A stretch of DNA of 64,000 bases, taken from NCBI GenBank assembly GCA_016212095.1, contig JACRHH010000018.1, positions 3,126 to 67,125 on the forward strand, given 5' to 3'. This DNA comes from Nitrospirota bacterium. GTDB taxonomy: Bacteria > Nitrospirota > Thermodesulfovibrionia > SZUA-242. This document shows, one piece after another, positions 1-64,000 of the stretch; within the stretch, counting starts at the first letter, position 1, and each line of letters starts with the position of its first letter. A model generated the notes under the pieces. The model saw only the letters and a program-made list of their open reading frames with translations. It ran no database searches and had not been told where the DNA came from. The position numbers were made by a program, and so were the translations under genes.

Positions 1-1
1 C

Positions 2-151
2 GGCGATGAACAGGCTAAGGAGATTCAGGCACTCTTTGAGTCAACGCGCAAGGGTGATTTCGCTCAAATCCTTGCTGATAAGATAAGCGAGGGGGCGGCT
101 TTCATCGTTCCAGTGTATATAAAGGACGCCATTGAGGCTCTCGTAAAATGA
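2..151 (+). CDS. 3' end of an upstream gene (partial, function unknown)
   Basis: Frame open from window edge (..GDEQAKEIQALFESTRKGDFAQILADKISEGAAFIVPVYIKDAIEALVK), stop TGA 149-151 overlapping the next ATG in an ATGA arrangement. Confidence 0.3.
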   Translation, partial: GDEQAKEIQALFESTRKGDFAQILADKISEGAAFIVPVYIKDAIEALVK

Positions 152-1907
152 ACGGGTGCATGTTCAATCCGACACCAGAGCAGCAAAAGGTCATTTACCA
201 TGAAAGTTCGGCCTTCATAACGGCTTGCCCCGGCGCTGGTAAGACCCGTGTAATGGTCGAACGGGCACGGCATATGCTGCGGACAAACCATAACGGGCGT
301 GGCGTCGCATTTTTGTCGTTTACGCGCGCGGCCGTGTCGGAGCTTGAAGAACGATTGCGGCAGGAAGCATTGCTCTGTTCCCCAGTGTTTCCGCATTTCA
401 TCGGCACATTCGATAGCTTCATATGGCAATTTGTCGTCGCACCGTTTGGAATAACGGGCATAGAAGCCGTGCCTCGCCTTATTCCTGATAAGGGCTGCCG
501 CATAGTTCAGCCCTTCGAAAAGGCCCAGCCCCTTCCTCTTTCCTGTTTTGATCGCGTAACAGGCAAGATTGATGCCGTCGCTACGCTTCGGCTTCGTTTC
601 GATGTAAACAAAAAAAACCGGCTCTCATAAAGGCATTCGAAACCGCTGCCATAAAGATGCAAACCCGGTTCCGTGAACGGGGGGAGCTAGATTTTGACGA
701 TGCGAGGGCGCTGGCTGTAACCCGGCTTCAGTGTGCTGATTTTTCCAAACGGCTCTCCACGGCTCTCGCTGCACGATTCCGTGAAATCATCATTGATGAG
801 GCACAGGACTGCAATCCGGCAGATCTGGATATCATCAGATGGCTTCGTGATGCCGGGATTCCAACAAAGGTAATCTGTGACCCGCACCAGTCAATTTTTG
901 AGTTTCGCGGCGGCGTCACCGATCAGCTTTTCGCCTTTGCCGACACCTTTGGTAATGACGACCAGCTTGGTATGAGCGGGAATTTTCGGTCCAGCGGTAA
1001 TATCTGCAAAGCGATCGTGATGTTAAGGGCGGCAGAGTCCAGAAATATTGTCGATGCGCCATTTGGTGAATTCAAAAACGAGCAGGCACGTATCTGCATT
1101 TTATCCTATTCGAGCAAATCTGTCTCCGCAGCGATCGGTGAGAAATTTGTCAACCTTTTGAAGGAGGTGCAAATTGATGTTGCCAAAGCCCCAGTATTGG
1201 CCGCAACCAAAAACAGCGCATTCAATGCTATCGGCCGGCCGGTGGTCAAAGCGAAAAGGGATCTAACCCTGCGGCTTGCGGAGGCTGTCAGCGATTTTTA
1301 TTTCGCCTTCGAGTCTGGCAAGCAGAAATCCGCAATTGAGAAGTTTCACGCTGTTTTCTTGGAGTTGCAGGGGAGATTGCCTGGCAAAAGCTATTACCAG
1401 TATATGGTCGAGCATGATCTGAAGCCAGACGAATGGCGTCCAGAAATGCTGCAAATTCTTCGTGCGCTCCGGTATGATCCCGAAATTTACGACGATGCTG
1501 ATACATGGCACAACAGCGCGAAGGAGCTTCTCAAACCGTCTCTGCCTCCAAATAGCCCATCAATCTCTCAGAAGCTCAAGAAAAACAAAGACATTGCGGA
1601 CGTTCTTAGACTACCCTCAACTGAGAGTCCGCCGGCAAAGACTATCCATTCGGTGAAAGGGATGGAGTTTCCTGCCGTTTGCATCGTGACGGTTGCTCAG
1701 ACGCTGAAAGGCATTCTGGATTATCTCGAAACAGGTGCGCCGGTTGAGAAAGCCGAAATGGCACGCGAATTTTATGTCGCCGCGTCAAGAGCTCAGCGCC
1801 TTTTGGCAATTGCAGCGCCCAGAAGCCAAGCAGCAAGGTTTGCCGCACACCTTCGAATGGCTGGCGCAACTGTGACTGTGGTAGACATCAATATTGAGAA
1901 GCAGTAA
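148..1907 (+). pseudogene. UvrD/Rep-like superfamily 1 helicase, split into two ORFs (148-630 and 657-1907) by a frameshift at an A8 homopolymer (610-617)
   Basis: Walker A ACPGAGKT, motif Ia LSFTRAA, motif II IIIDEAQD, motif III VICDPHQSIFEFRGG, motifs V/VI KTIHSVKGMEFPAV and YVAASRA; downstream reading frame is open back to 609 across the A-run. Confidence 0.6.
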
Positions 1908-1922
1908 CCATCAGGAGCCCCC

Positions 1923-2762
1923 ATGCCCACCAGCAAGCATAAAAACGCCGTTACACCCGCCACCGGCGAGTTGCTTCTCTACCAGACCGTGGAGGGTAAG
2001 ACGCGGATCGAAGTCCGTATGCAGGATGAAACGGTCTGGTTGAGCCAAAAGCAACTGGCCGATCTGTTTCAGACCTCAATTCCCAACATCAACATGCACA
2101 TTAAAAACATTTTCGATGAAGGTGAGCTTTCCGATGTTTCAGCTATTCAGGAATTCTTAATAACTGCCGCAGACGGCAAGAACTACCAGACAAAATTTTA
2201 CAACCTCGACGTGATCATCTCCGTCGGCTACCGGGTAAACAGCATTCGCGGCACACAGTTCCGCATCTGGGCAACCCAACGGCTGCGGGAATACATCATC
2301 AAAGGGTTTGCAATGGATGACGAACGCCTCAAACAGGCGGGCGGCGGCAATTACTTCGATGAGCTACTGGCCCGCATTCGCGACATCCGGTCGTCGGAAA
2401 AGGTTTTCTGGCGCAAGGTGCTGGATATTTATGCAACCAGCATCGATTATTCCTCGAATACGGAAACCTCGCGCAAATTTTTCGCCGCGATCCAGAACAA
2501 GATGCACTGGGCCGCGGACGGACACACCGCCGCCGAGATCATTCACGAACGGGCAGACGCGGCAAGGCCGAACATGGGATTGACCGCATGGTCGGGCGAC
2601 GCGCCGCGCAAGGCCGATGCTGAGGTGTCGAACAGGTCTGGAACGAAAACCTCTACACCATGCGCGGGCGCGACGTGCATGAGCATGTGCATGAGGAGTC
2701 GTCCCACGATCTTGCCGGTGTGCGAATGGAACGCGCCCTGCCAGTCTGGTCAAGGCGGCTAA
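1923..2762 (+). CDS. RhuM-family protein, C-terminus apparently truncated or out of frame after about codon 235
   Basis: YNLDVIISVGYRVNSIRGTQFRIWATQRLREYIIKGFAMDDERLKQ block matches my recollection of RhuM proteins; last ~45 codons are Cys/Ser/Thr/Pro-rich and overlap the cas4 frame. Confidence 0.55.
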   Translation: MPTSKHKNAVTPATGELLLYQTVEGKTRIEVRMQDETVWLSQKQLADLFQTSIPNINMHIKNIFDEGELSDVSAIQEFLITAADGKNYQTKFYNLDVIISVGYRVNSIRGTQFRIWATQRLREYIIKGFAMDDERLKQAGGGNYFDELLARIRDIRSSEKVFWRKVLDIYATSIDYSSNTETSRKFFAAIQNKMHWAADGHTAAEIIHERADAARPNMGLTAWSGDAPRKADAEVSNRSGTKTSTPCAGATCMSMCMRSRPTILPVCEWNAPCQSGQGG

Positions 2763-3169
2763 ACCTTACCGGAAAGGCCGATATGGTGGAATTCCGCTGT
2801 GACGTTCCGTATCCTGTCGAGTACAAGTCCGGCAGGCAGAGGAAAGGCCGCCACGAGGAACTGCAACTCTGCGCCCAAGCGGTCTGCCTTTCGGAAATGT
2901 TCGGCGTGACGGTGGATCGCGGCGCGATATATTGGCACGGCTCGCGCGAGCGGCGGGAAGTTCCCTTCACTGACTCACTGCGTCTGGAGGTGGAACACGT
3001 TGCAGCCGCAGTGCATGAAATGATGGCGGGTTCGACGATTCCCCCGCCTGTAAACGACAAGCGATGCCGCGATTGCTCGCTCAGGGAATCGTGCCTGCCG
3101 AATGTGGTGGCGGCAAAGGGAAGAAGCCGCAAGGCTGTGCTGGAACTTTTCGAGGTGATGACGCCATGA
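2624..3169 (+). CDS. cas4: Cas4 RecB-like nuclease, 5'-truncated (first ATG at 2660; frame open from 2624)
   Basis: RecB-nuclease-type D..E.K pattern (GKADMVE...VEYKSG), QLCAQAVCLSEMFG, C-terminal Cys cluster CRDCSLRESC; the N-terminal region that normally carries the first Cys ligand is absent (in-frame stop at 2621-2623). Confidence 0.65.
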   Translation, partial: GVEQVWNENLYTMRGRDVHEHVHEESSHDLAGVRMERALPVWSRRLNLTGKADMVEFRCDVPYPVEYKSGRQRKGRHEELQLCAQAVCLSEMFGVTVDRGAIYWHGSRERREVPFTDSLRLEVEHVAAAVHEMMAGSTIPPPVNDKRCRDCSLRESCLPNVVAAKGRSRKAVLELFEVMTP

Positions 3170-4200
3170 AACAACTCCTTAACACGCTGTACGTCATGAC
3201 GCAGGGCGCGTATGTCTGCCTAGACCACGAAACGGTGAAGGTGGAGGTGGAGGGAAAAGTTCGGATGCAGGTTCCGCTTCATCACATCGGCTCGATTGTG
3301 ACGATGGGCAACGTAATGCTAAGCCCGTTTATCATGGGCCGATGCGCCGACGACGGCAGGGCGATTGTGATTCTGGGCAGAAGCGGACGCTTCAAGTGCC
3401 GTGTTGTCGGCAAGACAAGCGGCAACGTGCTTCTTCGTCATGCCCAGCACGAGGCGGTGCGCGATGGCGGGAAATCGATCCCGATTGCCCGCAACATCGT
3501 GGCCGGGAAGGTGAAAAACGCCAGACATATTCTACTGCGCGGAGCGCGCGAGGCCGACAACGCCGATGACGCAGGCGTTCTGAAAAACGCAGCCGACATT
3601 CTGGCCAATACGCTGTTTCATCTCAAGGATTGCGCCGACATCGACCGGGTGCGCGGCATAGAGGGCGAGGCGGCGAACGCCTATTTCGGCGTATTCGACC
3701 GGATGGTGAAGGAAGAAGCGCGCACGGTTTTCAGGTTCGACGGAAGAAACCGCCGTCCGCCGCTCGATCCGATGAACGCACTGCTGTCGTTTCTCTACAC
3801 GCTTTTGCTGTCCGACTGCGTAAGCGCGGCTGAAGGCGTGGGCCTCGATTCCCAGATGGGTTTTCTGCATGTGATGCGGCCCGGACGCCCGTCGCTGGGG
3901 CTGGACATGATGGAGGAATTCCGCGCCGTTCTGGCCGACAGGCTGGCGCTTACACTGATAAACCGCCGTCAGATAACGGAAAATCATTTCGAGCCAAGGC
4001 CCGGCGGCGCGGTTTACTTAAACGAAGACGGGCGCAAAACAGTTGTGACCGAATACCAGAAGCGCAAGCAGGACGAGCTTCATCATCCGCTGCTTGATGA
4101 AAAAGCGCCGTTCGGGCTTGTTCCGCACATTCAGGCCCGGCTTCTTGCGCGTCACCTTCGCGGCGACATGGATGAATATGTGCCGTTTTTGTATTCCTGA
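3166..4200 (+). CDS. cas1: Cas1 integrase (type I-C-like)
   Basis: ATGA overlap with cas4 stop; 344 aa; N-terminus [26 protein letters not shown] typical of Cas1; position cas4-cas1-cas2-array. Confidence 0.85.
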
Positions 4201-4214
4201 GCGAGGGCAAAACT

Positions 4215-4508
4215 GTGTGGGTGCTTGTATCGTATGACGTTTCCACCGAAACGCCGGAAGGCCGCAAAAGGCTCCGCCGCGTGGCGCAGATATGCAAGAA
4301 CTATGGACAGCGAGTGCAGAAATCGGTGTTCGAGTGTCAGGTGAACGAGATGAAGTTCGAGGAACTGCGGCGCGAGCTATTGCGGATTATCAATAAGGAT
4401 GAGGATAACCTGCGGCTCTATCGCCTGACGGAGCCACGGGAGCGGCATGTGGAAAGCTACGGCTTGATCAAAACGATATTGTTTGACGACGAGCCGCTGA
4501 TTGCGTAG
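4215..4508 (+). CDS. cas2: Cas2 (GTG start)
   Basis: 97 aa, [10 protein letters not shown]...[23 protein letters not shown] typical Cas2; directly after cas1 and before the repeats. Confidence 0.8.
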
Positions 4509-4598
4509 CGCGAACCTGTTGTGCATGAGAAAATGCCGGGAGGTTCGCGGATGGCGCAACAGCTTGATTATTGGAACATTTATTTGAAGCCGTCAAGC

Positions 4599-4794
4599 GT
4601 TGCGTCCGGTCGCAAGACCGGGCGAGGATTGAAACGCGGAAAGGATGGTATAACTTGCTGTAAGTTCACGCTACAACAGCGTGAGCGTCGCGCCCGGTCG
4701 CAAGACCGGGCGAGGATTGAAACCGGTCGTCTCTCTCCGCGCTGGTTATCAGGCACGGTCGCGCCCGGTCGCAAGACCGGGCGAGGATTGAAAC
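4599..4794 (+). CRISPR. CRISPR mini-array: three 37-bp repeats (4599-4635, 4687-4723, 4758-4794), spacers of 51 and 34 bp
   Basis: Consensus GTCGCGCCCGGTCGCAAGACCGGGCGAGGATTGAAAC with 9-bp stem/GCAA loop and ATTGAAAC 3' handle typical of type I-C; first repeat has 2 mismatches. Confidence 0.75.
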
Positions 4795-4805
4795 TGCGCG
4801 GCGGC

Positions 4806-4823
4806 GCATCGCAATGCGTCTCT
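4806..4823. repeat. Partial inverted copy of the palindromic element that is tandemly repeated at 6042-6131
   Basis: GCATCGCAATGCGTCTCT matches the reverse complement of the 30-bp unit core (GACGCATCGCAATGCGTCT). Confidence 0.3.
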
Positions 4824-5343
4824 ACCTGCACGCGGCCTGCACCGTTGAGATTGGCAGAAATAGTTGCAGTGGATGATCTGGAATCGCCAGAAACCCGAAT
4901 TGCTCATAAAATCGTCCGGCTTCGTCATCCTTTGCATCGACAAAGAGGCCGATTACGCCTGCATGTCCAGCGATAAGCGATGTCCGGTGAACCGCATCGG
5001 CAAGCAGCAGTTTGCCGTACCCTTTGCCCTGTTCCTTCCGGGATACCGCAAGACGGGCAAGACGCACCGCAGGCAGACCATGCAGCGGGTATTTCCGGGC
5101 ATAATCATCAGGAAGTTGCTCGACAGACAATTCGCAGAGCGTGAGAGTGTAGAAGCCGAGCATGGCTGGCGTGCCGGCGGTCAGCACGAATGTCCGTGAA
5201 ATACCTTTCGACGAATGCTGACGCGCGATTGTCCGGAGGAACTCGTTCAGCGCCGGAACGCCGCAGTCGAAACCGTTACGGTCATGGATGCGGTCAAGAA
5301 GGGTTATTTCCGGCAATGGTTTTATTGTGCTGACGCATGGCAT
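4822..5343 (-). CDS. GNAT-family acetyltransferase toxin (TacT-like)
   Basis: 173 aa; acetyl-CoA motif RLAVSRKEQGKGYGKLL; paired with an upstream DUF1778-type gene. Confidence 0.7.
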   Translation of the reverse strand: MPCVSTIKPLPEITLLDRIHDRNGFDCGVPALNEFLRTIARQHSSKGISRTFVLTAGTPAMLGFYTLTLCELSVEQLPDDYARKYPLHGLPAVRLARLAVSRKEQGKGYGKLLLADAVHRTSLIAGHAGVIGLFVDAKDDEAGRFYEQFGFLAIPDHPLQLFLPISTVQAACR

Positions 5344-5584
5344 CCATCAGGTATTCGTTCGGTTCAGGCGGATTCTCGATGAGCGAAAACACCGCATCCG
5401 CCGAAGCGGTTGAAAGCTTGATTATGCGCTCTCCCTCAAGAATCGCATTGGCTTTCTCAAGGGCGGACTGGACGACAAACTGGTTAAGCGTTGCGCCAAC
5501 CGATTGAGCGGCTTCCAGTATCCGCTCATACACGGCTGTCGGCATACGGGCCGGTATTCGTTCCTCGGCGATTGTGCGTGCCAT
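5294..5584 (-). CDS. DUF1778-family antitoxin (TacA-like), start at the internal ATG 5584
   Basis: MARTIAEERIPARMPTAVYERILEAAQSVGATLNQFVVQSALEKANAIL; GGAGGTGA ribosome-binding site before the ATG; overlaps toxin start. Confidence 0.65.
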   Translation of the reverse strand: MARTIAEERIPARMPTAVYERILEAAQSVGATLNQFVVQSALEKANAILEGERIIKLSTASADAVFSLIENPPEPNEYLMDAMRQHNKTIAGNNPS

Positions 5585-5681
5585 TGATGTCACCTCCGGA
5601 TAGATTTTAATAAGGTGGCGCCAAAATGGCAACTTTATAATCGTTTCCGCCCGGCATATACTAGACCGTGCAAGGATCGAA

Positions 5682-6041
5682 ATGTTGAAGTCTAATTCTG
5701 ATGGCATTGTCTACTCCACCGGGCAGGGCAGAATCTGTTCCGCCTGCGGCAGGCCCGCGGCCAACTGCGAATGCGGCCGCAGGCAAGCGCCGCCAAATGG
5801 CGATGGAATCGTCCGTGTCGGCATCTCGACGAAAGGCCGCAAGGGCAAGGGTGTTACCGTGATCAGCGGCGTTCCCCCTGGCGAAGGCGGTCTCGACGAG
5901 TTGGCGCGGCGGCTCAAGCAGAAATGCGGGGCCGGAGGAACCGTGAAGGACGGCGTTATCGAAATTCAGGGCGATTTCCGCGACATCCTGGTGGCGGAAC
6001 TGACGAAACAGGGCTACAAGGTGAAACGCGCTGGCGGGTAG
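5682..6041 (+). CDS. yciH: Translation initiation factor SUI1/YciH family protein
   Basis: GKGVTVISGV...KCGAGGTVKDGVIEIQGDFRD..L...GYKVKRAGG matches the SUI1 fold signature. Confidence 0.7.
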   Translation: MLKSNSDGIVYSTGQGRICSACGRPAANCECGRRQAPPNGDGIVRVGISTKGRKGKGVTVISGVPPGEGGLDELARRLKQKCGAGGTVKDGVIEIQGDFRDILVAELTKQGYKVKRAGG

Positions 6042-6131
6042 AGACGCATTGCGATGCGTCTCTGCTGATCAAGACGCATTATGATGCGTCTCTGCTGATC
6101 AAGACGCATTATGATGCGTCTCTACTGTTCG
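6042..6131. repeat. Three tandem copies of a 30-bp unit, each containing an 8-bp-arm palindrome
   Basis: AGACGCATT(GC/AT)GATGCGTCTCTGCTGATCA x3 immediately after the yciH stop. Confidence 0.8.
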
Positions 6132-6201
6132 TACATTACCCGTCCGCAGTCGCGCATGTCGTAGCCGCCCCATTTCCAACCCATTCCCTATAATTCTATA
6201 A

Positions 6202-7623
6202 TTGCGGATTGCGGCCATGACCGCCTTACGCCACGCCATCAGGAGAGATGATTTGAAGATACTGAAAGCCGCGCTGCTTTTTCTTGCCATCACGGTTGTT
6301 TCGATCCGGACACCCGCCCTTGCCGCCATGAACATTGTCGAGGAATCGCTGGAAAACGGCCTGAAGGTGCTGGTTCTCGAAGACCACAAGGCCCCGGTTG
6401 CCACGTTTCAGGTCTGGTATCGCGTGGGCGCAATCGACGATCCCTCCGGAGCAACCGGAGCGAGCCACCTTCTTGAGCACATGATGTTCAAGGGCACGAA
6501 GAACTTCGGGCCGAAGACGTTCTCGCAGACCATAAACCGCGCCGGCGGAACCGACAACGCGTTCACCTCGCACGATTACACCGCCTATCACGAAACGCTT
6601 TCGTCAGACAGAATAGGCATCGCCATCAAGCTTGAGGCCGACCGGATGCGGAATCTCTTGCTCGATCCGGCGGAGGTCAAGACTGAGCTTGAGGTGGTGA
6701 AGGAAGAGCGGAGAATGCGCTACGAGGACAATCCGCAGAGCCTCGTTCACGAAAGCACCATGGCTGCGGCCTTCATGACGCATCCGTACAGAAACCCGGT
6801 GATCGGCTGGATGGCCGACCTGAACGACATGACAGCGGAAAAGCTGGCCGCTCATTACCGCCGGTATTACGCGCCAAACAACGCGGTGATAATCGTGATA
6901 GGCGATGTTGACGCGAAAAAGATCATCAGCGATATTCGCGTTTCCTACGGGCATATTCCGAAAAGCGCCGGAGTTGAAAGGATGTCGATGAACGAGCCGC
7001 CCCAAAACGGCGAGCGGCGGGTTTTCGTGAAGAAAGAAGCCCAGCTTCCGTACATCGCCTCCATTTACAAAATGCCGTCTTTCCCCGATCCCGACTCTTT
7101 CCCGCTCGACGTGCTCTCGATGATTCTCTCAGAGGGTAAAAGCTCGCGCCTCTACCGGGCGCTGGTTTACGAAAAGCGGCTTGCGCTCTCTGTGGACACC
7201 GGCTACGACGGAGTGGGGCGCGGCCCGGCCACGTTTTACGTCGGCGGAACAGTCGCGCCGTCCGACACCCCGGCGGGCAACAGCGCCGAGACGCTTGAGG
7301 CCGCCATCCGCGAGGAGACCGAGCGGATAAAGCGCGAGCATCCCAGCGAGCGCGAGGTTCAAAAAGCGAAAAACCAGGTGGAGGCCTCGTTCATCATGGA
7401 GCAGGATTCGCTCTATTCGCGGGCGATGACCATCGGAAGCATGGAGATGGCAGGCGGCTGGCGGCTTATCGACCGCTATCTGGACGGCATTCGCGCGGTT
7501 GCGGCGGATGATGTCTCAAGGGTTGCGCGGAAGTATCTGATAGACGACCACAAGACAACCGGCGTGCTTGTTCCGGTTCAGGCGGCAAATTCGGTTGCGG
7601 ATGGCGAAAAGGAGAAAAAATAA
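6202..7623 (+). CDS. M16-family zinc peptidase (catalytic subunit), secreted
   Basis: HLLEHMMFKGT inverted zinc-binding motif (HxxEH); N-terminal signal-like hydrophobic segment. Confidence 0.8.
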   Translation: MRIAAMTALRHAIRRDDLKILKAALLFLAITVVSIRTPALAAMNIVEESLENGLKVLVLEDHKAPVATFQVWYRVGAIDDPSGATGASHLLEHMMFKGTKNFGPKTFSQTINRAGGTDNAFTSHDYTAYHETLSSDRIGIAIKLEADRMRNLLLDPAEVKTELEVVKEERRMRYEDNPQSLVHESTMAAAFMTHPYRNPVIGWMADLNDMTAEKLAAHYRRYYAPNNAVIIVIGDVDAKKIISDIRVSYGHIPKSAGVERMSMNEPPQNGERRVFVKKEAQLPYIASIYKMPSFPDPDSFPLDVLSMILSEGKSSRLYRALVYEKRLALSVDTGYDGVGRGPATFYVGGTVAPSDTPAGNSAETLEAAIREETERIKREHPSEREVQKAKNQVEASFIMEQDSLYSRAMTIGSMEMAGGWRLIDRYLDGIRAVAADDVSRVARKYLIDDHKTTGVLVPVQAANSVADGEKEKK

Positions 7624-8957
7624 TGAACCGGATCATAACCAGATATTTTTGCATTGCCGCCATGCTGCTTTCGGCGCTTGCTTCAAACGCCGCCGCATCG
7701 GAGCCGCTTGCCGCGCGCGAGACGCTTCCTGGCGGGCTTGTGCTGATGCATTCGCAGAAATCGACGCTTCCTATAGTTCGCATCGTTGTCGGCATAGGCG
7801 CGGGACAGTTGGCCGATCCGCCGGGCAAGGCCGGGCTGGCAAGCCTCACTGCGATGCTGCTGAAGGAAGGAACGACGCGTCGCACCTCGAAGCAGATCAG
7901 CGAGGAGATCGAGTTCGTGGCCGGTTCGCTTTCGGCCTCCGGCGGCGGCGAGTACGCCACCATCAGCCTGTCGGTGCTTAAAAAAGACCTTGATACCGGT
8001 TTTGAGATCATGTCCGACATCATGCTTAACCCCGCGTTTTCCAACGAAGAGATTACGCGCAAGAAGGCTCAGGTGAAAGGCGCGATACGGCGGCGGATGG
8101 AAGACCCCGGCGATGTGGCATCAAAGGCGTTCATGAAGGAACTGTATCCGAACCACCCGCTCGGCTTTCCGTCGGAGGGAACTCCGGAGACGCTCGACGC
8201 CATAACGCGTGACGACATCGTGTTGTTTCACCGCGCATGGTATGCGCCGGACAACGCATGGATGGCGGTTGTGGGCGACGTGACAAGGCAGGAGGCGGGC
8301 GCGCTGATCGACAAATATTTAAACGGCTGGACAGCCCGCGGCGCGAAACTCGCATTTCCTCCCGTGCCGCGGCTTGCCAAAACGTCGGTTATCGCCATCG
8401 ACAAAGACATAACGCAGGCCAATATAATTCTTGGCCACGCCGGGCCAACCCGCAACGATCCCGACTACTACGCGGCGCTAGTGATGAACTACATCCTTGG
8501 CGGCGGCGGATTTTCGTCGCGCATGATGGACAGCATCCGCGACAACATGGGCCTTGCCTACGACGTCGGCAGCCATTTCGCGCCCGGCAAGCATAACGGC
8601 GTGTTCACCGTGGACATGCAGACCAAAAACGCGTCGGCCAAGACCGCTATTGACGAAGCGCTGCGCCAGATCGAGCGCATCCGCGCGGAGCCCGTGGCCG
8701 ACATGGAGCTTGCCGGAGCGAAGGCGTACATAACCGGCAGCTTCCCGCTTCGCATGGACACCTCCGCCAAGATAGCCAACCTGCTGTCGTCTGTCGAATA
8801 CTTCGGCCTTGGAATGAACTATGTTGACGACTACCGCAGGGCGGTTGAGGCGGTCACGAAGGAGGATGTGCTTCGCGCGGCGAAGAAGTTTCTGCACCCC
8901 GACAGATATGTGCTGGTTGTCGTGGCTAAACAGGCCGAGGCCGGAATGGTGAAATAG
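7623..8957 (+). CDS. M16-family peptidase, non-catalytic partner subunit
   Basis: M16 architecture without HxxEH; TAATG junction with the upstream gene; signal peptide. Confidence 0.7.
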   Translation: MNRIITRYFCIAAMLLSALASNAAASEPLAARETLPGGLVLMHSQKSTLPIVRIVVGIGAGQLADPPGKAGLASLTAMLLKEGTTRRTSKQISEEIEFVAGSLSASGGGEYATISLSVLKKDLDTGFEIMSDIMLNPAFSNEEITRKKAQVKGAIRRRMEDPGDVASKAFMKELYPNHPLGFPSEGTPETLDAITRDDIVLFHRAWYAPDNAWMAVVGDVTRQEAGALIDKYLNGWTARGAKLAFPPVPRLAKTSVIAIDKDITQANIILGHAGPTRNDPDYYAALVMNYILGGGGFSSRMMDSIRDNMGLAYDVGSHFAPGKHNGVFTVDMQTKNASAKTAIDEALRQIERIRAEPVADMELAGAKAYITGSFPLRMDTSAKIANLLSSVEYFGLGMNYVDDYRRAVEAVTKEDVLRAAKKFLHPDRYVLVVVAKQAEAGMVK

Positions 8958-9057
8958 GGGGGGATGTTATTCTGATTTGCATGCGAAGCCTTCCGGATTT
9001 GAATCAAGCCCTGTAAGGGCGGAATAATAATGTTGACCGGGGCGCAAGCCCGGTTAT

Positions 9058-9336
9058 TCATCTGCTAATTGGAATAACGCCGTTTCGCATACGCAAATCG
9101 TCCAGGAGTTCTGACGGCACTTTATCGTGGGTTTTGTGGACGATTATCCGCAGGTCGCTCGAAACCCGCACAGACCAGAAGTTTTTATCCCTGGCATTGT
9201 CGGGCTTGTGGAACCGCATTCCCGAGCTGGCCGGGTTAAGTTGCAGATCGAAGGCGGTGGTCTTTGTGGCCTTCTGCTCGTCGCCGGTAAGTTTGGCGAG
9301 GCTGTCGGTGAAGGTGTCGGAGATGCGGAAGTTCAT
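9058..9336 (-). CDS. Small protein (93 aa) of unknown function; C-terminal half RelE/ParE-like by eye
   Basis: MNFRISDTFTDSLAKLTGDEQKATKTTAFDLQLNPASSGMRFHK...FWSVRVSSDLRIIVHKT; first ~43 codons duplicated at 10708-10842; no strong ribosome-binding site. Confidence 0.4.
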   Translation of the reverse strand: MNFRISDTFTDSLAKLTGDEQKATKTTAFDLQLNPASSGMRFHKPDNARDKNFWSVRVSSDLRIIVHKTHDKVPSELLDDLRMRNGVIPISR

Positions 9337-9373
9337 GTCATCGTTTTTCGAACTGATGATTTTGAAATAATTG

Positions 9374-10564
9374 TTACTGCATCCAATCGTCACCAGGCAT
9401 GATTCGATGCATAAACTCATCGAACATAGGGACTGTGAATATTGTATCGCCATGATGGGGACTCCAAACCATGCCTTTGGAGATTAACTGGCTTCTGGTC
9501 GGACCGAGAGAAGTTACTTCACGTCCCAGCTTTTCAGCAATGCCTCCTGACCGATGCGGTCCGGGGCCAAGTTCAGCCATCGCACGGAGGTATATTTTCT
9601 CTGAGGGGGTGAGTCTATCAAACCTTACACGAAAGAAACTTTCATCGAGTGCGGCTATGGCGGAGGCTGACGCGTTTTTAACGTCCTCTTCTGTGATTGG
9701 CGACGCTTCCGCTGCATCCCACGAATGCTTGCCCCATTCCTGCACAAAATAAGGGTAGCCGCGCGTCTCTTTCACAATGAGGTCTAATGCTTCAGGGGTC
9801 ACTTCGACACCCTGATCTTTCGCCGGTTTCGCAATGGCCAGTTTTGTCGATTCCGGAGTAAGCGGCCCGATATCGGGAAAGTCGAACAGCCGTTCCGCAT
9901 AAGATTTCGCTCGACCCATCCGGCCCCTCAATTGCGGTAATCCAGCACCCACGAGAACGACAGGAAGACGGCGCTGGGCGGTACGATGCAGTGAGGTGAT
10001 GAGGGCCGCGAGCTCTTCCTCCCTTACATACTGTAACTCATCAGCAAAGATCACCAAGGCCGTGCCTGCTGCTTGCGCAGCTGCTCCGGCAGCCTCCAGC
10101 AACGCCTGCAGATCATGCTCCAGATCACCGTTGTCTGCCAGTCCAGGCTCAGGATCAAAGTCAAATCCCACCTCGATGTCTTCATATTTCACTTTGAGTG
10201 ACTTGGCGAATCCCGCCAGTGCCCTGAGCGCCCTCTGGGCAAGACTCTTGGCTTTCTCATTCCGTGAAAGCCTGAGCAGTGCCTGGCGTAACTGGGGAGA
10301 TAGGAGTGCCGGTAATGAACGATTTTCAGGAGCCTCTACCCGCAATGTCTGAATGCCGGTTCCTTCCGCATCATCTCTCATTCGATCCAGCAATACTGTT
10401 TTACCTACGCCTCGAAGTCCTACCATCAGGATACTCTTTGTGGGCAGACCTCGCCGCACGCGTTCGATGGCCACGCGGACAGTTTCCCGCACATCATCCC
10501 GGCCGGCGAGTTCTGGCGGCGGCGTACCCGCACCAGGAGCAAAAGGGTTTGTTATGGGATCCAT
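9374..10564 (-). CDS. AAA+ ATPase (ORC1/Cdc6-like)
   Basis: Walker A GLRGVGKT, Walker B VIFADELQ, 396 aa. Confidence 0.65.
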   Translation of the reverse strand: MDPITNPFAPGAGTPPPELAGRDDVRETVRVAIERVRRGLPTKSILMVGLRGVGKTVLLDRMRDDAEGTGIQTLRVEAPENRSLPALLSPQLRQALLRLSRNEKAKSLAQRALRALAGFAKSLKVKYEDIEVGFDFDPEPGLADNGDLEHDLQALLEAAGAAAQAAGTALVIFADELQYVREEELAALITSLHRTAQRRLPVVLVGAGLPQLRGRMGRAKSYAERLFDFPDIGPLTPESTKLAIAKPAKDQGVEVTPEALDLIVKETRGYPYFVQEWGKHSWDAAEASPITEEDVKNASASAIAALDESFFRVRFDRLTPSEKIYLRAMAELGPGPHRSGGIAEKLGREVTSLGPTRSQLISKGMVWSPHHGDTIFTVPMFDEFMHRIMPGDDWMQ

Positions 10565-10707
10565 CGAAGAATTATACCAAAATTAGCAAGTTTATAAAAC
10601 AAACATAAACCTGATAAATTTACTCAAATTAAACCCGCCTGATTTTGTTCAATAAAATGATACCCTAAAAACCTTCATCACCTCATCCCCCCCAATGAGT
10701 TATTTAC

Positions 10708-10842
10708 TCATCGGTAGAACCGCATTCCCGGACTGGCCGGGTTCAGTTGCAGATAGAAGGCGGTGGTCTTTGCGGCCTTCTGCTCGTCGCCGGTCAGTTT
10801 GACGAGGCTGTCGGTGAAGGTGTCGGAGATGCGGAAGTTCAT
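10708..10842 (-). pseudogene. Truncated paralog fragment of the 9058-9336 gene (first 44 codons then stop)
   Basis: About 130 bp nearly identical to 9199-9336 starting exactly at the ATG; followed by a relic resembling the 3' end of the methyltransferase gene. Confidence 0.45.
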
Positions 10843-10861
10843 GTGACAGCCAAGCAGCAAG

Positions 10862-11698
10862 TTACTCAGCCAATACTGGCTGTTGTGGATCGGCACCGAG
10901 GCTGATGTGATCCAGACGCCACTTCTTCAACGCCTTCGATTGGCGATAACTCATGGCTTCCTCGGAAATTACATCAACGTATCGAAGTTCTATTCCCTGC
11001 CAGTTGCCTGTTTCAGCGTTAAACAGCCTTGCCCTGAAAGCTTGTTCGATTTCAGCTTGCGCTTGATTGGCGGCGGCTTCCGCAGCATAAAAATCAGGCT
11101 CGGTCGTATGAAGGAGCGTTACGTCAAGCACATAAACATCATCAAGTCCTTCGTGGCATATCTCTTGCCCCTCGTCAACATCGAAAAATACAGCGGTAAT
11201 CATTTTGCCATGCGGTTTTACGGCTTTGGCAATCTTGTCTGATAACTTTGCGGCACTCAAGCGACGCTCAAATTCGTTCGGGAATGCAGATCGACGGTAT
11301 CGTGATGCCAGCCAAAGTTGAAAAGTAACAAGTTCCGAAGGAGAAAGCCGGGAATCATTATCTGGTGTAAAGTCTATGAGCGACTCTTTGAGAATGCTGC
11401 GTTTTTCTGCGGAAACAAATTCAGCCAGCAACGGCTTGTTGCCTTCGAACTCCAAATGGAGCGTCCGTGGCGATTTCGCATGTGTATTCAGGCCATTAAG
11501 TTTCTGAATCCGATACCCAACAATTACCTCTACATGTGGTTCCCTATCTGGGAGTTGGGTTAAATCGCAGTGATGAGTTGCAACGATAACCACCGTATCG
11601 CCGGGATGTGTCGGATGTATCAGACCAAGTGCTGCTACAGATTCACTTGCAAGCAAATGTCCTTGCCGCCATGGCGTATCCCTCGTCCATTCCGGCAT
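10862..11698 (-). CDS. Hypothetical protein, 278 aa, no recognisable motifs
   Basis: Long ORF co-directional with neighbours; visibly AT-richer than flanking genes. Confidence 0.45.
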   Translation of the reverse strand: MPEWTRDTPWRQGHLLASESVAALGLIHPTHPGDTVVIVATHHCDLTQLPDREPHVEVIVGYRIQKLNGLNTHAKSPRTLHLEFEGNKPLLAEFVSAEKRSILKESLIDFTPDNDSRLSPSELVTFQLWLASRYRRSAFPNEFERRLSAAKLSDKIAKAVKPHGKMITAVFFDVDEGQEICHEGLDDVYVLDVTLLHTTEPDFYAAEAAANQAQAEIEQAFRARLFNAETGNWQGIELRYVDVISEEAMSYRQSKALKKWRLDHISLGADPQQPVLAE

Positions 11699-11703
11699 GG
11701 CGG

Positions 11704-12378
11704 CTACTGCACCACGTCGTTTTCTGCCATCAGATCGGAATCGGCAGAGCTTTGAGACATTTTACGGTTGGCAAAACGCGCATCAAGGCGTTCTCTTTGA
11801 CTTGTCTCCTGTTCGACAATCTGGCGGAGTAACTGCGCGGCATCACGGGCCGATCCACCATCTTGAATCATCTCGAAAATATTCCTGCCATTGAATACCT
11901 TGCGTTTCAATAGAGCCCCATTAACCGGAATTCCTGCTTCGGCAAACATGTCAGCCGCAACTGCAAGTTCGCTCATCTTGGCTAAATGCTCGGGTGTGGG
12001 TTGCTCCCCCCTCAACCAGTTGTAAATTGTCTGGCGTGATACGTTAAAGGCCTTGGCGAGATCGGATATAGCAGGGGAAAGGACTTTGCGAATTTGCTCC
12101 ATGTCCTCGGCAGGTGTTCTTGCGGATACTGCCTTTACAGCGTTAGAACGTATGAAACCGGATGATAGTAACTCATTATTTCGATGAAGCTGCAACCGGC
12201 CAAGATCGTCTGCAAAAGCACCCGTTCCTTGGGCAACCAGCAATCCAGCCGTAAATAAAGCAACCTTTGACAAGCTGCATACACATGAAGAAGCGCCAGT
12301 TGAATATGGTCGATCATTAAACCATCCACCTTGCCTGGAATATCCCGCTTCCATTCTGTAATCTCCTGTTATTCCCAT
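11704..12378 (-). CDS. XRE-family helix-turn-helix protein (true start possibly the ATG at 12102, giving 133 aa)
   Basis: HTH segment LSPAISDLAKAFNVSRQTIYNWLRG; the upstream part of the ORF may be non-coding. Confidence 0.5.
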   Translation of the reverse strand: MGITGDYRMEAGYSRQGGWFNDRPYSTGASSCVCSLSKVALFTAGLLVAQGTGAFADDLGRLQLHRNNELLSSGFIRSNAVKAVSARTPAEDMEQIRKVLSPAISDLAKAFNVSRQTIYNWLRGEQPTPEHLAKMSELAVAADMFAEAGIPVNGALLKRKVFNGRNIFEMIQDGGSARDAAQLLRQIVEQETSQRERLDARFANRKMSQSSADSDLMAENDVVQ

Positions 12379-13163
12379 GAATTAAGGGCAAATTGCGTGA
12401 CTGTTGCCCGAAACGATTTCTCGATTTCAACGTGAAGCGCAACCAGTCTGGAAGCAATTGTTTCAAGGCTGAAGGCCTCGCGTTGTGCATAAAATGCATC
12501 GGAATCAATTATTGCGTGACGGCCTTCCTGCGCGGTAAATCGTGGATGTATCTGCGGTGCAAACGGAATTATTTCCTGTGGCAGTCCGACCCGGCCATCT
12601 TGAATAATTACCCGCGATACAAGTTGTCCACTTGCGTTAATAGTGACTGTTTCACTGTATGTATGTGCCAGTTTGCCGTCAAGCTTATGCGAAAGCCCTA
12701 ACACTTCTTGTGCAAGGTAGTCAGAAAACGACTCATCGGGTTTTGGCAGCACGGCATCAAAATAACGCAGCCCAACACGCTCGGTAAAATCAAGTCGCAC
12801 AACGTCATGAATAGTGCCCAATCCATCCAGCAGCGTCTTGAAAAACGTCTCGGAAGTGTCATAATCGGTTGTCTGAAGAGCCAGCGCGTTATGTTCCAGA
12901 ACAAACTCTGTGGTGCGATTAATATTTCCGAAAACGCAACGAGCCTGAGGAATGAATGACGGTTTTGGGGCCTGACTTCCGTCACTTGGCGAGCCAAATT
13001 GCAAGACGATTTTTTGAATTGTTTCCTGTTTAAAATCCGGAAAGTGTGCAGCCCTCATCCGTTCCTGAATGGTTGGCAAATACCCCTCCATTTGAAGAAC
13101 AGGATTGAACTGAACTTGTGCCACAGTAAAGTAGACCGGCGCGTTTTTCATTTTCTTGCCCAT
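12369..13163 (-). CDS. Hypothetical protein, 264 aa (tentatively TIGR04255-like)
   Basis: ATG with GGAGG ribosome-binding site; N-terminus MGKKMKNAPVYFTVAQVQFNP; family assignment is from memory only. Confidence 0.45.
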   Translation of the reverse strand: MGKKMKNAPVYFTVAQVQFNPVLQMEGYLPTIQERMRAAHFPDFKQETIQKIVLQFGSPSDGSQAPKPSFIPQARCVFGNINRTTEFVLEHNALALQTTDYDTSETFFKTLLDGLGTIHDVVRLDFTERVGLRYFDAVLPKPDESFSDYLAQEVLGLSHKLDGKLAHTYSETVTINASGQLVSRVIIQDGRVGLPQEIIPFAPQIHPRFTAQEGRHAIIDSDAFYAQREAFSLETIASRLVALHVEIEKSFRATVTQFALNSWE

Positions 13164-13182
13164 AATAGTCCTCCACTACAGC

Positions 13183-13223
13183 GGTTTACACTGAGGTTTA
13201 CACTTTACACCCAAGTTGACACT
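13183..13223. promoter_or_regulatory. Iterated direct repeats TT(T/G)ACAC upstream of the 264-aa gene
   Basis: GGTTTACACT at 13183-13192 and 13195-13204, TTTACAC 13204-13210, TTGACACT 13216-13223, just upstream of the ribosome-binding site on the minus strand. Confidence 0.3.
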
Positions 13224-13270
13224 ATTGCAAACAATGAACATCCACACCGTTGATGCGCCTCAAATTCCAG

Positions 13271-16057
13271 TTACACCCGAAACACCTTCATAACCTCATC
13301 CCCCAAATGATTAATCACCTTCACCGCAATCCGCCCGGTTTTCGGCTTTTCAAATGGTCGCGATGTGTCGCTATTCAGCGTAGCCCAGGCGTCTTCGTTG
13401 ATCTCGGCTTTGAGAGTGGTTTTCAGCGCCTTGTACGGGTCGTTTGCTCCAAGGAAGTAGGCGTGGCGGACGAAGAAGCTTTCTTCATTATAATCTGTGT
13501 CGATGAACCAGCAGGCTATTCCTTCGGCGCCGTCGCTGCGGACTTCGCCGGTGTTGGGGTGGAACACGTCCACGCCGTTGACTTTGACCCGCACTTGTCC
13601 GTCTTCGGCATCGAGAATATCAATATCCGGCTCGCCGAAGATGACGAAGAGGTTGCCCTTGCCGGTGTTCTTGAGGTCGTCTGCCATGTGTAGGTCGGCG
13701 TTCATGCGAGCCTTGAGCACGGGGATGCGGCCAAGTTTGTTGAATTCCGACGAATGGGCGTCGTAGTTGAAGGCGCAGGTGATCAGCGCGTCGAAACCGG
13801 CGTCGCCGGCCTCGCGGGCGGCGGCCACCAGATCGGGGCGGGAGACTGTGCCGAATTCGGGGCCGATGAAGATGGCGGCGCGTTTTTCACCGCCAGCATC
13901 CGCAAAGCGTCCTTCGGCGCAGATAAGATAGCCCGGCCAAGGGGTTAGCGCTGTGAAGATGACTTTATCTTCCTTGTGCGCCTGTTGAACCCCGGCTGTC
14001 TTGAGGTTTTCCAGAATCATCTGTACGAAGTTCCGCTCCGTGCCGTAGCCTTCCTTCGGTTCCGCCACGGTGTCGATCAATTCGTCGTCCACTCCCACAG
14101 CCAGAACCCGGTGCGGCAACAGGCTCTCCACGGTGAACGGCCCGGCAACGCGAACACTTTTCTTGTCGTCGTAGGGTTTATCGTAGAGATATTCAAACTC
14201 GGCCTTGGCGGCGATGGATGCGTCGATTGCCTTTTGCCGGGCGATGCGTTGCCGCCACCAGTCGGCGTGCAGCTTCTTCGCCGCCTCCGGCCATTTTTCG
14301 TCGGCCTCGCGGGGAATTTCCCACTCCTGCCAATTTTTACCGAGTGACTGGTTAAGCTGCTGGCGCAATGGCTCCAGCGTCTGTTGGAACTTTTCCCAGA
14401 TAACGTCGATTTCGGCGTTGTTGGCGATGGATTTTAGGGTGATGTGCGGCACGCGCTCATAAACAAAGCCCTGCCGGATGTCGCCACGAGTGGGCTGGGT
14501 CGACGGCAAGGTTCGGGTGATCTCGGCTTCCTTGCGTTGGCCGTCGGGCGAGTCAGCCAGCAGATAGAAAGGGTAGCGCGCTCCCATGATCCGGGCACGG
14601 GCCAGCGCCAAAGCAACGCGCGAGGTGTCGATGGTGATCCAGCGGCGGCCCCACTGTTCAGCTACATAAGCAGTAGTGCCTGAACCGCAGGTTGGGTCGA
14701 GAACCAAGTCGCCGGGGTCGGTCGCCAAAAGAATGCAGCGCGCAATGACCTTCTGGCCTGTTTGAACAACGTATGTCTTGTCCTCGGAAAATCCGGTCAT
14801 CTTTACGTCGTTCCAATAGTTTGCAATTGGAACAACTTCGAAGTCTTTCAAAAATCGTTTGTACATGAGAGATTTGCCAATTGGCCTTAAACGCCCAGTT
14901 TTCGCAAGCTGCGTCAGGCCCTTGGCATCGGTCTTAAACGTGCCCTTGCCAGGAGAAAAAGCTACACCGTTGTAGATAAAAGACGTGACGTCGGTTCCTT
15001 GTGCTGGTCGCTGGCTGGTCAAGTTGTCACAAGCAAAAACTTTCGTCTTATCTATGTTGCCGCCGTTTCCTTCTATCTCACTAGAATTAAGCCGTCGATC
15101 TACGCCATCGCCTTCATCAAACCAAGTGTATTGGGTAGTTCCCGCTTCGCCTAGGACTTTGAGTCGAAATGGTGGTCTAAATTTGAGTGCCGCACGATCT
15201 TTGGCAAACCAAAGGATGTAATCACTAATCGAAGCAAGGCCTTCTGTCGAGGTGCTGCTCGTTTTCTCGAATGAGATTTCTGACACAAAATTCTCCTCCC
15301 CAAACACCTCATCCATCACCGCCCTCACCCGATGAACATTCTCATCCCCAATCTGCACAAAGATCGACCCGGAATCCGTCAATAAATCCCGTGCCACAGT
15401 AAGACGGTCACGCAGATAAGTCAGATACGAATGAATCCCATCCCGCCAAGTATCGCGGAACGCCTTGACCTGTTCCGGCTCGCGGGTGATGTGGCCGACG
15501 TTGCCATCCTTCACGTCGCGGCTGGTGGTGCTCCACTGAAAGTTGGAGTTGAACTTGATGCCGTAGGGCGGATCAAAGTAGATGCACTGCACCTTGCCGC
15601 GCAGACCTTCGCGCTCGGCCAGCGATGCCATGACCTGGAGGCTGTCGCCAAGGATCATGCGGTTGGCCCAATGGGCGTCGTGCTGGTAAAACTCGGTCTT
15701 GGCGCTCTCGCTTGGGAGCCCGTTGAAGTCGGCGAAGAGGTCAGGCTGAACCTGCCTGCTCTTTTCCTCACGGGTTTGACGCAACAGGTCATCGATCAAC
15801 ACCTTGGGGTGAACCTTCTCCTGAATGTAGAGAGGCGGGGCATGGACTACCAGATCAGACCAATCCTTTTCGTCCTTGCCGCGCCAGACGAGCTGTGGGT
15901 CGAGGTCGCGGTTGCGGCGTTCGTAGGCAACTCGCACCGGGCTTTTGTCCGCATCGTGCATTATCGACTGATGCTCGGCGGTGGGAATGTTCTTGCGTGT
16001 CGCGTCCTCGTGGGTGAGGGTTTCGACGGTGAGTGGGGTAATTGGTCTGTTGGCCAT
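13271..16057 (-). CDS. DNA methyltransferase, beta-class (Type III Mod-like), 928 aa
   Basis: Motif IV IYFDPPYG precedes motif I DPTCGSGTT; NRMILGDSLQVMASL resembles the Mod N-terminal region; long C-terminal extension. Confidence 0.75.
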   Translation of the reverse strand: MANRPITPLTVETLTHEDATRKNIPTAEHQSIMHDADKSPVRVAYERRNRDLDPQLVWRGKDEKDWSDLVVHAPPLYIQEKVHPKVLIDDLLRQTREEKSRQVQPDLFADFNGLPSESAKTEFYQHDAHWANRMILGDSLQVMASLAEREGLRGKVQCIYFDPPYGIKFNSNFQWSTTSRDVKDGNVGHITREPEQVKAFRDTWRDGIHSYLTYLRDRLTVARDLLTDSGSIFVQIGDENVHRVRAVMDEVFGEENFVSEISFEKTSSTSTEGLASISDYILWFAKDRAALKFRPPFRLKVLGEAGTTQYTWFDEGDGVDRRLNSSEIEGNGGNIDKTKVFACDNLTSQRPAQGTDVTSFIYNGVAFSPGKGTFKTDAKGLTQLAKTGRLRPIGKSLMYKRFLKDFEVVPIANYWNDVKMTGFSEDKTYVVQTGQKVIARCILLATDPGDLVLDPTCGSGTTAYVAEQWGRRWITIDTSRVALALARARIMGARYPFYLLADSPDGQRKEAEITRTLPSTQPTRGDIRQGFVYERVPHITLKSIANNAEIDVIWEKFQQTLEPLRQQLNQSLGKNWQEWEIPREADEKWPEAAKKLHADWWRQRIARQKAIDASIAAKAEFEYLYDKPYDDKKSVRVAGPFTVESLLPHRVLAVGVDDELIDTVAEPKEGYGTERNFVQMILENLKTAGVQQAHKEDKVIFTALTPWPGYLICAEGRFADAGGEKRAAIFIGPEFGTVSRPDLVAAAREAGDAGFDALITCAFNYDAHSSEFNKLGRIPVLKARMNADLHMADDLKNTGKGNLFVIFGEPDIDILDAEDGQVRVKVNGVDVFHPNTGEVRSDGAEGIACWFIDTDYNEESFFVRHAYFLGANDPYKALKTTLKAEINEDAWATLNSDTSRPFEKPKTGRIAVKVINHLGDEVMKVFRV

Positions 16058-16058
16058 G

Positions 16059-17147
16059 CTATCGACTGCCTTCCATCATGGATTCCTTGGTCAAAATCGC
16101 ATTCAGCGCGAGGTTGATGTAGTAGTTTGTGCGCCCCTTTTTCTGCTTTTGGAGAAAGCCGCCCTGTGTCAAGGTGTCGAGATACTTGGTGGCGGTTAGC
16201 CGCGAAACTTTGAGATCACGTTCGACAAACTCGATTTTGGTGTAGGGGTGGGTAAAGAGGTTGTTGATCAAATCCTGACTGTAAAATTTGTATTGCGCAC
16301 GGATGCGGTGCTTGGCATCCATCAACGCTGCCTTGATGGCATGAATGGTTTCTATGGTATCGGTGGCGGTGGACTCTATGGCTGTGAGCATGTAAAGCGC
16401 CCACTCTTCCCAAGTGTTCTGTTCACGCACCGATTGCAGCAGGCGGTAATAGTCCGGCTTGGTGCGGACGATGTAGCGGCTGAGGTAGAGCACGGGAATG
16501 TCGAGCAGGCCTTCCTTGACCAGATAGAGGACGTTTATAATGCGCCCGGTGCGGCCATTGCCATCGTAGAACGGGTGAATGCTTTCAAACTGGTGATGGA
16601 TAAGCGCCATTTTGATGAGAGGGTCGGCTGCGAATAGCTCGCTATCGTTCATGAAGCGTTCCAGATCACGCATGAGTGCGACTATGGCTTCCGGTTCCTG
16701 CGGCGGTGTATAAACCGTCTGACCGGCGCCATTTTTTAGCGCAGTGCCTGGCAGCTTGCGGAATCCGGCGTTGTTCTGTTCCAGTTCGGCCTGTATCTGG
16801 ATGATGTGGTTGGCGGTGAGCAGTCCACTTCGGCGAACCTGTTCATACCCTACCCGCAGAGCCTGACGGTAGCGCAGCACCTCCTTGGCGGACGGGCTGG
16901 CCAGGTTTTCGGGAAAGAGATCATCCTGAAACAGCTCATCATGGGTGGTGACGATGTTCTCGATAGCGGAACTGTCCTTGGCCTCCTGCATACCAAGTGT
17001 GCTGATGAGAACGCCCTGATTGGGGATTGAAGCGGCCACCCCTTTGAGTTCGGCCAGTTTGCGGCTGGCTAATGTCAGCTTTTTGAGGATGGCTGGGGTA
17101 TCGAAGCGCTCGGTCGGCAGTTGTTCCAACGGCTGCATGGTGGTCAT
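16059..17147 (-). CDS. Fic/Doc-family protein
   Basis: Fic motif HPFYDGNGRTGR; 362 aa; sits between the res and mod genes. Confidence 0.8.
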   Translation of the reverse strand: MTTMQPLEQLPTERFDTPAILKKLTLASRKLAELKGVAASIPNQGVLISTLGMQEAKDSSAIENIVTTHDELFQDDLFPENLASPSAKEVLRYRQALRVGYEQVRRSGLLTANHIIQIQAELEQNNAGFRKLPGTALKNGAGQTVYTPPQEPEAIVALMRDLERFMNDSELFAADPLIKMALIHHQFESIHPFYDGNGRTGRIINVLYLVKEGLLDIPVLYLSRYIVRTKPDYYRLLQSVREQNTWEEWALYMLTAIESTATDTIETIHAIKAALMDAKHRIRAQYKFYSQDLINNLFTHPYTKIEFVERDLKVSRLTATKYLDTLTQGGFLQKQKKGRTNYYINLALNAILTKESMMEGSR

Positions 17148-17168
17148 TACCCCCCTCCTTCTTGAACA

Positions 17169-17202
17169 ATATGCATAGAAAAGAGACGTTTTCTATACAT
17201 AT
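17169..17202. promoter_or_regulatory. 14-bp-arm inverted repeat (operator-like) between res and fic
   Basis: ATATGCATAGAAAA-gagacg-TTTTCTATACATAT, one mismatch; lies just upstream of the fic ribosome-binding site. Confidence 0.4.
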
Positions 17203-17250
17203 TGCCTGCTTCATGTATACAACAGGGCAAAACAGTATGCATTACAGGTT

Positions 17251-20200
17251 TCATCGCAACTCTCCCCATTCCCCCTTCACGATATTTCCGATCATCTTGT
17301 CAAACTCCGCCGCTACCTTGGCATCGAAGTCGGACTCCATGCGGTAAACCTCGGTAAACTCGGCAAAGGCCCATCGGCCATAGCTTTTCAGGTTATTAAC
17401 GCCGGGAACCCAGTAGGTTTCCATGGTGGCCTTTTTCTCCTTGGCGTCCTCGCGGCGGTAGCCCTTGATCTCGACGATCAGGCGCAGCGGGTCATCTTCG
17501 CCATGTCCGTCGTCAACCAGAACGATGAAGTCGGGGATGTATTTCCGCGTTTCCGAGCCGTAACGGTATGGAACCTCAAGGCCAAGATTGTGATTTTTGA
17601 CGTAGGCTTTCACTTTGGGGTGCGCTTCGGCCACCCGGCAGAATTCGGCTTCCCAATCGCTGTCGAGGATAATCCAGTTGATCTGACAGCGGCGGGCGTC
17701 AGTCTCCCATCGATCCTTTTTGGATGTGTTAAAATTCACATGGATGGTGGAGCCGACGGGATTGTAGGGATCGAGTACCGCCTTAATGGGGCTTCCGCCG
17801 ATATGTTCACGGTTGATTCCCGCCATAATACGCTCGCAGGCCATGTCAGCAAGCATCTTGTATTTAAGCTGGGCCGGATATGTTTTCCCCGTGCAAACAA
17901 GGTAGTTATCAAGCCATTGTCTGGCAATGCGCTTTATCTGTCCGAATAGATGAAGCTGTGGTTCTCCGTTAGCATCACGCCACCTTGTCAAAAGAAGGTG
18001 TGAAGTTAATTCATAGACAACCTGTGAGTGTCTTATATCTCCCGTATGAACGAGGTTAAGATCAACCGATGCACCAATGATCCCGGAATTTCTGGTCTCT
18101 GTTGCACCAACCAGGTCGGGGGTCAACTCCATCACAGAGTCATCGTTGAACTTTGCGCTCAGCCGTTCCTCTGGAAGTTCGACGCGATAGCCTGCAACGC
18201 GGGGAAAGCGAATTTCGAGTGGATCTCGATCAGGTCGAACAGCCTTGACTTGAATGGTCTCGCGCGGAGGCTGAGGCGGCGCTATCACCGGCTTCGCGGT
18301 GAAGTCGAAGGGAATACCCAGCACATCGGCATATTCCACGTTGAACAGCCCTTCCTCATTCAGATCGTAAGACTGGCGGCGAAGCGCCCGGCCAATGACC
18401 TGCTCGCACAGAAGCTGAGTGCCGAAGGCGCGAACGCCCAAGACATGTGTCACGGTGCTGGCATCCCAACCCTCGGTAAGCATGGAGACAGAGACGACGC
18501 AGCGTATCGCTCCGCCCAACTGGCCGGGCTTGCCCACTGTATTCATAACCTCGCGGAGAAGAGTCACGTCATCGAGTTGTTTCCCTTGTTGCATTTCATC
18601 GGCGAGCTTTCCCCCGCGTTCTACGATCTCGCGGCGGAAGCGTTCAATCTCATCAGCAGCCATGCTGCGGAAGCTATCGTCGAGCGCTTCACCGGATTCG
18701 AGTTGCTCGCTGTCAATGAGTAGTGTGTTTGGACGAGCAAGCGGATTGCCGTGTTCATCGGTATTGCGGAACAACGGCAAACGGCCAAATTCGAGCTGGC
18801 TTGTGCCGTCCTTGTTCTGCCGTTGAAACCCGGAGATATAATCGTACACCAGCTTGGAGGTGGAGGTGTTATTGCAGACAATAATGAAACATGGCGGCAC
18901 CTTAATTCCACTCTGCTGCCAAAGGTTGTAAGTTTTTTCGTAATGCCCATAGAGCGCTTCCAGTGCGGTTTGCAATTGTGGCGGCAGGTCAAGCGGGTTC
19001 AGGGCCTCGGTCTTCCCGCGCCCCTTTTTCGGCATCTTTGTACGAATGTGTTCCCAGAGGTTGCGAAACATCGGCATTTCGCCGCCGGGGATGTTGTCGG
19101 CCACCGGCACGCGCGGGAGCTTTACGATGCCGCATTCGATGGCGTCCATAAGCGAAAAGTCGCTCATTGTCCAGGGGAACAGAGTTCCTTCGGCATAGCC
19201 GGAGCCGCTCAGGAAAAACGGGGTTGCCGACAAGTCGATTACGCGAGCAAGCCCAAGCGTCCGGTTTACGATTTCAATGCCTGAAATCCAGAGCCGGGCC
19301 GCTTCGTTGTTCTTTTCGGCTTCCTTCTTCTCGTCGCCGGTCAGGTTCTCATCTTTGGCGTTATGGTTTGGTTTCTCACGGTAGCAATGGTGCGCCTCGT
19401 CGTTCAACACCATGATGTTCTTCAACCCCATCAGGCCGGGCATCACCCGCTGAATCATCTGCCCTTCGGTTTCCAGTGTGTCAAGCTCCCCGCCGCCGCG
19501 CCCTTGCAGCAACAGGCGGCCACCCTTTGACAACTCCATCCGTTCGCGCAGCTTGAAGGCATGGTAATTGGTTATGACGATTTTTGCCTTTTGCAGTTCA
19601 TCCAGCATGTCGCCTGGTATAAGCTCCCGGCTTTGGTAGTAGCTGTCAGGATCGTTGGGCTGAAGCACCCGAAGCCTGTCGCGGATGGTCAAACCGGGGG
19701 TGACGACCAGAAATCCCCGCGTAAACCGCTTGCTGGTTGGCCGACGCACCGCATTTATGGTTTGCCACGCAATCAGCATCGCCATGACCGTGGTTTTGCC
19801 CGCGCCGGTAGCAAGTTTCAGCGCCAGACGCATCAACTCCGGGTTGGCGTCGTTGTTTGCGTTGGCCAGATGCTCAAGGAAGCGTTTCTTGTGTTTATCG
19901 ACATTTGGGGCAACTTCGGTAAGCCAGATGGCGGTTTCAACAGCCTCGATCTGACAAAAAAACGGACGGATGCCATTGAACTGATGATGTCGCCAATGCT
20001 TTAGCAATCGCTCTGTTTCCGGAGAAACATGCCAGTCTTTCGGATTTTTGAGGCTGCGCCACTGATCAACGTGTTGACGCAGTTCATTTATGATGGAAGT
20101 GGCATCATACTGCTGCCCCTCTGTTGAAAGCCCCAAACCTTCATCAAAGACGAAACGCGGCTGTTCAGCGGCAACCTTGCGCTTCTTCGGCTTGGGTATT

Positions 20201-20433
20201 GGCGTGATGAATTCAGCCCGGCGGCGTTTTTCGATGATCTGCTGGGTCGGCTGCCCTGATGAATCAAGCTCCCAATGGCGAAGCGGATACCCGTATGGGG
20301 AATTAAGGATCGGCTGTTCGAAAAAGCGGTTATTCATTGACAGGAGAGCCTCCCGGTTGCCAACAGGTATTTTTTCTGAAACATTCCGTGATTCCGGACA
20401 AAACGATGTTGAAGATTGCCGTTTTTCCCTCAT
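17251..20433 (-). CDS. Type III restriction enzyme Res-like subunit: SF2 helicase with C-terminal PD-(D/E)xK nuclease
   Basis: Motif I LATGAGKTT, motif II VLNDEAHH, motif VI QVIGRALRR, C-terminal PDFIVLV...LIVEIKG. Confidence 0.7.
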   Translation of the reverse strand: MREKRQSSTSFCPESRNVSEKIPVGNREALLSMNNRFFEQPILNSPYGYPLRHWELDSSGQPTQQIIEKRRRAEFITPIPKPKKRKVAAEQPRFVFDEGLGLSTEGQQYDATSIINELRQHVDQWRSLKNPKDWHVSPETERLLKHWRHHQFNGIRPFFCQIEAVETAIWLTEVAPNVDKHKKRFLEHLANANNDANPELMRLALKLATGAGKTTVMAMLIAWQTINAVRRPTSKRFTRGFLVVTPGLTIRDRLRVLQPNDPDSYYQSRELIPGDMLDELQKAKIVITNYHAFKLRERMELSKGGRLLLQGRGGGELDTLETEGQMIQRVMPGLMGLKNIMVLNDEAHHCYREKPNHNAKDENLTGDEKKEAEKNNEAARLWISGIEIVNRTLGLARVIDLSATPFFLSGSGYAEGTLFPWTMSDFSLMDAIECGIVKLPRVPVADNIPGGEMPMFRNLWEHIRTKMPKKGRGKTEALNPLDLPPQLQTALEALYGHYEKTYNLWQQSGIKVPPCFIIVCNNTSTSKLVYDYISGFQRQNKDGTSQLEFGRLPLFRNTDEHGNPLARPNTLLIDSEQLESGEALDDSFRSMAADEIERFRREIVERGGKLADEMQQGKQLDDVTLLREVMNTVGKPGQLGGAIRCVVSVSMLTEGWDASTVTHVLGVRAFGTQLLCEQVIGRALRRQSYDLNEEGLFNVEYADVLGIPFDFTAKPVIAPPQPPRETIQVKAVRPDRDPLEIRFPRVAGYRVELPEERLSAKFNDDSVMELTPDLVGATETRNSGIIGASVDLNLVHTGDIRHSQVVYELTSHLLLTRWRDANGEPQLHLFGQIKRIARQWLDNYLVCTGKTYPAQLKYKMLADMACERIMAGINREHIGGSPIKAVLDPYNPVGSTIHVNFNTSKKDRWETDARRCQINWIILDSDWEAEFCRVAEAHPKVKAYVKNHNLGLEVPYRYGSETRKYIPDFIVLVDDGHGEDDPLRLIVEIKGYRREDAKEKKATMETYWVPGVNNLKSYGRWAFAEFTEVYRMESDFDAKVAAEFDKMIGNIVKGEWGELR

Positions 20434-20561
20434 CCGGTTTCACGCATTGCAATGAGAATTATATCCGTCAGCCTTTTCCGTAAGCAATGAAAATAGTGAA
20501 CTAACCGATGTGTTGCGGACATGATCGCCTCCAAACACACGGGGAGATAAGGGAAAACCGT

Positions 20562-21224
20562 TTACCGCAATCTGCTTGCGAAACCGGAAACAGCCTCCGC
20601 CGTGTGCGCCGGAACCTTGCCCGACGCCATCAGCCGCGCCAGGTCTTCGGGGGTGTCGATGTCGAATCCCGGCTGAATGCGGGCGGTTGCAAGCCCAGCC
20701 GCCCGCGCCGCATCTTCGGACTGCGCCAAAACATGCGGCGTTGACCACTCAACTCCGGTAAATATTGCGCTACATGCCGGTTTTTTGATTCCCACCAGAT
20801 AATAGCCGCCGTCATCCGCCGGGCCGAAAACCACATCGGCGCTGTCGAGCGCGGCAAGCGCGTCGTCAATTGCGCCGGAATCGATATGCGGCATGTCGGT
20901 TCCGATCAGAACCGCTTTTTCCGCGCCGAACGACATGACGCGGTGAAGCGCCCGGAACATCCGCCCGCCAATATCGCCGTCGCCCTGCGGGAATGCCGGA
21001 AGGCCGAATAGCTCGAAATATCGTGAATTATCGGGCGTAAAACAGATCGAAACGGCAATATCGTCGCGGCCCGCGAATTTGTCGAGAACGTCGGCGATGA
21101 ACCCCTCCTGCAAGCCCGCGCACTCATCGGCGGTCAATGTTGGCATGAACCGCGTTTTCACAAGCCCCGGCTTCGGCTCTTTCGTGAATATGACGAGCGC
21201 CGGTTTCGTGCCGCTATCGTTCAT
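20562..21224 (-). CDS. DUF2064-like protein (nucleotidyltransferase-like fold); start taken at MNDSGTKPALVIF
   Basis: PALVIFTKEP...IGTDMPHI...GPADDGGYYLVG pattern; overlaps the upstream GT2 gene. Confidence 0.5.
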   Translation of the reverse strand: MNDSGTKPALVIFTKEPKPGLVKTRFMPTLTADECAGLQEGFIADVLDKFAGRDDIAVSICFTPDNSRYFELFGLPAFPQGDGDIGGRMFRALHRVMSFGAEKAVLIGTDMPHIDSGAIDDALAALDSADVVFGPADDGGYYLVGIKKPACSAIFTGVEWSTPHVLAQSEDAARAAGLATARIQPGFDIDTPEDLARLMASGKVPAHTAEAVSGFASRLR

Positions 21225-21915
21225 CCGGATAGTTGGCAGCAAGCAGGGCCGGATCGGCATCGAAAAGCGTGTATCGCAAGGCGCGCAGCCAGTCTTCAAG
21301 AACCGTGCGGACGACGCCCCTGCTTGCAAACCGGCGGGCGGACGCCAGAACCGGCTTGTTTACAAACGCGATTCCGCCGAGTTTCTTTAATCTGCCGCTG
21401 AGTTCGATGTCTTCCATCAGCGGAATGTCGGCGAATCCGCCGATGCGCCCGAACACGCTTTTTGTCATGAACATGGCCTGATCGCCGTAAGCTATGCCGG
21501 TTGCGCGCGAGCGGGCATTTGCCCACCATGAAATGATCCGGTAGCGCGGCAGCGGCGAATCGATACGCAGGTCGAATGCACCGGCGGGCGCGCAGCCACG
21601 CTCTATGACAGCGCGCATGGCCTGAATCGCGTCAGCCGGAAGTCGGCAGTCGGCATGAAGAAAGACAAAAATATCGCCTTGCGCCGCGCCGGCTCCGGCG
21701 TTCATCTGGCCGGCCCGCCCGCGCGGCGACATAACGAGCTTCACCGGCGGCGCGATGCCGCGCGAGGAATATTCCTGAACGATTTTGCGCGTCCGGTCAA
21801 CGCTTCCGCCGTCCACAACGATGATTTCGCATACGTTGTGCCGCGATGCCTCGGCCAGTGTTTCGGCGATGATCTTCTCTTCGTTCAAAACCGGAATTAT
21901 GATCGATATATTCAC
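21214..21915 (-). CDS. Family 2 glycosyltransferase
   Basis: ISIIIPVLNEE...IIVVDGGSVDRT. Confidence 0.6.
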   Translation of the reverse strand: MNISIIIPVLNEEKIIAETLAEASRHNVCEIIVVDGGSVDRTRKIVQEYSSRGIAPPVKLVMSPRGRAGQMNAGAGAAQGDIFVFLHADCRLPADAIQAMRAVIERGCAPAGAFDLRIDSPLPRYRIISWWANARSRATGIAYGDQAMFMTKSVFGRIGGFADIPLMEDIELSGRLKKLGGIAFVNKPVLASARRFASRGVVRTVLEDWLRALRYTLFDADPALLAANYPDER

Positions 21916-21924
21916 GATACAGGG

Positions 21925-22269
21925 CTACACTTCGAACGCGTCGCGGATGAGTTCCGCCTCGAAATCGCCATCGGCGTCGGCGATGCTCACAACATCGAAG
22001 CGGCATGGCGGAAGCGGATTGAAGCGCTTGAGATAGAAAAGCGCGGCTGAAGCCATTTTTCTTCTTTTACGGATGGTTACAGACTCGAACGGATGGCCGT
22101 AACGCAGGCTTTCGCGCGTTTTAACCTCCACGAACACCAGCGTCTCGCCGTCGCGGGCGATAATGTCGATCTCGCCCGCCGGCGTGGTGAAGTTCGATTC
22201 AACGATACGGTATCCCCGCCGCTGCAGGTATGTTCTGGCGAAGTCCTCGCCGCGCTTGCCGAGATTCAT
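21925..22269 (-). CDS. YraN-family (UPF0102) endonuclease
   Basis: 114 aa, GEIDIIARDGETLVFVEVKTR. Confidence 0.65.
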   Translation of the reverse strand: MNLGKRGEDFARTYLQRRGYRIVESNFTTPAGEIDIIARDGETLVFVEVKTRESLRYGHPFESVTIRKRRKMASAALFYLKRFNPLPPCRFDVVSIADADGDFEAELIRDAFEV

Positions 22270-22283
22270 AACAGTTGAGGAGA

Positions 22284-22368
22284 TGGTGCGAGGGGGGGGA
22301 CTCGAACCCCCACGGTGTTAGCCGCCAGATCCTAAGTCTGGTGCGTCTGCCAGTTCCGCCACTCTCGC
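22284..22368 (-). tRNA. tRNA-Leu (anticodon UAG), 85 nt
   Basis: Reverse complement reads GCGAGAGTGGCGGAA...CAGACTTAGGATCTG...long variable arm...GGGGGTTCGAGTCCCCC...CTCGCACCA with anticodon loop CUUAGGA and encoded CCA. Confidence 0.85.
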
Positions 22369-22533
22369 ACTCTCATACGGCATCTGAAACTATGAACGAA
22401 AGCCGGAGCCGGAGTCAATGAACAGCCCCCTCCTGAACCCTCCACAACCTTCCCACAATCTGTCCACAGCGAAAATGCCGGAGAATCAATGGGATGCGTA
22501 TAATTTTATGACACCCCCGAAAAAAGCTTGACA

Positions 22534-22549
22534 CACACAACATATTGTG
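22534..22549. promoter_or_regulatory. Possible NrdR box upstream of nrdJ
   Basis: CACACAACATATTGTG is a near-palindrome resembling the NrdR consensus; preceded by TTGACA at 22528-22533. Confidence 0.3.
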
Positions 22550-22603
22550 GTTTCATAGCCCAGGCCATCTAGATAGCCCATATCAAACCTTGCGAGGGGA
22601 AGA

Positions 22604-24883
22604 ATGAACAGTGCCATGCCTGCCAATCTCGGACTAACTGGAAATGCGATAAAGGTGCTGGAGAAGCGCTATCTGAAGCGCGACAGGGAGGGGAAGGTTC
22701 AGGAAACCCCGCTCGATCTTTTCAAGCGCGTGGCGCGCACAATAGCCCGCGCCGACCTCAACTTCGACCGCCCGCTGGGCGAGGTTCAGGCCCTCGAAGA
22801 CCGCTTTTTCGATATGATTTCAACCACCGGTTTCCTGCCAAACAGCCCCACCTTGATGAACGCGGGCAGAAGGCTCGGCCAGCTTTCGGCCTGTTTTGTG
22901 CTGCCGGTTGGCGATTCGATGGATTCCATATTCGACGCGGTTAAAAACGCCGCGATGATACACAAATCCGGCGGTGGAACCGGATTCAGCTTTTCGCGGC
23001 TTCGCCCAACCGGAGACGTCGTGGGCTCGACCAAGGGCATATCGTCCGGGCCGATCTCGTTCATGACCGTTTTCGATGTGGCGACCGAGACCATCAAGCA
23101 GGGCGGAACCCGCCGCGGGGCCAACATGGGCCTTCTTCGGGTGGATCATCCGGACATAATCGACTTCATAAGGGCGAAGGACGTCAACAACCGCCTGAAT
23201 AATTTCAATATTTCCGTTGGAATCACCGAGGCATTCATGCGCGCGGTTGAGGCCGGCGAGGAATACGACATTCTTAACCCGCACGGCGGAAACGTGGTGC
23301 GCCGTGAAAGCGCGCGCAAGGTGTTCGACCTGATCGTCTCGCACGCATGGCAGAACGGCGAGCCCGGCATCGTTTTCCTCGACCGGATTAACGCGGGCAA
23401 TCCCACTCCTGCCGTAGGCGAAATCGAATCCACCAATCCGTGCGGCGAGCAGCCGCTTCTGCCCTACGAATCGTGCAATCTGGGCTCGATCAATCTTGCC
23501 CTCATGGTGAAAGACGGCGCTGTTGACTGGGACAAGCTGAAGGCCGTCACGCGCGACGCAGTGCATTTTCTGGACAACGTGATCGAGATCAACCGCTATC
23601 CGCTCAAGGAAATCGAGGAGACAACCAAGTCGAACCGCAAGATCGGCCTTGGAGTTATGGGATGGGCCGACATGCTGATACAGCTCGGCATTCCTTACAG
23701 TTCGGAATCGGCGTTCAGCCTTGCCGGAGACGTCATGAACGTTATTCAGGCAGAGGGCAAGAACGCCTCCGAGGAACTTGCCAACATGCGCGGCGATTTT
23801 CCGAATCATGAACTTAGCATATTCGCGGGCGAACGCCGCATGAGAAACGCCACGATCACTACCATCGCCCCAACCGGCACGTTATCGATAATTGCCGGAT
23901 GCTCAAGCGGCGTGGAGCCGCTGTTTGCGGTCTCGTTCGTGCGAAACGTGCTTGAGGGAACGAAGCTTGTCGAGGTGAACCCGTATTTCGAGCGAATCGC
24001 GAAGGAGCGCGGTTTCTGGTCGCGGGAGTTGATCGAGAAAATATCCGAAACCGGAAGCGTTGCCCACATGGACGAGGTTCCGGATGACGTGAAGGCCGTT
24101 TTTGTGACGGCGCACGACATATCGCCGCTTGACCATATCAAGATGCAGGCGGCGTTCCAGAAGTTCACCGACAACGCGGTGTCGAAAACGGTGAACTTCC
24201 CGAACCACGCCACAAAGGCCGACGTCGAGGAGGTCTACCGCCTGGCCTACACGCTTGGATGCAAGGGAGTGACGGTCTATCGCGACGGCTCTCGCGAGGA
24301 TCAGGTTCTTTCCACCGGTTCGTCGAGCCAAACGGCGGACAAGGAATTGGCACAGCCCGAAACAACCGCAAGCGGCAAGATCATGCCCAAAAAGCGGCCC
24401 GATGTGATGCGGGGCGAAACCCGGCTTCTTAAAACCGGCTGCGGCAATCTCTATGTGACCATAAACGCGGATGAAAACGGCAATCCGTTTGAGATATTCA
24501 CGCAGATGGGCAAGGCCGGCGGATGCGCGGCAAGCCAGGCCGAGGCCATCGGACGGCTCGTCTCGATGGCGTTCCGGTCGAACGTCGATCCGGCGGAGAT
24601 CGTCAAGCAGCTTAAGGGAATAAGCTGCCACAGCCCGGCATGGGGCGAGGGCGGGCGCATACTTTCCTGCTCCGATGCCATTGCCTCGGCAATCGAAGGT
24701 TTTTTAAACGGAAGGCGCGCGGCTCCTGTTACAAAAACGGATACGCATTCACAGTTGCCGCCGCATAACGACGGCGAGCATCAGGTCATGCGCCAGGGCG
24801 CGTGTCCGGAGTGCGGCGGCGCGGTTGAGCACGAGGGCGGCTGCGCCGTCTGCAGAAGCTGCGGCTTCACGAAATGCGCGTGA
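22604..24883 (+). CDS. nrdJ: Adenosylcobalamin-dependent (class II) ribonucleotide reductase
   Basis: 759 aa; NSPTLMNAG, FVLPVGDSMDSIF, TNPCGEQPL, C-terminal CPECGG...CAVCRSCG. Confidence 0.85.
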   Translation: MNSAMPANLGLTGNAIKVLEKRYLKRDREGKVQETPLDLFKRVARTIARADLNFDRPLGEVQALEDRFFDMISTTGFLPNSPTLMNAGRRLGQLSACFVLPVGDSMDSIFDAVKNAAMIHKSGGGTGFSFSRLRPTGDVVGSTKGISSGPISFMTVFDVATETIKQGGTRRGANMGLLRVDHPDIIDFIRAKDVNNRLNNFNISVGITEAFMRAVEAGEEYDILNPHGGNVVRRESARKVFDLIVSHAWQNGEPGIVFLDRINAGNPTPAVGEIESTNPCGEQPLLPYESCNLGSINLALMVKDGAVDWDKLKAVTRDAVHFLDNVIEINRYPLKEIEETTKSNRKIGLGVMGWADMLIQLGIPYSSESAFSLAGDVMNVIQAEGKNASEELANMRGDFPNHELSIFAGERRMRNATITTIAPTGTLSIIAGCSSGVEPLFAVSFVRNVLEGTKLVEVNPYFERIAKERGFWSRELIEKISETGSVAHMDEVPDDVKAVFVTAHDISPLDHIKMQAAFQKFTDNAVSKTVNFPNHATKADVEEVYRLAYTLGCKGVTVYRDGSREDQVLSTGSSSQTADKELAQPETTASGKIMPKKRPDVMRGETRLLKTGCGNLYVTINADENGNPFEIFTQMGKAGGCAASQAEAIGRLVSMAFRSNVDPAEIVKQLKGISCHSPAWGEGGRILSCSDAIASAIEGFLNGRRAAPVTKTDTHSQLPPHNDGEHQVMRQGACPECGGAVEHEGGCAVCRSCGFTKCA

Positions 24884-24885
24884 GA

Positions 24886-24925
24886 CCTCACCCCCGGCCC
24901 CTCTCCTGAAGGAGAGGGGAGAAAG
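24886..24925. repeat. 40-bp palindromic element, copy 1 (identical to 26067-26106)
   Basis: CCTCACCCCCGGCCCCTCTCCTGAAGGAGAGGGGAGAAAG with hairpin CCCCTCTCC-TGAA-GGAGAGGGG directly after the nrdJ stop. Confidence 0.8.
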
Positions 24926-24962
24926 GGAGGGGTGGAACCATGTAAATCACAAGGAGTATTTT

Positions 24963-25214
24963 GCAATGGCACTTGATCTGCTGAAAATACGTCCGATGGA
25001 GGAAGACGCGGCGTTTCCGCCGGGCGTAAGGATTTTTCTGAACAAGAACACTGTGGGCGGCAGGGGCGATTATCTGCTCCTGAGCCCGTTCTGCATGGAC
25101 AGAAGCGAACTTGACGCGCATGTCGATCTCATAAAGGAGAACCTCGACCGGATTCGCGAGGAGGCGTACCGTTTTTTCGACGAGGCAGCCGCCAGCGCCG
25201 GATATAACAAATAA
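24963..25214 (+). CDS. Hypothetical small protein (83 aa)
   Basis: AAGGAG ribosome-binding site before the ATG; no recognisable motif. Confidence 0.4.
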   Translation, partial: AMALDLLKIRPMEEDAAFPPGVRIFLNKNTVGGRGDYLLLSPFCMDRSELDAHVDLIKENLDRIREEAYRFFDEAAASAGYNK

Positions 25215-25317
25215 GGATGCAAATAATTTAGCTTCCGTGAAATGCTTCGCGGGGCTATAATGGTTGCACGCCATATGCGCGTTACATATCAGATATTTTC
25301 CTGACAAGGAGGAATTT

Positions 25318-26046
25318 ATGCGGTTAAGGATTATCGCGGCTTTATTTCTGTCTGTGCTTATTTCGGCTCCAGCCTTCGCGCTCGGCCCGGTCGATATCGA
25401 TCTTGAGGTTGGCGGGCTGAAATCCGGCCTCTCCGGCGAGGCAAAATACAAGGGCGACTCGATCAATCTGGAGGATGACCTCGGACTGAAGGACGACGAG
25501 ATTTCGATGTTCGTGCGCGGACGTCTGCATGTCATGATGCTTGGCAATCTCTACGCCGCATACACCCCGGTCAAGTACGAGGGCGACCATACGCTTACGA
25601 AGAGCATCACCTTCGGTGATCAGACATTCAACGCAAGCGGCAATGTTTCGTCCAAAGTTGACCTGAAGATGTACGATGTCGGCTGGACAATGACGCTTAT
25701 CGACGCCGCAGTGGCCGAGATAGAGCTTGGCGTAAACGCCAAATTTCTTGATGGAACTGTCAGCGTAAACAGCCAGACAGCCGACTTCAAGGCTCCGGTT
25801 CCGATGCTGAAGGCGGTTGTCCGCGTGAACGTGCCGCTTGTCACCGGCGAGGTCGACGCCATGGGCATCGCCTACGGCGACAATCATTTCTACGATGTAA
25901 CCGGGCAGGTGAAGGTGAGCCCGCTACCGTTTTTCTACGGCGCGGTTGGCTACCGCTACATCGACATGCAGGTGAAGGACGGAAGCAGCAAGAAGGCGAC
26001 GGTCAAGAGCCAGGGGCCGTTCGTAGCGGTCGGATTCGATTTCTAG
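25318..26046 (+). CDS. Outer-membrane beta-barrel protein (signal peptide, C-terminal Phe)
   Basis: Signal peptide with AFA cleavage context; alternating hydrophobic pattern; ends ..VAVGFDF. Confidence 0.5.
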   Translation: MRLRIIAALFLSVLISAPAFALGPVDIDLEVGGLKSGLSGEAKYKGDSINLEDDLGLKDDEISMFVRGRLHVMMLGNLYAAYTPVKYEGDHTLTKSITFGDQTFNASGNVSSKVDLKMYDVGWTMTLIDAAVAEIELGVNAKFLDGTVSVNSQTADFKAPVPMLKAVVRVNVPLVTGEVDAMGIAYGDNHFYDVTGQVKVSPLPFFYGAVGYRYIDMQVKDGSSKKATVKSQGPFVAVGFDF

Positions 26047-26066
26047 CCTCACGATTCGGTTTTCAA

Positions 26067-26106
26067 CCTCACCCCCGGCCCCTCTCCTGAAGGAGAGGGG
26101 AGAAAG
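26067..26106. repeat. 40-bp palindromic element, copy 2
   Basis: Exact 40-bp match to 24886-24925, directly after the stop of the beta-barrel gene. Confidence 0.8.
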
Positions 26107-26304
26107 AGAGGGGGAGGGAAAATGGTGGAGCAGACAACTAAAAGCGGCGCAAAACGCCGCTTTTTTCATGCCGGTTGCGGAGTGCAGAAAAAATGAATTG
26201 ACTTATTTTTTCGCCCTGTGTTAAACATACGTGCCGTTTTCTGTCCTTGGAAACGCGTTGTTTCGGGACGCGATAATCTCCGTACGAAAGAGTGCAGCCG
26301 CGAA

Positions 26305-26604
26305 ATGGTGCTGGGCATCATAGCAAAGACTGACAGGTTTCCCGACAGGGTGGCGGGTTTGGCGCGGGCAGCGTCAGGCAGCGGCCACCATGTATCCATA
26401 TTCATGACCGCCTCAGGTGTTCGCCTCTGCCTCGACGAAAGAATACATGTCTTGAGCGGACTGCCGGAAGTTGATCTGGGTCTATGTCATCACAGCGCCA
26501 GGGAGCTTGGCGTTGCAGACGCTATCCCCGACGGCATTGCGCGCGGAAGCCAGTACAACAATGCGTCCATGATTCAGCGGGCGGACAGGGTGGTCTGCTT
26601 CTAG
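26305..26604 (+). CDS. DsrE/DsrF-like (TusD-like) sulfur-relay protein
   Basis: MVLGIIAKTDRF...HHVSIFMTASGV...ADRVVCF resembles the DsrE fold pattern. Confidence 0.4.
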   Translation: MVLGIIAKTDRFPDRVAGLARAASGSGHHVSIFMTASGVRLCLDERIHVLSGLPEVDLGLCHHSARELGVADAIPDGIARGSQYNNASMIQRADRVVCF

Positions 26605-26649
26605 CGCATGGCACAATCATGCGCATGGCGCAATCATAAATGATCAGGC

Positions 26650-26943
26650 ATGAATGATCAGGCAGAAAAGAAAATAGCCATGCTGGTCATGAATGATCAG
26701 GCCGAGGCTCTCCGGGTTGCGGGCGGCATCACGATCCTGAACGAAAACGTGGATATTTTCCTTCTGGACAGGCAGCTCGATATTTCCGGAGCGGCATCAG
26801 CGCCCTTTGAGATGATTCGGGAGCTTGGACTTAAGGTATTCACCAATATCAAGGAGATGGACAAACCGGACGGTTTTGAATATCTTCCGACCGATGTTTT
26901 GGCCTGCAGGCTTCTGGAGTACGATCATGCGCTTGCGTTTTAA
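26650..26943 (+). CDS. DsrE/DsrF-like protein
   Basis: IAMLVMNDQAEALRVAGGITILNENVDIFLLD; N-terminus shaped by short DNA repeats. Confidence 0.4.
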   Translation: MNDQAEKKIAMLVMNDQAEALRVAGGITILNENVDIFLLDRQLDISGAASAPFEMIRELGLKVFTNIKEMDKPDGFEYLPTDVLACRLLEYDHALAF

Positions 26944-26948
26944 CCGGG

Positions 26949-27119
26949 ATGACGATTCTTCACCTTCTCAATGATCCGCCGTCTGCAACCGTGACGGCAA
27001 TTATTGAGGAACATCGCAGGCTGCACGATGTTACGGTGAGGGAGCTTTTCAGACCGGATGTTTCATACGACGAAATAGTGCGGCTCATTGAGTCGCACAA
27101 CAGGGTTTTCACCTGGTGA
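26949..27119 (+). CDS. Small ORF (56 aa), possible third member of the DsrE-like set
   Basis: Self-translated, not in the ORF track; position between DsrE-like genes and YeeE. Confidence 0.25.
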   Translation: MTILHLLNDPPSATVTAIIEEHRRLHDVTVRELFRPDVSYDEIVRLIESHNRVFTW

Positions 27120-27157
27120 TGTAAAAAAACTCTCTCGAAGGAGGGGCGGCTGACACT

Positions 27158-28288
27158 ATGTTAATGACTGTGGTATCCGGGCTTCTTATCGGCATGGCGG
27201 CTGGAGTGGTTCTGCAGCGCGGACGGTTCTGCATGAACTCTGCGTTCAGGGACACGATTTTCATTCAGGACTACACGTTTCTGAAGGCTGCAATGATCGC
27301 GCTTCTTGTGGCGATGGTTGGGGCTAATTTTCTTGAGGACATCGGCCAGATTCAGGCATTGCGGCGGCAGGTATTCGCGCCGGTCGGCAACATTCTGGGC
27401 GGCTACCTGTTCGGAATGGGCATCGTCATCGCGGGCGGCTGCGGATCGGGCATCTGGTTTCGCGTGGGCGAGGGCCTGGTTTCGGCCTTCTTCAGCGTGC
27501 TGGGCTTCATGATCGCGATTTTGGCTTCGCAGGCCGGCATATTGAGCCCGCTGGTCAATGCGCTCAGAAGCTATCGCGTGGGCCTTGACGACGACGGCAA
27601 GTTCGTGACAGGCGGCGACATCACGGAGCAGCTATCGCTGTTTAACATGTTCGGGGTTCACGATGTCTTCGGCATCCCGATGAAATGGATCGTGATCGCC
27701 ATTCTGGCGGCTGTGGCGCTTCCATTCATATTCAAGGAGAAGTTCGCCCGCCCGAAGAAGGGCTTTCCCCCGCATGTGACCGGACTCCTCATGGGTCTTG
27801 TAATCATCGCGGCGTGGTGGGCCTCCGAGGTTTGGGGCGGCGGCGCGCGCGGCGTTTCCTACACCGGCCCCACGGCTGAGCTTTTCCGCTCGATCCTTAA
27901 CGCCAACCTGATTCCGGACGCGCTTTACAGCGAGGAGGTTGTCGATCTCCTCAGCGAGCAGAATATCTCGCTTCCCGAAAAGCAGTGGCCGCCCACATGG
28001 AGCGCATTCCTTGTGTTAGGCACTCCGATCGGAGCCTATTTCAGTGCGCGCAGCATGAAGGAGTTCAAGTGGGTTGTGCCGGACGCCCAGACGATGGTGA
28101 AGGTTTTCGGCGGAGGCCTTCTGATGGGCTTCGGCGCGGTGCTTGGCGGCGGATGCAACGTCGGCCACAGCCTCACCGGCTTTTCGACGCTCGCGATGTC
28201 GAGCATCGTCTCCACGATATTCATAATACTTGGCAACTGGACGATGGTGTACTTCCTGTTCATCAAGCCGATGCAGGATCTGGAATAA
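27158..28288 (+). CDS. YeeE/YedE-family sulfur-compound transporter
   Basis: Polytopic membrane protein; RGRFCMNSAF and two GGC-containing segments in the two halves. Confidence 0.7.
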   Translation: MLMTVVSGLLIGMAAGVVLQRGRFCMNSAFRDTIFIQDYTFLKAAMIALLVAMVGANFLEDIGQIQALRRQVFAPVGNILGGYLFGMGIVIAGGCGSGIWFRVGEGLVSAFFSVLGFMIAILASQAGILSPLVNALRSYRVGLDDDGKFVTGGDITEQLSLFNMFGVHDVFGIPMKWIVIAILAAVALPFIFKEKFARPKKGFPPHVTGLLMGLVIIAAWWASEVWGGGARGVSYTGPTAELFRSILNANLIPDALYSEEVVDLLSEQNISLPEKQWPPTWSAFLVLGTPIGAYFSARSMKEFKWVVPDAQTMVKVFGGGLLMGFGAVLGGGCNVGHSLTGFSTLAMSSIVSTIFIILGNWTMVYFLFIKPMQDLE

Positions 28289-28361
28289 TCTTGTTGTATC
28301 TTTATGAATGCAGGGTATTGCCCCTGATTTAAGGATTACCAGGAGAGGAGGTGAAACAGGA

Positions 28362-28655
28362 ATGAAAAAGTGGATATCATTTGTTATCGCATTGGCCATG
28401 GTGCTTGGAATGAGCGGAATGGCGCTTGCGGCAGGCATGAAGGCCAGCGGCAAGGTTGTTGCGGTTGACGAGGCTGCCAGCACGATTACCGTTCACGACA
28501 AGGGCGGCAAGGATGTTGTGATCTCGGTCAGCGCCGACGACGCCAAGAAGGCGAAGAAGGGCAGCAAGGCCACCGTGGACTATCACGAGGCCGGCGGCAA
28601 GAACGTTGCCGACAAGGTAACTCTCAAGGCTGCCAAGGCCGCCGAGGGCTGCTAG
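28362..28655 (+). CDS. Small secreted protein (97 aa), function unknown
   Basis: Signal peptide MKKWISFVIALAMVLGMSGMALAA; Lys/Ala-rich mature part. Confidence 0.35.
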   Translation: MKKWISFVIALAMVLGMSGMALAAGMKASGKVVAVDEAASTITVHDKGGKDVVISVSADDAKKAKKGSKATVDYHEAGGKNVADKVTLKAAKAAEGC

Positions 28656-28738
28656 TATCAAATATGCAAATGTGCATTTACAGCCGGGTGCCAATCGCCC
28701 GGCTGTTTTTTTTGAGGACATAAGCAGTAAAATATCTC

Positions 28739-29956
28739 TTGGAGTTCAACGCCTTGCACATATCGATATTCGGGATAGCCAAAAGAAACCTGAAACGCAA
28801 GTTCTTCCGCAGCGTCGCAATAGCCTTGAGCGTTGCGGTTGTTGCGGGTACCCTGTTTTCGATCACCACCGTCATGGAATCGGTCGAACTCAGTATCATG
28901 CGCGGTACAGCCCGGCTTGGGGCCGACGTAATGGTCGTTCCATCCGATGCGGAGTTGAAGGCCCGCGCCGCGCTTCTTGCCGGTGATGTAGCAACATTCT
29001 ACATGCCGTCGGGCGTGATGGACAGTGTGAGACGGAGCAAGGGCGTGGCTGCGGTTTCGCCGCAGATATTCATCGAATCGGCCACGTTCGATTGTTGCGA
29101 CATCGCCGATCTGCGCCTCATCGGCTTCGATCCGGCAACGGATTTCACCATAACGCCATGGCTCAAGGAGCGCCTTAACCGGGAGCTTGCCTCGAACGAA
29201 ATCCTCGTGGGACATGAAGTTGCGCGCGAAACCGGCCAGAGGATGAAGTTCTACGGCAACAGCTTCACCGTGGCGGGCAAGCTCGAATCGACCGGAATGC
29301 GCTTTATCGATAATTCGGTTTTCATGCCGATGCAGTCGGCCCGGCGCATGATAAGCGAATCGGCCACCAAATCGAAAAAACCGCTTGCCATTGCGGAAGA
29401 CAGGATATCAGCCGTGCTCGTGCAGGTGGATCCGGCTTATCAACCGGCTCAGGCGGCAATCTATATCGAAAACGCGATCAAGGGCGTGAAATCGGTCGTT
29501 TCCGAGGAGGTTATCTCGTCGGTGCGCAAGCAGCTTTTCGTGCTGCTCAAGAGCATTCTCATGGTGAGTGTCGTGCTCTGGATAATGGCGCTATTGATGA
29601 TCGGCGTGATCTTTTCGATGATCGTGAACGAGCGTCAGCGCGAAATCGGCCTGCTTCGGGCGATGGGCGCGCGAAGAAACACGGTATTCGGCCTGATCAT
29701 GCTTGAAGCTGCGGCGCTGTCGGCATTGGGCGGTGTTGTCGGAATTGCGGCGGGCGGCGTTTTGCTGTTCAGCTTCAAGAATCTCATCCGGGCATCGCTT
29801 CATATCCCGTATCTCTGGCCGGAGCCGTCGCGGTTTGCGCTGCTTATAGCGGTAAGCCTTGCGCTTGCGTTTCTCACCGGAATCGCGGCGGCGCTGTATC
29901 CGGCTGCGCGAAGCTCGCGCATGGAGCCGTTCGAGGCGATTCGAAAAGGGGATTAA
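28739..29956 (+). CDS. ABC transporter permease (FtsX/MacB-like)
   Basis: 405 aa; N-terminal transmembrane segment, large periplasmic domain, C-terminal transmembrane bundle. Confidence 0.7.
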   Translation: MEFNALHISIFGIAKRNLKRKFFRSVAIALSVAVVAGTLFSITTVMESVELSIMRGTARLGADVMVVPSDAELKARAALLAGDVATFYMPSGVMDSVRRSKGVAAVSPQIFIESATFDCCDIADLRLIGFDPATDFTITPWLKERLNRELASNEILVGHEVARETGQRMKFYGNSFTVAGKLESTGMRFIDNSVFMPMQSARRMISESATKSKKPLAIAEDRISAVLVQVDPAYQPAQAAIYIENAIKGVKSVVSEEVISSVRKQLFVLLKSILMVSVVLWIMALLMIGVIFSMIVNERQREIGLLRAMGARRNTVFGLIMLEAAALSALGGVVGIAAGGVLLFSFKNLIRASLHIPYLWPEPSRFALLIAVSLALAFLTGIAAALYPAARSSRMEPFEAIRKGD

Positions 29957-29962
29957 CTTCGC

Positions 29963-29982
29963 CCTCCCCTGAAGGGGAGGGT
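29963..29982. repeat. GC-rich hairpin with TGAA loop, related to the 40-bp element
   Basis: CCCTCCCC-TGAA-GGGGAGGG between the permease and ATPase genes. Confidence 0.4.
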
Positions 29983-30004
29983 TTATATGGAGTAAGGAGT
30001 TTTC

Positions 30005-30670
30005 ATGATAGAGATAAAAGGGATAACCAAAACTTACAGGGCCGGGAGCGAGATATTCAAGGCGGTTGACAACGTAAGCCTGAGCATAGGCAAGGGCGAG
30101 CTGATGTCGATCGTCGGGCATTCCGGAAGCGGAAAGACAACGCTTCTAAGCCTGATCGGCGGCCTGACGCGGCCCGATTCCGGTACGGTGGTGATCGGAG
30201 GAACCGATCTCTGGTCTATAAGCGACGACGAGCTTTCGGCCTTCCGCAACCGCCGCATTAATTTCGTGTTCCAGTTTGCAAGCCTCATCCCCACGCTCAC
30301 CGCGCTTGAAAACGTGATGCTGCCCACAGCATTCGGCAAGTGGGATGGAAACGTGGCGGCGAAGGCGGAAGAGCTTCTTGGCATGGTCGGGCTTGGCGAC
30401 AAGATCAACAATTACCCATCGCAGCTTTCCGGCGGTCAGCAGAGGCGCGTGGCAATTGCGCGCGCCTTCATCAACGACCCTGAAATCGTGCTTGCCGACG
30501 AGCCTACCGGCGACCTCGACGAGGAGACCGAGGCCGACATATTTCAGCTTTTCCACCGTTTCAACAGCGAAAAGGGCGTGACGTTCATCATCGTTACGCA
30601 TAACAAGGAACTGGCCGCCAAAACGCGGCGTCAGGTTCGCATGGTTCATGGAGTGATGGGCGAGAGCTAG
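30005..30670 (+). CDS. ABC transporter ATP-binding protein
   Basis: Walker A GHSGSGKTT, signature LSGGQQQRVAIARA, Walker B IVLADEPT. Confidence 0.85.
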   Translation: MIEIKGITKTYRAGSEIFKAVDNVSLSIGKGELMSIVGHSGSGKTTLLSLIGGLTRPDSGTVVIGGTDLWSISDDELSAFRNRRINFVFQFASLIPTLTALENVMLPTAFGKWDGNVAAKAEELLGMVGLGDKINNYPSQLSGGQQRRVAIARAFINDPEIVLADEPTGDLDEETEADIFQLFHRFNSEKGVTFIIVTHNKELAAKTRRQVRMVHGVMGES

Positions 30671-30679
30671 AGGCTTGCC

Positions 30680-31426
30680 ATGACCGACAAGGTGATACTG
30701 GCAGCCATACTGGCAGCCTACGCGCTAAGGCTTTACAGCGCATTTGGGCAGGGAGGCATTCTCCGCTCAATATTCGCCGTTGCCGCGCTGACGCTGCACG
30801 GCGGATATATTTTGTGGCGCGGCGTCTCGCTTGGCCGCCTGCCGCTGATGGGCGTGCATGACACCGTGCTTTTCTACGCATTCTGCGCCGCGGCGTTTGC
30901 GCTGATAGTTGAATGGCGCAGGAAGATCGCCGGTCTTTCGATCCGGGTGCTTCCGATTGTTATCACTCTGGTTCTGGTGGGTATATTCTCGCAAAAGGTA
31001 GATTCACCGCTTCCGCCCGTGCTGAACACCTACTGGTTTGAACTGCACGTTGCGCTGTCGTTCATAAGCTACGCGCTTTTCACGCTCGGCATGGGGCTTG
31101 GGCTGATCTACCTGAAAACCGGCGACATGGGCGATGAGCGCGTTCAGTATTCCACAATCCTTACCGGCTACAGCCTGTTTTCGCTGTCGATGGTTTTCGG
31201 CGGAATCTGGGCGCAGTACGCCTGGGGAACCTACTGGCTCTGGACGCCCAAAGAACTATGGACAACAATCCTCTGGCTGTACTACAGCCTTTACCTGCAT
31301 GGCCGTCTCGTGCGCGGATGGTCGGGCCGCCCGGCGGCGTGGCTTGGAATAGCGGGCTTTGCGCTCATGATGTTTCTGTATCTGGGCGTGAGCGTGCTTT
31401 TGAAGAGCTCTCACACATTTTCTTGA
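30680..31426 (+). CDS. Cytochrome c assembly protein (CcsA/ResC-like)
   Basis: Trp-rich motif WGTYWLWTPKELW in a polytopic membrane protein. Confidence 0.55.
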   Translation: MTDKVILAAILAAYALRLYSAFGQGGILRSIFAVAALTLHGGYILWRGVSLGRLPLMGVHDTVLFYAFCAAAFALIVEWRRKIAGLSIRVLPIVITLVLVGIFSQKVDSPLPPVLNTYWFELHVALSFISYALFTLGMGLGLIYLKTGDMGDERVQYSTILTGYSLFSLSMVFGGIWAQYAWGTYWLWTPKELWTTILWLYYSLYLHGRLVRGWSGRPAAWLGIAGFALMMFLYLGVSVLLKSSHTFS

Positions 31427-33367
31427 TTGCCTCGCACACGCTCTCTTGGATATAGTTATTCCATGAAAACGCTGCAACGCTTTTCCTTCAGGCCGTCGGT
31501 TGCTTTCTTCACCGGCATAATGCCGTTCACGCTCGTAAACCTGGTTGTCACTCTCACCGTTTCATGGCCGATTTTCCGGGCGGGAAACAGCGATCTGGAC
31601 GCATGGAGCCAGGTTGTCGCGTTCGTGCCGTTTGTGTCTCACTACTTCATGCTGAGCCTGTTGCTTGGGCTTGCTGTCTGGGGACTGTCATGTTTTGCTG
31701 GAAGAAAAGCGGTGACGCCGGCGGCTGTGATCCTGTCAGGCCTTTTTCACGCGCTGATAATCATCGACACCCGCATATACACGATATTTCATTTCCATAT
31801 CAACTCCCTTGTCTGGAACATTGTCGTGACCGAGGGCGCGTCGGATTCGATCATGCTGGGCAAGGGAACGCTTGCCACGTTTCTTGGGATAATGGCCGCG
31901 ATAACCGCGGTTGTCTGGGCTGCAATACGATATACGGTGGGCAACAGTTCCCTGCTGCACGATGAAAATCGTTTCCGTGGAACGCTCAAAGCGTCGAAAA
32001 TCATCTTTGCCGCCGGCATCGCGCTTCTGGCCGCCGACAAGGGCATGTACGCATGGGCCGATCTTCACAACAATACGGACATAACGAAGAACGCGAAGCT
32101 ATATCCGCTCTATCAGCCGCTGACGGTGAAGCGCCTGGCGTCAAAGGTGTTCGGAATGAACGTCAACCGCGAGGACGGCGTGAGCGTGCAGAAGGGCGGC
32201 GGAATGCTGAACTACCCGAAACAGCCGCTCCGGTTCGACAATGCGGTCAAGCCTCTGCCGAACATCGTCGTGATCGTGATCGACGGGCTTCGCTTCGACA
32301 TGCTGGACAAGGAAATCATGCCGAACGCGGTTGCGCTTGGCGGCGAAGGCATCGTGTTTGAAAACCATTTCAGCGGCGGAAACGGAACCCGATTCGGCAT
32401 ATTTTCCCTGTTTTACGGCATTCAGGGCACATACTGGCACAACTTCCTGGGCGCGCGCCGCTCTCCGGCGCTCATGGACACGCTTATCGACAAGGGTTAC
32501 GCGTTCAAGATACTTTCGAGCACGAAACTCACCTTCCCGGAGTTCCGCAAGACGGTTTTCGCGCGCGTGCCGGACAGCATCGAAGACGAGGTTTCTCCGG
32601 AAGACGCATCCGTGCGCGACAGGATAATCACGAACAAGTTCGTTGAATTCATTTCGCCGCAACAGATGAAACAGCCGTTCTTTTCGTTCATATTCTACGA
32701 TTCCACGCATCTGCCGATCCGCTATCCGCCCGCGTTCGAGAAGTTCCGTCCGACCGCCGAGACGAAGGAGCTGAATTTCTTCCGCGACATAGGGCCGGAG
32801 CAGATGCCGGTGCATAGAAACCGGTACATGAACGCCGCCCGCTACGAAGACAGCCTGATAGGCGAAGTGGTTGCCGCATTGAAGAAAAACGGCATGTTCG
32901 ACAACACGGTCATTCTTGTTACAGGCGACCACGGCGACGAGTTTTTCGAAAACGGCTATTTCGGTCATACATCGTCGTTCGACGACTATCAGGTTCGCAC
33001 GCCGTTTGTGCTGCATCTGCCCGGCGAAGCTCCGGCGGTTGTGTCGCGAATGACATCGCATCTCGACTTCGTGCCGACAATCATGGAGGCGCTCGGCTGC
33101 ATATCGCCGCCCGGCGATTATTCGCAGGGCATCTCACTGCTGCGTGACAACAACCGCCGCTTCGTGAGCATATCGAACTGGGACAACGCCGCCGTTGCCG
33201 GGCCGGATGTGCGGATTGTGTTTTCGACCGAGACATACAACATGAGCACGTTCGAGTTCCGGCGCGGCTCGGACTACAAGCTTCTGGACAACACGCCGGA
33301 GATGATGAGCAGTTACAGGGCTGAACTTGTGGATCAGGCGAAAAGAATGTCGGAGTTTTACAGGTGA
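31427..33367 (+). CDS. Membrane-anchored sulfatase-like protein (YejM/PbgA-like); alternative ATG start at 31463
   Basis: N-terminal transmembrane region then IVVIVIDGLRFD and TGDHGDEF blocks of the alkaline-phosphatase superfamily. Confidence 0.55.
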   Translation: MPRTRSLGYSYSMKTLQRFSFRPSVAFFTGIMPFTLVNLVVTLTVSWPIFRAGNSDLDAWSQVVAFVPFVSHYFMLSLLLGLAVWGLSCFAGRKAVTPAAVILSGLFHALIIIDTRIYTIFHFHINSLVWNIVVTEGASDSIMLGKGTLATFLGIMAAITAVVWAAIRYTVGNSSLLHDENRFRGTLKASKIIFAAGIALLAADKGMYAWADLHNNTDITKNAKLYPLYQPLTVKRLASKVFGMNVNREDGVSVQKGGGMLNYPKQPLRFDNAVKPLPNIVVIVIDGLRFDMLDKEIMPNAVALGGEGIVFENHFSGGNGTRFGIFSLFYGIQGTYWHNFLGARRSPALMDTLIDKGYAFKILSSTKLTFPEFRKTVFARVPDSIEDEVSPEDASVRDRIITNKFVEFISPQQMKQPFFSFIFYDSTHLPIRYPPAFEKFRPTAETKELNFFRDIGPEQMPVHRNRYMNAARYEDSLIGEVVAALKKNGMFDNTVILVTGDHGDEFFENGYFGHTSSFDDYQVRTPFVLHLPGEAPAVVSRMTSHLDFVPTIMEALGCISPPGDYSQGISLLRDNNRRFVSISNWDNAAVAGPDVRIVFSTETYNMSTFEFRRGSDYKLLDNTPEMMSSYRAELVDQAKRMSEFYR

Positions 33368-33389
33368 ATTTCCGAATGGAGGCAGCGTC

Positions 33390-33617
33390 ATGACATCGTA
33401 CAAGGTTGGCGTGGTGATAGAGAAAGACGATTCCGGCTACTACGCTTATTGCCCGGAACTGGATGGATGCCAGACGCAGGGGGATACCTTCGAGGAGGTT
33501 ATCGCCAACATCAGGGAAGCCGTGGGGTTGTATGTGGACACCATGACGGATGACGAGGCGCGGGAGCGCCTGAGCCGGGAAATATTGACCACAACACTGG
33601 AGGTTGCGGTTGCCTAA
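33390..33617 (+). CDS. HicB-like (UPF0150) antitoxin-fold protein
   Basis: YKVGVVIEKDDSGYYAYCPELDGCQTQGDTFEEVIANIREAV. Confidence 0.45.
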   Translation: MTSYKVGVVIEKDDSGYYAYCPELDGCQTQGDTFEEVIANIREAVGLYVDTMTDDEARERLSREILTTTLEVAVA

Positions 33618-34386
33618 GCTTCCTCTTTCAGTATTCGTTCTTGCGTACAACTCCGCCGACAAAATCCGTCAGTGCCTCGAAAGCGTCACCTGGGCCGATG
33701 AGATCGTTGTGGTGGATTCCTTCAGCGCCGACGGAACCGAGGCCATCGCCCGCGAGTTCACCGATAAAGTTATTCAGCATGAATTCAAGGGCTTCGGCGA
33801 GCTTCGAAACTTCGCGCTTTCGTGCCTGACTCATGACTGGGTGCTGAGCGTGGACTCCGACGAGGTTGTCACGCCCGAATTCCGGGCCGAGATAGAGGGA
33901 ATGCTTGAGCGCGGGCCGGACGCCGACGCCTACTTCGTGCCGCGCATCAACTTTTTTCTCCGCAAATACAAGATCTTGCACGGCGGCTGGTATCCGGACT
34001 ACCGCCAGCCGCAGTTTTTCAACCGGAACAAATTCCGCTACCGCGAGGATCAGCTTGTACATGAAGGCTTCGTCTGCGACGGACGGGTGGGATATGTGAA
34101 GGAGCATGTGATTCAGTACCCGTTTCTTACGCTGCGGGAATTTCTGGACAAGATGGACAGATACTCAAACCTGATGGCGCGGCAGAGGGGCAAGGGCGGC
34201 AAGCGTTTCAAAGCCGTCAAACTGATCTTCAGCCCGCCGGTGTTTTTCCTTAAAATGTACATCTTCCGGCGTGGCTTCATGGACGGCCTGCCGGGGCTGG
34301 TTCTGGCGCTTCTGTACGCAAACTACACGTTGCTGAAATACGTGAAGCTGTGGGATATGGAGCGGAATGCTGAATTTAATGAGTAA
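33604..34386 (+). CDS. Family 2 glycosyltransferase
   Basis: LSVFVLAYNSADKI...VVVDSFSADGT...VDSDE. Confidence 0.65.
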   Translation: MRLPKLPLSVFVLAYNSADKIRQCLESVTWADEIVVVDSFSADGTEAIAREFTDKVIQHEFKGFGELRNFALSCLTHDWVLSVDSDEVVTPEFRAEIEGMLERGPDADAYFVPRINFFLRKYKILHGGWYPDYRQPQFFNRNKFRYREDQLVHEGFVCDGRVGYVKEHVIQYPFLTLREFLDKMDRYSNLMARQRGKGGKRFKAVKLIFSPPVFFLKMYIFRRGFMDGLPGLVLALLYANYTLLKYVKLWDMERNAEFNE

Positions 34387-35329
34387 GGAACGATTTCGCT
34401 ACGAGGCGGCTCGCCTAAGAAAGCTGTATTACAAAATCACAGGCAGATACCTGCACATGGACGTTGCCAGAACCCATTATTACGGCAGGCCAATTTTGGG
34501 CAAGACGGAAGGCAATAGCCTTATTGCCGGACTGATTACAGGCGGCTCTCCGTTCATGGCGACCAGGTTTGGATCGGTGGAGCTGGCGTGCGTCAGAAAC
34601 CATATAGACAACATGTTTCACGGCAAAACTATTTTCAGAGACAAAACCAGGCGCACAATGGCAAACAACGCAGGCTTTTTTCCGCCAACCGACCGGATGC
34701 TGGAACGATTCAGTCGGTTGATGCTGGAAGACATGCGGGAAATTGACGTATTGGGAACATGGAACAATAATCTGGAAGACTATGTTGTAAAGCGTTATTG
34801 CCCGGATTCGATCAATCTGACCACGCTGGCGGCAATCGAGCCGTTTTTCTGCGATATCCCATGGAGTTCAGGGCTTGCCCACAAAAAGGTTCTGGTGATT
34901 CATCCCTACAAGGAAACAATTATCAGGCAGTACGCCAGGCGCGAGTTACTGTTTCCGGGAACCGCCATATTGCCGGAATTCGAGCTTAAAGCTATCCGGT
35001 CGGTTCAGTCGATTGCCGGAGCGCCAACCGGTTTTGCCGACTGGTTTGAGGCGCTGGACTCGATGCGCGAAGAAATAGCCAAAACGGATTTCGATATTGC
35101 GCTTATCGGCGCGGGCGCGTATGGATTTCCACTGGCGGCGTTTGTCAAAAGACTTGGCAGACAGGTTGTGCATATGGGCGGATCGCTGCAACTATTGTTT
35201 GGCATCATGGGGAAGCGTTGGGACGACAGGGAGCACAGCACGGCTTATTACAACCAATACTGGGTTCGTCCCGATTCGAGCGAAACGCCTCAGCACGCGG
35301 AAAAGGTTGAGGGCGGATGCTACTGGTAG
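34367..35329 (+). CDS. Hypothetical protein in glycan cluster
   Basis: 320-aa ORF co-oriented with overlapping neighbours; no motif recognised. Confidence 0.35.
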   Translation: MLNLMSKERFRYEAARLRKLYYKITGRYLHMDVARTHYYGRPILGKTEGNSLIAGLITGGSPFMATRFGSVELACVRNHIDNMFHGKTIFRDKTRRTMANNAGFFPPTDRMLERFSRLMLEDMREIDVLGTWNNNLEDYVVKRYCPDSINLTTLAAIEPFFCDIPWSSGLAHKKVLVIHPYKETIIRQYARRELLFPGTAILPEFELKAIRSVQSIAGAPTGFADWFEALDSMREEIAKTDFDIALIGAGAYGFPLAAFVKRLGRQVVHMGGSLQLLFGIMGKRWDDREHSTAYYNQYWVRPDSSETPQHAEKVEGGCYW

Positions 35330-35339
35330 GTGGTAGTCA

Positions 35340-37013
35340 ATGAGTAGATGCCCCATCGCGCTGTTCGTCTACAATCGTCCGGAACATACGGAAAAGGCGA
35401 TAAACGCTCTTCGCCAATGCCCGGAAGCCGCTGAAAGCAATCTGTTCATCTTTTCAGATGCCCCCAAAACAGACAAAGATCAACCTGGTGTGCTTGCGGT
35501 AAGAAGGATCGTCCGCTCGGTGGACGGATTCGGCAATGTCACGCTGATCGAGCGAGAGGAGAACATGGGGCTGGCTCGTTCGATCATCAGCGGCGTTACC
35601 GAATTGGTGAACAGGCATGGACGGCTTGTCGTCATGGAAGACGATCTTGTTGCCTCGCCCCATTTCCTTGCTTACATGAACAATGCCCTGGACTATTACG
35701 AAAGCGACGAGCGTGTAATAAGTATTCATGGCTATGTCTATCCGGTGAACGAAGCGCTGCCTGAAACTTTTTTCCTGCGCGGAGCCGACTGCTGGGGATG
35801 GGGAACGTGGAAGCGCGGCTGGGCTCTTTTTGAGCAGGACGGGGAAAAATTGTTGAAGGAGTTGCACAAGCGGCATCTTGAGCGCGAGTTCGATTTCTCC
35901 GGCAGTTTCAGATACACGAAGATGCTTGAGCGGCAGGTGCGCGGAGAGATCGACTCCTGGGCTATCCGCTGGCACGCGTCGGCATTCCTGGGCGACAAGC
36001 TCACCCTGTATCCCGGACGATCACTGGTTCAGAATATCGGCCATGACGCAAGCGGTTCGCATTGCGGAACAACGGAAAGCTTTGATACGGACTTGGCACG
36101 GAAACCGGTAACGATTCGCGACATTCCGGTCAGTCATGATGAACGCGCGGCGGAGGTGTTTGCAACCTACTTCCGGTCGCTTAAGCCCGGACGCATTGAA
36201 GCCCTCTCCGCAAGTATTGTTAAGCGGGCTCGGCGTATATCCGGGTTATTGGCCTGCTTGCGCGGCAGAAAACCCGGATACCACGGAGACTATGCATCAT
36301 GGGCCGACGCCGCGCGCGATTCAGGCGGTTACGATTCAGACAAAATTCTGGAGAAGGTCAAGGCCGCCATGATGCAGGTGCGTGATGGAAAGTCGGCTTA
36401 TGAGCGCGATTCGGTCACATTCGATGAAATTGAATATTCCTGGCCCCTGCTTGCCGCCCTGCTCTGGATAGCCTCGCGACATCGAAACCGCCTGAGATTG
36501 ATAGATTTCGGCGGCTCGCTGGGCAGCGGCTACTACCAGAACCGCGGATTTCTGTCGCATCTCGACGAGCTTGCCTGGAACGTGGTGGAACAACCGTCCT
36601 TCGTTTCCTGCGGCAGGACGCATTTTGCGACCGAGAACCTGCATTTTTACCATTCAATGAGGGATTGCCTTGAGGTGTCGGAGTGCGAAGCGATTCTGTT
36701 TGCCAGCGTGCTGCCGTATATCGAGATGCCTTACCATCTTCTTGACGAAACAATCGCAGCCGGTTTCAGGTATATTCTCATCGACCGGACTCCGGTCATC
36801 GATGGAAGCCGCGATCGCCTCACGGTGCAGATCGTGCCGCCTTCGATTTATGAGGCCAGCTATCCGGCATGGTTTTTCGGCGAAGAGCGCCTGCTCACAC
36901 ATCTCGCCAAGAAATACGAACTGGTGGCATCTTTCGATTCGCTTGTGAGCAAGATCGATCTGGGGAATATTACGGCCCGTGAAAAGGGTTACATCTTCAA
37001 ACTGAAGGATTGA
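35340..37013 (+). CDS. Two-domain protein: N-terminal GT-A-like glycosyltransferase plus C-terminal methyltransferase-like domain
   Basis: IALFVYNRPEHT...VMEDDLV at the N-terminus; LIDFGGSLGSGYYQ in the C-terminal half. Confidence 0.45.
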   Translation: MSRCPIALFVYNRPEHTEKAINALRQCPEAAESNLFIFSDAPKTDKDQPGVLAVRRIVRSVDGFGNVTLIEREENMGLARSIISGVTELVNRHGRLVVMEDDLVASPHFLAYMNNALDYYESDERVISIHGYVYPVNEALPETFFLRGADCWGWGTWKRGWALFEQDGEKLLKELHKRHLEREFDFSGSFRYTKMLERQVRGEIDSWAIRWHASAFLGDKLTLYPGRSLVQNIGHDASGSHCGTTESFDTDLARKPVTIRDIPVSHDERAAEVFATYFRSLKPGRIEALSASIVKRARRISGLLACLRGRKPGYHGDYASWADAARDSGGYDSDKILEKVKAAMMQVRDGKSAYERDSVTFDEIEYSWPLLAALLWIASRHRNRLRLIDFGGSLGSGYYQNRGFLSHLDELAWNVVEQPSFVSCGRTHFATENLHFYHSMRDCLEVSECEAILFASVLPYIEMPYHLLDETIAAGFRYILIDRTPVIDGSRDRLTVQIVPPSIYEASYPAWFFGEERLLTHLAKKYELVASFDSLVSKIDLGNITAREKGYIFKLKD

Positions 37014-37016
37014 ACA

Positions 37017-37982
37017 TTGCCGGAAGCTTCAACATTACATTTCTGCACCCTTTTCGATTCAAACTATCTCACACGCGGGCTTGCGCTCCATCGGTCACTT
37101 ATTGCTCACTGTCCGGAATTTATCCTTTATGTGTACTGTTTTGACGATGAAACCCATCGAATCTTAAGCAAAATGAGACTGCCGCGCCTGGTTCCGGTCT
37201 CGCTTGCCGAGTTCGAAACCAGGGAATTACTGGACATAAAGCCCACCCGCACGAGAGGGGAATATTGCTGGACGTGTACGTCGCATGTCATACGTCATGC
37301 CTTGGAGACATACTCACTGAACAATGTGACTTATCTCGACGCCGACATTTTCTTCTTCTCGGATCCCCGGATTCTGATCGATGAGATGAACGCAGCCGGT
37401 GCTTCCATTCTTGTAACCGGGCACAACTACACCCCGCGATACGATCAGAGCCGCGATTGCGGCATCTACTGCGTTCAGTTCATCTCGTTCAACGCGGACG
37501 GCAACGGCATGTCGGTTCTGCGGTGGTGGTGCGACCGGTGCATCGAATGGTGCTTCAACCGAAAGGAAGACGGCAGATTTGGAGACCAGAAATACCTCGA
37601 CGACTGGCCTGAGCGTTTCAAGGGTGTTCACGTCCTCAGGAATACAGGCGGCGGTGTAGCGCCGTGGAATATTCAACAATACCGTGTTGCAAGAAAAGAC
37701 TCCGGCCCCACAGTAGACGGCGTCCCGGTGGTCTTTTACCATTTTCACAATCTCACATGGCATGAGGACGATTCGTTCATGCTCGATCATTACCGCATGT
37801 CTCGCAACGTTCCGGATATAATCTATCGTCCATACGTCGAGGCGATGCGGCGGAGTCTGGCAGACGTTCGCGCCTGCGCTCCCGGCTTCAGCCGGGGCAT
37901 GTCTCAGGTTCCCGAAAGGAAAACACCTTTCTGGAAAACGCTCGAAAACAGTCTGAAGGGGAAATATCGTGTCATTCACTGA
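37017..37982 (+). CDS. Nucleotide-diphospho-sugar transferase-like glycosyltransferase (TTG start)
   Basis: HFCTLFDSNYL...LYVYCFDDE...YLDADIFF. Confidence 0.4.
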   Translation: MPEASTLHFCTLFDSNYLTRGLALHRSLIAHCPEFILYVYCFDDETHRILSKMRLPRLVPVSLAEFETRELLDIKPTRTRGEYCWTCTSHVIRHALETYSLNNVTYLDADIFFFSDPRILIDEMNAAGASILVTGHNYTPRYDQSRDCGIYCVQFISFNADGNGMSVLRWWCDRCIEWCFNRKEDGRFGDQKYLDDWPERFKGVHVLRNTGGGVAPWNIQQYRVARKDSGPTVDGVPVVFYHFHNLTWHEDDSFMLDHYRMSRNVPDIIYRPYVEAMRRSLADVRACAPGFSRGMSQVPERKTPFWKTLENSLKGKYRVIH

Positions 37983-38955
37983 CAAAGATGTGCTTATAAC
38001 CGGCGGCGCCGGCTTCATCGGAAGCAATCTGGCAATCCGCCTTGCGGAACTTGGCGCACGGGTGACCGTAATCGATTCGATGCTCCCGGATTACGGCGGC
38101 AACCTGTTCAATCTGGAGCCGGTGCGCAACCGGATCGCACTTAACTTCTCAGATATCAGGGATCAGTACAGCCTGTCATACCTTGTGAAGGGGAAGGACT
38201 TCATCTTCAACCTCGCCGGACAGGTCAGCCATCAGGACAGCATGAACGATCCGTTGATGGATATGGAGATAAACGTTCGAGCACAGTTGTCGCTTCTGGA
38301 TGTCTGCCGCAGGTTCAATCCGGAAGCGATTATCGTGTACGCCAGCACCCGCCAGTTCTACGGGCAGCCGCAATATGTCCCAGTTGACGAACGCCATCCG
38401 ATCAATCCGCCGGACGTCAATGGAATCAACAAGTTCGCCGGAGAACAGTATCATCTGCTCTATTCGCGTGTGCATGGGCTTAAAACGGTTTCCCTTCGTC
38501 TGACCAATACATACGGGCCGCGTCAACTCATAAAAAATGCCCGACAGGGCTTTATCGGCTGGTTTGTTAACCGGGCAATCACCGGCAACGCAATCCAGCT
38601 TTTCGGCGGCGGCGACCAGGTGCGGGACTTCAACCATGTTGACGACGTGGTTGAGGCGTTTCTCATGGCCGCCGCAACTCCCGCATGTTACGGCGGCTAC
38701 TTCAATTTAAGCGGAGAAAAGGCTTCGCTTGGCAAGGTTGCCGACATCCTTGTTGCTGCAAGCGGCAAGGGAAGCGTTGAGAAGATTCCTTTCCCGGCTG
38801 AACGCAAGAAGATCGACATCGGAGATTTCTGGGGTTCTTCGGAACTGTTTTCAGGCTTGACGTCATGGAAGCCGGCCGTAAGCCTGAGCGACGGGCTGGA
38901 AACCACCATAGGATACTATCGCGATCACGCCGCGCGTTATCTGGAGACGGCATGA
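37969..38955 (+). CDS. NAD-dependent sugar epimerase/dehydratase (SDR family)
   Basis: VLITGGAGFIGSNL Rossmann motif; YASTRQFYG catalytic region. Confidence 0.8.
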   Translation: MSFTDKDVLITGGAGFIGSNLAIRLAELGARVTVIDSMLPDYGGNLFNLEPVRNRIALNFSDIRDQYSLSYLVKGKDFIFNLAGQVSHQDSMNDPLMDMEINVRAQLSLLDVCRRFNPEAIIVYASTRQFYGQPQYVPVDERHPINPPDVNGINKFAGEQYHLLYSRVHGLKTVSLRLTNTYGPRQLIKNARQGFIGWFVNRAITGNAIQLFGGGDQVRDFNHVDDVVEAFLMAAATPACYGGYFNLSGEKASLGKVADILVAASGKGSVEKIPFPAERKKIDIGDFWGSSELFSGLTSWKPAVSLSDGLETTIGYYRDHAARYLETA

Positions 38956-40067
38956 ATACGATTCCATTTTTCGACATCGGACAGATGAACGCCACCGTCT
39001 CCGACGAAATTCATGCCGCGGCTCGCCGCGCGCTGGACAGCGGCTGGTATATCCTCGGCAGGGAGTGCGAAGGTTTTGAGCGTAATCTGGCGGCGCAGCT
39101 TGGAGCCGGACATGTTGCCGGATGCAATTCCGGAACAGACGCGCTTCGGCTCTCCCTCCTTGCGGCGGGAGTTGGCCATGGCCATGAGGTTATAACCGTA
39201 TCAAATACCGCCATCCCAACTGTTGCGGCCATCTGCTCGACCGGAGCCGTGCCGGTGTTCGTGGATGTCGATACGGATACATGGCTGATGGATGCCAAGC
39301 GCGTGGCGGAAGCTCTCACGGTTCGCACGAAAGCCGTCATGGCGGTGCATCTGTACGGCAACATGGTTGACATGTCACGGCTAAACAGCGTGCTGTGTGA
39401 AGCCGGGCGCGGGGATGTGGCGGTAATCGAGGATGTGGCTCAGGCCCAAGGTTCGGCTCTTGCCGGTCGTCAGGCCGGAACCATTGGCCGGTTCGGAGCG
39501 TTCAGTTTTTATCCGAGCAAGAACATCGGCGCTCTTGGAGACGGCGGCGCGGTTTGTTGCGCGGGCGAAGCCGACTCCGGCGCGGTACGAATGCTCCGCA
39601 ACTACGGACAGCGGGACAGATATAATGCCGAGATGGCGGGCGGCATCAACAGTCGTCTTGATGAGGTTCAGGCGGCGATTCTTTCGGCGAAACTTCCCCA
39701 TCTCAATGAATGGAACAGCCGTAAGGCTATCATCATGAACAGATACCGCGAGGAACTGCGCGGCCTGCCTGTAATATTCCAGGAGGTGACGGATGGCTGT
39801 CGACCGGCGTGGCATCTTTGCGTTATTGCATTGGAGAACGGCACGGTGCGCGGCGGGCTTCAGGAGCATCTCCGAAGCCGGGGAATTCAGACGCTGATTC
39901 ACTACCCTATACCGTGCCATCGCCAGCCCGCTTTTGCTTCAGCGCAATCGACTGATCTTTACATCACGGAAAAACTGGCCGGGCGAATACTATCGCTGCC
40001 GCTTAACCCCGTGCTTTCCGATGCCGAGCAGTCGCGTGTCATCGCATCGATAAGGGATTTCTTCTGA
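38952..40067 (+). CDS. DegT/DnrJ/EryC1/StrS-family sugar aminotransferase
   Basis: ATGA overlap with the epimerase; IPFFDIG...SFYPSKNIGALGDGGAV. Confidence 0.8.
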   Translation: MNTIPFFDIGQMNATVSDEIHAAARRALDSGWYILGRECEGFERNLAAQLGAGHVAGCNSGTDALRLSLLAAGVGHGHEVITVSNTAIPTVAAICSTGAVPVFVDVDTDTWLMDAKRVAEALTVRTKAVMAVHLYGNMVDMSRLNSVLCEAGRGDVAVIEDVAQAQGSALAGRQAGTIGRFGAFSFYPSKNIGALGDGGAVCCAGEADSGAVRMLRNYGQRDRYNAEMAGGINSRLDEVQAAILSAKLPHLNEWNSRKAIIMNRYREELRGLPVIFQEVTDGCRPAWHLCVIALENGTVRGGLQEHLRSRGIQTLIHYPIPCHRQPAFASAQSTDLYITEKLAGRILSLPLNPVLSDAEQSRVIASIRDFF

Positions 40068-40852
40068 TGCCTCCATTGCTCAGCATAATCACCGTTGTGC
40101 GCAATGACATCGAGCGGTTGCGTCGAACACTGGAGAGCATTCGAAGCTGCCGGGGCAATCAGACGGAGTTTATAGTGATCGACGGAGCTTCAACAGACGG
40201 CACTCTGGAATGCGTTCGCCGGGCATCGCAAGCCGTCGATGTTTGCATCAGCGAACCGGACGGCGGCATTTATGAGGCCATGAATAAGGGGCTTGCCCTG
40301 GCCCGCGGCGATTATGTTCTATTTCTGAACGCCGGAGACGAATTGCTCATGAACCCGGAGGAACTGCTTGCCGGCGCGGAGGATCAGTCTGTAATTGTTT
40401 ACGGACGCGCCAACATGCTCAATCCCGACGGCTCGTTGAGCTACATAAAAGGCAAGAGGCTGAAGGGCTTGCGCCGATTCCTCAAGGGAATGCCGCTCTG
40501 CCATCAATCTGTGCTTTATCGCAGGGCTGCAATGCCGCCCTACGATCTTCGTTACCGCATCATGGCCGACAGGGTACTGACCTACCATATGCTGAAACGC
40601 CACGGCCTTGCGCGTTCCAGGTTCGTTGACAGGATTTTCGTGAATTATTACGAGGGCGGGTTCAGTGGAAGCGTTTCCAGGGATGTATGGCGAAGCGAGG
40701 AAAACATGTTCTACCGGGATGTCGGCAAGCGGCACTATATCGCAATCAAACAAATAAATGCGATATTCAAATACAGGATTAAACGCCCGATTCTGAGGTT
40801 TCTGGGTAACATGCTCAAGGAGCATGATCGGAATTCGGGACGAAGGACATGA
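40067..40852 (+). CDS. Family 2 glycosyltransferase
   Basis: LSIITVVRND...FIVIDGASTDGT. Confidence 0.7.
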   Translation: MPPLLSIITVVRNDIERLRRTLESIRSCRGNQTEFIVIDGASTDGTLECVRRASQAVDVCISEPDGGIYEAMNKGLALARGDYVLFLNAGDELLMNPEELLAGAEDQSVIVYGRANMLNPDGSLSYIKGKRLKGLRRFLKGMPLCHQSVLYRRAAMPPYDLRYRIMADRVLTYHMLKRHGLARSRFVDRIFVNYYEGGFSGSVSRDVWRSEENMFYRDVGKRHYIAIKQINAIFKYRIKRPILRFLGNMLKEHDRNSGRRT

Positions 40853-41517
40853 AAATGAAATCTATCGTAAGCAGCGTGGTTTCAACCGCGTTTCCACAAT
40901 GCCACCTTTACTTCAAGGCATTCAAGTTGCTGATAAAGAACGAGAATTCTTACTTGCATTCTTCGGGTTGGATGAGAAGCTTGAAGGAAGGCAAGCCTGT
41001 TGACAATGCTGGAAACGTAATCCCGTGGATGAACTATCCTGTCTTGGAGTTTCTTGCGAATCGCCTGGAAAAGGATTTTCATCTATTCGAATTCGGCAGC
41101 GGTTACTCAACCGGGTTCTACGCAAGGCTGGTCAACCGGGTTACTTCAGTGGAATACGATGCGTCCTGGTTTCGCCTTGTGAAGGATACTCTACCTGAGA
41201 ATGTTGCGCTCATTTACAAAGAGAAGGATGTTGATGGTGAATACTGCAGGGTTATCCGTTCCACAGGGAATAAGTATGACGTTGTCGTGGTTGATGGAAG
41301 GGACAGGGTGAACTGCATAAAACAGGCAATCGGGGCATTAACGGACAGGGGAGTTATTTTACTTGATGACTCGCAGAGGGATGAATATCGCGAAGGCATT
41401 TTACATGCTAAGCAGATGGGCTTTCGGGATTTAAGCCTTGAGGGTTTGAAACCAACCGGGAGCGGCATGGACAGAACAACCATTCTTTATCGTCACGACA
41501 ACTGTTTTGGGCTGTGA
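40849..41517 (+). CDS. Class I SAM-dependent methyltransferase-like protein
   Basis: FEFGSGYSTGFY glycine-rich motif; VVVDGRD. Confidence 0.45.
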   Translation: MKMKSIVSSVVSTAFPQCHLYFKAFKLLIKNENSYLHSSGWMRSLKEGKPVDNAGNVIPWMNYPVLEFLANRLEKDFHLFEFGSGYSTGFYARLVNRVTSVEYDASWFRLVKDTLPENVALIYKEKDVDGEYCRVIRSTGNKYDVVVVDGRDRVNCIKQAIGALTDRGVILLDDSQRDEYREGILHAKQMGFRDLSLEGLKPTGSGMDRTTILYRHDNCFGL

Positions 41518-41626
41518 TATGCACCATCTGACGATGCGGCAGACTACTTGAGCAAAACGCCGGTTTCCTTTAGAATAAGCGGAATCTTTACCGGGCTGTT
41601 CAGCCCATTTCCCGGAGGTGACTTAC

Positions 41627-42517
41627 ATGAGCGATTACGGAATCCACACTATCCATAGGTTGACGGCTGTTGCGGCAATTGCATCAATGATTATGATCGG
41701 CGGCGGATGCGCCACGAAGAAAACTGTTGTCAAGGCCGACGGGCAGCCGGTGAAAGAGGCGCAGGCAGTAGTGACGAAGGCGGACAGACCGGTTACTCCG
41801 GGTGTTGGGCCGGGCGTTGAAGTGGCTGAGCCGATCAGGGCCGGAGACAAGCCTCAGCCTGTGGTTGTGCAGGGAATGCAGGGCGACAGGATTACGGTTT
41901 CAGGGCTTGGGCCGGACGCAAAAGCAGAACCACGGCCAACTGTGCAGCCCGGCACAACAACTGTCACGGAAAACATAGCCGAGCCAGCCGGCGCCGTCGT
42001 TGCCGCCGCTTCCGCGCCAGCTTCCACGCCGGCTTCAGCCATGGCTACGCCACCGGCAGCAATTGCCGCGCAGCCGGCTCAAACAGCGTCACAGTCGCAG
42101 CAGCCATCTTTGCCCATAACGCCGCAATCCCCCGCGCCTGCTCCTGATACGGCCAGCAAGACGGCTGCCGCCACAACCTCGCGCAACGGCTTCTCCGACA
42201 TTCATTTCGATTACGACAGATACGACATCAGGCCGGACGAAAAGCCTGTTTTGGGCAAGGTGGTGGACTGGCTTATGAATAATCCAAAATCGCGCCTTAC
42301 CATCGAGGGGCATTGCGATGAGCGTGGAACAAACGAATACAATCTGGCGCTTGGCGAACGCAGGGCATCGGCTGCAATGAAATTCCTGACAGCCATGGGC
42401 ATCGACAAAGGCAGAACCGCCACGGTTTCTTATGGAGAGGAACGTCCTGTTGACACGGGGCATAACGAGGAAGCCTGGGCCATGAACCGCCGCGCTCACT
42501 TCGTCGCGGAGAATTGA
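41627..42517 (+). CDS. pal: Peptidoglycan-associated lipoprotein (OmpA family)
   Basis: Lipobox GGGC; Pro/Ala-rich linker; C-terminal OmpA-like domain NEYNLALGERRASA; GGAGGTGA ribosome-binding site. Confidence 0.7.
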   Translation: MSDYGIHTIHRLTAVAAIASMIMIGGGCATKKTVVKADGQPVKEAQAVVTKADRPVTPGVGPGVEVAEPIRAGDKPQPVVVQGMQGDRITVSGLGPDAKAEPRPTVQPGTTTVTENIAEPAGAVVAAASAPASTPASAMATPPAAIAAQPAQTASQSQQPSLPITPQSPAPAPDTASKTAAATTSRNGFSDIHFDYDRYDIRPDEKPVLGKVVDWLMNNPKSRLTIEGHCDERGTNEYNLALGERRASAAMKFLTAMGIDKGRTATVSYGEERPVDTGHNEEAWAMNRRAHFVAEN

Positions 42518-43539
42518 TGACAGGAACCGCCATGATTCCCTGCACAAACAGACCGGGCTTTCTCATTCCGACGGTTCTCATTATTGCGATGTCCGCTGCC
42601 GGATGCGCCACATCAACAGACATGCGCGCGGTTCAGACCGATCTCAATGAGGCAAGACGCGTGGCGTTTGAGAGCAGGAACATGCTGGGCGAATTGTCCG
42701 GCAGGCTTGAGTTGATCGAAAAACGCCTGGCGGCTGTTGAAAAGCCTGCCGAGACGGCAGCGGACAGGGAGATGCTGACCACGATCAGGCAGAATCAGGG
42801 CGAACTGGCGCTCCGCCTTGAAGAGGTCGGGCGTGAAACACGCAGTCTCCAGGGGCGAATAGAGGAGACGCAGTACGCGTCGGAGCGGGGAATAAAGGAC
42901 ATGAACGACCAGAAGGAGCTTCTGGTCATTCGCCTGAGCGCTCTGGAGGAGCGTTTCCGCCTTCTTCCCGCGCAATCGGCTTCATCCCTCACGGCTGCTC
43001 CTCAGCAGGAGGTTGCTTCGCCGAAATCCCCATCAGTCGCCGAGACAGCCGCACCTGGCCAGCCTGAGCCGAATCAAGACACACAAGCGGCTCCTCCGGC
43101 GACTGCCACACAGCCGGCGGCTGATGCGTCAACAATCGGAGCAGCCGTGAAACCGGAAGCCGAGGAAACGCCGCAGATGGTGTATGAGCGCGGTCAGACG
43201 TACTACAAGTCGCGCGATTTCGTGAAGTCGCGGGATACGTTCCGTCTATATATCGAACGTTTTCCGAACGAGCGTTATGCCGGTAACGCGCAATTCTGGA
43301 TAGGTGAAACGTACTATTCCGAGGGGGACTACGAAAACGCGATACTGGCCTACGAGGATGTGCTGCGCAAGTACAAGCAGAGCGACAAGACCGCCGCCGC
43401 CATGCTCAAGCAGGGTTTCGCGTTTGCGGCGATAGGCGACGAAAAGACCGCCCGCATACTTCTGGACAGGGTGGGCAAGAAATTCCCAGGCTCGTCTGAA
43501 GCCGAAATTGCCGCGTCTAAACTCAAGACATTGAAGTGA
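42514..43539 (+). CDS. cpoB: Tol-Pal system protein CpoB/YbgF (coiled coil plus TPR)
   Basis: N-terminal coiled coil; C-terminal TPR region [25 protein letters not shown]; immediately after pal. Confidence 0.65.
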
Positions 43540-43546
43540 CGCGATC

Positions 43547-44032
43547 ATGACCGGCAAGCTTTCACACGTCGATTCGCGCGGCCATTGCCGCATGGTTGAG
43601 GTTGGCGGGAAACCTGTTACCCTGCGCGAAGCCGTTGCGGAGGGCAGCATCGCCATGAAGCCGGAAACAATGCGGCTTATCATGGAGCATGGCGCGCCAA
43701 AGGGGGACGTGCTTGCCGTGGCGCGCGTGGCCGGGATAATGGCGGCCAAGCAGACGCCGTCGCTCATTCCGTTATGCCACCCGCTTAACCTGGGCTCAGT
43801 CGAAATCGATTTCAGGTTTGAGGAAGGTTCGGCTGCCGTCAAAATAAGGGCTGTCGTGCGGCTTGAAGGCAAAACAGGCGCCGAGATGGAGGCGCTGACC
43901 GCCGTATCGGCTGCCGCGCTCACAATTTACGACATGTGCAAGGCGGTTGATCGCGAAATGACGATAAACGGCATTCGACTTATGAGCAAAAAGGGCGGGA
44001 AAAGCGGGGAGTTCTTACGGAAGCCGGGGTGA
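43547..44032 (+). CDS. moaC: Cyclic pyranopterin monophosphate synthase
   Basis: [18 protein letters not shown]...[16 protein letters not shown]...[12 protein letters not shown]. Confidence 0.85.
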
Positions 44033-44066
44033 TTAATCGTACACCGGCTTTCATGTTATGCCGTTC

Positions 44067-44711
44067 TCAGGATATTGTTTCGAGATTAACCCTGTATTCG
44101 CCCTTCTTCTGAAGCATGCGCTTGTAGCCATCCACAAACGCTTTGAGTGCGGTCTGCTGCTTGAGCAGAAGCGAATTATCCTTGTCGGAACCGGATGCGG
44201 CGCCGTAGGTTTCGAGTATCAGCCTGCGTATGCGTTCGGTGGCCAGTTCGTCGCGCTTGCTCTGCTCGTACTGCGAGGGCGATATGCGGTTGAGTTGAAG
44301 CGTGCGAAGGTAGATATTCCTGTCGAAATGGCCGTCGCGCATGAAGGTTGAATCGCTCATGATCGCTTCCTGAAGCTGTCGGTCGGTCACCTTGATTCCA
44401 TTTTCCTCTGCCGCAATCAGCAATATCTTCTGCTGAACCAGTTCATCGAGAACCTTGTTCTTCAGATCGAGCGCTTTAAGCATCTCCTCGTTGAACTGTT
44501 CCTTGAGAACGCTTCTGTAATAACTCGCCATCTGCTCGTAAACGCGCCAATAGTGCTGCGCATCGAGCTTGTACGGCCCGATCTCGGCCAGAACCTGCGA
44601 CGTCGGCGAATCCTGTTTCGTTCCAACGCCCCAGAAGATGAACGAAACAATGATCATGGCGAAGGGGAGGATGAACCATTTGACATTTTTCTGCATGTAT
44701 TGTAGTAGCAT
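44067..44711 (-). CDS. SurA N-terminal-domain periplasmic chaperone-like protein
   Basis: N-terminal transmembrane anchor then chaperone-like region ...QKILLIAAEENGIKVTDRQLQEAI. Confidence 0.5.
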   Translation of the reverse strand: MLLQYMQKNVKWFILPFAMIIVSFIFWGVGTKQDSPTSQVLAEIGPYKLDAQHYWRVYEQMASYYRSVLKEQFNEEMLKALDLKNKVLDELVQQKILLIAAEENGIKVTDRQLQEAIMSDSTFMRDGHFDRNIYLRTLQLNRISPSQYEQSKRDELATERIRRLILETYGAASGSDKDNSLLLKQQTALKAFVDGYKRMLQKKGEYRVNLETIS

Positions 44712-44969
44712 GGTTTCGAAGTATACTTAACGCAAATTGAAAAGGCAAGCTCTCTCGAAATTAACCAGAGAAAATTCTGCTTGCAATCGTTCCACTATTG
44801 GAGTAAAAATATCTGAGCTTGGCCGGAAAAAAAAAGAACTGTAACTACCGGCAGGCGCTTCAAACGATAATGTAAATCAGTTCCGGAGGTTTTACGACGT
44901 CATGGACTGTAAAATCCGCCTTTCGGCGGCGCTTTATCACCAATCGGTTGCAAAGGCAACGGCAATAAG

Positions 44970-45004
44970 GGCATCCGTGGTTCTATCCGCGGATGCCTTT
45001 TTTC
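44970..45004 (+). terminator. Intrinsic terminator (11-bp stem, 6-nt loop, T-tract)
   Basis: GGCATCCGTGG-ttctat-CCGCGGATGCC followed by TTTTTTC. Confidence 0.6.
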
Positions 45005-45044
45005 TTGGCAGCAGGCTTCCAAACTAATCTCAGGAGGTTTCAGC

Positions 45045-45236
45045 ATGGAAAAAGCAAAATGCAGCAGGTGCAACGAGGAGATGGAGTACAGGAATTTCTA
45101 CAGCCGCACGATCTTTCCGCCGACCGAGGGAACACAGCTTGTTTGCAACAAGTGCCTTGAATCTGGCCGCACACTCTATCGCGCCGCCATGACGGCAAAG
45201 CCGACACACCAGCCCGCCAGTCACGCCGTGATGTGA
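45045..45236 (+). CDS. Small zinc-ribbon-like protein (63 aa)
   Basis: CSRCNEEM...CNKC Cys pairs; AGGAGG ribosome-binding site 7 nt upstream. Confidence 0.35.
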   Translation: MEKAKCSRCNEEMEYRNFYSRTIFPPTEGTQLVCNKCLESGRTLYRAAMTAKPTHQPASHAVM

Positions 45237-45259
45237 CCTCACCCGCAGGGGTGTGGGTA

Positions 45260-45283
45260 GGGGCGAACGGCCGTTCGCCCCTA
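45260..45283. terminator. 24-bp perfect palindrome between convergent genes
   Basis: AGGGGCGAACGG/CCGTTCGCCCCT; no T-tract. Confidence 0.45.
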
Positions 45284-45302
45284 CGAATGATTTGGAAATG
45301 AT

Positions 45303-46049
45303 TTACCTAAGCCGCTCCAGTTCCTTCCGCGAGGCGGCCCCCATCTCGGAATCTGGCGCGAGGTTCATCGTTTCGTAGAAGTGTTGCCGCGCCTTTGGCG
45401 TGTCGCCTCGTTTCAGATAGAGACCGGCGAGCGCGAAGTGCGCCTCGGCGTAGCCCGGATGCCGCTCAATCAGACGCGCAAGCTCCCTTTCGGCGTCATC
45501 GTCCCTGCCTGTGCGCTCATAGGCAAGGGCCAGATTGTAGTTTGCCTGCGGAATCGGGCGGCGAAGCAGCGCTTTTTTAAATGAGTCGATGGCCTTGTCG
45601 TTCTCGCCCTTCATCATCTGTGCGTAGCCCATGGTGTTCAGCGCGGTTTCCGGCACTTCGTAAAGAGGGTCTTCAAGCGCCTTGGAGCATTCGGCAATCG
45701 CATCGTCGAAGCGGCCAGTCATCACAAATGTCATGGCCAGATTGTGATGCGCGTCTGAAAAGCCGGAATCGATTTCGAGCGCGTCGCGATATGAGGCAAT
45801 CGCCTTGTCGTATTCGCCCAGAATGGCGTAAACCTGCCCAAGCATGTTGCGGGCGTCCTTGTTGCGAGGGTTTTCGGCGACAGCCTTCTGGAACTCAAGA
45901 AACGCATCCTGAATGCGGTTCTGGGCGAAATACGAGTTGCCCATCATGTAGTGCGACCGCGACTGTCTGACGCTTTTCGATTCGCCGCCCAGCGACGCGC
46001 ACCCGTAAAGCATCAGCAATACTGTGAGCGCGGCTGATATTGGGCTCAT
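45303..46049 (-). CDS. TPR-repeat lipoprotein
   Basis: Lipobox LYGCAS; several TPR units. Confidence 0.6.
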   Translation of the reverse strand: MSPISAALTVLLMLYGCASLGGESKSVRQSRSHYMMGNSYFAQNRIQDAFLEFQKAVAENPRNKDARNMLGQVYAILGEYDKAIASYRDALEIDSGFSDAHHNLAMTFVMTGRFDDAIAECSKALEDPLYEVPETALNTMGYAQMMKGENDKAIDSFKKALLRRPIPQANYNLALAYERTGRDDDAERELARLIERHPGYAEAHFALAGLYLKRGDTPKARQHFYETMNLAPDSEMGAASRKELERLR

Positions 46050-46072
46050 CCGGCTCAGGCGGCCTCCGGCTG

Positions 46073-47059
46073 TCAGGGCAGTTTCATCGCGCTTCGCACG
46101 GCGCTCATGGTTTCGGCTGCGGCTGCCGAAGCCTTGCGGCTGCCCGCTACGGCTATTTCCTCAAGCAGCCGCGGGTTTGCGATGTACTCCTGCCGCTTTG
46201 TATAAATCGGTTCAAGAAGCGCAAGCACATGAGTAATAAGTACTTTTTTGCAGTCCATGCAGCCGATGCCCGCCGTCTTGCAGCCATCCGCGCAGTAGCT
46301 CCGCTCATCGTCTGATGAGAAAATCTTGTGCAGATCGAAGACCGGACAGACGTCCGGATTGCCGGTGTCGGTTCTGCGCGCGCGCGCCGGGTCGGTCATC
46401 ATGGTGCGAATCTTCTTGTCGTTAAGCTCCGGAGAATCGGACAGATACAGGCAGTTGTCGTAAGACTTCGACATCTTGCGCCCGTCCACGCCCGGAACCT
46501 TCGGGAATTTCGCAAGCAGTCCTTCCGGATCTGGCAGGACATCGCCGCCGTACAGATGATTGAAACGCCTGGCGATCTCGCGCGTGATCTCAAGATGCGG
46601 CAACTGGTCAACTCCAACCGGCACGAACGCCGGGCGGTATATCAGGATGTCCGCCGACTGAAGCACCGGATAGCCGAGAAACCCGTATGTTCCAAGGTCG
46701 CGATCTTTTATCTGATCCTGTTTTTCCTTGTAGGTCGGCACTCGTTCCAGCCAGCCAAGCGGCGTTATCATGCTCAAAAGCAGATGCAGCTCGGCGTGCT
46801 CCTTCACCATCGACTGAATGAAGACGGTCGAACGTTCGGGATCGAGTCCGGCTGCCAGCCAGTCGGCCAGAACATTGCGCGTGTTTTCGGCAACCGCCGA
46901 GGTGTCGGCGTAGCCGGTTGTGAGCGCATGCCAGTCGGCAACGAAATAGAAGCAGTCGTAATCGTCCTGAAGATACACCCAGTTCTGGAGCGCGCCAAGC
47001 AGATTGCCAAGGTGCAGCCGCCCGCTTGGCTGCATTCCGGAAAGAACACGTTTTTTCAT
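46073..47059 (-). CDS. trpS: Tryptophan--tRNA ligase
   Basis: RVLSGMQPSGRLHLGN (HIGH-type motif) and KMSKS present. Confidence 0.85.
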   Translation of the reverse strand: MKKRVLSGMQPSGRLHLGNLLGALQNWVYLQDDYDCFYFVADWHALTTGYADTSAVAENTRNVLADWLAAGLDPERSTVFIQSMVKEHAELHLLLSMITPLGWLERVPTYKEKQDQIKDRDLGTYGFLGYPVLQSADILIYRPAFVPVGVDQLPHLEITREIARRFNHLYGGDVLPDPEGLLAKFPKVPGVDGRKMSKSYDNCLYLSDSPELNDKKIRTMMTDPARARRTDTGNPDVCPVFDLHKIFSSDDERSYCADGCKTAGIGCMDCKKVLITHVLALLEPIYTKRQEYIANPRLLEEIAVAGSRKASAAAAETMSAVRSAMKLP

Positions 47060-47739
47060 ATAAGGCCGCCGATCCATTCAAGAAATCCGAAGACGAGATT
47101 CACCGGCACTGTCACTATGTGGCGCGTGAATCCGGAGAAGATAAGTATCATGAGGATGAGAAAACCGTACGGCTCGATCCTCGAAAACGAATTCGCGGCC
47201 TTCCTGGGCAGAATGCCCATAAGAACCCTTCCTCCGTCGAGCGGAAGAAGCGGAATCATGTTGAAGACCGCCAGATAGGTGTTCCAGATGATCGAGGCGT
47301 TCAGCATCAGGCTGATAGGCACAACCGCCGCCATGACGATGTCCGGGGGGCTCATGCCGATTACAAGCTGGAAAAGCCGAAGCAAAATGACGCTTGCAAC
47401 GGCAAGCAGAATATTCACGGCAGGCCCGGCGGCTGCGGCGATTGCCATGCCCTGCGTGGGGTGGCGAAAGTTCGCGGTGGTTATCGGAACCGGGCGGGCG
47501 TAGCCGAATATCGGCCCGCCCAGCGCAAGCAGCATGAGCGGCATGAGCACCGTGCCGATGGGGTCGATATGCGGAACCGGATTGAGCGTGAGCCTGCCCA
47601 GCATCCGAGCGGTCGGATCGCCGAGGCGGTTCGCGGCCCAGCCGTGGGCAACCTCGTGCAGGATTACCGAAAACAGCAAGGGAAGCGCGTTTATCGCTAT
47701 CTTCTGGATTATGTTCGCTAAATCAAGTTCTGGTGTCAT
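47056..47739 (-). CDS. M50-family (site-2 protease-like) membrane metallopeptidase
   Basis: ILHEVAHGWAA HExxH motif in a transmembrane segment. Confidence 0.6.
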   Translation of the reverse strand: MTPELDLANIIQKIAINALPLLFSVILHEVAHGWAANRLGDPTARMLGRLTLNPVPHIDPIGTVLMPLMLLALGGPIFGYARPVPITTANFRHPTQGMAIAAAAGPAVNILLAVASVILLRLFQLVIGMSPPDIVMAAVVPISLMLNASIIWNTYLAVFNMIPLLPLDGGRVLMGILPRKAANSFSRIEPYGFLILMILIFSGFTRHIVTVPVNLVFGFLEWIGGLI

Positions 47740-47794
47740 GGAATTATTGTATTACCTTTTGGCAGGCAACTATAAGTTGTGGGCTGATGTGAAG

Positions 47795-48205
47795 TCAAGA
47801 ACCTGAAAAATGGGCTTCTACAAGCCAATGCTTTGCCCATGCCAGGAAATCCCTGCCATCATCAAGAATTCTCCGTGCCTGCGCCTCGCTTACATCGCAC
47901 TGGGTATCGTAGTCGCCCCAACTTCTCAGATTGAAAGCGTTGCGCAGCATTCGTGACCACTGCAACGGAACTTCGCCCTTATTGACGAACTCCCTGTCCA
48001 GCAGTGAAAGAACTCCGGAATGCTTCGACGATCCCATCCCTTTCGTAAGCAGAATAGCGGATGCCGCATAAAACATGGCGTAATACCCCCGGTTCACAAC
48101 CCCGAAATACTGATCGATGCCAAACAGCGCCTCAGCCTGAGTCAATGCGTCCTCGGCCTTCCGAATGTAGTTTGCAATCAGTATTGCGGAATCGCCATCA
48201 TTCAC
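47795..48205 (-). CDS. HEPN-domain protein (putative toxin of a HEPN/MNT pair)
   Basis: 136 aa; overlaps the upstream nucleotidyltransferase gene by 4 bp. Confidence 0.55.
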   Translation of the reverse strand: MNDGDSAILIANYIRKAEDALTQAEALFGIDQYFGVVNRGYYAMFYAASAILLTKGMGSSKHSGVLSLLDREFVNKGEVPLQWSRMLRNAFNLRSWGDYDTQCDVSEAQARRILDDGRDFLAWAKHWLVEAHFSGS

Positions 48206-48558
48206 AGGACGATTCCTTCGCTATGGATGGCCTTGATGAACGGCGCGGCGCGGCGCGGCGTATTCCATACTTCGTCCTCGGTGTAAACAACAGTCTGAAT
48301 GACAACACCGTGTTTATGCCCGACTTCCCAAGCCATATCATCTATTTGTGCCCGCGTCGACTCGATCTCGTATCCGTTTGGAACCTCAATGTAAATATCG
48401 AGATCGCTATCCCATTGCCATTTCTTTCCGGTAGCGGAGCCGAACAGTATTATTGACGCGTCGGTTACAACGCGTTTTATGGCTTCAGCCAATTCGCGCG
48501 CAATCTCCACAGGTGAGACCGTTACCCCGGCGTCATTGTTTGCGGTGGCAAGCAGCAT
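48202..48558 (-). CDS. Minimal nucleotidyltransferase (MNT antitoxin-like)
   Basis: LFGSATGKKWQWDSDLDI motif (GS...DxD). Confidence 0.65.
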   Translation of the reverse strand: MLLATANNDAGVTVSPVEIARELAEAIKRVVTDASIILFGSATGKKWQWDSDLDIYIEVPNGYEIESTRAQIDDMAWEVGHKHGVVIQTVVYTEDEVWNTPRRAAPFIKAIHSEGIVL

Positions 48559-48561
48559 CCA

Positions 48562-48990
48562 TCACCCAACCGGAATATTTCCGCCGCCGGCTGTCTTTGG
48601 AACCATCACCGTAAGCACGCCGTCGTCGAACTGCGCCGTCACGCCATCCGGATCGGGCGAAACCGGCAGGGAAAATACGCGGGTAAAAATGCCGTAGGAT
48701 CGCTCAACCCTGTGATACTGCTCCATGTTCCTGTTTCTGGCCGGGCGGCGCTCGCCGCGAAGCGTGAGAATATTCTGGCAGAGCGAAATGTCCACGTCCT
48801 CAGGCAGAACCTCCGGAACCTCCACCTTCACGACTATCGCGCCCTCGGTTTCATAAACGTCCGCTGCCGGAAGCCATGTGCCGTCCTGCACGCGTCCGCT
48901 CTGCTGAAGCCTGAAATCGTCGAACAGCTTGTTCACGCGGCGTTGAATCGCGTTAAGCTCCTTCATCATGTCGCCCGGCGAGTTACCCAT
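48562..48990 (-). CDS. Hsp20-family small heat-shock protein
   Basis: Alpha-crystallin domain WLPAADVYETEGAIVVKVEVP...GVLTVMVPK. Confidence 0.8.
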   Translation of the reverse strand: MGNSPGDMMKELNAIQRRVNKLFDDFRLQQSGRVQDGTWLPAADVYETEGAIVVKVEVPEVLPEDVDISLCQNILTLRGERRPARNRNMEQYHRVERSYGIFTRVFSLPVSPDPDGVTAQFDDGVLTVMVPKTAGGGNIPVG

Positions 48991-49021
48991 GACCCCAACC
49001 TCCAGATATTAATACAACAGA

Positions 49022-49426
49022 TTAAAATGACGAGAGCGCCGTAAGCAGGCAGACTCCCGCGAATAACGATGCAACAACCATTACGGCCATGCGCCTGCCG
49101 CGATGCTCGCCGTATCGATCGATGAACGGCACGGCAGCCACGGCGGCGAACATTACAACAGGAATTATAACCGTTCCGAGCGCCGCTGTCCTGCCCGGAA
49201 AATACCTTATAAGCTGATAGAGCCAGAGGAAATACCACTCAGGTTTCGGCTGATACTGCCCCATCAGGTTTATCGGCCTGCCCGGATGCGGCGGAAAAAG
49301 CAGCGCGAGCACCAGCAGAACCTGAAGCGCAAGCAGGATTGAAACCAGAATCTCGAAAAGATAATCGGGATAGAAGCGTTTGCCTTCGCTATCGTCGCGC
49401 CCGCTCATGCTACATGCCCCCGGCAA
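49022..49426 (-). CDS. Cytochrome b C-terminal domain / subunit IV-like protein
   Basis: PEWYFLWLYQLIR motif. Confidence 0.6.
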   Translation of the reverse strand: MPGACSMSGRDDSEGKRFYPDYLFEILVSILLALQVLLVLALLFPPHPGRPINLMGQYQPKPEWYFLWLYQLIRYFPGRTAALGTVIIPVVMFAAVAAVPFIDRYGEHRGRRMAVMVVASLFAGVCLLTALSSF

Positions 49427-50081
49427 TCCCGCGGCGCTTTATCATGTGAAAATGCGCCCAGAGCATCACGAACGTCACGACCGGCAGCCAGTGCGTGTGG
49501 ATGGAATAGAACCGCACAAGCGTTTCGCCGGTCACGTCCTCGCCGCCACGGAACAGCAACGTCAGGCCCTCGCCTATAAGCGGCAGCGTTCCGGGCATCG
49601 CCGTACCCACAACCGTGGCCCAGTACGCCTTCTGGTTCCACGGAAGCAGATAGCCGGTGAATCCGAACGCCAGAGTGATTACCAGCAGGGCTGTTCCGGC
49701 AACCCATGTCAGCTCGCGTGGATGCCGGTATGCGCCGTGAATGAACACGCGCGCCATATGGACAAGCATGGCCACAACCATCAGGTTTGCCGACCATTTA
49801 TGAATTGCGCGTATGAGCGCGCCTGCGAAAACCGTCTCCTGTATCCGCACGATCGATTCATACGCATGTTCCTCCGAAGGCGAGTAGTAGACCGAAAGAA
49901 GAAGCCCGGTGAAGAGAAGCATCAGAAACAGCGTGAACGTGATGCCGCCGAAACAGTATAAATAGTTCAGCCGCTCTTTCAACCTGTCGGGCAGCCGCCG
50001 CTCCAGAAATCTTCCGTGCGGACGCTTGAACCCGAAAAGCCGGTCAATCGAATCGGTCATTATGCGAATGGGCGTTCGCAC
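49410..50081 (-). CDS. Cytochrome b6-like (cytochrome b N-terminal domain)
   Basis: Haem-ligand His in consecutive helices (..RAIHKWSAN.., ..HMARVF..); split from the subunit IV-like gene. Confidence 0.75.
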   Translation of the reverse strand: MRTPIRIMTDSIDRLFGFKRPHGRFLERRLPDRLKERLNYLYCFGGITFTLFLMLLFTGLLLSVYYSPSEEHAYESIVRIQETVFAGALIRAIHKWSANLMVVAMLVHMARVFIHGAYRHPRELTWVAGTALLVITLAFGFTGYLLPWNQKAYWATVVGTAMPGTLPLIGEGLTLLFRGGEDVTGETLVRFYSIHTHWLPVVTFVMLWAHFHMIKRRGIAGGM

Positions 50082-50088
50082 CGTCTAT

Positions 50089-50532
50089 CTACACCATGAT
50101 CCCGACATGAATCCGGTCGCCGTCTATCTTTACAGGCATTCGCTCAAGCGGAGCCGGCGGCGGCCCGGCAAGGCGGTTTCCCGCAATATCATATCGTCCG
50201 CCGTGGCAGGGACAGATGAACTCGTTCCTGTTTCTGTCCCAACTGACCGAACACCCAAGATGCGTGCAGCGCGACGACAGCGCGATAAGCCCGCCTCCAT
50301 CCGCAACCAGAAAGGCGCGCGTTTCAAACTTCCGTCCGCCCGCCACATATGGAACCGTGATGTTTTTCACGCCCCTTCGGGGCGCGTCTTCTGCGTTCAG
50401 CACAGGAAAGAATTCGAGCTTCTTTTTCCTTACGCCAGCCGGATAGACCGACAGCAACAGCCCGGCGGCTCCCGCCGACAGCAGAGCCGCAATCCATGCA
50501 ATCGCTTCCTTTAGAAGCTCCCGTCTTTTCAA
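50089..50532 (-). CDS. Rieske [2Fe-2S] iron-sulfur protein
   Basis: CTHLGCSV ... CPCHGGRYD boxes. Confidence 0.75.
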   Translation of the reverse strand: MKRRELLKEAIAWIAALLSAGAAGLLLSVYPAGVRKKKLEFFPVLNAEDAPRRGVKNITVPYVAGGRKFETRAFLVADGGGLIALSSRCTHLGCSVSWDRNRNEFICPCHGGRYDIAGNRLAGPPPAPLERMPVKIDGDRIHVGIMV

Positions 50533-50822
50533 AGACCCGGCGTTTTTCCGTCCACCATCTCCTTCATCTCCTTGCCGACCTTGAAAAACGGCACTTTCTT
50601 GATCGGCACTTCAACAGTGGTTCCGGTCTTCGGGTTCCGCGCCCTGCGCGAACGGCGTTCCCGCAGGCGGAAATTCCCGAACCCGCGTATTTCCACCTTC
50701 TCTCCCCGCGCAAGCGCATCCTTGATTCCGTCAAGTATGGCCTTGACGATCTTCTCCGTGTCGCGCCTTGTAAGGCCGCCCACCTTCTCGGTCACAATCC
50801 CGATCAACTCGGAACGAGTCAT
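50529..50822 (-). CDS. HU/IHF-family DNA-binding protein (IHF beta-like)
   Basis: 97 aa; GFGNFRLRERRSRRARNPKTG arm. Confidence 0.8.
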   Translation of the reverse strand: MTRSELIGIVTEKVGGLTRRDTEKIVKAILDGIKDALARGEKVEIRGFGNFRLRERRSRRARNPKTGTTVEVPIKKVPFFKVGKEMKEMVDGKTPGL

Positions 50823-50922
50823 ATGTGCATACCCCTTTCGTAAGAGTTTTTTGGTTGCTTCCCTCCCGCGGGCATGTCGTTCTTTTTGTGTTTGCCAACC
50901 GCGTGCTGCATGAAATCTGTAA

Positions 50923-51882
50923 TTACGGAGACATGAGGAATCTAACCTGCATTCCGGACGCCGGATTTGCCCTGCCGAATATGTGCCCGAACATCTGTCC
51001 CATGTCCTCCTTAAGTAACTCCCTTATGGATAACCCTTTTTTCTTTGTCACAACCTCCGGCTCGCCCTCTATTCCGGCAAGCTTTGCAGCCGTTTTCACC
51101 GAGTCTTCCAGCGTGCCTATTTCATCGACAAGCCCCAGCTCCTTGGCCTGCCTGCCTGTAAACACCCTGCCGTCCGCAAGCTCCCGCACCTCGGCAACGT
51201 CCATGTTGCGGTTGTCGGCCACCGCCTCGATAAACTGGTCGTGAACATCGTCCAGAAGCCGCTGCAATATCATCCGCTCTTCGCGAGACATCGTGCGCCA
51301 CATCGATGCCATGTCCTTATGGCTTCCGGCCTTGATAACCTCTGTGCGCACGCCGACCTTGCCCATCAATCCCTCGACATTCGGAATCTCCATGATAACG
51401 CCGATCGAGCCGGTAAGCGTTCCCGCATTGGCAACGATCTTGTCTCCTGCCACCGCAATATAGTAGCCGCCCGATGCCGCCAAGGAACCCATCGAGACGA
51501 CAACGCTCTTTTTAGCGCGCAATTTGCGCACAGCCTCGAAAATCTCCTGCGACGGCGCGACCGCGCCGCCGGGGCTGTTTATGCGGATGACCACCGCGCT
51601 GATGGAGTTGTCGTCGCGGTAGTCCTGAAGTTCCTCGACAATGGTGGATTCATCAATATCAAGGCCAAGCACGCCCTCGATCTTGACCATCCCCACCTTG
51701 CCCTTGCCCACCTTGCCCTTGTCCGCAAGCGTGATCAGAAGGCTTAGCAGCAGAAGAAGCGACAGAAACACCGCGCTTATCACGCAGCTTTTCTTTTTCG
51801 TCCAGTGCGCGCCGGGTTTAATTTCCGGGATTGGCGTATTCGGCTGATTTGCCGGCTGTTCGTTCACCGATGGATCATTCAT
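50923..51882 (-). CDS. sppA: Signal peptide peptidase SppA (S49 family)
   Basis: N-terminal transmembrane segment; S49 core MGSLAASGGYYIA. Confidence 0.7.
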   Translation of the reverse strand: MNDPSVNEQPANQPNTPIPEIKPGAHWTKKKSCVISAVFLSLLLLLSLLITLADKGKVGKGKVGMVKIEGVLGLDIDESTIVEELQDYRDDNSISAVVIRINSPGGAVAPSQEIFEAVRKLRAKKSVVVSMGSLAASGGYYIAVAGDKIVANAGTLTGSIGVIMEIPNVEGLMGKVGVRTEVIKAGSHKDMASMWRTMSREERMILQRLLDDVHDQFIEAVADNRNMDVAEVRELADGRVFTGRQAKELGLVDEIGTLEDSVKTAAKLAGIEGEPEVVTKKKGLSIRELLKEDMGQMFGHIFGRANPASGMQVRFLMSP

Positions 51883-53477
51883 TGGGGAACACCGTGCAGA
51901 CTGAGCCCTATCTTTCGTTCGTGAGTATCCACCTTGATGATCTTCACCTTTATGCCGTCGCCCGGCCTCGCCTTTCCGCGTATTTCCATGGCATCGTCGC
52001 CGCTTATTTCCGACGCATATACAAGCCCCTCCATGCCGCCGTCAAGCTCCACGAAGATTCCGAACTCCACAACCTTTATCACGCTTCCGGCCACAATATC
52101 GCCCACGCGGAACCGCTGGGTTATCCCCTCAAGCCACGGATCCGGCCCAAGCTGCTTTATGCCCAGCGACATGCGCTCGCGCGCCGCGTCTATCGCAAGC
52201 ACAACCGCATCGACAACATCGCCCTTCCTCACGATTTCGGACGGATGCCTCACATGCTTCGTCCACGACATGTCCGACACGTGAACCAGACCGTCTATGC
52301 CGTCCTCAATCCTTACAAAAGCGCCGAAATCGGTCAGATTCCTGACCTCGCCACTTACAAGCTGCCCCGGTCTGAATCGCTGCGCGACAGCCTCCCACGG
52401 ATTCGGCGAAAGACGCTTGATGCTGAGCGAGATGCGGCGTTCCTGCGTATCTACCTTGAGGATGACGGCATTGATGACCTGTCCGCGCGAAAGCAGTTCC
52501 GCCGCGCTTTTAGGGCGCGAACCCCATCGGAGTTCCGAAACGTGAACAAGCCCTTCAACGCCTTCCTCTATCTCGACAAAAGCGCCGTACTCTGTCAGTC
52601 CCATCACCTTGCCGCTCACAATGTCGCCTATGCTGTAACGCTCATTGGCAAGCGACCACGGATCGGGCTTCAACTGCTTGTGGCCAAGCGTCACTTTTCC
52701 GGCCTCGGCATCGAAATCGAGAACAACTACCTGCAATGAGTTGCCGGGGCTGAATCGCTCCGCCGGATTTGAAATCCTGCCCCACGAAATATCCGAAACA
52801 TGCAGAAGCCCGTCTATTCCGCCAAGATCCACGAAAACGCCGTAATCGGTCAGGCTTTTTACCGTTCCATCAATCACCGCGCCCTTTGTGAGTCGTTCAA
52901 GCGTCTGCCTTCGTTTTTCCTTCAGTTCGTCTTCAAGGTACAGCTTCCTGGAAACAATGGCGTTCCTGCGGCGCTTGTTGACCTTTAGAACCTTGAAAAA
53001 CGAAACCGTTCCGATCATCTCCTCCGGATTTCTGACAGGGCGCAAGCCGATATGCGAGCTTGGCAGGAAAACCGTCTCGCCTTCCATCCTCACGCTCATG
53101 CCGCCCTTGATAATTCCGTCGATAACGCCTTCCACGGGCAAGCCGCTTTCGGCGGCCGCTTCAAGCCTGTCCCATACGCGAAGCGCGTCGGCCCGCCGCT
53201 TCGAAAGGTATACAACGCCCTCTCCCTGATTGATGCGCGTGATGAAGACCGATATGACATCGCCGGGCTTGAGCGCGGCAAGCTCGGAATCCGCAAATTC
53301 GTCCGGGGGAATCACGCCCTCCGACTTGTAGCCGATGTCCACAACCACGCCGGAAGCGCCTGCCGCAACGACAACGCCGTCAACAAGCGTGCCGCTGCTG
53401 AGCGCGCGAAGGCTCTCCTCGAAAAGCCCGTCGAATTCGCCGCCGTCCTCGATCTCCTCGTCGGTTGAATCGATCAT
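51879..53477 (-). CDS. rpsA: 30S ribosomal protein S1
   Basis: Repeated S1 domains (G.V..v.dfGaFV.i..g..GLvHvS..); classic ispH-rpsA adjacency. Confidence 0.85.
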   Translation of the reverse strand: MIDSTDEEIEDGGEFDGLFEESLRALSSGTLVDGVVVAAGASGVVVDIGYKSEGVIPPDEFADSELAALKPGDVISVFITRINQGEGVVYLSKRRADALRVWDRLEAAAESGLPVEGVIDGIIKGGMSVRMEGETVFLPSSHIGLRPVRNPEEMIGTVSFFKVLKVNKRRRNAIVSRKLYLEDELKEKRRQTLERLTKGAVIDGTVKSLTDYGVFVDLGGIDGLLHVSDISWGRISNPAERFSPGNSLQVVVLDFDAEAGKVTLGHKQLKPDPWSLANERYSIGDIVSGKVMGLTEYGAFVEIEEGVEGLVHVSELRWGSRPKSAAELLSRGQVINAVILKVDTQERRISLSIKRLSPNPWEAVAQRFRPGQLVSGEVRNLTDFGAFVRIEDGIDGLVHVSDMSWTKHVRHPSEIVRKGDVVDAVVLAIDAARERMSLGIKQLGPDPWLEGITQRFRVGDIVAGSVIKVVEFGIFVELDGGMEGLVYASEISGDDAMEIRGKARPGDGIKVKIIKVDTHERKIGLSLHGVPQ

Positions 53478-54319
53478 CTATCGCCCTGTTCCTGAAGCCG
53501 TTTTTTCACATCCGAGATTATCCAGTCCGGAGTTGACGCCCCGCCTGTCACTCCAACTGTGCGCGCACCCTCAAGCCAACTGTCGTCGATCTCATCGGAT
53601 GTTTCAACATGATACACCCTGACCCCCTTTTCCTCGCAGAGGGTTTTCAGGCGCTGTGTATTGGCGCTGTTCTTTCCGCCCACCACAAGCATCAGGTCAA
53701 CCCTTTCCGCGAGGCCTATTGCTTCGGCCTGCCTCTGCCTCGTGGCATTACAGATCGTGTTATGCACCTTGAGTTCGGAAACCCTCGGCAAAACAGCAAG
53801 AACCACGCGCGACAGATTTTCGAACGACTGCGTGGTTTGAGCAATTATACCAACTTTACGCTTTATTGAGAATTGTTCAATGCCGTCTTCCCTGCCGATT
53901 ACAAAGGCGTCGGCCCCGGCATATCCGAGTATTCCCCGCACTTCCGGATGCGACTCTTCCCCGACGATGATAACCTGATACCCGGCCTCGCTCAGTTTCC
54001 GCGCATGTTCCTGCGCGGTCTTCACAAACGGGCATGTCGCGTCAATCATGCGAAGCCCACGGTTTTCGATCTCGCGATAGACGGACGGCCCCACTCCGTG
54101 CGACCGGATAATCAGGATTCCGCCGTCCTCCGCGCCGCCCACGGAATCGATAACTGTCACGCCCTCGCCCGCAAGCCGCTCCACAACCTGCGGATTGTGG
54201 ATGATCGGGCCAAGGGTATGCACCGGCCCGGCGCCGCTTTTCGCGGTGTCGAAGGCAAGCTGTATGGCGCGCTTCACCCCAAAGCAGAAACCCGCGCCCT
54301 CGGAAACAATCACCTTCAT
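53474..54319 (-). CDS. ispH: 4-hydroxy-3-methylbut-2-enyl diphosphate reductase
   Basis: GFCFGVKRAI N-terminus; 281 aa. Confidence 0.85.
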   Translation of the reverse strand: MKVIVSEGAGFCFGVKRAIQLAFDTAKSGAGPVHTLGPIIHNPQVVERLAGEGVTVIDSVGGAEDGGILIIRSHGVGPSVYREIENRGLRMIDATCPFVKTAQEHARKLSEAGYQVIIVGEESHPEVRGILGYAGADAFVIGREDGIEQFSIKRKVGIIAQTTQSFENLSRVVLAVLPRVSELKVHNTICNATRQRQAEAIGLAERVDLMLVVGGKNSANTQRLKTLCEEKGVRVYHVETSDEIDDSWLEGARTVGVTGGASTPDWIISDVKKRLQEQGDR

Positions 54320-54966
54320 TTACGTGTTGCTTTCATCATGGACAATACCATGTCGGCAACCTGCCCGGCGTTTAGCCCGTCGGTGAGAATGTATATCGCG
54401 TCGTCGGCCCTGCGAAGCGGCGCGGCCTCGCGCGACGAATCGCGCTCGTCGCGAACCCGCACATCCTCAAGCACCGCCTCAAGCGTTGTCTCTATTCCCT
54501 TTGCCGAAAGCTCCAGAAAACGCCTTCGCGCCCGTTCTTCAATGGATGCGTCGATGAAAAACTTGTTTATAGCGTCCGGAAACACAACCGTACACATGTC
54601 GCGCCCGTCGGCAACAATTCCCTGTTTCTCGCCAATACGGCGCTGGAGCGGAAGAAGCATCTCGCGCACAACAGGAATGGCCGAGATAACGGACGAAAGA
54701 TGGCTTATTTCAGGCGTTCGTATCGCCTCGCTCACGTCCTCGCCGTCAAGCAGAACCCTTGCGCCGTCAAAGCTTATTACGATCTCTTCCATCATTCGCC
54801 GAAGCTGCGGCGAATCCTCAAGCGCAAGCCCCAAACGATGCGCTTTCAGCGCAGATGAACGATAGAGAGCGCCGGTGTCGAGGTACGAAAACCCAAGTTT
54901 CGCCGCAACGAGCTTGGCCACCGTGCTCTTGCCCGCGCCGGCGGGGCCGTCCATCGCTATAACCAA
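54316..54966 (-). CDS. cmk: Cytidylate kinase
   Basis: IAMDGPAGAGKSTVAK P-loop; LDTGALYR. Confidence 0.85.
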   Translation of the reverse strand: MVIAMDGPAGAGKSTVAKLVAAKLGFSYLDTGALYRSSALKAHRLGLALEDSPQLRRMMEEIVISFDGARVLLDGEDVSEAIRTPEISHLSSVISAIPVVREMLLPLQRRIGEKQGIVADGRDMCTVVFPDAINKFFIDASIEERARRRFLELSAKGIETTLEAVLEDVRVRDERDSSREAAPLRRADDAIYILTDGLNAGQVADMVLSMMKATRK

Positions 54967-54969
54967 AGG

Positions 54970-56262
54970 TTAATTCCCTCCGCCCTGCAAGCGCCGCAGG
55001 CAGTCCCAGAAATCGGGGAACGACGTGGCGATGCATTCGTCGCCCTCGATGACCGAATCGCCGCTTGCGCGAAGCCCGGCAACCGCCATCGACATCGCTA
55101 TGCGGTGATCGCCACGGCTGTTGAATCTGCCGGACGAAAGGTTTTTCACGCCGGAAATGATCATGCCGTCCGGAAGCTCCTCCACGGAAACGCCCATCGC
55201 GCCAAGACATTCGGCCATCGCGCGAATTCGGTCGGACTCCTTCACCCGAAGCTCGGCTGCGTCGCGAATCATGGTTTTCCCATCGGCAAACGCCGCGGCA
55301 ACGCATACAGCCGGAAACTCGTCTATCGCCCGTGGAATGACGCTTCCGCCGATCGTTATGGCCTTAAGGGAACTGTAACGCGCCAGTATGTCGGCAACCG
55401 GCTCGCCCGAAACCGTGCGCTCGTTCTGAATTCGAATATCCGCGCCCATTTCAAGCAGGATGTCGATGATGCCGGTTCGCGTGGGATTCATCCCCACGTT
55501 TTCTATCAAAACCTCTGAGCCCGGAACAATCAGCGCCGCCACGATGAAAAACGCCGCGCTCGATATATCGCCCGGCACGGTCATGTCCATGCCGGAAAGC
55601 TTTGCGCCGCCGGTTACGCGAACCGCCAGGCCGTCCACTTCCAGACTTGCGCCGTAGGCCGGAAGCATCCGCTCTGTGTGATCGCGCGAACGTTCGGGTT
55701 CCACAACCTCGGTCACGCCGTCGCAGAACAGTCCGGCAAGCAATAGCGCGGTTTTTATCTGGGCGCTTGCAACCGGCGAGACAAAGCGAATCGGTTTCAA
55801 CTGTCCGCCCTGAACCGCAATCGGCAGCAATCTGCCGCTATCGCGGCCAAGGAATCTCGCGCCCATCTCCGAAAGCGGGCCGGTAACGCGGCTCATCGGG
55901 CGGCGGCGAAGCGATGCGTCGCCTGTGAGAACCGAGAAAAACGGCTGGGCCGCAAGCACGCCGCAAAGCAGGCGGGCGGTTGTGCCGGAGTTGCCGCAGT
56001 CGATCACATCGGACGGCTCTGTCAGGCCGCGCAGCCCGTTTCCGCGTATGATTATTTCGCCGTCTTCGCCGTCGCGAGCCTGAACTCCCATCAGCCGGAA
56101 GGCTGCAAGCGTGCTCATCGGGTCTTCGGCCCGGAGCGGATTTCTGATGACAGACTCGCCTTCCGCAAGGCTCGAAAAGATAATCGCCCTGTGCGTGATC
56201 GACTTGTCTGCCGGAACGGTTATCGTTCCCTTGAGCGGGCCTGAAGGCTTAACCGTTTTCAA
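54970..56262 (-). CDS. aroA: 3-phosphoshikimate 1-carboxyvinyltransferase
   Basis: 430 aa; LKGTITVPADKSITHRA, GNSGTTAR. Confidence 0.85.
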   Translation of the reverse strand: MKTVKPSGPLKGTITVPADKSITHRAIIFSSLAEGESVIRNPLRAEDPMSTLAAFRLMGVQARDGEDGEIIIRGNGLRGLTEPSDVIDCGNSGTTARLLCGVLAAQPFFSVLTGDASLRRRPMSRVTGPLSEMGARFLGRDSGRLLPIAVQGGQLKPIRFVSPVASAQIKTALLLAGLFCDGVTEVVEPERSRDHTERMLPAYGASLEVDGLAVRVTGGAKLSGMDMTVPGDISSAAFFIVAALIVPGSEVLIENVGMNPTRTGIIDILLEMGADIRIQNERTVSGEPVADILARYSSLKAITIGGSVIPRAIDEFPAVCVAAAFADGKTMIRDAAELRVKESDRIRAMAECLGAMGVSVEELPDGMIISGVKNLSSGRFNSRGDHRIAMSMAVAGLRASGDSVIEGDECIATSFPDFWDCLRRLQGGGN

Positions 56263-57109
56263 GACTCTCCCTCGCTTCCCTTGCCTTCGCCAATTCCGCG
56301 CAAAGAGTGTCGAAGTCAGACGCCTCGATCAGCGCGCGGTAGCGTTTCAGCACCGTCTCGAAGCGGTCGAGCGAAGCGATTAAATTATCCCTGTTCATGC
56401 CGAATATGTCGCGCCAGATCTCCGGCGGGCTTCCGGCGATGCGTGTTGTGTCGCGAAATCCTCTGCCGCCATGGAGCATAAGGCCATCTTCGCCGGAGAC
56501 CGCGCCAACAAGGGCATAGGCCAGAAGATGCGGCAGGTGGCTGACCGCCGCGAAAATTCTGTCGTGCTCGTCCGGCTCCATGATCTCGACAGTCGATCCA
56601 AGCGCCCGCCATAGCGATTCGACTTTCGCCAGAGCCTGTGGATTCGTTCCGGCTGTCGGCGTGATGATGCACCGCGCGCCAACAAACAGATCGGCGCGGG
56701 CCGATCCGGCCCCGGACGTCGAGCCGCCCGCAATGGGGTGGCATCCGACAAAAGAGACGCCATCGGGCATCAGCGATTCCATATTAGAAACCAAGCCGCC
56801 CTTCACGCTTCCCACATCGATGACAATGCAGCCGGATTCAAGGCTGCCGGAAACGGATTCAGCAATCGCCGAAAGCGAGCCGACCGGCGCGGCAAGAACC
56901 ACAAGATCGGCGTTGCGCACGCCCGATGCGGCGTCGTGAGTGAATTCGTCAATCGCGCCGATCGAAACAGCCCGTTCGAGGTTTTCGCGCGAGCGCCCCA
57001 CGCCGGCCACATGCCCGGCAAGGCCGCGCGATCTGGCTGCCAGCGCAAACGACGCGCCCAGAAGTCCGACGCCGATAACGGCGACGCGGTGAAATAACGG
57101 CTCTGTCAT
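56249..57109 (-). CDS. tyrA: Prephenate/arogenate dehydrogenase
   Basis: Rossmann VAVIGVGLLGASFA. Confidence 0.7.
   Translation of the reverse strand: MTEPLFHRVAVIGVGLLGASFALAARSRGLAGHVAGVGRSRENLERAVSIGAIDEFTHDAASGVRNADLVVLAAPVGSLSAIAESVSGSLESGCIVIDVGSVKGGLVSNMESLMPDGVSFVGCHPIAGGSTSGAGSARADLFVGARCIITPTAGTNPQALAKVESLWRALGSTVEIMEPDEHDRIFAAVSHLPHLLAYALVGAVSGEDGLMLHGGRGFRDTTRIAGSPPEIWRDIFGMNRDNLIASLDRFETVLKRYRALIEASDFDTLCAELAKAREARESLENG

Positions 57110-64000: not shown

Follow-up and report, generated by a model that had tools for sequence, protein, structure and literature searches.

The Gabija system of Bacillus cereus VD045 is a two-gene operon in which a gene for an OLD-family ATPase-Toprim nuclease (GajA) is followed by one for an SF1 UvrD-like protein (GajB). 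A like operon logic is found in Xanthomonas campestris and Burkholderia pseudomallei, where class 2 OLD genes are paired with a UvrD/PcrA/Rep-like helicase gene; to our knowledge, no anti-phage function has been tested for the class 2 OLD proteins solved from these two species (PDB 6NJV and 6NK8). Some defence genes are moreover switched by homopolymers, as is known from phase-variable restriction-modification genes, where a 1-nt change in a mutable homopolymer within the ORF toggles the frame. In B. cereus, tetramers of GajA and dimers of GajB assemble into a 4:4 complex; defence in vivo needs each of the two proteins, and it is mainly the 1B domain of GajB that touches GajA (PMC10781630; PMC10681800).

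Here, we describe a locus of the same two-gene type at the beginning of a 64,000-nt stretch of DNA (the window) from a Nitrospirota bacterium, in which the helicase gene is interrupted at a run of eight adenines (A8). Our reading, to which we give a probability of about 0.7, is that the locus represents the 3' end of a Gabija-type operon whose gajB was frameshifted by a single-base deletion, leaving the system off or nearly so.

The two genes of the operon

The window opens within the first gene, of which it holds the last 49 codons and the TGA at 149-151 (1..151, + strand), the start lying upstream. This 49-residue tail matches the PADLOC GajA profile PDLC00100 at positions 571-619 of 619 (E = 8e-19). 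The gene can be followed 500 nt further upstream on a Logan contig of run SRR12113407 (L001), which shares 1939 nt with the window at full identity. The 216-aa fragment read from it covers positions 404-619 of the same profile with 356 bits and contains the Pfam domain OLD-like_TOPRIM (27.1 bits, for a cut-off of 23.2). Its closest solved kin are the class 2 OLD proteins 6NJV and 6NK8, to which residues 3-213 of 216 align at an E-value of about 4e-9, a kinship that is only moderate, and both its Toprim glutamate (LLVEGIAE) and DxD (MTDGD) motifs align to the two structures. We therefore assign the upstream gene, from its sequence, to the GajA / class 2 OLD nucleases. The preliminary description had suspected a GajA-like gene here, which stands for the Toprim region, i.e. 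the C-terminal 216 residues, the N-terminal ATPase part being located upstream of both the window and the Logan contig. Relatives such as L164, whose GajA has 599 aa, do possess an N-terminal ATPase domain. Neither the 216-aa fragment nor a full-length relative, used as queries for homologues, led to a protein having this particular GajA C-terminus; exact-protein look-ups of the two gajB ORFs gave a 2.4-kb Logan contig as the single match, and an exact look-up with an approximate sequence of the nearby Cas2 gave none.

The gajA stop and the gajB start share an ATGA (148-151). Among 160 related loci that we fetched from genomes and metagenomes, a gene of ~600 aa of the OLD family ends at or overlaps the start of the helicase in essentially all those with sufficient upstream DNA, and the operon earlier proposed from the ATGA overlap is thus well supported.

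The reading frame of gajB is interrupted by a break at 616-618, followed by a stop at 628-630. Its 5' fragment (148..630, +) is an ORF of 160 aa that carries motifs Q (169-195), I or Walker A (223-246), Ia (313-345) and Ib (403-420), and whose final codons (616-627) are read out of frame up to the TAA at 628-630. The break lies at the 3' end of the A8 homopolymer (610..617, +). From there the 3' part (618..1907, +) continues one base back, in a frame that is open from 573; its first ATG, at 657, is 26 nt past the stop of the first ORF, and the 416-aa ORF that it begins (657-1907, stop codon 1905-1907) carries motifs II (DEAQD, 786-815), III (870-914), IV (978-995), V (1641-1670) and VI (1770-1805). 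All the SF1 motifs from Q to VI, first noticed as being spread over two ORFs that meet at the A8 run, could therefore be located; taken singly, neither ORF holds a complete ATPase site, motifs I and II being on different ones. A 123-kb contig in NCBI encodes the 416-aa ORF as MBI5142018.1, 'MAG: ATP-dependent helicase [Nitrospirae bacterium]'. Adding one base after 617 yields a protein of 586 aa, close to the ~585 aa predicted for a single inserted A, although A is the most parsimonious repair and not the sole one.

Once repaired by one base, the protein aligns to PDLC00149, the GajB profile of PADLOC, as a single stretch of residues 6-581 against positions 5-577 of 577 (848 bits, E = 6.9e-256), and contains the Pfam domains UvrD-helicase (102.9 bits), AAA_19 and UvrD_C. 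With housekeeping UvrD/PcrA/Rep it has in common the fold and motifs Q-VI, but it is ~140 residues shorter, adjoins an OLD nuclease gene and has a low GC content at third codon positions (GC3), and its score against the NCBIfam PcrA model is 85 bits, far below the equivalog cut-off of 911, and it is thus no housekeeping helicase. The initial impression of a protein short for UvrD and nearer to GajB is hence supported.

A search of 5.8 billion proteins returned 926 homologues at E < 1e-20, and the top 120 of these are almost all single proteins of ~581 aa, the nearest being 79% identical. More than 100 intact homologues of this length align without gaps across the junction of the repaired protein, where FDVNKK-K-PALIKA stands, in an alignment of 24 of them, against FDVSKKKPANIKA, FDVTKKKPAHIKA and FDVNKKNPAHIKA. 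The sole 100% match is the 416-aa ORF itself, indicating that an intact allele of this lineage is absent from the public record. The helicase family is found in Proteobacteria, Acidobacteriota, Desulfuromonadales and others, including on plasmids; a plasmid megablast with positions 1-2700 of the window gave no match. The GC3 of gajB is 0.54, against about 0.69 in neighbouring chromosomal genes, which points to horizontal acquisition, and gajA-gajB is a mobile defence module.

Comparison with the B. cereus system calls for some care in naming. The locus is like Gabija in that it matches the GajB profile over its full length and the GajA profile over its 404-619 end. However, gajB here would encode ~585 aa instead of 494 and is frameshifted, and the GajB chains of B. 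cereus match its N-terminal ~90 residues only (E about 4e-9 with a single sequence, 1e-17 with a profile). As a structural stand-in for the repaired protein we took homologue P0001, 79% identical to it, whose AlphaFold model (mean pLDDT 87) has its best fold matches in UvrD, Rep and PcrA (TM about 0.58), with B. cereus GajB at rank 42 (TM 0.36). Judged from sequence and from this model, the GajB clade to which our protein belongs would be no more like B. cereus GajB than it is like UvrD. The name Gabija is consequently used here in a broad sense, founded on profiles and operon structure, for a pair of class 2 OLD nuclease and UvrD-like helicase.

The frameshift site in relatives and in a second assembly

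In a DNA alignment with five close intact relatives, a single gap of 1 nt appears in the window; it lies in the A run, and for ~60 nt on each side the alignment has no further indel. The lost base is the third position of an AA_ codon ahead of CCG (616-618), with 616-617 being the remnant of a Lys or Asn codon; as A or G it would have encoded Lys, as C or T Asn, and relatives carry AAG or AAT there. Their sites read AAG AAA AAG followed by CCG or CCA (L002, L003), AAT AAG AAA AAT CCG (L165), AAG AGA AAG (L084) and AAA AAA ACA (L164). Across the 134 loci that could be aligned at this site, the longest A run is of at most 5 in 130, and of 6, 7 and 9 in one each. A run of nine is present, in frame (CAA AAA AAA AGC), in a distant Marinobacter MAG (L056), indicating that the site is able to gain long A runs independently.

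Lysine is more commonly encoded by AAA in gajB (19 of 34 Lys codons), and since long runs are also absent in the close relatives, the tract is a lineage-specific accident of codon choice. Its length is equally unremarkable, as the window has four A8 runs for 4.5 expected, i.e. no enrichment; what matters is the exact coincidence of this one with the frame break. We weighed a conserved programmed frameshift and discarded it: the homologues each have one ORF whose A run is interrupted, hence the slippery site is not conserved, and the fold of the downstream RNA does not surpass that of shuffled sequences (z = +0.57).

Disruption is not exceptional in the family. Among ~115 full-length relatives, gajB is broken in about six (L043, L094, L132, L133, L138 and L139), by two in-frame stops and four frameshifts at positions other than the one described here. 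The gajA gene is split in five relatives (L165, L006, L018, L043 and L084), in several of them next to an intact gajB; in L165, which is one of these, it lies at 686-2481 and is divided between two frames into 374 aa and 243 aa. Each gene is thus disrupted in about 5% of the sampled members.

The explanation most directly opposed to a deletion is an assembly or sequencing artefact, i.e. a genome that is in frame (for instance with A9) and possesses an intact gajB. The source is a MAG, homopolymers are the classic sites of indel errors, and the lack of further decay in gajB is also what an artefact would leave. However, the A8 is exactly reproduced by a second assembler, in the Logan assembly of SRR12113407 (100% identity over the 1939 nt), even if the reads are probably common to both assemblies, in which case a consensus error or an A8/A9 mixture would stay hidden. 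A systematic homopolymer error was also judged unlikely: homopolymers of 7 nt or more number ten in the window, and only the run at 610-617 meets a broken ORF, three others being in frame inside long ORFs. The 64 kb are densely filled with long intact ORFs, the longest of 1060 aa, and together with the harmless homopolymers they argue against error-prone homopolymer calling. A T8 run at 28706-28713, examined as a possible second break, was discarded, being intergenic, and the longest homopolymer of the window, an A9 at 44827-44835, falls in no ORF of 300 nt or more. On balance, we consider an artefact unlikely.

The lesion looks real, and it looks recent. The repaired protein differs at 3 of 127 otherwise invariant residues, within the range of 0 to 8 seen in intact homologues, and with its conserved residues intact a lesion that is real would be recent. 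The same freedom from other damage would be equally expected from an artefact or from a gene kept in use by slippage.

Probable consequence of the break and alternatives to loss

The simplest ancestral site would have been AAC AAA AAA AAA CCG, from which replication slippage at the 3' end of the A-rich Lys-Lys-Lys/Asn stretch would have turned A9 into A8. Translation from the native start would then end at the TAA at 628-630 after 160 residues, with Walker A and no Walker B, and an internal ATG would be the sole route to a product of the other 416 codons and their motifs II-VI. The A8 allele would hence yield a stub of 160 aa plus, at best, an N-terminally truncated fragment. In the AlphaFold model, the break is placed just ahead of a long helix (residues 158-177). 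As both proteins are required in B. cereus, a gajB split between motifs Ib and II would mean that defence is lost or strongly reduced, and the system off or nearly so; this is drawn by analogy from a distant system. The loss of gajB function, the slippage and its recent date are what we infer; the identities of the genes, the place of the frame break, the lack of conservation of the tract and the recurrence of A8 in a second assembly are what the data show. Most likely, then, the system has been recently inactivated.

A second possibility is that the tract is a phase-variable switch, toggling between A8 (OFF) and A9 (ON) through slipped-strand mispairing and so modulating a costly defence. As in phase-variable restriction-modification, the break falls exactly at a length-mutable homopolymer within a defence ORF, a single insertion restores the frame, and gajB is otherwise pristine. 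A further hint may come from a JGI metagenome contig (L088), which begins at the codon after Lys-Lys-Lys of a GajB 74% identical to ours (positions 1-20 of the contig); a start directly past the site could reflect an assembly-graph bubble, but such a coincidence has a probability of ~0.2 by chance. In contrast with phase-variable defence genes, the tract is conserved in no close relative, its length is at chance level in the window, and ON/OFF polymorphism was not observed: only the A8 allele is present in public assemblies and protein data, and the ON allele of the lineage is absent among the 5.8 billion proteins. In a gene of low GC3 whose commoner Lys codon is AAA, three consecutive AAA codons need no selection. 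Literature searches yielded no paper tying Gabija to phase variation, nor anything specific on Gabija pseudogenes. We thus find phase variation very unlikely, and think a little less still of the broader idea of an A8/A9 tract acting in the Nitrospirota population as a working ON/OFF switch or as a slippage-leaky valve on Gabija; if true, Gabija would have its first phase-variable system under homopolymer control.

The lesion might instead be tolerated, enough GajB being made through RNA polymerase slippage on the A8 or through -1 ribosomal frameshifting. The heptamer A_AAA_AAC at 612-618 is in the correct register for -1 slippage, which would give NKKNPA, and the two possible products, NKKKPA and NKKNPA, are exactly homologue-like; moreover, there are known cases of frameshifted genes being rescued when transcription slips on long runs of A (PMC5009743). 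However, the slippery site is unconserved, as seen above, the fold downstream offers no stimulatory structure, and inspection by eye found no Shine-Dalgarno-like motif upstream. Documented efficient cases involve runs of at least 9 or A_AAA_AAG (general knowledge and PMC5009743). With eight A's only and stimulators absent, a rescue at the percent level at most is to be expected (general knowledge and PMC5009743), and recoding strong enough to sustain defence seems to us a slimmer chance than switching. Finally, a functional split helicase, reassembled from products of 160 aa and 416 aa, can be set aside as barely credible: both ORFs are intact and only a short spacer separates the first stop from the second ATG, but the break parts Walker A from Walker B and falls just before the helix of residues 158-177 in the model, no homologue is split at this position, and no obvious ribosome-binding site was seen by eye ahead of 657.

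A damaged defence island

Downstream of gajB lies a rhuM-like gene (1923..2762, +), a PADLOC candidate (PDC-S05) that matches positions 6-227 of 330 of this profile and positions 2-168 of 252 of Pfam Virulence_RhuM. Its homology is lost near 2630, from where it runs out of frame into cas4 (2660..3169, +), which is itself without about the first 51 profile positions and whose frame has a stop at 2621-2623. It looks as if one deletion had fused the two genes. Intact cas1 (3166-4200) and cas2 (4215-4508) follow, then a CRISPR array at 4596-4794 consisting of three type I-C-like repeats that end in ATTGAAAC and are unequally spaced (88 and 71 nt). The first 30 kb of the window yielded no effector cas genes, and cas1-cas2 with the three repeats is an orphan CRISPR adaptation module. 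The frameshifted gajB therefore sits in a defence island with at least one other clear deletion.

Several further elements were observed in the surroundings. Directly past the CRISPR remnant, the minus strand encodes a GNAT acetyltransferase toxin together with its TacA-like antitoxin (4822-5707). A 30-nt unit, AGACGCATTGCGATGCGTCTCTGCTGATCA, which contains an inverted repeat, is present in three tandem copies at 6042-6131, flanked by a SUI1-family gene and a gene for an M16 peptidase, with a degenerate fourth copy at 4802-4831. After a few housekeeping genes, a second island of low GC3 (9374-20433, -) encodes an AAA_16/STAND-like ATPase, two small ORFs without family match, one of which has an HTH, and a type III restriction-modification system (Mod 13271-16057, Res 17251-20433, both -) with a Fic-domain gene (16059-17147, -) inserted between Mod and Res.

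We thus read the locus as an ordinary representative of the known Gabija defence family that was most likely disrupted recently. Its two ORFs, one of them deposited as MBI5142018.1, make up a single gajB pseudogene, and in annotation the locus deserves to be counted as a disrupted Gabija system. Reads with mixed tract lengths would make the operon a candidate phase-variable Gabija, of moderate interest. As a disrupted gene, it matters little beyond its correct annotation, and adds one more data point for the rapid turnover of defence islands.

Follow-up and report, generated by a model that had tools for sequence, protein, structure and literature searches.

The window, by which we mean the whole 64-kb stretch of DNA analyzed here, begins within a Gabija defense system and continues into the adaptation genes, leader and short array of what is very probably a recently broken type I-C CRISPR-Cas locus. 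The window edge cuts gajA, the Gabija ATPase/nuclease gene, of which only the 3' end is present (positions 2 to 145, plus strand; PADLOC GajA, E = 1.6e-18, positions 571 to 618 of 619). The adjoining gajB (148 to 1907, plus strand; PADLOC GajB), for the Gabija UvrD-like helicase, is divided between two frames (148 to 630 and 657 to 1907) that match GajB model positions 5 to 156 (E = 1.6e-73) and 167 to 577 (E = 1e-174), respectively. The split lies near an A8 run at 610 to 617 and reflects either a frameshift that makes gajB a pseudogene or a sequencing error.

Look-ups of the window's Cas1 and Cas2 by identical sequence gave no record; the closest relative, L048, emerged from the listing of the window's Cas1 cluster, of which it is the second member, and lies on a 5.2-kb Logan contig. 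Its Cas1 is 95% identical in amino acid sequence to that of the window, and nucleotide identity is 88% over 2.1 kb. L048 comprises the 3' end of cas7, an intact rhuM (346 aa), an intact cas4 (209 aa), cas1, cas2, a 178-nt leader, and one repeat. By blastn, L048 positions 362 to 1070 correspond to window positions 1919 to 2627 (84%), and L048 positions 1481 to 3579 correspond to window positions 2628 to 4723 (88%). Homology begins only at 1919, 3' of gajB, which sits where L048 has cas7. Relative to L048, everything upstream of rhuM has been lost at this breakpoint and Gabija is found there instead.

The shared region opens with a 3'-truncated rhuM (1923 to 2627, plus strand), recognized by PF13310 (Pfam RhuM, positions 2 to 168 of 252) and PADLOC PDC-S05 (positions 6 to 227 of 330), and directly followed by a 5'-truncated cas4 (2628 to 3169, plus strand; TIGR00372 model positions 34 to 180). 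The BLASTP alignment of the latter begins at residue 20 of a 199-aa ortholog. Missing from the window are the 410 bp at L048 positions 1071 to 1480, and with them the end of rhuM and ~28 codons from the start of cas4. As read from the alignment, a precise 410-bp deletion fuses rhuM to cas4 at 2627/2628; the rhuM open frame continues across the joint to 2762, while cas4 has its first usable ATG at 2660 and an in-frame stop at 2621 to 2623. The damage to cas4 noted in the original prediction is thus the loss of its 5' end through this deletion.

Both remaining adaptation genes are intact. The type I-C cas1 (3166 to 4200, plus strand; 344 aa) scores 516.6 bits against TIGR03640 (cutoff, 385), encodes a protein 100% identical to MBI5142021.1 from a Nitrospirota metagenome-assembled genome (MAG), and retains every column that is invariant across 12 aligned homologs. 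It is followed by cas2 (4215 to 4508, plus strand; 97 aa; TIGR01573, 72.3 bits). tblastn searches with the type I-C proteins of a complete related locus (L035) found cas4, cas1, and cas2 and no cas3, cas5, cas8c, or cas7 in the 64-kb window, which covers about half of a 123-kb contig, in agreement with the earlier statement that effector genes are missing; it is these and an intact cas4 that the window lacks for a complete type I-C system. Values of dN/dS relative to L048 were 0.084 for cas1, 0.09 for cas2, and 0.18 for cas4. The idea that selection on these two adaptation genes, cas1 and cas2, has relaxed in the window lineage was rejected, as derived amino acid changes show no excess there (5 versus 6 in Cas1 and 1 versus 3 in Cas2). 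Because both genes remain intact, with no sign of relaxed selection, the decay events appear recent; either the damage is recent or cas1 and cas2 are still in use, perhaps together with effectors encoded at another genomic location.

Accessory genes were also observed in other operons. In L048 (366 to 2025), rhuM is placed between cas7 and cas4, with an 11-nt overlap with the latter, and in L035/L036 (8161 to 10004) the place between a DUF559-Cas4 fusion and cas1 is occupied by a Bro-N domain gene. Such genes may represent a recurring association with type I-C adaptation modules.

Downstream of the array, a minus-strand tacA/tacT-like pair (4822 to 5707) encodes GNAT toxin and TacA antitoxin domains. 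A palindrome, GCGCAT-CGCA-ATGCGTCTCT (4804 to 4823), lies 9 bp past the last repeat and just after the stop of the tacT-like GNAT gene. The motif AGAGACGCAT-N4-ATGCGTCTCT has 7 matches versus 0.01 expected, with three tandem 30-bp copies at 6040 to 6123, upstream of the tacA-like gene. Judged by sequence and position, these palindromes are probably toxin-antitoxin operator sites. The toxin-antitoxin cassette may have truncated the array.

Repeat copies and the extent of the leader

A 37-nt repeat, GTCGCGCCCGGTCGCAAGACCGGGCGAGGATTGAAAC, is present on the plus strand as two exact copies (4687 to 4723 and 4758 to 4794) and as a third, upstream copy at 4599 to 4635 that is identical at 35/37 positions (mismatches C3T and C7T). 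The intervals between the three are 51 bp (4636 to 4686) and 34 bp (4724 to 4757). Scores against Rfam CRISPR-DR9 (RF01322) were 54, 54, and 47.7 bits, the last for the upstream copy, and all three (3/3) passed the gathering score of 45 bits. No further copies were detected in the 64 kb (0 expected by chance), and the exact repeat core had 0 matches in the two large genome and metagenome collections scanned. The repeat scan and DR9 scores thus confirm the layout described in the original prediction, that is, three repeats of which the leader-proximal one carries two substitutions, spaced by 51 and 34 bp. Two further possibilities raised there, a repeat hidden in the 51-bp interval and an array continuing past 4794, were not borne out: in 4636 to 4686, and likewise in 4795 to 4994 beyond the last repeat, the best local match to the repeat did not exceed the shuffled mean.

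What did not survive were the labels "first repeat" and "first spacer." Cas1-based searches recovered 36 related I-C loci, mostly from Geobacteraceae and some from Nitrospirota, with Cas1 72 to 79% identical to that of the window. Complete relatives have the order cas3-cas5-cas8c-cas7-cas4-cas1-cas2, followed by arrays with a period of 70 to 74 bp. Spacers in related arrays are 32 to 40 nt long (n = 325); a length of 34 nt is typical, and 51 nt was never seen. Between the cas2 stop and the first repeat, related I-C loci (28 loci) have 170 to 181 nt and L048 has 178 nt. In the window, 178 nt separate the cas2 stop from the second repeat copy (4509 to 4686), an agreement with L048 that is partly coincidental, as the A region of the leader also has small indels. 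Comparison with related loci therefore contradicts an array of three repeats, the 178-nt leader running to 4686.

Several lines of evidence support this extent of the leader (4509 to 4686, plus strand). In a multiple alignment (MAFFT), the segment is collinear along its full length with the homologous leaders of the related I-C loci. An nhmmer profile built from the leaders of 25 relatives gave one match, at 4502 to 4667 (envelope to 4681; E = 2.6e-14), which passes straight through the upstream repeat copy. When the profile was restricted to the last 51 leader nt of the 25 relatives, with the repeat excluded, the best match in the whole window was at 4636 (E = 9.7e-4), and in register: model position 1 corresponds to the first base of the supposed 51-bp spacer. 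An alignment of 27 sequences and 51 columns is essentially gap-free (one gap, in a locus designated L039), and the window has 8/8 of the invariant or near-invariant columns (G1, C2, A6, T16, A17, A18, G25, and A27). Compared with the final 51 nt of the L048 leader, the segment is identical at 45/51 positions (88%), with no gaps. On this alignment evidence, the "51-bp spacer" (4636 to 4686, plus strand) is a conserved, repeat-proximal leader module and not an acquired spacer, and the comparison shows the leader-repeat junction at 4686/4687.

The real CRISPR array is confined to 4687 to 4794. It consists of the true first repeat (4687 to 4723, plus strand), which had been counted as the second; its only spacer, of typical length (34 nt; 4724 to 4757, plus strand); and the second and last repeat (4758 to 4794, plus strand), a perfect copy with no repeat-like sequence 3' of it. 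This stretch combines DR9 repeats and a spacer within the 32- to 40-nt range with adjoining type I-C adaptation genes (Cas1c, Cas2, and Cas4) and leader (leader profile E = 2.6e-14). The unit at 4599 to 4686 has an interval of 51 nt, outside the 32- to 40-nt range, and is also homologous to the leader. The window and L048 both derive from metagenome assemblies, in which arrays may collapse, so that the counts of one spacer in the window and none in L048 are lower bounds.

No protospacer of the 34-nt spacer was found among INPHARED phages, PLSDB plasmids, and IMG/VR (exact matches only), nor was there a second copy in the window. Environmental spacers commonly lack a match.

Within the 51-nt module, a GCGGAAA start is followed by an IHF-like TAAC-N4-TG motif and a hairpin, TCACGCT-ACAAC-AGCGTGA, at 4666 to 4684. 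An IHF core is also resembled, by sequence, on the minus strand of TAAC-N4-TTG (CAA-N4-TTA). The hairpin before the first repeat covaries in the relatives (covariation of 0.316 versus 0.164 in shuffles; 0/500), and a compensatory change was found at 4668/4682 (A-T in the window, G-C in L048). Together, covariation and compensation suggest a functional leader-proximal hairpin or palindrome. A second predicted stem, the cas2-proximal hairpin GCGAACC ... GGTTCGC (4509 to 4549, plus strand), is present in all aligned leaders. A promoter and terminator scan of 4100 to 5000 predicted nothing on the plus strand of the leader, a sigma-70-like promoter included.

Two models of leader structure were rejected. 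If the leader were built of ~88-nt modules (repeat plus 51 nt), an autocorrelation peak near 88 would be expected, and the relatives have none; in the window, the resemblance between regions A and B was not significant (p = 0.15). Nor did RNAalifold predict any covarying stem that would span the X/B boundary and present the TTCGC motif; stems of this kind occur in only a subset of loci. As a separate observation, in many relatives the locus's own repeat finds its best local match in the leader-start hairpin with its 3' flank (GCGCGAACC ... GGGGGTGTTCGCGATGTTTGAAA; window 4509 to 4560; L001 to L046), with matches falling on diagonals -153 to -158 and -174 to -188. These matches suggest that the leader start may be an old repeat-like element.

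Composition and origin of the upstream repeat copy

The single repeat of L048 is identical at 37/37 positions to window positions 4687 to 4723, where homology between the two loci stops. It is thus the ortholog of the window's second repeat copy. At the place of the upstream copy, L048 has ATTGCGTTCCGTCTTTGGGGGCATCGGACAGGATC, an ordinary leader sequence ending in CAGGATC, where outgroups end in CAGGTTC. The first seven bases of the upstream copy agree with the L048 leader at 6/7 positions, whereas bases 8 to 37 agree at only 13/28, against 88 to 89% identity in the flanks. The two apparent substitutions, T3 and T7, match the L048 leader bases (TTGCGT in L048), and they are therefore retained leader bases. 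The alignment with L048 thus shows the upstream copy (4599 to 4635, plus strand) as a chimera, with a leader-derived 5' end (bases 1 to 7, GTTGCGT) and a repeat-derived patch of ~30 nt (bases ~8 to 37, roughly 4606 to 4635) whose bases equal those of the array repeat.

The suggestion that the array is decaying is accordingly upheld in part. Decay of the locus is supported by the upstream loss and the 410-bp deletion; the argument from a degenerate repeat and a 51-bp spacer fails, and cas1 and cas2 show no decay.

The L048 repeat (3543 to 3579) stands alone, with no spacer, after a full-length leader and is followed by unrelated DNA. It could be either an "empty" array or the product of an assembly collapse. 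The window spacer is not homologous to the sequence trailing the L048 repeat (p = 0.73).

Outgroup loci were used to polarize the change. None of 28 (25 Geobacter type and 3 Nitrospirota; 0/28) has a repeat-like sequence at the place of the upstream copy, and L048 shares their CAGG(A/T)TC end there. As these 28 loci lack any such sequence, the comparison shows the patch to be derived in the window lineage. Overall, it is highly likely that the locus is a type I-C remnant whose real array has two repeats and one spacer and in which ~30 nt of the 178-nt leader were overwritten by repeat sequence.

The overwriting sequence would have been that of the neighboring repeat, 88 bp downstream. The patch starts at a leader motif, GTTGCGT-CCG-TC, that already resembles the repeat 5' end, and it stops at the very point where the conserved 51-nt repeat-proximal module begins. 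At the 5' edge, leader TTGCGT(T)CCG-TC resembles repeat TCGCGC-CCGGTC, and at the 3' edge leader AGGAT-C resembles repeat AGGATTGAAAC, although the microhomology is only ~5 nt. We infer a short-patch gene conversion or a template switch from the adjacent repeat, which may have relied on short matches at either edge, CCG(G)TC at the 5' edge and AGGAT...C at the 3' edge. Either process would give the observed chimera and leave the 51-nt module intact. Tandem duplication followed by deletion, self-spacer integration, and ectopic integration were also considered; they need more steps or predict the wrong length.

The patch would have removed motifs that relatives keep at this place, namely TGCTCAGGC ... 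CAGG(T/A)TC and the second GGTTC|GCG. Type I-C leaders have several IHF sites and subtype-specific motifs up to 100 to 200 bp upstream (bioRxiv 10.1101/2023.05.26.542337). In the aligned leaders, conserved phased motifs likewise lie upstream of the first repeat, and the window's -88 to -52 block is replaced. As conserved motifs are removed and I-C leaders use upstream motifs, leader-guided spacer integration is plausibly impaired by the patch.

A second locus and alternative explanations

A metagenome scan for the 3' end of a repeat abutting the leader module (GGATTGAAACGCRRRA-N9-TAAC) gave, besides chance spacers, a single real case, L039 (positions 1 to 470 of an independent groundwater contig). 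There, the end of cas2 is followed by a 180-nt leader and an I-C array of four 32-nt repeats, the last with one mismatch. A repeat-like segment ending in GTGGATTGAAAC lies in the leader 50 nt before the first repeat and resembles the locus's own 32-nt repeat at z = 5.9, with the repeat stem broken in this copy. Taken with the window, L039 implies that this kind of overwrite arose on at least two occasions, in loci that differ in their repeats and have small arrays. The architecture is rare, with 1 match in the metagenome scan and 0/28 among relatives, and a literature search for leader-embedded repeats found nothing specific. The likeness of L039 is a curiosity and not a sign of a new system.

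A bolder reading draws support from the two independent cases, the window and L039. The 37-bp segment, one 51-bp module upstream of the integration site, might be a docking site that the Cas4-Cas1-Cas2 integrase or the folded leader handles as a repeat, so that repeat sequence could recurrently be written into it and tolerated. Alternatively, the repeat-leader-repeat unit might give rise to a leader-derived crRNA-like RNA. We regard this as unlikely. Either version, if true, would provide a natural experiment in the guidance of integration by I-C leaders.

The polarity of the change could also be reversed, with an ancestral leader-embedded repeat that decayed in L048 and the other relatives and was kept in the window as a fossil. 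Both ends of the L048 segment do bear a weak likeness to the repeat (global z = 1.7, p = 0.06), GTTGCGYCC occurs at this place in some relatives, and similarity over 12 nt of the 5' end peaks ~2 SD above the mean at offsets of -84 to -86, although such peaks are not unique to this offset. The L039 copy, at the same place, could pass for half decayed. However, the corresponding segment of 25 relatives matches their own repeats no better than shuffled sequence (mean z, 0.21; 26% identity versus a 25% background), and only 1/26 best local matches falls on that diagonal, so that the idea of a decayed copy of the relatives' own repeat was not supported. Moreover, with flanks that are 88 to 89% identical, neutral decay predicts ~4 differences in 37 nt where 17 are seen, and L048 has the outgroup-type CAGG(A/T)TC end. 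An ancestral repeat is thus quite improbable, and overwriting in the window lineage remains the preferred explanation.

Alternatively, the upstream copy, the 51 nt, and the first array repeat could form a functional mini-array yielding a Cas5c-processed crRNA-like RNA that regulates cas genes or is used in targeting. Such a product would carry a AUUGAAAC 5' handle followed by 4636 to 4686, and a processed leader-derived RNA from this unit is conceivable on sequence grounds: the upstream copy keeps the stem-loop and the ATTGAAAC 5' handle, and the corresponding segment of L039 resembles a repeat at its 3' end. Mini-arrays having spacers of 20 to 60 bp and one imperfect repeat have been described in other class 1 loci (bioRxiv 10.1101/2023.03.03.530964). 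Against this, phage and viral collections contained no protospacer of the 51-nt segment, and the window had no full or partial target with a PAM; a search for TTC-flanked matches with ≤3 mismatches to the first 19 nt recovered only the segment itself. In addition, there are no Cas5c or Cascade genes in the 64-kb window, the supposed spacer is conserved as leader in loci without an upstream repeat, the repeat stem of the L039 copy is broken, and the architecture is rare. Taken together, a functional mini-array is very improbable.

A genuine three-repeat array, with a decayed leader-proximal repeat, an aberrant 51-bp acquired spacer, and a leader limited to 4509 to 4598, can be given hardly any credence. 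All three repeats do exceed the Rfam DR9 threshold, and both changes in the upstream copy are C-to-T transitions, of which C7T keeps the stem as a G-U pair. Yet these two "mutations" are the L048 leader bases, and the 51 bp are 88% identical without gaps to the L048 leader and align in register with those of 27 leaders. Leaders of the family measure 170 to 181 nt, about twice the 90 nt that this reading would leave, as opposed to the 178 nt of 4509 to 4686, and 0/325 related spacers exceed 40 nt, with no protospacer for the segment.

Finally, an assembly artifact, in which the leader copy or the short array arose from misassembled repeats in a metagenome bin, is scarcely believable: the sequence does come from a MAG, and two large collections lack the exact repeat, so that there is no independent copy of the locus, but the upstream copy has unique bases and lies between unique, collinear leader segments, graph collapse would delete or join segments rather than replace 30 nt in register, and L039 has the same kind of structure in an independent assembly.

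Relation to known systems and implications

From the alignments, what lies here is a type I-C leader in which a chimeric repeat copy is embedded, with an array of two repeats after it. Canonical type I-C (Dvulg) loci of Geobacter/Geotalea and Nitrospirota have the gene order given above, then leader and array, with DR9 repeats. The window resembles them in its Cas1 (72 to 79% identical, and 95% to L048), the conserved cas4-cas1-cas2 order, a 37-nt repeat ending in ATTGAAAC, a 34-nt spacer, and a homologous 178-nt leader. It differs in having Gabija instead of effector genes, a truncated cas4, one spacer, and the repeat patch in the leader.

Degenerate terminal repeats are a familiar feature of CRISPR arrays, in which the trailer-end repeat is often mutated. 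The upstream copy similarly differs from the consensus by point differences. Unlike such repeats, however, it lies on the leader side and its differences are retained leader bases, not mutations that have accumulated, whereas the terminal repeat (4758 to 4794) is perfect.

The leaders of types I-C, I-E, and I-F are described by Santiago-Frangos et al., as relayed in bioRxiv 10.1101/2023.05.26.542337, as carrying IHF sites together with upstream motifs to guide integration by Cas1-Cas2. Like the multimotif leaders outlined in that account, those of the window's family are long, with position-specific motifs 50 to 180 bp upstream of the first repeat, including a TAAC-N4-TG(G)AAAC element (IHF-like by sequence) and TTCGCG motifs. 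In contrast to the leaders outlined there, the window's conserved block from -88 to -52 is replaced by repeat sequence.

Some likeness also exists to regulatory mini-arrays, solitary repeat units, and cr-like RNAs (bioRxiv 10.1101/2023.03.03.530964). As in those, an extra imperfect repeat lies outside the array, and the 51 bp of nonacquired sequence are within the 20- to 60-bp range described. However, the window copy is inside a functional-type leader and not between cas genes, the interval is conserved leader with no detectable target, and the copy was derived by overwriting in a lineage that lost its effector.

Overall, the locus departs from a well-known system only as a minor structural variant, is not a new system, and is of modest interest. 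Its practical consequence is that repeat finders would report an array of three repeats and a 51-bp spacer at this site, and such a call would mislead spacer catalogues, the definition of the leader, and array-orientation logic. The locus also offers a dated snapshot of type I-C breakdown, in which the effectors were replaced by another defense system, cas4 suffered a deletion, the leader was overwritten, and the array is minimal, while cas1 and cas2 are pristine. That repeat sequence would have overwritten the leader twice independently, at the same leader position, provides a small, testable hint on leader architecture.

Follow-up and report, generated by a model that had tools for sequence, protein, structure and literature searches.

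Fragments of a helicase gene start on both sides of an AAA_16 ATPase gene: probable scars of cargo stacking in a Type III-like restriction-modification operon

Why does the start of a small gene occur twice, once on either side of an AAA+ ATPase gene, in the genome of a Nitrospirota bacterium? A preliminary description of the window (the whole 64-kb stretch of DNA that was analysed) had reported about 130 bp repeated around this gene at roughly 93% identity. A repeat search confirmed two copies of 131 nt in direct orientation, copy A at 9208-9338 and copy B at 10714-10844, with a start-to-start spacing of 1506 nt, and in a base-by-base pairwise alignment 123 of 131 positions were identical (94%). 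The repeat spans -2 to +129 relative to the minus-strand ATGs at 9336 and 10842; beyond these two ends the copies are unrelated. They differ at +41, 48, 70, 88, 99, 111, 112 and 127 and agree without interruption over at most 42 nt. By a binomial calculation, a match of this kind would arise by chance somewhere in the window with a probability of about 1e-49. The open reading frame at 9058-9336(-) encodes 92 aa plus stop, and that at 10708-10842(-) ends after 44 codons, as described before. The features of this region are:

9058-9336, minus strand: internally deleted helicase gene, 92-aa ORF (tblastn, protein and DNA alignments)
9208-9338, minus strand: copy A, 5' end of the internally deleted helicase gene (repeat search, base-by-base comparison)
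9130-9336, minus strand: helicase N-terminus, copy A codons 1-69 (protein and DNA alignments)
9088-9120, less surely from 9126, minus strand: helicase C-terminus VPSELLDDLRM, codons 73-83 (tblastn, alignments)
9374-10564, minus strand: intact gene for an AAA_16 (STAND-like) ATPase of 396 aa, stacked cargo (Pfam, relatives)
10565-10630, minus strand: upstream region travelling with the ATPase gene (homology to the mod-ATPase spacers of L041 and L051)
10650-10705, minus strand: decayed 3' tail of a Type III-like mod gene, codons for ..VINHLGDEVMKVFRV (alignments, motif scan)
10714-10844, minus strand: copy B, helicase codons 1-43, pseudogene fragment (tblastn to the helicase N-terminus)

An assembly artefact was rejected, since the joint next to copy B is decayed and not clean. 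Assemblies unrelated to this one (L038, L093, L164-166) show the same architecture, and L167, assembled independently from public reads (Logan SRR12113407), agrees up to the repeat. It is 100% identical to window positions 13412-10815 and breaks off within the 42-nt perfect run, 28 nt into copy B, as short-read assemblies do at a genuine repeat. The earlier proposal of recombination rather than target-site duplication holds for a repeat of 131 nt and 94% identity: target-site duplications are identical repeats of 2-15 bp accompanied by terminal inverted repeats and a transposase, none of which was seen here. The repeat search gave no inverted repeats bounding the insert, whose sole gene is that of the AAA_16 ATPase. 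The paralogous cassettes that had been suggested as recombination partners were not borne out; the repeats represent one and the same gene end, derived from two alleles or copies of a single operon.

Which gene is it? The search for a full-length parent led to a gene for a UvrD-like helicase of ~690 aa, which RefSeq names '3'-5' exonuclease' or UvrD-helicase domain protein. By tblastn and annotation, the RefSeq operon has the order BPTD_3080 REase - methyltransferase - '3'-5' exonuclease' (697 aa), the mod stop overlapping the helicase start. This helicase has a conserved N-terminal domain of ~115 aa, starting M-x-FRI(A/S)DTFTDSL, and both copies fit it and align with 80 loci: residues 1-69 of copy A and 1-44 of copy B are 83% and 77% identical, respectively, to the consensus N-terminus. 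The helicase body of relatives matches UvrD Pfam domains and the PADLOC GajB / NERD+UvrD models. Tblastn detected no further helicase sequence in the 64-kb window, the UvrD core (PF00580, PF13361) included, and all that remains besides the two gene starts is the final ~11-13 codons, in copy A; the two copies are therefore pseudogene fragments and not working family members. Judged by sequence, both are dead 5' fragments of one ~690-aa helicase gene, and probably neither is a functional gene.

That copy A is a complete 93-aa gene parental to copy B is not supported, since the ORF is a helicase N-terminus fused to a helicase C-terminus: codons 1 to about 69-72 are joined in frame to the last ~11-13 codons, and about 600 codons (~70-677) are gone. 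Residues ~71-83 (DKVPSELLDDLRM) are the C-terminus, matching by tblastn the last codons of full-length helicases in seven loci (L003, L012, L023, L031, L007, L055, L032). At codon 84 (9085-9087) copy A has CGA where relatives have the TGA stop, and codons 85-92 are read-through past the mutated stop. We also considered that copy A might be a helicase cut at the island edge after codon 69; this was dismissed when a sensitive search identified the tail as the helicase C-terminus.

The preliminary description had also seen a RelE/ParE-like C-terminal half in copy A. The fold likeness stands, whereas the placement does not, because the region in question is the N-terminal ~85 residues of the parent. 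An AlphaFold model of the parent domain (P0090; pLDDT 74, one of five models confident) gave RelE, YoeB, YafQ and ParE as top Foldseek matches in the PDB, with E-values down to 5e-5, target-normalised TM scores of 0.70-0.77 and rmsd of 2.2-2.9 Å to RelE-family structures. According to this model, the helicase N-domain belongs to the RelE/ParE fold. Sequence matches stayed below the family threshold in Pfam for the parent domain (PF05015, HigB-like; E = 4.7e-4, 21 bits, cut-off 27 bits) as well as for copy A (12.6 bits, E = 0.19), and a PDB profile search reached YoeB at E = 0.47. RelE, YoeB and ParE act as free toxins with an antitoxin, whereas the RelE-like domain is here fused to a helicase, and the ORF list contains no small antitoxin-like ORF next to either copy. 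The parent thus resembles these toxins in fold and the UvrD/GajB-type helicases in domains; the window keeps fragments only.

Could the 92-aa ORF nevertheless work on its own as a RelE-like toxin or regulator, with the ATPase as its partner, the repeat reflecting only its origin? It is open and keeps 69 residues of the RelE-fold domain, the ATPase gene lies 37 nt upstream of it and has the same orientation, and many proteins of 75-160 aa with this N-terminus are present in public databases. We consider this reading highly improbable. Copy A follows the RelE-like domain only to residue 69-72, so that the last core strand of the model (72-80) and the next helix are missing; its tail is the helicase C-terminus followed by read-through, no database match convincingly spans that tail, and P45 and T24 are unusual. 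Among the short database proteins that were inspected, the point of divergence varies, and they carry frameshifts or truncations. None of the best 120 database matches to copy A exceeds 160 aa, but candidate selection may favour short proteins, and we have therefore set this aside as a sign that remnants dominate.

The usual place of the helicase gene is third, after res and mod, in a res-mod-helicase operon of Type III-like R-M (BPTD_3080-type). Of 80 genome loci from many phyla, most contain this operon, which spreads horizontally. The island that holds it in the window is composed as follows:

8940-20601, no strand assigned: whole island, 11.66 kb (absent from the close relative L163)
10862-13163, minus strand: resident three-gene cargo (NCBIfam, Pfam, relatives)
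10862-11698, minus strand: 278-aa protein, p278 (same three genes in L168-L170)
11704-12378, minus strand: HTH protein (NCBIfam/Pfam)
12369-13163, minus strand: TIGR04255-family protein (NCBIfam/Pfam)
13271-20433, minus strand: R-M core of res, SoFic and mod, all full length (NCBIfam, PADLOC, Pfam)
13271-16057, minus strand: Type III-like mod (PADLOC MTase_III, E = 0; Pfam N6_N4_Mtase, E = 1e-32)
16059-17147, minus strand: SoFic, embedded between res and mod (NCBIfam; PADLOC, E = 2e-116)
17251-20433, minus strand: res, BPTD_3080 family (NCBIfam NF046055; Pfam ResIII and RE_endonuc)

L163, whose M16 peptidase is 92% identical, is the only close relative found, and it lacks the whole island. Its positions 1720-4484 match window 6168-8939 and 4526-5130 match 20602-21206, so that the island flanks are 41 nt apart. 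The G+C content is lower within the island. Res scores 1367 bits against NF046055 (cut-off 800 bits) with full model coverage, whereas its match to the PADLOC REase_III models is marginal (E about 3e-4); 'Type III-like' is therefore the safer label. SoFic, with 362 bits, is under the 550-bit equivalog cut-off of NCBIfam. As expected of Type III systems, Res combines, by its domain matches, a helicase-like ATPase with an endonuclease domain, and Mod has a variable target-recognition domain: among 33 homologues residues 262-435 are 22-40% identical and most of the rest 70-95%. Neither a recombinase domain nor an integrase, transposase or relaxase was detected among the island ORFs with Pfam, NCBIfam and PADLOC, and the single tRNA gene lies away from the island boundaries. 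An origin by transposon, integron or tRNA-integrase was rejected, as such genes or sites were not found.

The operon of the window thus reads res - SoFic - mod - [TIGR04255/HTH/p278] - helicase 1-43 :: mod tail - promoter - ATPase - deleted helicase. That copy B is a remnant, as had been proposed, is borne out: it holds only helicase codons 1-43, and in blastn against the helicase 5' ends of about 80 loci the match always ends at 10714-10739. Two of its substitutions, D30 to Y and H43 to Y, are non-conservative and affect residues that are otherwise invariant. Copy B lies 19 nt past the p278 stop, as the intact helicase does in L168-L170, where the TIGR04255/HTH/p278 trio directly abuts an intact 690-aa helicase, and window 13235-10723 is collinear with L168 3189-5695 at 72%. 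Spacing and collinearity indicate that copy B was the native partner of the p278 cargo.

What the preliminary description had overlooked is the tail of a mod gene between copy B and the ATPase gene, found by a motif scan and by alignment of 10650-10705 with the mod ends of L012, L041, L051, L020 and the window's own mod. The tail has lost its stop, carries one extra G and is fused to copy B. From the end of copy B at 10714 the sequence passes into the mod tail and then into a spacer like that between mod and ATPase in L041 and L051. A TGCGGT string appears, read by eye from the alignment, to be shared at the joint, which is degenerate. The tail is identical to the mod 3' end of L012 over 29 of 29 nt and shows 4-5 differences to the resident mod tail in ~33 positions (about 86% identical). 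It may thus be foreign to the resident operon, a weak indication since ~33 nt make the comparison statistically weak.

The ATPase itself is intact. It matches PF13191 over the entire model (E = 1e-18, 68.7 bits, cut-off 32.6), and residues 1-394 of 396 align with 80 full-length relatives from metagenome loci at 76-92% identity. Since PADLOC gave no match, we infer a role in defence from context alone. In L041, L051, L095 and L127 the gene lies between mod and helicase; in L020 it also follows mod, but the helicase 5' end after it is truncated by the contig. A promoter scan revealed a promoter-like site (TTTATA-16-TATAAT with upstream TG) at 10598-10571, and in many metagenome loci the homology of the upstream region ends at about 10628-10630. 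In most of the 80 metagenome loci the gene is a discrete module of ~1.25 kb with sharp boundaries in unrelated contexts; clustering of ORFs within 3.5 kb showed no recurrent neighbour that could be a fixed partner.

How common are such arrangements? In 62 related loci the mod stop and the helicase start are 2 to 7915 nt apart, six compact loci having gaps of 2-5 nt. The cargo in this slot is co-oriented and much of it is of the defence type (AAA_15/21, ABC-3C components, HerA+SIR2, RhuM, GmrSD, AbiJ, SIR2, HTH+PIN, AAA+S8). Both parental arrangements of the window are intact elsewhere, cargo-p278-helicase in L168-170 and mod-ATPase-helicase in L041, L051, L095 and L127. Comparable scars were found in other loci: in L038, a GmrSD gene and two large genes flank a join of helicase 1-44 to the 25 C-terminal aa of mod; L093 has helicase 11-69 :: mod tail - ATPase - helicase 1-78; and L164-166 have S8-peptidase cargo - helicase 1-82 :: mod ~875-928 - AAA_16. 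Further helicase-5' remnants are present in L024, L058, L066 and L078. The joints of L038 and L093 share AAGC and AAGAC, respectively, by eye from alignments. Helicase breakpoints fall at codons 18, 22, 28, 38, 43, 44, 69, 82 and 114 and mod breakpoints at about 875 to 912, and clusters occur just after CACAAG (codons 43/44 twice, codon 69 three times).

Taken together, we propose, with a probability of roughly 0.7, illegitimate, microhomology-type recombination between two alleles with different cargo, followed by decay of the helicase. One such join would have connected the helicase 5' end of the p278-cargo allele with the mod tail of the ATPase allele, while the right-hand side would have been resolved by homology within the helicase; the route may have been an unequal crossover or, for DNA coming from outside, homology-facilitated illegitimate recombination. 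The outcome would be two stacked cargo sets, with the helicase start duplicated on either side of the new cargo and a scar in the form of the helicase-5'::mod-tail hybrid. The helicase copy that survived would later have lost its body, by the in-frame internal deletion, and its stop codon, which would leave the operon without a helicase. Order and number of these events are a proposal from one sequence. In compact loci mod and helicase lie next to each other, and for this reason nearly every inexact join in which both sets of cargo are retained would have to leave such a scar. Homology-facilitated illegitimate recombination and microhomology-mediated unequal crossover are described in naturally transformable bacteria: a homologous anchor is combined with an illegitimate joint at a few shared bases, by which foreign DNA can be inserted and adjacent sequence duplicated or deleted. 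This fits the joints seen here as a mechanism only; transformation, conjugation and intragenomic exchange are all compatible with it.

The two helicase starts are more closely related to each other (94% identity) than either is to any of ~80 other loci (at most 87%); the corresponding pair in L093 is 98% identical. This fits recombination of closely related alleles and equally well a duplication in situ, in which a microhomology-mediated unequal sister exchange would have copied the stretch from mod tail to helicase codon 43 in tandem, the T4255/HTH/p278 genes later replacing the upstream ATPase by homologous recombination in mod and in the 131-nt helicase fragment. A helicase 5' end followed by a mod tail is exactly the junction of a head-to-tail duplication, and tandem duplications at microhomologies are common in bacteria. 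Still, such a history would take two or more events instead of one, and a tandem ATPase pair was present in none of the loci examined. The mod tail, for what ~33 nt can tell, is nearer to L012 than to the resident tail, and p278-helicase spacing and collinearity with L168 point to copy B as the native partner of p278. We therefore regard a duplication in situ as unlikely, yet as the most serious competitor of recombination between two alleles.

A purely random illegitimate process does not predict that breakpoints bunch after CACAAG (codons 43/44 and 69). Would this indicate dedicated mobility, in which a [mod tail - cargo - helicase start] cassette with att-like repeats moved site-specifically or guided by sequence, in the manner of an integron or as a circle that enters the helicase 5' end by Campbell-type integration? 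Helicase-5'::mod-tail hybrids occur in at least four independent loci, in three of them before an AAA_16 gene, and the ATPase is a sharp-edged module. In addition, four-fold-site identity is modestly raised in helicase codons 1-25 (0.48 versus about 0.33). The last 58 mod codons show no such excess, however, breakpoints spread over helicase codons 18 to 114 and over the mod end, and the older scars are no closer to their own partner than to unrelated loci. Nor does the island encode an integrase, transposase or relaxase, and repeat search and domain scans detected neither inverted-repeat ends nor attC-like structures. We consider a dedicated mobility improbable. As four-fold-site identity is only modestly raised or not raised, the conservation of the slot flanks is mainly at the protein level; across phyla, amino-acid identity is about 80-85% in the RelE-like N-domain of the helicase and about 85-95% in the mod C-terminus.

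The repeat alone is a pair of pseudogene scars and as such ordinary; its value is in what the scars reveal. The joints illustrate at the nucleotide level how new cargo may be added beside old without a dedicated recombinase, a concrete and testable picture of the growth of a defence island. It is tempting to speculate, although the odds are somewhat against it, that the mod|helicase junction of BPTD_3080-type operons is a general, recombinase-free platform for stacking anti-phage genes, with hybrids bounding the cassettes, conserved gene ends as homology anchors, and a preferred recombination site reflected in the CACAAG breakpoints and the synonymous conservation of codons 1-25. If so, a mobile R-M operon would serve bacteria of many phyla as a place in which anti-phage genes are taken up and stacked.

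Defence genes embedded in R-M or BREX clusters are known, such as PrrC in the Type IC system EcoprrI and the GmrSD homologue BrxU in a BREX island (PMC12707154). The likeness is obvious, with SoFic between res and mod and diverse cargo between mod and helicase; in contrast, the host operon here, of the Type III-like res-mod-helicase kind, is uncharacterised, a gene junction of 2-5 nt serves as the slot for many cargo types in many phyla, and scars of duplicated gene ends are visible. Likewise, the P2/P4 hotspots, the E. coli immigration control region and hotspot 37 have conserved flanks and replaceable defence cargo, presumably exchanged through recombination in the flanks (PMC12707154). Their flanks are of phage, satellite or chromosomal core origin, whereas here they are two genes of one operon, the cargo is co-transcribable with it, and the operon is itself the mobile unit, as the island is absent from L163. 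Integron arrays share the stacked, co-oriented cargo and recurring boundary elements downstream of a fixed platform but depend on IntI, attI and attC; domain scans found no integrase here, no attC-like structure was seen, the boundaries are gene fragments and the breakpoints vary. In the literature searched we found no description of the BPTD_3080 operon or of R-M-embedded cargo slots with a helicase, and the three-gene res-mod-helicase operon of many phyla appears to be undescribed there.

A helicase start followed by a mod tail may be a useful search key that could reveal more stacked cargo. Uncharacterised candidates are already at hand in the promiscuous AAA_16 ATPase and the TIGR04255/HTH/278-aa trio, which also comes after mod in an ENA contig.

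A two-copy direct repeat was found by a repeat search of the window at 9208-9338 (copy A) and 10714-10844 (copy B); it is 131 nt long with 94% identity, and its chance probability is about 1e-49. Compared position by position, the copies agree at 123/131 bases; the 8 mismatches are scattered, and the longest stretch without one is 42 nt. The repeat extends from -2 to +129 relative to the minus-strand ATGs at 9336 and 10842; beyond these limits the surroundings of the two copies are unrelated. The preliminary description of a repeated gene start in direct orientation flanking an ATPase gene was therefore correct. The repeat by itself is ordinary genome decay, but its context, a slot for cargo where two operon genes meet, with readable stacking scars, is of moderate interest. 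The genes concerned are:

9058-9336, minus strand: ORF of copy A, 92 aa
9374-10564, minus strand: AAA_16 ATPase gene between both ORFs, intact, 396 aa
10708-10842, minus strand: ORF of copy B, 44 aa
13271-16057, minus strand: methyltransferase gene (mod), full length
16059-17147, minus strand: SoFic gene embedded between res and mod, full length
17251-20433, minus strand: restriction endonuclease gene (res), full length

The peptide MNFRISDTFTDSLAKLTGDEQKA... is the N-terminus of a UvrD-like helicase of ~690 aa and was found by tblastn on plasmids at the starts of genes annotated '3'-5' exonuclease' or 'UvrD-helicase domain-containing protein'. On a Pseudomonas avellanae plasmid, genes for a BPTD_3080-family restriction endonuclease and a site-specific DNA methyltransferase are followed by a 697-aa helicase gene whose ATG overlaps the methyltransferase stop. 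The helicase has UvrD Pfam domains and matches the PADLOC GajB and NERD+UvrD models. For the N-terminus, a scan of one genome per species confirmed 581 relatives; the best 80 include Desulfuromonadales/Geobacter, other Deltaproteobacteria-type MAGs, Nitrospirota, Verrucomicrobiota and Acidobacteriota, and also span Chloroflexota, Planctomycetota, Gemmatimonadota, Alpha-, Beta- and Gammaproteobacteria and others. Nearly all of these 80 are full-length helicases, with res and mod upstream wherever the contig is long enough. This widespread restriction-modification (R-M)-helicase operon is apparently undescribed, and the searched literature holds no description of its cargo slot.

No helicase core is present anywhere in the 64-kb window. 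Each copy is what remains of a single large helicase gene, so that the 93-codon ORF is not a complete gene and the earlier reading of paralogous cassettes was wrong about the unit. The RelE-like appearance of its peptide holds as a fold, but the domain belongs to the helicase, whose first ~85 residues are predicted to adopt it. The match to Pfam HigB-like is sub-threshold (21 vs 27 bits), and an AlphaFold model (pLDDT 74; one of five models confident) matches RelE, YoeB, YafQ and ParE structures with target-normalised TM of 0.70-0.77.

Copy A tracks the helicase through codon 69. Its last 23 codons are not simply unrelated sequence, since a sensitive search matched part of them to the helicase C-terminus: DKVPSELLDDLRM corresponds to the extreme end, ..TSGDVPSEFLDDLRM-stop, of full-length helicases (L003, L012, L023, L031, L007 and others). 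CGA replaces the TGA stop of the relatives, adding nine read-through codons. With both termini matched, copy A is a helicase gene that has lost ~600 codons to an in-frame internal deletion, retains the natural 3' end and downstream flank, and carries a substitution at a conserved position (P45). Helicase loss beside this ATPase cargo has several examples, the window among them. Helicase genes 3' of the ATPase gene frequently have internal deletions or break off after 20-80 codons, as in the metagenome loci L097 (7181-7438), L099 (2716-2853), L084 (3136-3197) and L093 (4907-5140).

In the 62 loci with both ends present, the distance from the mod end to the helicase start ranges from 2 nt to 7915 nt (<=100 nt in 10, >600 nt in 52). 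Homology among loci stops at the mod stop and begins again at the helicase ATG; nearly every gene in this slot points the same way as the operon, and the final gene frequently stops only a few bases from the helicase ATG. Representative cargo comprises AAA_15/AAA_21 ATPases, ABC-3C components (CTD6, MC2), HerA with SIR2, RhuM, GmrSD, AbiJ, SIR2, HTH with PIN, and AAA with S8 peptidase. The window-type ATPase occupies the slot directly 5' of an intact helicase in L041, L051, L095 and L127, and precedes a contig-truncated helicase 5' end in L020. In Desulfuromonadales MAGs, TIGR04255-family/HTH/278-aa cargo is followed directly by an intact 690-aa helicase at the ~20-nt spacing of the window, and in another contig this cargo follows mod. 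Both parental arrangements therefore exist.

This trio (window 10862-13163, minus strand; L168 3261-5554; L169; L170) is a recurrent slot module. Its 278-aa protein has hundreds of database relatives, is identical in the window to HZA20_07540 (NCBI 'Nitrospirae bacterium') and has no Pfam domains; the trio has no PADLOC entry and may be an undescribed defence candidate. The ATPase gene with ~65 nt upstream (9374-10630, minus strand) behaves as a discrete ~1.25-kb module. In 80 metagenome contigs (L083-L162) its protein is 76-92% identical and the R-M operon is mostly absent nearby; no recurrent neighbour was found among these contigs, and no PADLOC match. In L168, a Desulfuromonadales locus where the 278-aa gene precedes an intact helicase, an IS21-like pair (rve-integrase and AAA_22/IstB-like genes, 743-2826) takes the expected position of mod upstream of the cargo, and the R-M part may have been displaced.

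Helicase homology in copy B stops at 10714 (codon 43) in every comparison. It is directly adjoined by a degraded mod 3' end, which encodes ..VINHLGDEVMKVFRV, contains one additional G and no longer has its stop. This mod piece is identical at 29/29 nt to the mod end of the Desulfuromonas genome L012 and has 4-5 differences in ~33 positions from the window's own mod tail. Then follows a ~65-nt region as found upstream of the ATPase gene in mod-ATPase-helicase loci, including a promoter-like TTTATA-16-TATAAT with TG upstream. Hence the ATPase gene probably came in with the tail of the mod preceding it elsewhere, and its segment was joined into the helicase gene at codon 43. By eye, the helicase string ATGCGGT and the mod string TTGCGGT overlap close to the joint, which is degenerate. 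Copy B is changed at two conserved helicase positions (D30Y, H43Y). An imperfect palindrome, CCAATGAGT-TATTT-ACTCATCGG (plus strand, by eye), spans the joint at 10695-10717.

On the simplest reading, two alleles with different cargo were linked by a single illegitimate join. The helicase 5' end of one allele would have been joined to the mod tail of the other, and homology in the helicase would have completed the exchange, by unequal crossover or by homology-facilitated illegitimate recombination of incoming DNA. Since mod and helicase abut, almost any imprecise join that saves both cargo sets leaves a helicase-5'::mod-tail hybrid and a duplicated helicase start. Recombination as the origin and the remnant status of copy B, both proposed earlier, are upheld in spirit. 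The main rival, tandem duplication in situ followed by cargo replacement, is supported by the 94% identity of the copies but requires more steps.

Such scars recur. Among 80 genome loci, L024, L038, L058, L066 and L078 have extra helicase-start fragments; in L038, mod and GmrSD are followed by the hybrid helicase 1-44 :: last 25 aa of mod, then by two large genes and the helicase. Among 80 ATPase-selected metagenome loci, L093 reads helicase 11-69 :: mod tail, ATPase, truncated helicase 1-78, and L111 has helicase 1-114 5' of the ATPase. In protein P0099, present in three NCBI assemblies, helicase 1-82 is fused to mod ~875-928; its gene has an S8-peptidase cargo gene on one side and a distant (51%) AAA_16 gene on the other. 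The breakpoints differ, indicating separate events, and short strings are shared at the joints (AAGC in L038, AAGAC in L093). Remnant-to-partner identity is 98% in L093, 94% in the window, 87% in L078 and 74-81% in the others, which looks like a series of ages. Because the breakpoints are scattered and the island ORFs scanned gave no recombinase domain, a dedicated cassette mechanism, which would account for the recurrence, is unlikely.

Two observations are left unexplained by plain illegitimate recombination. Independent remnant breakpoints fall within a few bases after CACAAG/CACAAA (His-Lys), at codons 43/44 twice and codon 69 three times (window 10714-10716 and 9130-9138; L038 4896; L078 6048; L093 3440); this could be chance, microhomology shared with mod-tail Lys codons, or a preferred break site. 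Moreover, across 63 loci four-fold degenerate third-position identity is modestly raised in helicase codons 1-25 (0.48 vs ~0.33; ~0.30-0.38 along most of the gene thereafter). The last 58 mod codons show no such excess.

A further slot separates res from mod; it contains SoFic in the window (16059-17147, minus strand) and in several loci. The mod 5' fragments upstream of full mod genes in L024 (1925-3532) and L045 (2681-2818) are an analogous duplicated-gene-start scar. Residues 262-435 of the window's mod are 22-40% identical among 33 homologues, most of the remainder ~70-95%, as would be expected of an exchangeable target-recognition domain; a variable insertion near residue 815-828 occurs in several loci. 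In L014 (Ignavibacteriota, 5848-7545) mod is split at ~codon 870 by a 1.8-kb insert with a 565-aa ORF on the opposite strand, which looks like an insertion sequence.

The window's M16 peptidase has its best matches in Thermodesulfovibrionales and Nitrospiraceae. In the relative L163 (M16 peptidase 92% identical) the M16 peptidase and DUF2064/CofC-like genes are 41 nt apart, so that window 8940-20601 (11.66 kb) is an inserted island. Its G+C is below that of the flanks, and no tRNA gene or integrase lies at its ends. At L163 4471-4502 the DUF2064/CofC-like gene overlaps the M16 peptidase gene end by ~30 nt; the island sits exactly at this point (window 8940-8957 and 20562-20601), and in the window both flanking genes have 3' ends that differ from those in L163.

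What the first reader, a model, noticed from the sequence alone, without database searches (positions are those of the whole stretch)
10650..10710. Relic of a methyltransferase 3' end fused to the truncated gene copy
Immediately after the premature stop of copy B, the minus strand encodes ..IGGDEVMKVFRV, nearly identical to the last residues of the Mod methyltransferase (..INHLGDEVMKVFRV, 13271-13315), with about 80 percent DNA identity over roughly 45 bp. An N-terminal fragment of one gene is therefore joined to a C-terminal fragment of a Mod-like gene, implying a large internal deletion or cassette exchange between two RM-like loci.
Basis: seen in the sequence. Interest (0 to 1): 0.45.

Follow-up and report, generated by a model that had tools for sequence, protein, structure and literature searches.

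The report
Leftover methyltransferase tail marking gene insertion
A roughly 50-base non-functional leftover of a second DNA-methyltransferase gene marks where a widely travelling ATPase gene, carrying scraps of its former neighbours, was spliced into the helicase gene of a restriction-modification defence locus; this is an ordinary recombination scar, though an informative one.

Summary
Minus strand 10661-10690 encodes GDEVMKVFRV, the invariant C-terminus of this Mod family. It matches the resident mod tail at 26/30 nt, and all four differences are synonymous. It is the best match to the relic anywhere in the window.

The relic is a scar, not a gene. In 80 related loci the layout is res-mod-[0-5 kb of defence cargo]-UvrD-like helicase. 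The window's 264/224/278-aa genes plus the helicase form one such conserved block elsewhere. The AAA_16 ATPase downstream of the relic sits as mod-ATPase-helicase in other loci. It also occurs alone in many phyla at 76-100% identity. Three Verrucomicrobia loci carry it with a 37-codon mod tail. Others keep helicase stubs after it.

So a segment (mod' tail, ATPase promoter, ATPase, helicase' head) was joined to codon 44 of the resident helicase. That left two helicase 5' stubs, 93.8% identical, and no intact helicase.

The likeliest mechanism is recombination anchored in helicase homology with an illegitimate left joint. Deletion between tandem loci and the reverse polarity remain possible. The junction rests on a single metagenome assembly. 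The scar is a new example of a known kind, comparable to Rhs and T6SS displacement arrays.

The parts
10661..10690 (-). Core of the relic: ten codons GDEVMKVFRV of a second Mod gene (mod')
   Evidence: 26/30 nt identical to the mod tail at 13274-13303, with all 4 differences synonymous. The peptide is the invariant C-terminus of 73 Mod tails from other loci.
10658..10707 (-). Whole confident relic: decayed VINHL codons with indels, the core, and the former stop codon now reading TCA
   Evidence: Gapped alignments to the mod tails of the window, L034, L093 and L104. The frame is broken by an extra C and by extra G bases in the G run.
10708..10716 (-). Junction zone: the last bases of the helicase stub, including its TGA stop at 10710-10708, joined to the relic. 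The bases taccgatga may be further decayed mod' sequence.
   Evidence: The copy A / copy B homology ends at ttc(t/c)ac, position 10714. The alignment to L034 suggests ta-ccg-tga corresponds to atagccgtgaag, but it needs several indels. Microhomology could not be settled.
10714..10842 (-). Copy B: 5' stub (43-44 codons) of the resident UvrD-like helicase, in its native place after the 278-aa gene
   Evidence: tblastn with the L091 helicase matches residues 1-47. The end of the 278-aa gene and the spacer align with L089 and L091. The stub carries D30Y and H43Y at conserved positions.
10631..10657 (-). Spacer that followed the mod' stop in the donor arrangement
   Evidence: gaaca..ggcgg.ttt is shared with the spacer after the intact mod of L082, and the spacing is the same as in L169.
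10565..10630 (-). Conserved upstream block of the ATPase gene, starting at TTTGA, with a promoter-like site
   Evidence: Conserved in 81 ATPase loci from about -72 to the ATG. TTTATA, a 16-nt spacer and TG-TATAAT lie at 10598-10571, and the -10 element ends 6 nt before the ATG.
9374..10564 (-). AAA_16 (Orc1/Cdc6-like) ATPase, the imported cargo gene
   Evidence: Pfam AAA_16 at 1e-18. Found at 76-100% identity in many phyla, mostly as a solitary gene.
9121..9336 (-). Copy A: 5' stub (about 72 codons) of a helicase that follows the ATPase. It then diverges into unrelated sequence, with a stop at 9058-9060.
   Evidence: tblastn matches helicase residues 1-69. The spacer and start align with ATPase-helicase loci L003, L034, L064 and L174. 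No further helicase sequence exists anywhere in the window.
10862..13163 (-). Resident cargo block: 264-aa TIGR04255 protein, 224-aa HTH protein and 278-aa protein
   Evidence: The same three genes followed by an intact 690-aa helicase occur in L089, L091 and L092. In one ENA contig they follow res and mod.
13271..16057 (-). Resident intact Type III-like Mod methyltransferase, whose tail is the relic's counterpart
   Evidence: Pfam N6_N4_Mtase, and PADLOC MTase_III PDLC03632 at 1448 bits.
16059..20433 (-). SoFic-like Fic gene (16059-17147) and the Res subunit (17251-20433) of the same locus
   Evidence: PADLOC SoFic at 2e-116. NCBIfam BPTD_3080 family restriction endonuclease at 1367 bits.

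Best explanation
The 10658-10707 stretch is a dead recombination scar: the last 15 or so codons of a different allele of the same Mod family (mod').

Shown. Loci of this family have the layout res, mod, a variable slot of 0-5 kb of defence genes, then a UvrD-like helicase. The window's resident version carried the 264/224/278-aa genes in that slot, followed by the helicase. The AAA_16 ATPase occupies the same slot in other loci, as mod-ATPase-helicase.

Inferred. A DNA segment from such a locus was joined to codon 44 of the resident helicase. The segment consisted of the mod' tail, a spacer, the ATPase promoter and gene, and the head of helicase'. Its right side most likely recombined through the near-identical helicase 5' sequence. 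This could have happened by one-ended, homology-facilitated illegitimate recombination, or by a single crossover of a circularised fragment. The left side was joined illegitimately, which duplicated the helicase head and stranded the mod' tail.

The relic has no function of its own. It has since picked up indels and lost its stop codon. The helicase is now represented only by two stubs, so the locus has lost its third core gene. The ATPase keeps its own promoter.
For: 1. The relic is real, and its four differences from the resident tail are all synonymous. It therefore diverged as a working gene before it was truncated.
2. Relic, spacer, TTTGA block and ATPase are collinear with intact mod-to-ATPase junctions in L034, L082 and L169.
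3. The ATPase carries a 37-codon mod tail with no mod gene in L051, L063 and L065. Helicase stubs or scraps follow it in L009, L018, L020 and L075. It is solitary in about 75 of 88 loci, so it is the piece that moves with scraps of its flanks.
4. The 264-224-278-helicase block is conserved in L089, L091 and L092, and sits behind res-mod in an ENA contig. Copy B is therefore the resident helicase head in its native place.
5. Among 80 Mod loci, the helicase follows mod directly in 15 and after cargo in 39. The cargo consists of defence genes.
6. The pattern 'helicase stub, then cargo, then helicase' recurs with different breakpoints in L003-5, L150, L171 and L156.
7. Copies A and B are 93.8% identical over 129 nt, and their first 40 nt are identical. 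Fifty-eight other helicase heads average 73.4%, and 0 of 1653 pairs reach 93.8%. That is enough homology to anchor recombination.
Against: 1. The helicase after copy A is itself cut off at about codon 72. A homology-anchored insertion therefore needs a second, later deletion. Alternatively the segment went in by two illegitimate joints.
2. No clean microhomology is visible at the left joint, and 6-9 nt remain unassigned.
3. Polarity rests on comparative behaviour, not on a sister genome that lacks the insertion.
4. Synonymous-site identity is not raised next to the slot, so there is no sign of frequent homologous exchange across the whole family.
5. The junction is seen in one metagenome-assembled contig only. 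L173 ends inside copy B, and the stub peptide is not on record elsewhere.
Confidence: 0.62

Rival explanations
1. Reverse polarity. The resident locus was res-Fic-mod-ATPase-helicase. The incoming DNA was mod''-264-224-278-helicase''(1-44), anchored by homology in mod. Its right end was joined illegitimately 15 codons before the resident mod stop. On this reading the relic is the original tail of the resident mod, and the present tail came in with the three-gene block.
For: The structure is symmetrical, so this produces exactly the same junction. mod-ATPase-helicase exists as a native arrangement (L034). L093 is the closest relative of the window's Res (88%) and of the Mod C-terminus (97%), and its tail matches the relic at 29/30 nt; it differs from the present window tail at 3 nt. 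The three-gene block has the lowest G+C of the island, 0.48-0.49.
Against: Only the ATPase is seen elsewhere carrying mod tails and helicase stubs. The three-gene block is always seen with an intact helicase. The window and L093 mod genes differ at many, mostly synonymous, sites along the aligned 3' region (last ~1 kb), with no visible breakpoint near the 3' end. A 30-nt comparison has little resolving power.
Confidence: 0.15
2. In-place deletion. Two complete, related loci once stood in tandem: res-mod-264-224-278-helicase, then res'-mod'-ATPase-helicase'. One illegitimate deletion of about 8 kb removed everything from helicase codon 45 to 15 codons before the mod' stop.
For: A single event yields the observed joint. 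Defence islands do hold several RM systems. The two helicase heads are unusually alike, as paralogous neighbours could be.
Against: It needs an unobserved second locus. Stub-plus-cargo patterns in L003-5, L150 and L171 have no mod relic after the stub and sit in front of an intact helicase, which points to insertion rather than deletion between tandem systems. The ATPase demonstrably moves with a mod tail into places that have no RM locus (L051, L063, L065).
Confidence: 0.12
3. Assembly artefact. The contig is a chimera of two strain variants of the locus, joined wrongly by the metagenome assembler.
For: The source is a metagenome-assembled genome. The 131-nt helicase repeat breaks other assemblies: L173 ends inside it. 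No independent contig covers the joint.
Against: A repeat-induced chimera would switch within shared sequence. Here the joint links helicase codon 44 to a mod tail, and the two share at most a 6-mer. The same architecture (stub, cargo, helicase) occurs in independent assemblies (L003, L004, L005, L150, L171).
Confidence: 0.05
4. The similarity is chance, or the stretch is a functional element kept by selection, such as a small ORF or a regulatory site for the ATPase.
For: The region is short, and it lies just upstream of a promoter-like site.
Against: None of 19,878 window segments and none of 20,000 shuffles reaches the score. Conservation upstream of the ATPase in 81 loci starts only at TTTGA, downstream of the relic. 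The relic has frameshifts and no start codon.
Confidence: 0.02

Closest known systems
Displaced gene fragments in Rhs, CDI and T6SS effector-immunity arrays (C-terminal displacement; Kirchberger et al. 2017, PMC5361080, which proposes homology-facilitated illegitimate recombination)
   Same: A conserved anchor gene flanks a variable module. New modules arrive by horizontal transfer, old pieces are pushed aside rather than removed, and truncated fragments of the anchor or the neighbouring gene are left between modules. Clean replacement by double homologous recombination is assumed to be commoner and leaves no scar.
   Different: Here the anchors are a methyltransferase tail and a helicase head of a restriction-modification-like locus. 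The stranded pieces are a 3' tail and 5' stubs rather than orphan toxin tips and immunity genes. Nothing suggests the stranded pieces keep a function.
Homology-facilitated illegitimate recombination in naturally transformable bacteria (de Vries & Wackernagel 2002; Prudhomme et al. 2002; Meier & Wackernagel 2003, as cited in PMC5361080 and PMC3240628)
   Same: One end of the foreign DNA is anchored by homology, here the helicase head (93.8% identical, first 40 nt identical). The other end is joined without homology.
   Different: The classic outcome is an insertion with a deletion next to the anchor. Here part of the anchor is duplicated, which fits a single crossover of a circularised fragment at least as well. 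No microhomology could be shown, and no experiment exists for this organism.
Defence genes embedded in restriction-modification operons and defence-island hotspots, such as PrrC/RloC-type genes inside hsd loci and cargo hotspots flanked by core genes (my own knowledge; not tested here)
   Same: A variable slot flanked by conserved genes holds GmrSD, SIR2, HerA, reverse transcriptase, HamA, ABC-3C, Fic and AAA_15/21 genes.
   Different: The slot lies between mod and a helicase of a BPTD_3080-type Type III-like system. I found no paper describing this layout.
Integron gene cassettes
   Same: Single promoter-proximal genes are stacked one after another at a fixed slot.
   Different: The island has no integrase and no attC-like site. 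Breakpoints vary from 20 to 72 codons of the helicase and from 15 to 37 codons of mod. The ATPase carries its own promoter.

Membership tests
Type III-like Mod methyltransferase (N6_N4_Mtase; PADLOC MTase_III PDLC03632), 3' end | Encodes the family's invariant C-terminal motif VINHLGDEVMKVF[RK]V directly before the stop codon | tested here: met
   GDEVMKVFRV is intact at 10661-10690, and VINHL is recognisable with indels at 10691-10707. The motif is present in 73 tails of L093-L172.
Type III-like Mod methyltransferase (as a gene) | Complete open reading frame with the methyltransferase domain | tested here: not met
   Only about 15 codons remain. tblastn with the 928-aa Mod finds only the gene at 13274-16057 in the window. 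The relic is a fragment, not a second mod gene.
Relic derived from a separate functional allele rather than a recent local copy | Differences from the resident tail are synonymous, and the variant codons occur in working alleles elsewhere | tested here: met
   4 of 4 differences are synonymous (P about 0.0024). L093 and L136 match the relic at 29/30, and 20 of 73 foreign tails match at 26/30 or better.
Displacement or stacking scar at a cargo slot (Rhs/CDI/T6SS-like) | Conserved flanking genes with variable content between them in related loci | tested here: met
   15 loci have mod and helicase adjacent, and 39 have 0.3-5 kb of diverse cargo between them.
Displacement or stacking scar at a cargo slot (Rhs/CDI/T6SS-like) | Truncated copies of the flanking genes lie between successive modules, recurrently and with different breakpoints | tested here: met
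   Window: a 44-codon stub plus a 15-codon mod tail. L003-5: 24-26 codons. L150: about 70. L171: about 40-46. L156: two stubs. L051, L063 and L065: 37-codon mod tails.
Homology-facilitated illegitimate recombination | Sufficient homology at one end | tested here: met
   Copies A and B are 93.8% identical over 129 nt, with a 40-nt identical run.
Homology-facilitated illegitimate recombination | Microhomology of a few bases at the illegitimate joint | tested here: inconclusive
   tgcggt occurs both in the helicase and in mod tails, but the observed joint carries 6-9 extra bases of unclear origin.
Homology-facilitated illegitimate recombination | Demonstrated uptake and one-ended integration in the organism | not testable with these tools
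   The organism is an uncultured Nitrospirota metagenome-assembled genome.
Integron cassette or other site-specific insertion | Recombinase nearby and fixed recombination sites at the cassette ends | tested here: not met
   No integrase between 9058 and 20433. The breakpoints vary. ATPase conservation ends at its stop codon with no shared downstream site.
Insertion sequence or transposon insertion | Transposase, terminal inverted repeats and a target-site duplication | tested here: not met
   No transposase in 9058-13270. The only long direct repeat is the 131-nt helicase head, and no terminal inverted repeats flank the ATPase.

The most novel reading that the evidence does not exclude
The BPTD_3080-type res-mod-helicase locus is a widespread three-gene defence core with a dedicated cargo slot between mod and the helicase, and a second slot between res and mod. 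Defence genes are swapped and stacked across phyla by recombination that uses the conserved mod tail and helicase head as handles. The window captures a rare imprecise event of that traffic. The AAA_16 ATPase, with its portable and probably leaderless promoter, is a pan-phylum passenger of this slot.
Probability: 0.4. Interest if true: 0.6.

Novelty: new member of a known kind. Interest (0 to 1): 0.38.

Why it matters
By itself the relic does nothing. Its value is as a dated fingerprint. It shows that the ATPase gene reached this locus from another locus of the same restriction-modification family, and it shows which neighbours it had there.

It also exposes a slot between mod and a helicase where very different defence genes are exchanged. 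Imprecise exchanges there leave stubs, as in toxin-immunity arrays. In this genome the event cost the system its helicase.

For annotation, the two helicase stubs and the mod tail should be marked as pseudogene fragments, not as small genes.

Tried and rejected
1. A shared ancestral 'helicase stub plus relic' upstream of the ATPase in the Nitrospirae locus L001. The resemblance around ACCGATGAG is at chance level: score 19, reached by 701 of 2000 shuffles.
2. The UvrD-like ORF at window 148-1907 (+) as the missing body of the helicase. It is unrelated, with only a 30% local match. No other helicase piece exists in the window.
3. Near-identical DNA in E. coli genomes or in plasmids: none found.
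4. Exact-protein look-ups of the ATPase, the M16 peptidase and the 44-aa stub, to find sister contigs or independent coverage of the joint: nothing on record.
5. A breakpoint in mod against its closest relative, L093: differences, mostly at synonymous sites, are spread along the aligned 3' region with no breakpoint near the 3' end, so this was uninformative.
6. Raised synonymous-site identity next to the slot, as a sign of recurrent homologous exchange: not seen. Values were 0.38-0.51 in the mod tail region against 0.27-0.46 elsewhere, and 0.36-0.37 in the helicase head against 0.30-0.35.
7. A stable hairpin in the ATPase upstream block: z = -1.0, not significant.
8. Whether the roughly 55 nt between the stub and the ATPase block in L003-5 is a diverged mod tail (IESIKIGDKKDIVDFI): not convincing, left open.
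9. MANTIS/Gao_RL as the system's identity: the gene set differs, and PADLOC gives MTase_III instead.
10. Literature on BPTD_3080 or on a mod-helicase hotspot: nothing found.

Full report
**Observation**

On the minus strand the truncated 'copy B' ends at a TGA stop (10710-10708). The next bases read gtaaataactcattggg ggg gat gag gtg atg aag gtt ttt agg gta tca.

The repeat finder pairs 10662-10691 with the 3' end of the 928-aa Mod gene (13275-13304) at 27/30 nt. A gapped local alignment of the two 71-nt regions scores 28. The maximum for 19,878 random window segments is 17, and for 20,000 shuffles it is 23. The mod tail is the best match to the relic in the whole window, on either strand.

In register, the ten codons GDEVMKVFRV (10661-10690) differ from the mod tail at four bases, and all four differences are synonymous. 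Only 22% of single changes there would be synonymous, so the chance of four out of four is about 0.0024. The relic therefore diverged from the resident tail while both were parts of working genes. It is not a decayed recent copy.

After truncation it gained indels in the VINHL codons, and its stop codon changed to TCA.

**Surroundings**

Read on the minus strand, the island holds these genes:
- Res, of the BPTD_3080 family (20433-17251)
- a SoFic-like Fic gene (17147-16059)
- Mod (16057-13271)
- a 264-aa TIGR04255 protein (13163-12369)
- a 224-aa helix-turn-helix protein (12378-11704)
- a 278-aa protein (11698-10862)
- copy B
- the relic
- an AAA_16 ATPase (10564-9374)
- copy A

M16 peptidase genes lie on one side of the island. 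DUF2064 and glycosyltransferase genes and a tRNA-Leu lie on the other.

Copies A and B are the first 72 and 44 codons of a UvrD-like helicase. No other part of that helicase is present in the window.

**What the two halves are elsewhere**

The 278-aa protein has homologues that sit in a conserved block: 264 aa, about 214 aa, 278 aa, then an intact 690-aa helicase (L089, L091, L092). In one ENA contig the block lies directly behind res and mod. The end of the 278-aa gene and the short spacer before copy B align with those loci. Copy B is therefore the resident helicase head in its native place.

The ATPase is very widespread. It is 76-100% identical in Nitrospirota, Acidobacteriota, Verrucomicrobiota, Planctomycetota, Proteobacteria, Gemmatimonadota, Deinococcales and other groups. 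It is usually a lone gene in unrelated surroundings.

In a minority of loci it keeps informative neighbours:
- mod-ATPase-helicase in L034
- mod-ATPase in L082 and L169
- ATPase-helicase in L003-5, L064 and L174
- a 37-codon mod tail with no mod gene in L051, L063 and L065
- helicase stubs or scraps after the ATPase in L009, L018, L020 and L075

The window's order of relic, about 27 nt of spacer, TTTGA-initiated upstream block and ATPase is collinear with the intact junctions of L082 and L169. Across 81 loci, conservation upstream of the ATPase begins only at that TTTGA, about 72 nt before the start codon, and it ends at the stop codon. The relic is therefore not part of the ATPase's own conserved unit.

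**The wider locus type**

Eighty metagenome loci were found with the Mod C-terminus. The helicase begins 3-22 nt after the mod stop in 15 of them, and after a gap of 0.3-5 kb in 39. Three loci have only stubs. Most of the remainder are too short to judge.

The gaps hold AAA_15/AAA_21 ATPases, GmrSD, SIR2, HerA, reverse transcriptases, HamA, ABC-3C components, Fic, PIN and others. The family thus has a defence-cargo slot between mod and the helicase.

Stubs of the helicase head in front of further cargo and an intact helicase recur in L003-5, L150, L171 and L156, each with a different breakpoint.

**Mechanism**

The window combines two versions of the same slot: '...278-helicase(1-44)' and 'mod'(last 15 codons)-ATPase-helicase'(1-72)'. 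That much is shown by the sequence comparisons above.

What follows is inferred. The simplest account is that a fragment from a mod'-ATPase-helicase' locus entered the resident helicase.

Copies A and B are 93.8% identical over 129 nt, and their first 40 nt are identical. Fifty-eight other helicase heads average 73.4%, and none of 1653 pairs reaches that value. Donor and recipient were therefore close enough for recombination to anchor in the helicase head.

The left joint has no homology. This matches homology-facilitated illegitimate recombination, or a single crossover of a circularised fragment. Both are known routes by which displaced fragments accumulate in Rhs, CDI and T6SS arrays (PMC5361080; PMC3240628).

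Five of the eight A/B differences are nonsynonymous. Copy B carries D30Y and H43Y at conserved sites, as expected for decaying stubs.

**Open points**

- The helicase after copy A is cut at about codon 72, so a second event or two illegitimate joints are needed.
- The polarity could be reversed, with the three-gene block as the incoming DNA and the relic as the resident's old tail.
- A deletion between two tandem loci gives the same joint.
- The junction rests on one metagenome assembly.
- Tests for a mod breakpoint, for raised synonymous identity at the slot edges and for a shared relic in L001 were negative or uninformative.

**Comparison and novelty**

The relic passes the test for a Mod-family 3' end, fails the test for a gene, and fits the features of a displacement scar. 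It does not fit integron or transposon insertion: there is no recombinase, there are no end sites, and the breakpoints vary.

It is a new example of a known kind of feature.

The layout with a cargo slot between mod and a helicase, and the pan-phylum ATPase, may be undescribed. I found no paper on either. Both go beyond the finding itself and were only surveyed here.

Noticed in passing
window 9374-10636 (-); loci L001-L088: The 396-aa AAA_16/Orc1-Cdc6-like ATPase is 76-100% identical across at least ten phyla. It usually travels as a lone gene with a conserved upstream block of about 72 nt. Its TG-extended TATAAT ends 6 nt before the ATG, which suggests a leaderless, host-independent transcript. 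How it moves is unknown.
   Followed up: partly
L093-L172 (mod-to-helicase interval): BPTD_3080-type res-mod loci carry a UvrD-like helicase as a third conserved gene. A hypervariable slot between mod and the helicase holds GmrSD, SIR2, HerA, reverse transcriptase, HamA, ABC-3C, Fic, PIN and AAA_15/21 genes. The slot is empty in 15 loci and filled in 39.
   Followed up: partly
window 16059-17147 (-); L093, L095, L099, L107, L114, L116, L137: A second variable slot appears to lie between res and mod. SoFic fills it in the window. Other loci have gaps of 0.9-1.9 kb there, while res and mod are adjacent in L094 and L100.
   Followed up: no
L150 10338-10450; L171 11380-11490; L156 2600-2730: In three loci the helicase stubs are followed by three or four copies of a GCGATCAGCCG-like motif, placed just before the start of a DUF4143-type ATPase gene (MPRTTKTFRRYLA...). 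This could be an operator array or the end of an element.
   Followed up: no
window 9058-9120 (-): Copy A leaves the helicase frame after IVHKTHD and runs 20 unrelated codons to a stop. The edge of the island next to the M16 peptidase genes lies here. No repeat of the tRNA-Leu gene (22284-22368) was found at this end.
   Followed up: partly
window 148-1907 (+): A different UvrD-family helicase is split into two ORFs (148-630 and 657-1907), probably by a frameshift. A RhuM-family gene follows at 1923-2762.
   Followed up: no
window 2660-4794 (+): An ORF at 2660-3169 (not scanned; possibly cas4), then cas1 (3064-4200, Pfam Cas_Cas1) and an ORF at 4215-4508 (not scanned; possibly cas2) are followed by a minimal array of three 37-40-nt repeats (4596-4635, 4684-4723, 4755-4794). 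No effector genes are in view.
   Followed up: partly
window 6042-6127: A 30-nt unit is repeated 2.9 times in tandem just upstream of the first M16 peptidase gene. Each unit contains a short palindrome (AGACGCATTATGATGCGTCT).
   Followed up: no
window 4822-5707 (-): Two overlapping ORFs (4822-5343 and 5294-5707, minus strand) sit between the CRISPR repeats and an ORF at 5682-6041. By eye they resemble a GNAT toxin and a DUF1778-like antitoxin, and the neighbouring ORF resembles a SUI1-like gene; none of the three was scanned against any library.
   Followed up: no

Follow-up and report, generated by a model that had tools for sequence, protein, structure and literature searches.

A widespread three-gene operon encoding a TIGR04255-family protein, an XRE-type HTH protein and a putative effector: a possible tripartite toxin-antitoxin-like module

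Three adjacent genes of a Nitrospirota bacterium form an autonomous mobile operon that is best read, with a probability of roughly 45%, as a toxin-antitoxin-like or abortive-infection module of three parts that regulates itself. Gene 1 encodes a member of the NCBIfam family TIGR04255, gene 2 a protein with an XRE-type helix-turn-helix (HTH) and gene 3 a putative effector. The original prediction, made from the window (the whole stretch of 64,000 nucleotides that was analysed), had proposed an unassigned defence or toxin-antitoxin-like system. The synteny of the genes, the MazF/CcdB-like fold predicted for gene 3, the association of an XRE protein with a putative operator, the foreign base composition, the mobility of the trio and its frequent defence neighbours favour this proposal, whereas no known defence model matches the trio: neither gene 1 nor gene 3 has a match in PADLOC-DB v2.0.0 at E ≤ 0.01, and that of gene 2 to mad1 is weak and at the level of the HTH only. 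A PHROGs scan of the three proteins gave nothing beyond generic HTH. Nothing was found in the literature on the trio, nor on a fixed association of TIGR04255 members with two partner genes and an operator, and two of the three protein families are without functional annotation anywhere. If the reading is right, the trio is an undescribed, widespread module found in at least four bacterial phyla. It would assign to TIGR04255 a function together with a genomic rule (fixed partners and an operator), extend the MazF fold to a new family of effectors and provide a clean autoregulatory cis-element usable as a search handle for the system.

All three genes lie on the minus strand between a Type III mod gene (13271-16057) and an AAA_16 ATPase gene (9374-10564), which agrees with the prediction of three co-directional genes between Type III-like restriction-modification (RM) genes and an AAA ATPase. 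Gene 1 (12369..13163) encodes 264 aa, gene 2 (11704..12354) 216 aa after correction of its start, and gene 3 (10862..11698) 278 aa. The 10-nt overlap (12369-12378) initially described between genes 1 and 2 had to be withdrawn: it is an artefact, because the longest open reading frame (11704-12378) had been taken for gene 2. The N-terminus conserved in the alignment of homologs points to the ATG at 12354, which has AGGAG in front of it, as the start and leaves a gap of 14 nt. The stretch had also been described by eye as AT-richer than its flanks, and a windowed calculation bears this out. Its GC content is 0.482 (0.556 for the window), its GC3 is 0.43-0.45 (0.62-0.68 for res, SoFic and mod), and only 0.7% of equal-sized windows have a GC content as low. 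This base composition is foreign and the operon was horizontally acquired.

The order gene 1-gene 2-gene 3 is kept in 84 of 90 loci, most exceptions being located at contig ends or degraded; a lack of co-occurrence in other genomes, which would have spoken against the prediction, is thus not what was found. The median gaps are 12 nt (genes 1-2) and 9 nt (genes 2-3), and the order persists in branches that share only 21-28% identity. The hosts belong to Proteobacteria, Acidobacteriota, Desulfobacterota and Cyanobacteria. Gene 3 alone yields 1,554 clusters at 50% identity, a count that excludes the divergent branch, for which a separate search gave 491 more proteins. Since no conserved fourth gene or other conserved neighbour was found around the trio loci, the trio is regarded as autonomous.

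The predicted model of gene 3 has an N-terminal MazF/CcdB-like domain (SH3-like barrel, approximately residues 1-118), followed by a helical linker carrying WLAxRYxRxAFP and by a C-terminal alpha/beta domain. The resemblance to MazF and CcdB was found with Foldseek at E-values of 0.007-0.05. Two motifs are universal, WxQG (10-13) and C44-D45; the invariant residues are W10, Q12, G13, C44, D45 and R78. The prediction had recognised no catalytic motif in this protein, and sequence searches assign it to no family. No Pfam family (including PemK_toxin and CcdB) was matched at E ≤ 1 by 45 members, no NCBIfam family was matched, and a profile search of the PDB retrieved only spurious T-cell-receptor matches. 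The alignment (hhalign) of the N-terminal domain with MazF, Kid and EndoA seed sequences gave a probability of 0.2%, and a jackhmmer search of the loci for PemK homologs, from which a better profile could have been built, found none. The likeness to MazF is therefore a matter of the predicted structure only, without sequence homology. The functional residues of MazF are Arg/Thr of the beta1-beta2 and beta3-beta4 loops; the invariant residues of gene 3 (WxQG, Cys-Asp) do not resemble the known functional residues of MazF or CcdB. An MNT/Pol-beta nucleotidyltransferase was considered for the C-terminal domain and rejected: the catalytic G[GS]...DxD motif is not a conserved one, as distant homologs do not keep DxD. 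More generally, no homology of the 264-aa or 278-aa protein to housekeeping enzymes, which would likewise have spoken against the prediction, was found in Pfam, NCBIfam or PDB searches.

Gene 2 carries the XRE-type HTH that had been recognised in the middle gene: HTH_3 is matched in the window at E=8e-7 and in 66 of 77 family members (Pfam). In the 77-member alignment, the central HTH motif VSRQxxYNW follows an N-terminal tail whose hydrophobic stretch (hydropathy borderline for a transmembrane segment) ends in GTG(G/A). The protein continues with a C-terminal domain that is also conserved (LLKRK...G...GGSA) and closes with an acidic tail (ADSDLxxxND). About 150 conserved residues lie outside the HTH. 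The nearest solved sequences are CylR2 and the antitoxin HigA-2. A DUF2384/ParS/MbcA antitoxin domain was considered for the C-terminus and rejected for want of support from Pfam; of the 25 families that most of the 77 gene 2 proteins match, none is PF09722. The trio differs in this respect from Xre-RES, ParST and MbcTA systems, gene 2 lacking Xre_MbcA_ParS_C (DUF2384) and gene 3 giving no match to the RES domain (Pfam).

A putative promoter and operator (13185..13230, minus strand), identified by sequence reading and positional conservation, precede gene 1. A −35-like TTGCAA (13230-13225) is separated by a 17-nt spacer from a −10-like TAAAGT (13207-13202); this pair agrees with the consensus at only 8 of 12 positions and is absent from the output of the promoter scan. 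The iterated repeat array noticed upstream of the block is confirmed by TRF (19 nt x 2.1, 13185-13223) and resolves into four direct TGT(A/C)AA boxes (13221-13216, 13209-13204, 13202-13197 and 13190-13185). The box starts are spaced by 12, 7 and 12 nt, and boxes 2 and 3 overlap the −10. The conserved element is TGTCAA-N6-TGTAAA-G-TGTCAA-N6-TGTCAA. Of 71 unique upstream regions, 62 contain it with a score of 21/24 or more; it is located 48-73 nt ahead of the start of gene 1 and overlaps a conserved −10-like hexamer. The array is specific to this position: when about 2.75 million positions were scored, 70 four-box sites reached at least 21/24 and all 70 were upstream of a gene 1. Distant branches have related direct repeats with a 12-nt spacing. 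From this positional conservation we infer that the four boxes act as an operator. A point against the preferred reading is that XRE proteins usually bind inverted, not direct, repeats. The omega repressor of omega-epsilon-zeta systems also binds arrays of direct heptad repeats.

The trio resembles type II toxin-antitoxin systems (MazEF, Kid/Kis, CcdAB; HigBA) in several respects. It is a compact, mobile, autoregulated-looking operon, its HTH gene is directly upstream (median gap, 9 nt) of a protein with a modelled MazF/CcdB-like fold, gene 2 ends in an acidic tail, and HigA-2 of HigBA is among the solved sequences nearest the HTH of gene 2. It differs from them by its three obligatory genes, not two, by an operator of four direct repeats and by gene 1, which has no counterpart. 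Gene 3 also differs: it has 278 aa, two extra regions, the invariant WxQG and Cys-Asp motifs, and no PemK/MazF or CcdB sequence similarity.

We infer DNA binding and neutralisation by gene 2, toxicity of gene 3, a role for gene 1 and a defence phenotype, which could be combined as follows. The gene 2 XRE protein would bind the four TGT(A/C)AA boxes over the −10 and repress the operon, while its C-terminal domain and acidic tail would keep the gene 3 protein inactive. Gene 3 would be the effector, acting through its MazF/CcdB-fold N-terminal domain with the invariant Cys-Asp and WxQG; its probable target would be RNA or something else that is essential. Gene 1 would dock on the N-terminal tail of gene 2 as a sensor or modulator, and phage infection, loss of the element or another such trigger would free the effector. 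Among the 90 loci, none has an intact gene 3 without the HTH part of gene 2. Two degraded loci (L060 and L063) have an intact gene 3 and no gene 1, and two others (L034 and L042) have a damaged gene 3; the evidence from pseudogenes comes from about four loci.

Gene 1 is a full-length member of TIGR04255: residues 4-264 align with model positions 1-252 of 252 (141.7 bits for a curated cut-off of 30; E=3.3e-41). The prediction had recognised no catalytic motif in the 264-aa protein and treated it as uncharacterised. This stands insofar as neither Pfam (window protein and 45 family members) nor PADLOC (window protein) gives a match, and fails insofar as the family has a name, although its entry gives neither function nor context. 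PGAP gives the TIGR04255 name to gene 1 of trios in Klebsiella, Acinetobacter, Vibrio, Rhizobium and cyanobacterial plasmids. Sequence and profile searches of the PDB gave no true match. The predicted model shows a duplicated beta-alpha-beta4-alpha sheet (TBP-like/guanido-kinase-like), and it matches the folds of guanido kinase, McsB, TBP and AdoMetDC, the best matches being enzymes (guanido kinases, McsB). Residues R37, T98, Y101, R129, G131, R133, Y134, D136, E171, R184, D220 and D222 are invariant across the superfamily. Such a cluster of Arg, Asp, Glu and Tyr is what a catalytic or ligand-binding site usually shows and suggests an enzyme; in the preferred toxin-antitoxin-like reading, gene 1 may correspondingly be an enzyme or a nucleotide/phosphate binder. 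It also speaks against that reading, since gene 1 could itself be the active component and gene 2 a regulator only.

Tripartite toxin-antitoxin systems (TAC, i.e. HigB1-HigA1-SecB-like chaperone; CmdTAC; omega-epsilon-zeta; PaaR2-PaaA2-ParE2) share with the trio a third protein locked to a toxin-antitoxin-like pair. The TAC antitoxin carries a chaperone-addiction segment, and the extra hydrophobic segment of gene 2 could comparably dock a third protein. In Rugamonas, a natural in-frame fusion of genes 1 and 2, minus the N-terminal ~68 residues of gene 2, argues for a physical complex formed through this tail. The trio differs from TAC in that gene 1 is not SecB-like (SecB is not among the listed fold matches): it has guanido kinase/TBP-like folds and an enzyme-like polar cluster. 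It also differs from tripartite systems by its gene order, the regulator being the middle gene and not a separate first gene.

The same polar cluster and enzyme folds lend themselves to another interpretation, which is possible though doubtful: a system for defence or conflict of a kind other than toxin-antitoxin. Genes 1 and 3 would be a sensor or enzyme and an effector directed against invading nucleic acid or a host target, and gene 2 would be only a controller of transcription like the C-protein of RM systems, keeping expression low through the four-box operator. The overlap of the operator with the promoter is compatible with such a controller, and the contexts of the trio (RM cargo slot, CBASS, ABC-3C) are those of defence. 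Its neighbours include Type III RM, ABC-3C-like genes, CBASS, Mrr-STAND, PIN/VapB and HEPN/MNT. The location in a defence island noted at the outset is true of this window and does not define the trio: defence neighbours are frequent, not universal, and the immediate neighbours elsewhere are often ordinary metabolic genes. Against a mere controller, the conserved part of gene 2 beyond the HTH exceeds what such a protein needs, the fusion of genes 1 and 2 indicates a protein complex, and the 1-9 nt that separate genes 2 and 3 point to coupled and stoichiometric synthesis.

The distribution of the trio bears on a third interpretation, considered unlikely, in which the architecture is that of the preferred reading and selection acts on the upkeep of plasmids, islands or prophages, or on the exclusion of rivals, and not on phage defence (addiction or stability module). 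Trios are found on plasmids of Klebsiella, Pseudomonas, Acinetobacter and Vibrio and on viral contigs (six in IMG/VR), named carriers including Klebsiella pneumoniae and Acinetobacter baumannii. Megaplasmids, conjugative plasmids and one prophage end are among these locations; integrases, IS elements and a resolvase adjoin the trio in some loci; and in the window it sits stacked in a cargo slot that bears recombination scars. All of this would suit an addiction module, but most trios lie on chromosomes, and for many of them no enclosing mobile element can be seen; moreover, sequence alone cannot separate this reading from the preferred one.

Control by an enzyme has also been considered, and appears rather improbable. 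In this tripartite conflict module, gene 1 (guanido-kinase/glutamine-synthetase fold or nucleotide sensor) would covalently modify gene 2 or gene 3 and so free the MazF-fold effector. Gene 1 would dock on gene 2, an XRE repressor-antitoxin, by the N-terminal tail of the latter, and the Cys-Asp/WxQG site of the effector would perform a chemistry new for the fold. Parallels are the phosphorylation of the repressor CtsR by McsB and type VII toxin-antitoxin systems.

In the window, the trio is cargo in the slot between mod and a UvrD-like helicase gene of a Type III-like RM operon, and two junction scars lie outside the module. The first (10708..10842, minus strand) is a 44-codon 5′ fragment of the helicase gene, of which a 131-nt core is 94% identical to 9208-9338. 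The second (10662..10691, minus strand) is another copy of the last 30 nt of mod (GDEVMKVFRV), 90% identical to 13275-13304. The two copies of the mod end bracket the trio and the helicase fragment. The corresponding slot of BPTD_3080-type RM operons is a place where defence cassettes are stacked.

A dependence of the trio on res, mod and the helicase, for instance as a pairing like that of type II Gabija, is very unlikely. The trio adjoins mod or res in the window and in six other loci (L004, L005, L009, L014, L016 and L087), five of which (all except L009) have a full-length helicase after it; in several mod/res loci this helicase has 689 aa. The local helicase has its Walker A at K258. Mod and UvrD are nevertheless immediate neighbours in only 6/148 cases each, and most trios have neither. 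Furthermore, res-mod-UvrD also exists as a complete operon without the trio, so that the helicase belongs to the RM system, and the window has an intact trio but only a truncated helicase. Type II Gabija consists of two genes, those of the UvrD helicase GajB (Walker A at K252) and of the split MazF-like protein GajC (PMC13069673). Its likeness to some trio loci lies in a MazF-like fold beside a UvrD-family helicase with an N-terminal extension of ~250 residues. It differs in that most trio loci lack the helicase, which is part of res-mod-UvrD, and in that no TIGR04255 or XRE partner has been described for it. It is also reported as common in E. coli (>1.5% of genomes), whereas no copy of the trio was found there in 5,426 genomes (blastn at a sensitivity set for distant matches). 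On the counts of UvrD neighbours and of E. coli genomes and on the res-mod-UvrD operons that lack the trio, an identity of gene 3 with GajC, the two being compared by description only, was judged unlikely.

A type III toxin-antitoxin system (ToxIN, CptIN), in which the upstream repeats would give a repetitive RNA antitoxin for a ToxN/CptN-like gene 3 toxin, is effectively refuted: the repeats (19 nt x 2.1, not the ~34-45-nt repeats that directly precede a toxin gene, with a terminator in between) overlap the −10 upstream of gene 1, two protein genes stand between them and gene 3, a terminator separating them from a toxin gene is absent, the repeat RNA has a fold z-score of 0.10 and no Rfam match, and the four conserved 6-nt boxes with free spacers have the pattern typical of protein binding sites.

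Three co-directional genes (hereafter the trio) occupy the minus strand at 10862-13163, as originally predicted: gene 1 (12369-13163; 264 aa), gene 2 (longest ORF 11704-12378) and gene 3, the putative effector (10862-11698; 278 aa). The 10-nt overlap proposed between genes 1 and 2 (12369-12378) is not real. Aligned homologs begin at the second methionine of gene 2 (ATG at 12354, preceded by AGGAG); this gives a protein of 216 aa and places the gene 14 nt from gene 1. The stretch, noted by eye as AT-richer than its flanks, is strongly so: its GC content is 0.482 vs 0.556 for the window, a value as low being found in just 0.7% of equal-length windows, and GC3 is 0.43-0.45 in the trio vs 0.62-0.68 in res, the SoFic gene and mod. 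These three lie upstream on the minus strand: the Type III mod (13271-16057; PADLOC MTase_III, 1448 bits), a SoFic-type Fic protein gene inserted between mod and res (16059-17147; PADLOC SoFic, E=2e-116) and the Type III-like res (17251-20433; ResIII and RE_endonuc). A 396-aa AAA_16/STAND-like ATPase with weak nSTAND1 matches is encoded downstream (9374-10564, minus strand). Housekeeping genes flank the island on both sides: M16 peptidases up to 8957 and, from 20562, a DUF2064 gene, a glycosyltransferase and a ribonucleotide reductase.

Relatives of gene 3 were located in 153 species-level genomes; 80 loci were fetched and loci from other look-ups were added. The three genes co-occur in the same order on one strand in 84 of the 90 sources, with median intergenic gaps of 12 and 9 nt and lengths of about 264, 211 and 278 aa. 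The exceptions lie at contig ends or are degraded: one locus lacks gene 1 (L060), one retains only a gene 3 with a replaced 5′ part (L034), and gene 3 (L042) or gene 1 (L063) is frameshifted in others. No conserved fourth gene was found across the loci. Hosts are Gamma-, Beta- and Alphaproteobacteria, Desulfuromonadales/Geobacter, Acidobacteriota, Holophagae, Gloeobacterales and the Nitrospirae MAG studied here. Very divergent trios occur in A. baumannii, an Acinetobacter phage-labelled contig, a conjugative Vibrio plasmid, Chroococcidiopsis, Rhizobium and a Hyphomonadaceae MAG; in those of them that were scanned with the family HMM, the third gene is still detected as homologous.

The repeat array said to precede the block consists of four 6-nt boxes, TGTCAA-N6-TGTAAA-G-TGTAAA-N6-TGTAAA (13221-13185). 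The cross-locus consensus is TGTCAA-N6-TGTAAA-G-TGTCAA-N6-TGTCAA. Of the 71 unique upstream regions, 62 match at least 21 of the 24 box positions, and the distance to the start codon is 48-73 nt in every case. When about 2.75 million positions were scored (both strands, all loci), 70 such sites were found, all 70 upstream of a gene 1. Box positions hardly vary and spacer positions are free to do so, a signature of protein-binding sites; the array is a conserved, putative operator. TTGCAA (13230-13225) precedes the boxes and, 17 nt further down, boxes 2 and 3 make TAAAGT (13207-13202). These −35-like and −10-like positions are conserved too; the pair agrees with the E. coli consensus at 8 of 12 positions, and a promoter scan made no call there. 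Distant branches have related direct repeats at 12-nt spacing (GTGTAA- or TGTGAA-like core); certain phage and plasmid copies retain boxes 1 and 2 only.

Gene 2 is of XRE/Cro type, in agreement with the helix-turn-helix first proposed (HTH_3 in 66 of 77 family members); its closest solved sequences are CylR2 and antitoxin HigA-2. Also conserved are an N-terminal tail containing a hydrophobic, Gly/Ala-rich stretch that ends in GTG(G/A) and is of borderline hydropathy for a membrane helix, a C-terminal domain (LLKRK...G...GGSA...) and an acidic C-terminal tail. Pfam gave no support for a likeness to DUF2384, a domain of the ParS/MbcA antitoxins.

Gene 1 encodes a full-length protein of the NCBIfam family TIGR04255 (141.7 bits; cut-off 30), to which no function is assigned. 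It has no PADLOC match, no Pfam match even when 45 members were scanned at E<=1, and no sequence relative in the PDB. A confident AF2 model (pLDDT 85, pTM 0.83) predicts two beta-alpha-beta4-alpha halves. R37, T98, Y101, R129-x-G-x-R133-Y134-x-D136, E171, R184 and D220-x-D222 are invariant down to homologs at 21-28% identity; most lie on adjacent predicted strands of the second half, and together the residues may form a site for phosphate, nucleotide or metal. In Rugamonas sp. A1-17 (L021, 8705-9991), genes 1 and 2 are naturally fused in frame without the first ~68 residues of gene 2. As the fusion drops the N-terminal tail, this tail may normally tether gene 1 to gene 2; the fusion is Rosetta-stone-type evidence for a complex of the two.

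Gene 3 is one of a large family of proteins that keep a constant length (904 matches in one search; 1,554 clusters at 50% identity), with a divergent branch of 491 further proteins, none named. It has no match in Pfam, NCBIfam or PADLOC. A MazF/CcdB-like fold is predicted, with no sequence-level support; the universal motifs (WxQG, [ST][HQ]xCD[IL], RYxRxAFP) match no known functional motif of either protein.

Synteny, spacing, operator, base composition and mobility are shown here, together with the predicted folds. The best-supported model is an autoregulated module of tripartite toxin-antitoxin-like or abortive-infection type (probability about 0.45), for which we infer every biochemical step. 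Gene 2 would repress through the boxes and neutralise gene 3, the effector; gene 1 would bind the N-terminal tail of gene 2 and sense or modulate. The original suggestion of a defence or toxin-antitoxin-like system is partly supported, and the logic of the proposed module resembles that of known toxin-antitoxin and abortive-infection modules. PADLOC-DB 2.0 lacks a model for gene 1 and for gene 3, and no mention of TIGR04255, of its InterPro-style names or of RefSeq accessions of trio proteins was found in the literature searched. Two of the component families are undescribed, as is the operator. As a candidate the trio is well defined, widespread and accessible to experiment, with a putative function. 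Somewhat unlikely is a defence pair outside the toxin-antitoxin class, in which genes 1 and 3 act and gene 2 is a pure controller; the overlap of the boxes with the promoter speaks for it, and the Rugamonas fusion, which points to a protein complex of genes 1 and 2, speaks against it.

An addiction module of mobile elements is more doubtful. The trio is found on Pseudomonas and Meiothermus megaplasmids, on six IMG/VR contigs and in a K. pneumoniae "plasmid" (L090, pVA126-339), immediately beyond a prophage tape-measure gene. In the latter (1-12831), xseA-guaB-guaA follow on the other side; as these surroundings look chromosomal, part of the record may be of chromosomal or prophage origin. Immediate neighbours are in part genes of defence or of mobile elements (Type III mod, UvrD, Type I S subunit, AIPR, integrases, phage GPA, MqsA, PIN/VapB, HEPN/MNT, CBASS, Mrr-STAND, DUF2326/CTD12/MC6-8) and in part ordinary metabolic genes. 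The defence-island setting holds for the window and is not a defining mark of the trio. ABC-3C-like genes (CTD12, MC6/MC8, DUF2326; L004, 3182-6159), a CBASS operon (SMODS, E2-CBASS, patatin; L101, 486-3244) and a Mrr_cat-AAA_16/nSTAND protein (L099, 10468-10873) lie near trios and would be useful for a formal enrichment test.

The final 30 nt of mod (13275-13304) are repeated at 10662-10691. A 131-nt 5′ piece of the gene beginning MNFRISDTFTDSL, which encodes a UvrD-like helicase of 689 aa whose N-terminus is RelE-like, is present at 10714-10844 and 9208-9338. As only a 131-aa remnant ORF (9058-9453, minus strand) is left, the helicase is inactivated here. On plasmids, res (a BPTD_3080-family endonuclease according to PGAP), mod and helicase form a contiguous operon without the trio. 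The helicase, which completes the res-mod-UvrD operons of L093 and L094, therefore belongs to this restriction-modification-like system. The mod/helicase junction is a cargo slot. In L004 it is occupied by ABC-3C-like genes together with the trio; in the window two cargos, the trio and the ATPase, are stacked in it, the junctions are duplicated and the helicase is truncated. The duplicated ends around the trio indicate stacking by recombination between variant islands. The ATPase, which matches no PADLOC model, is a second, independent cargo gene with its own strong, near-consensus promoter-like site (10598-10571; TTTATA-16-TATAAT with extended TG). The res/mod position holds other inserts in related islands (for example SLFN/AlbA_2 in L009 and Fic in L005).

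Dependence of the trio on the restriction-modification system or on Gabija is very improbable. Type II Gabija, in which GajB is paired with a split MazF-like GajC (PMC13069673), is the closest experimentally validated case of a MazF-like fold beside a UvrD helicase. It is common in E. coli, where a blastn search of 5,426 genomes did not find the trio, and most trios are helicase-free. A type III toxin-antitoxin system is least credible of all, the repeat region showing no sign of RNA structure (z-score 0.10) and matching nothing in Rfam. Elsewhere in the window, a 30-nt tandem repeat (6042-6127; 2.9 copies, 94% match), with the palindrome AGACGCATTATGATGCGTCT inside each unit, lies directly downstream of a SUI1/YciH-like gene (5682-6041).
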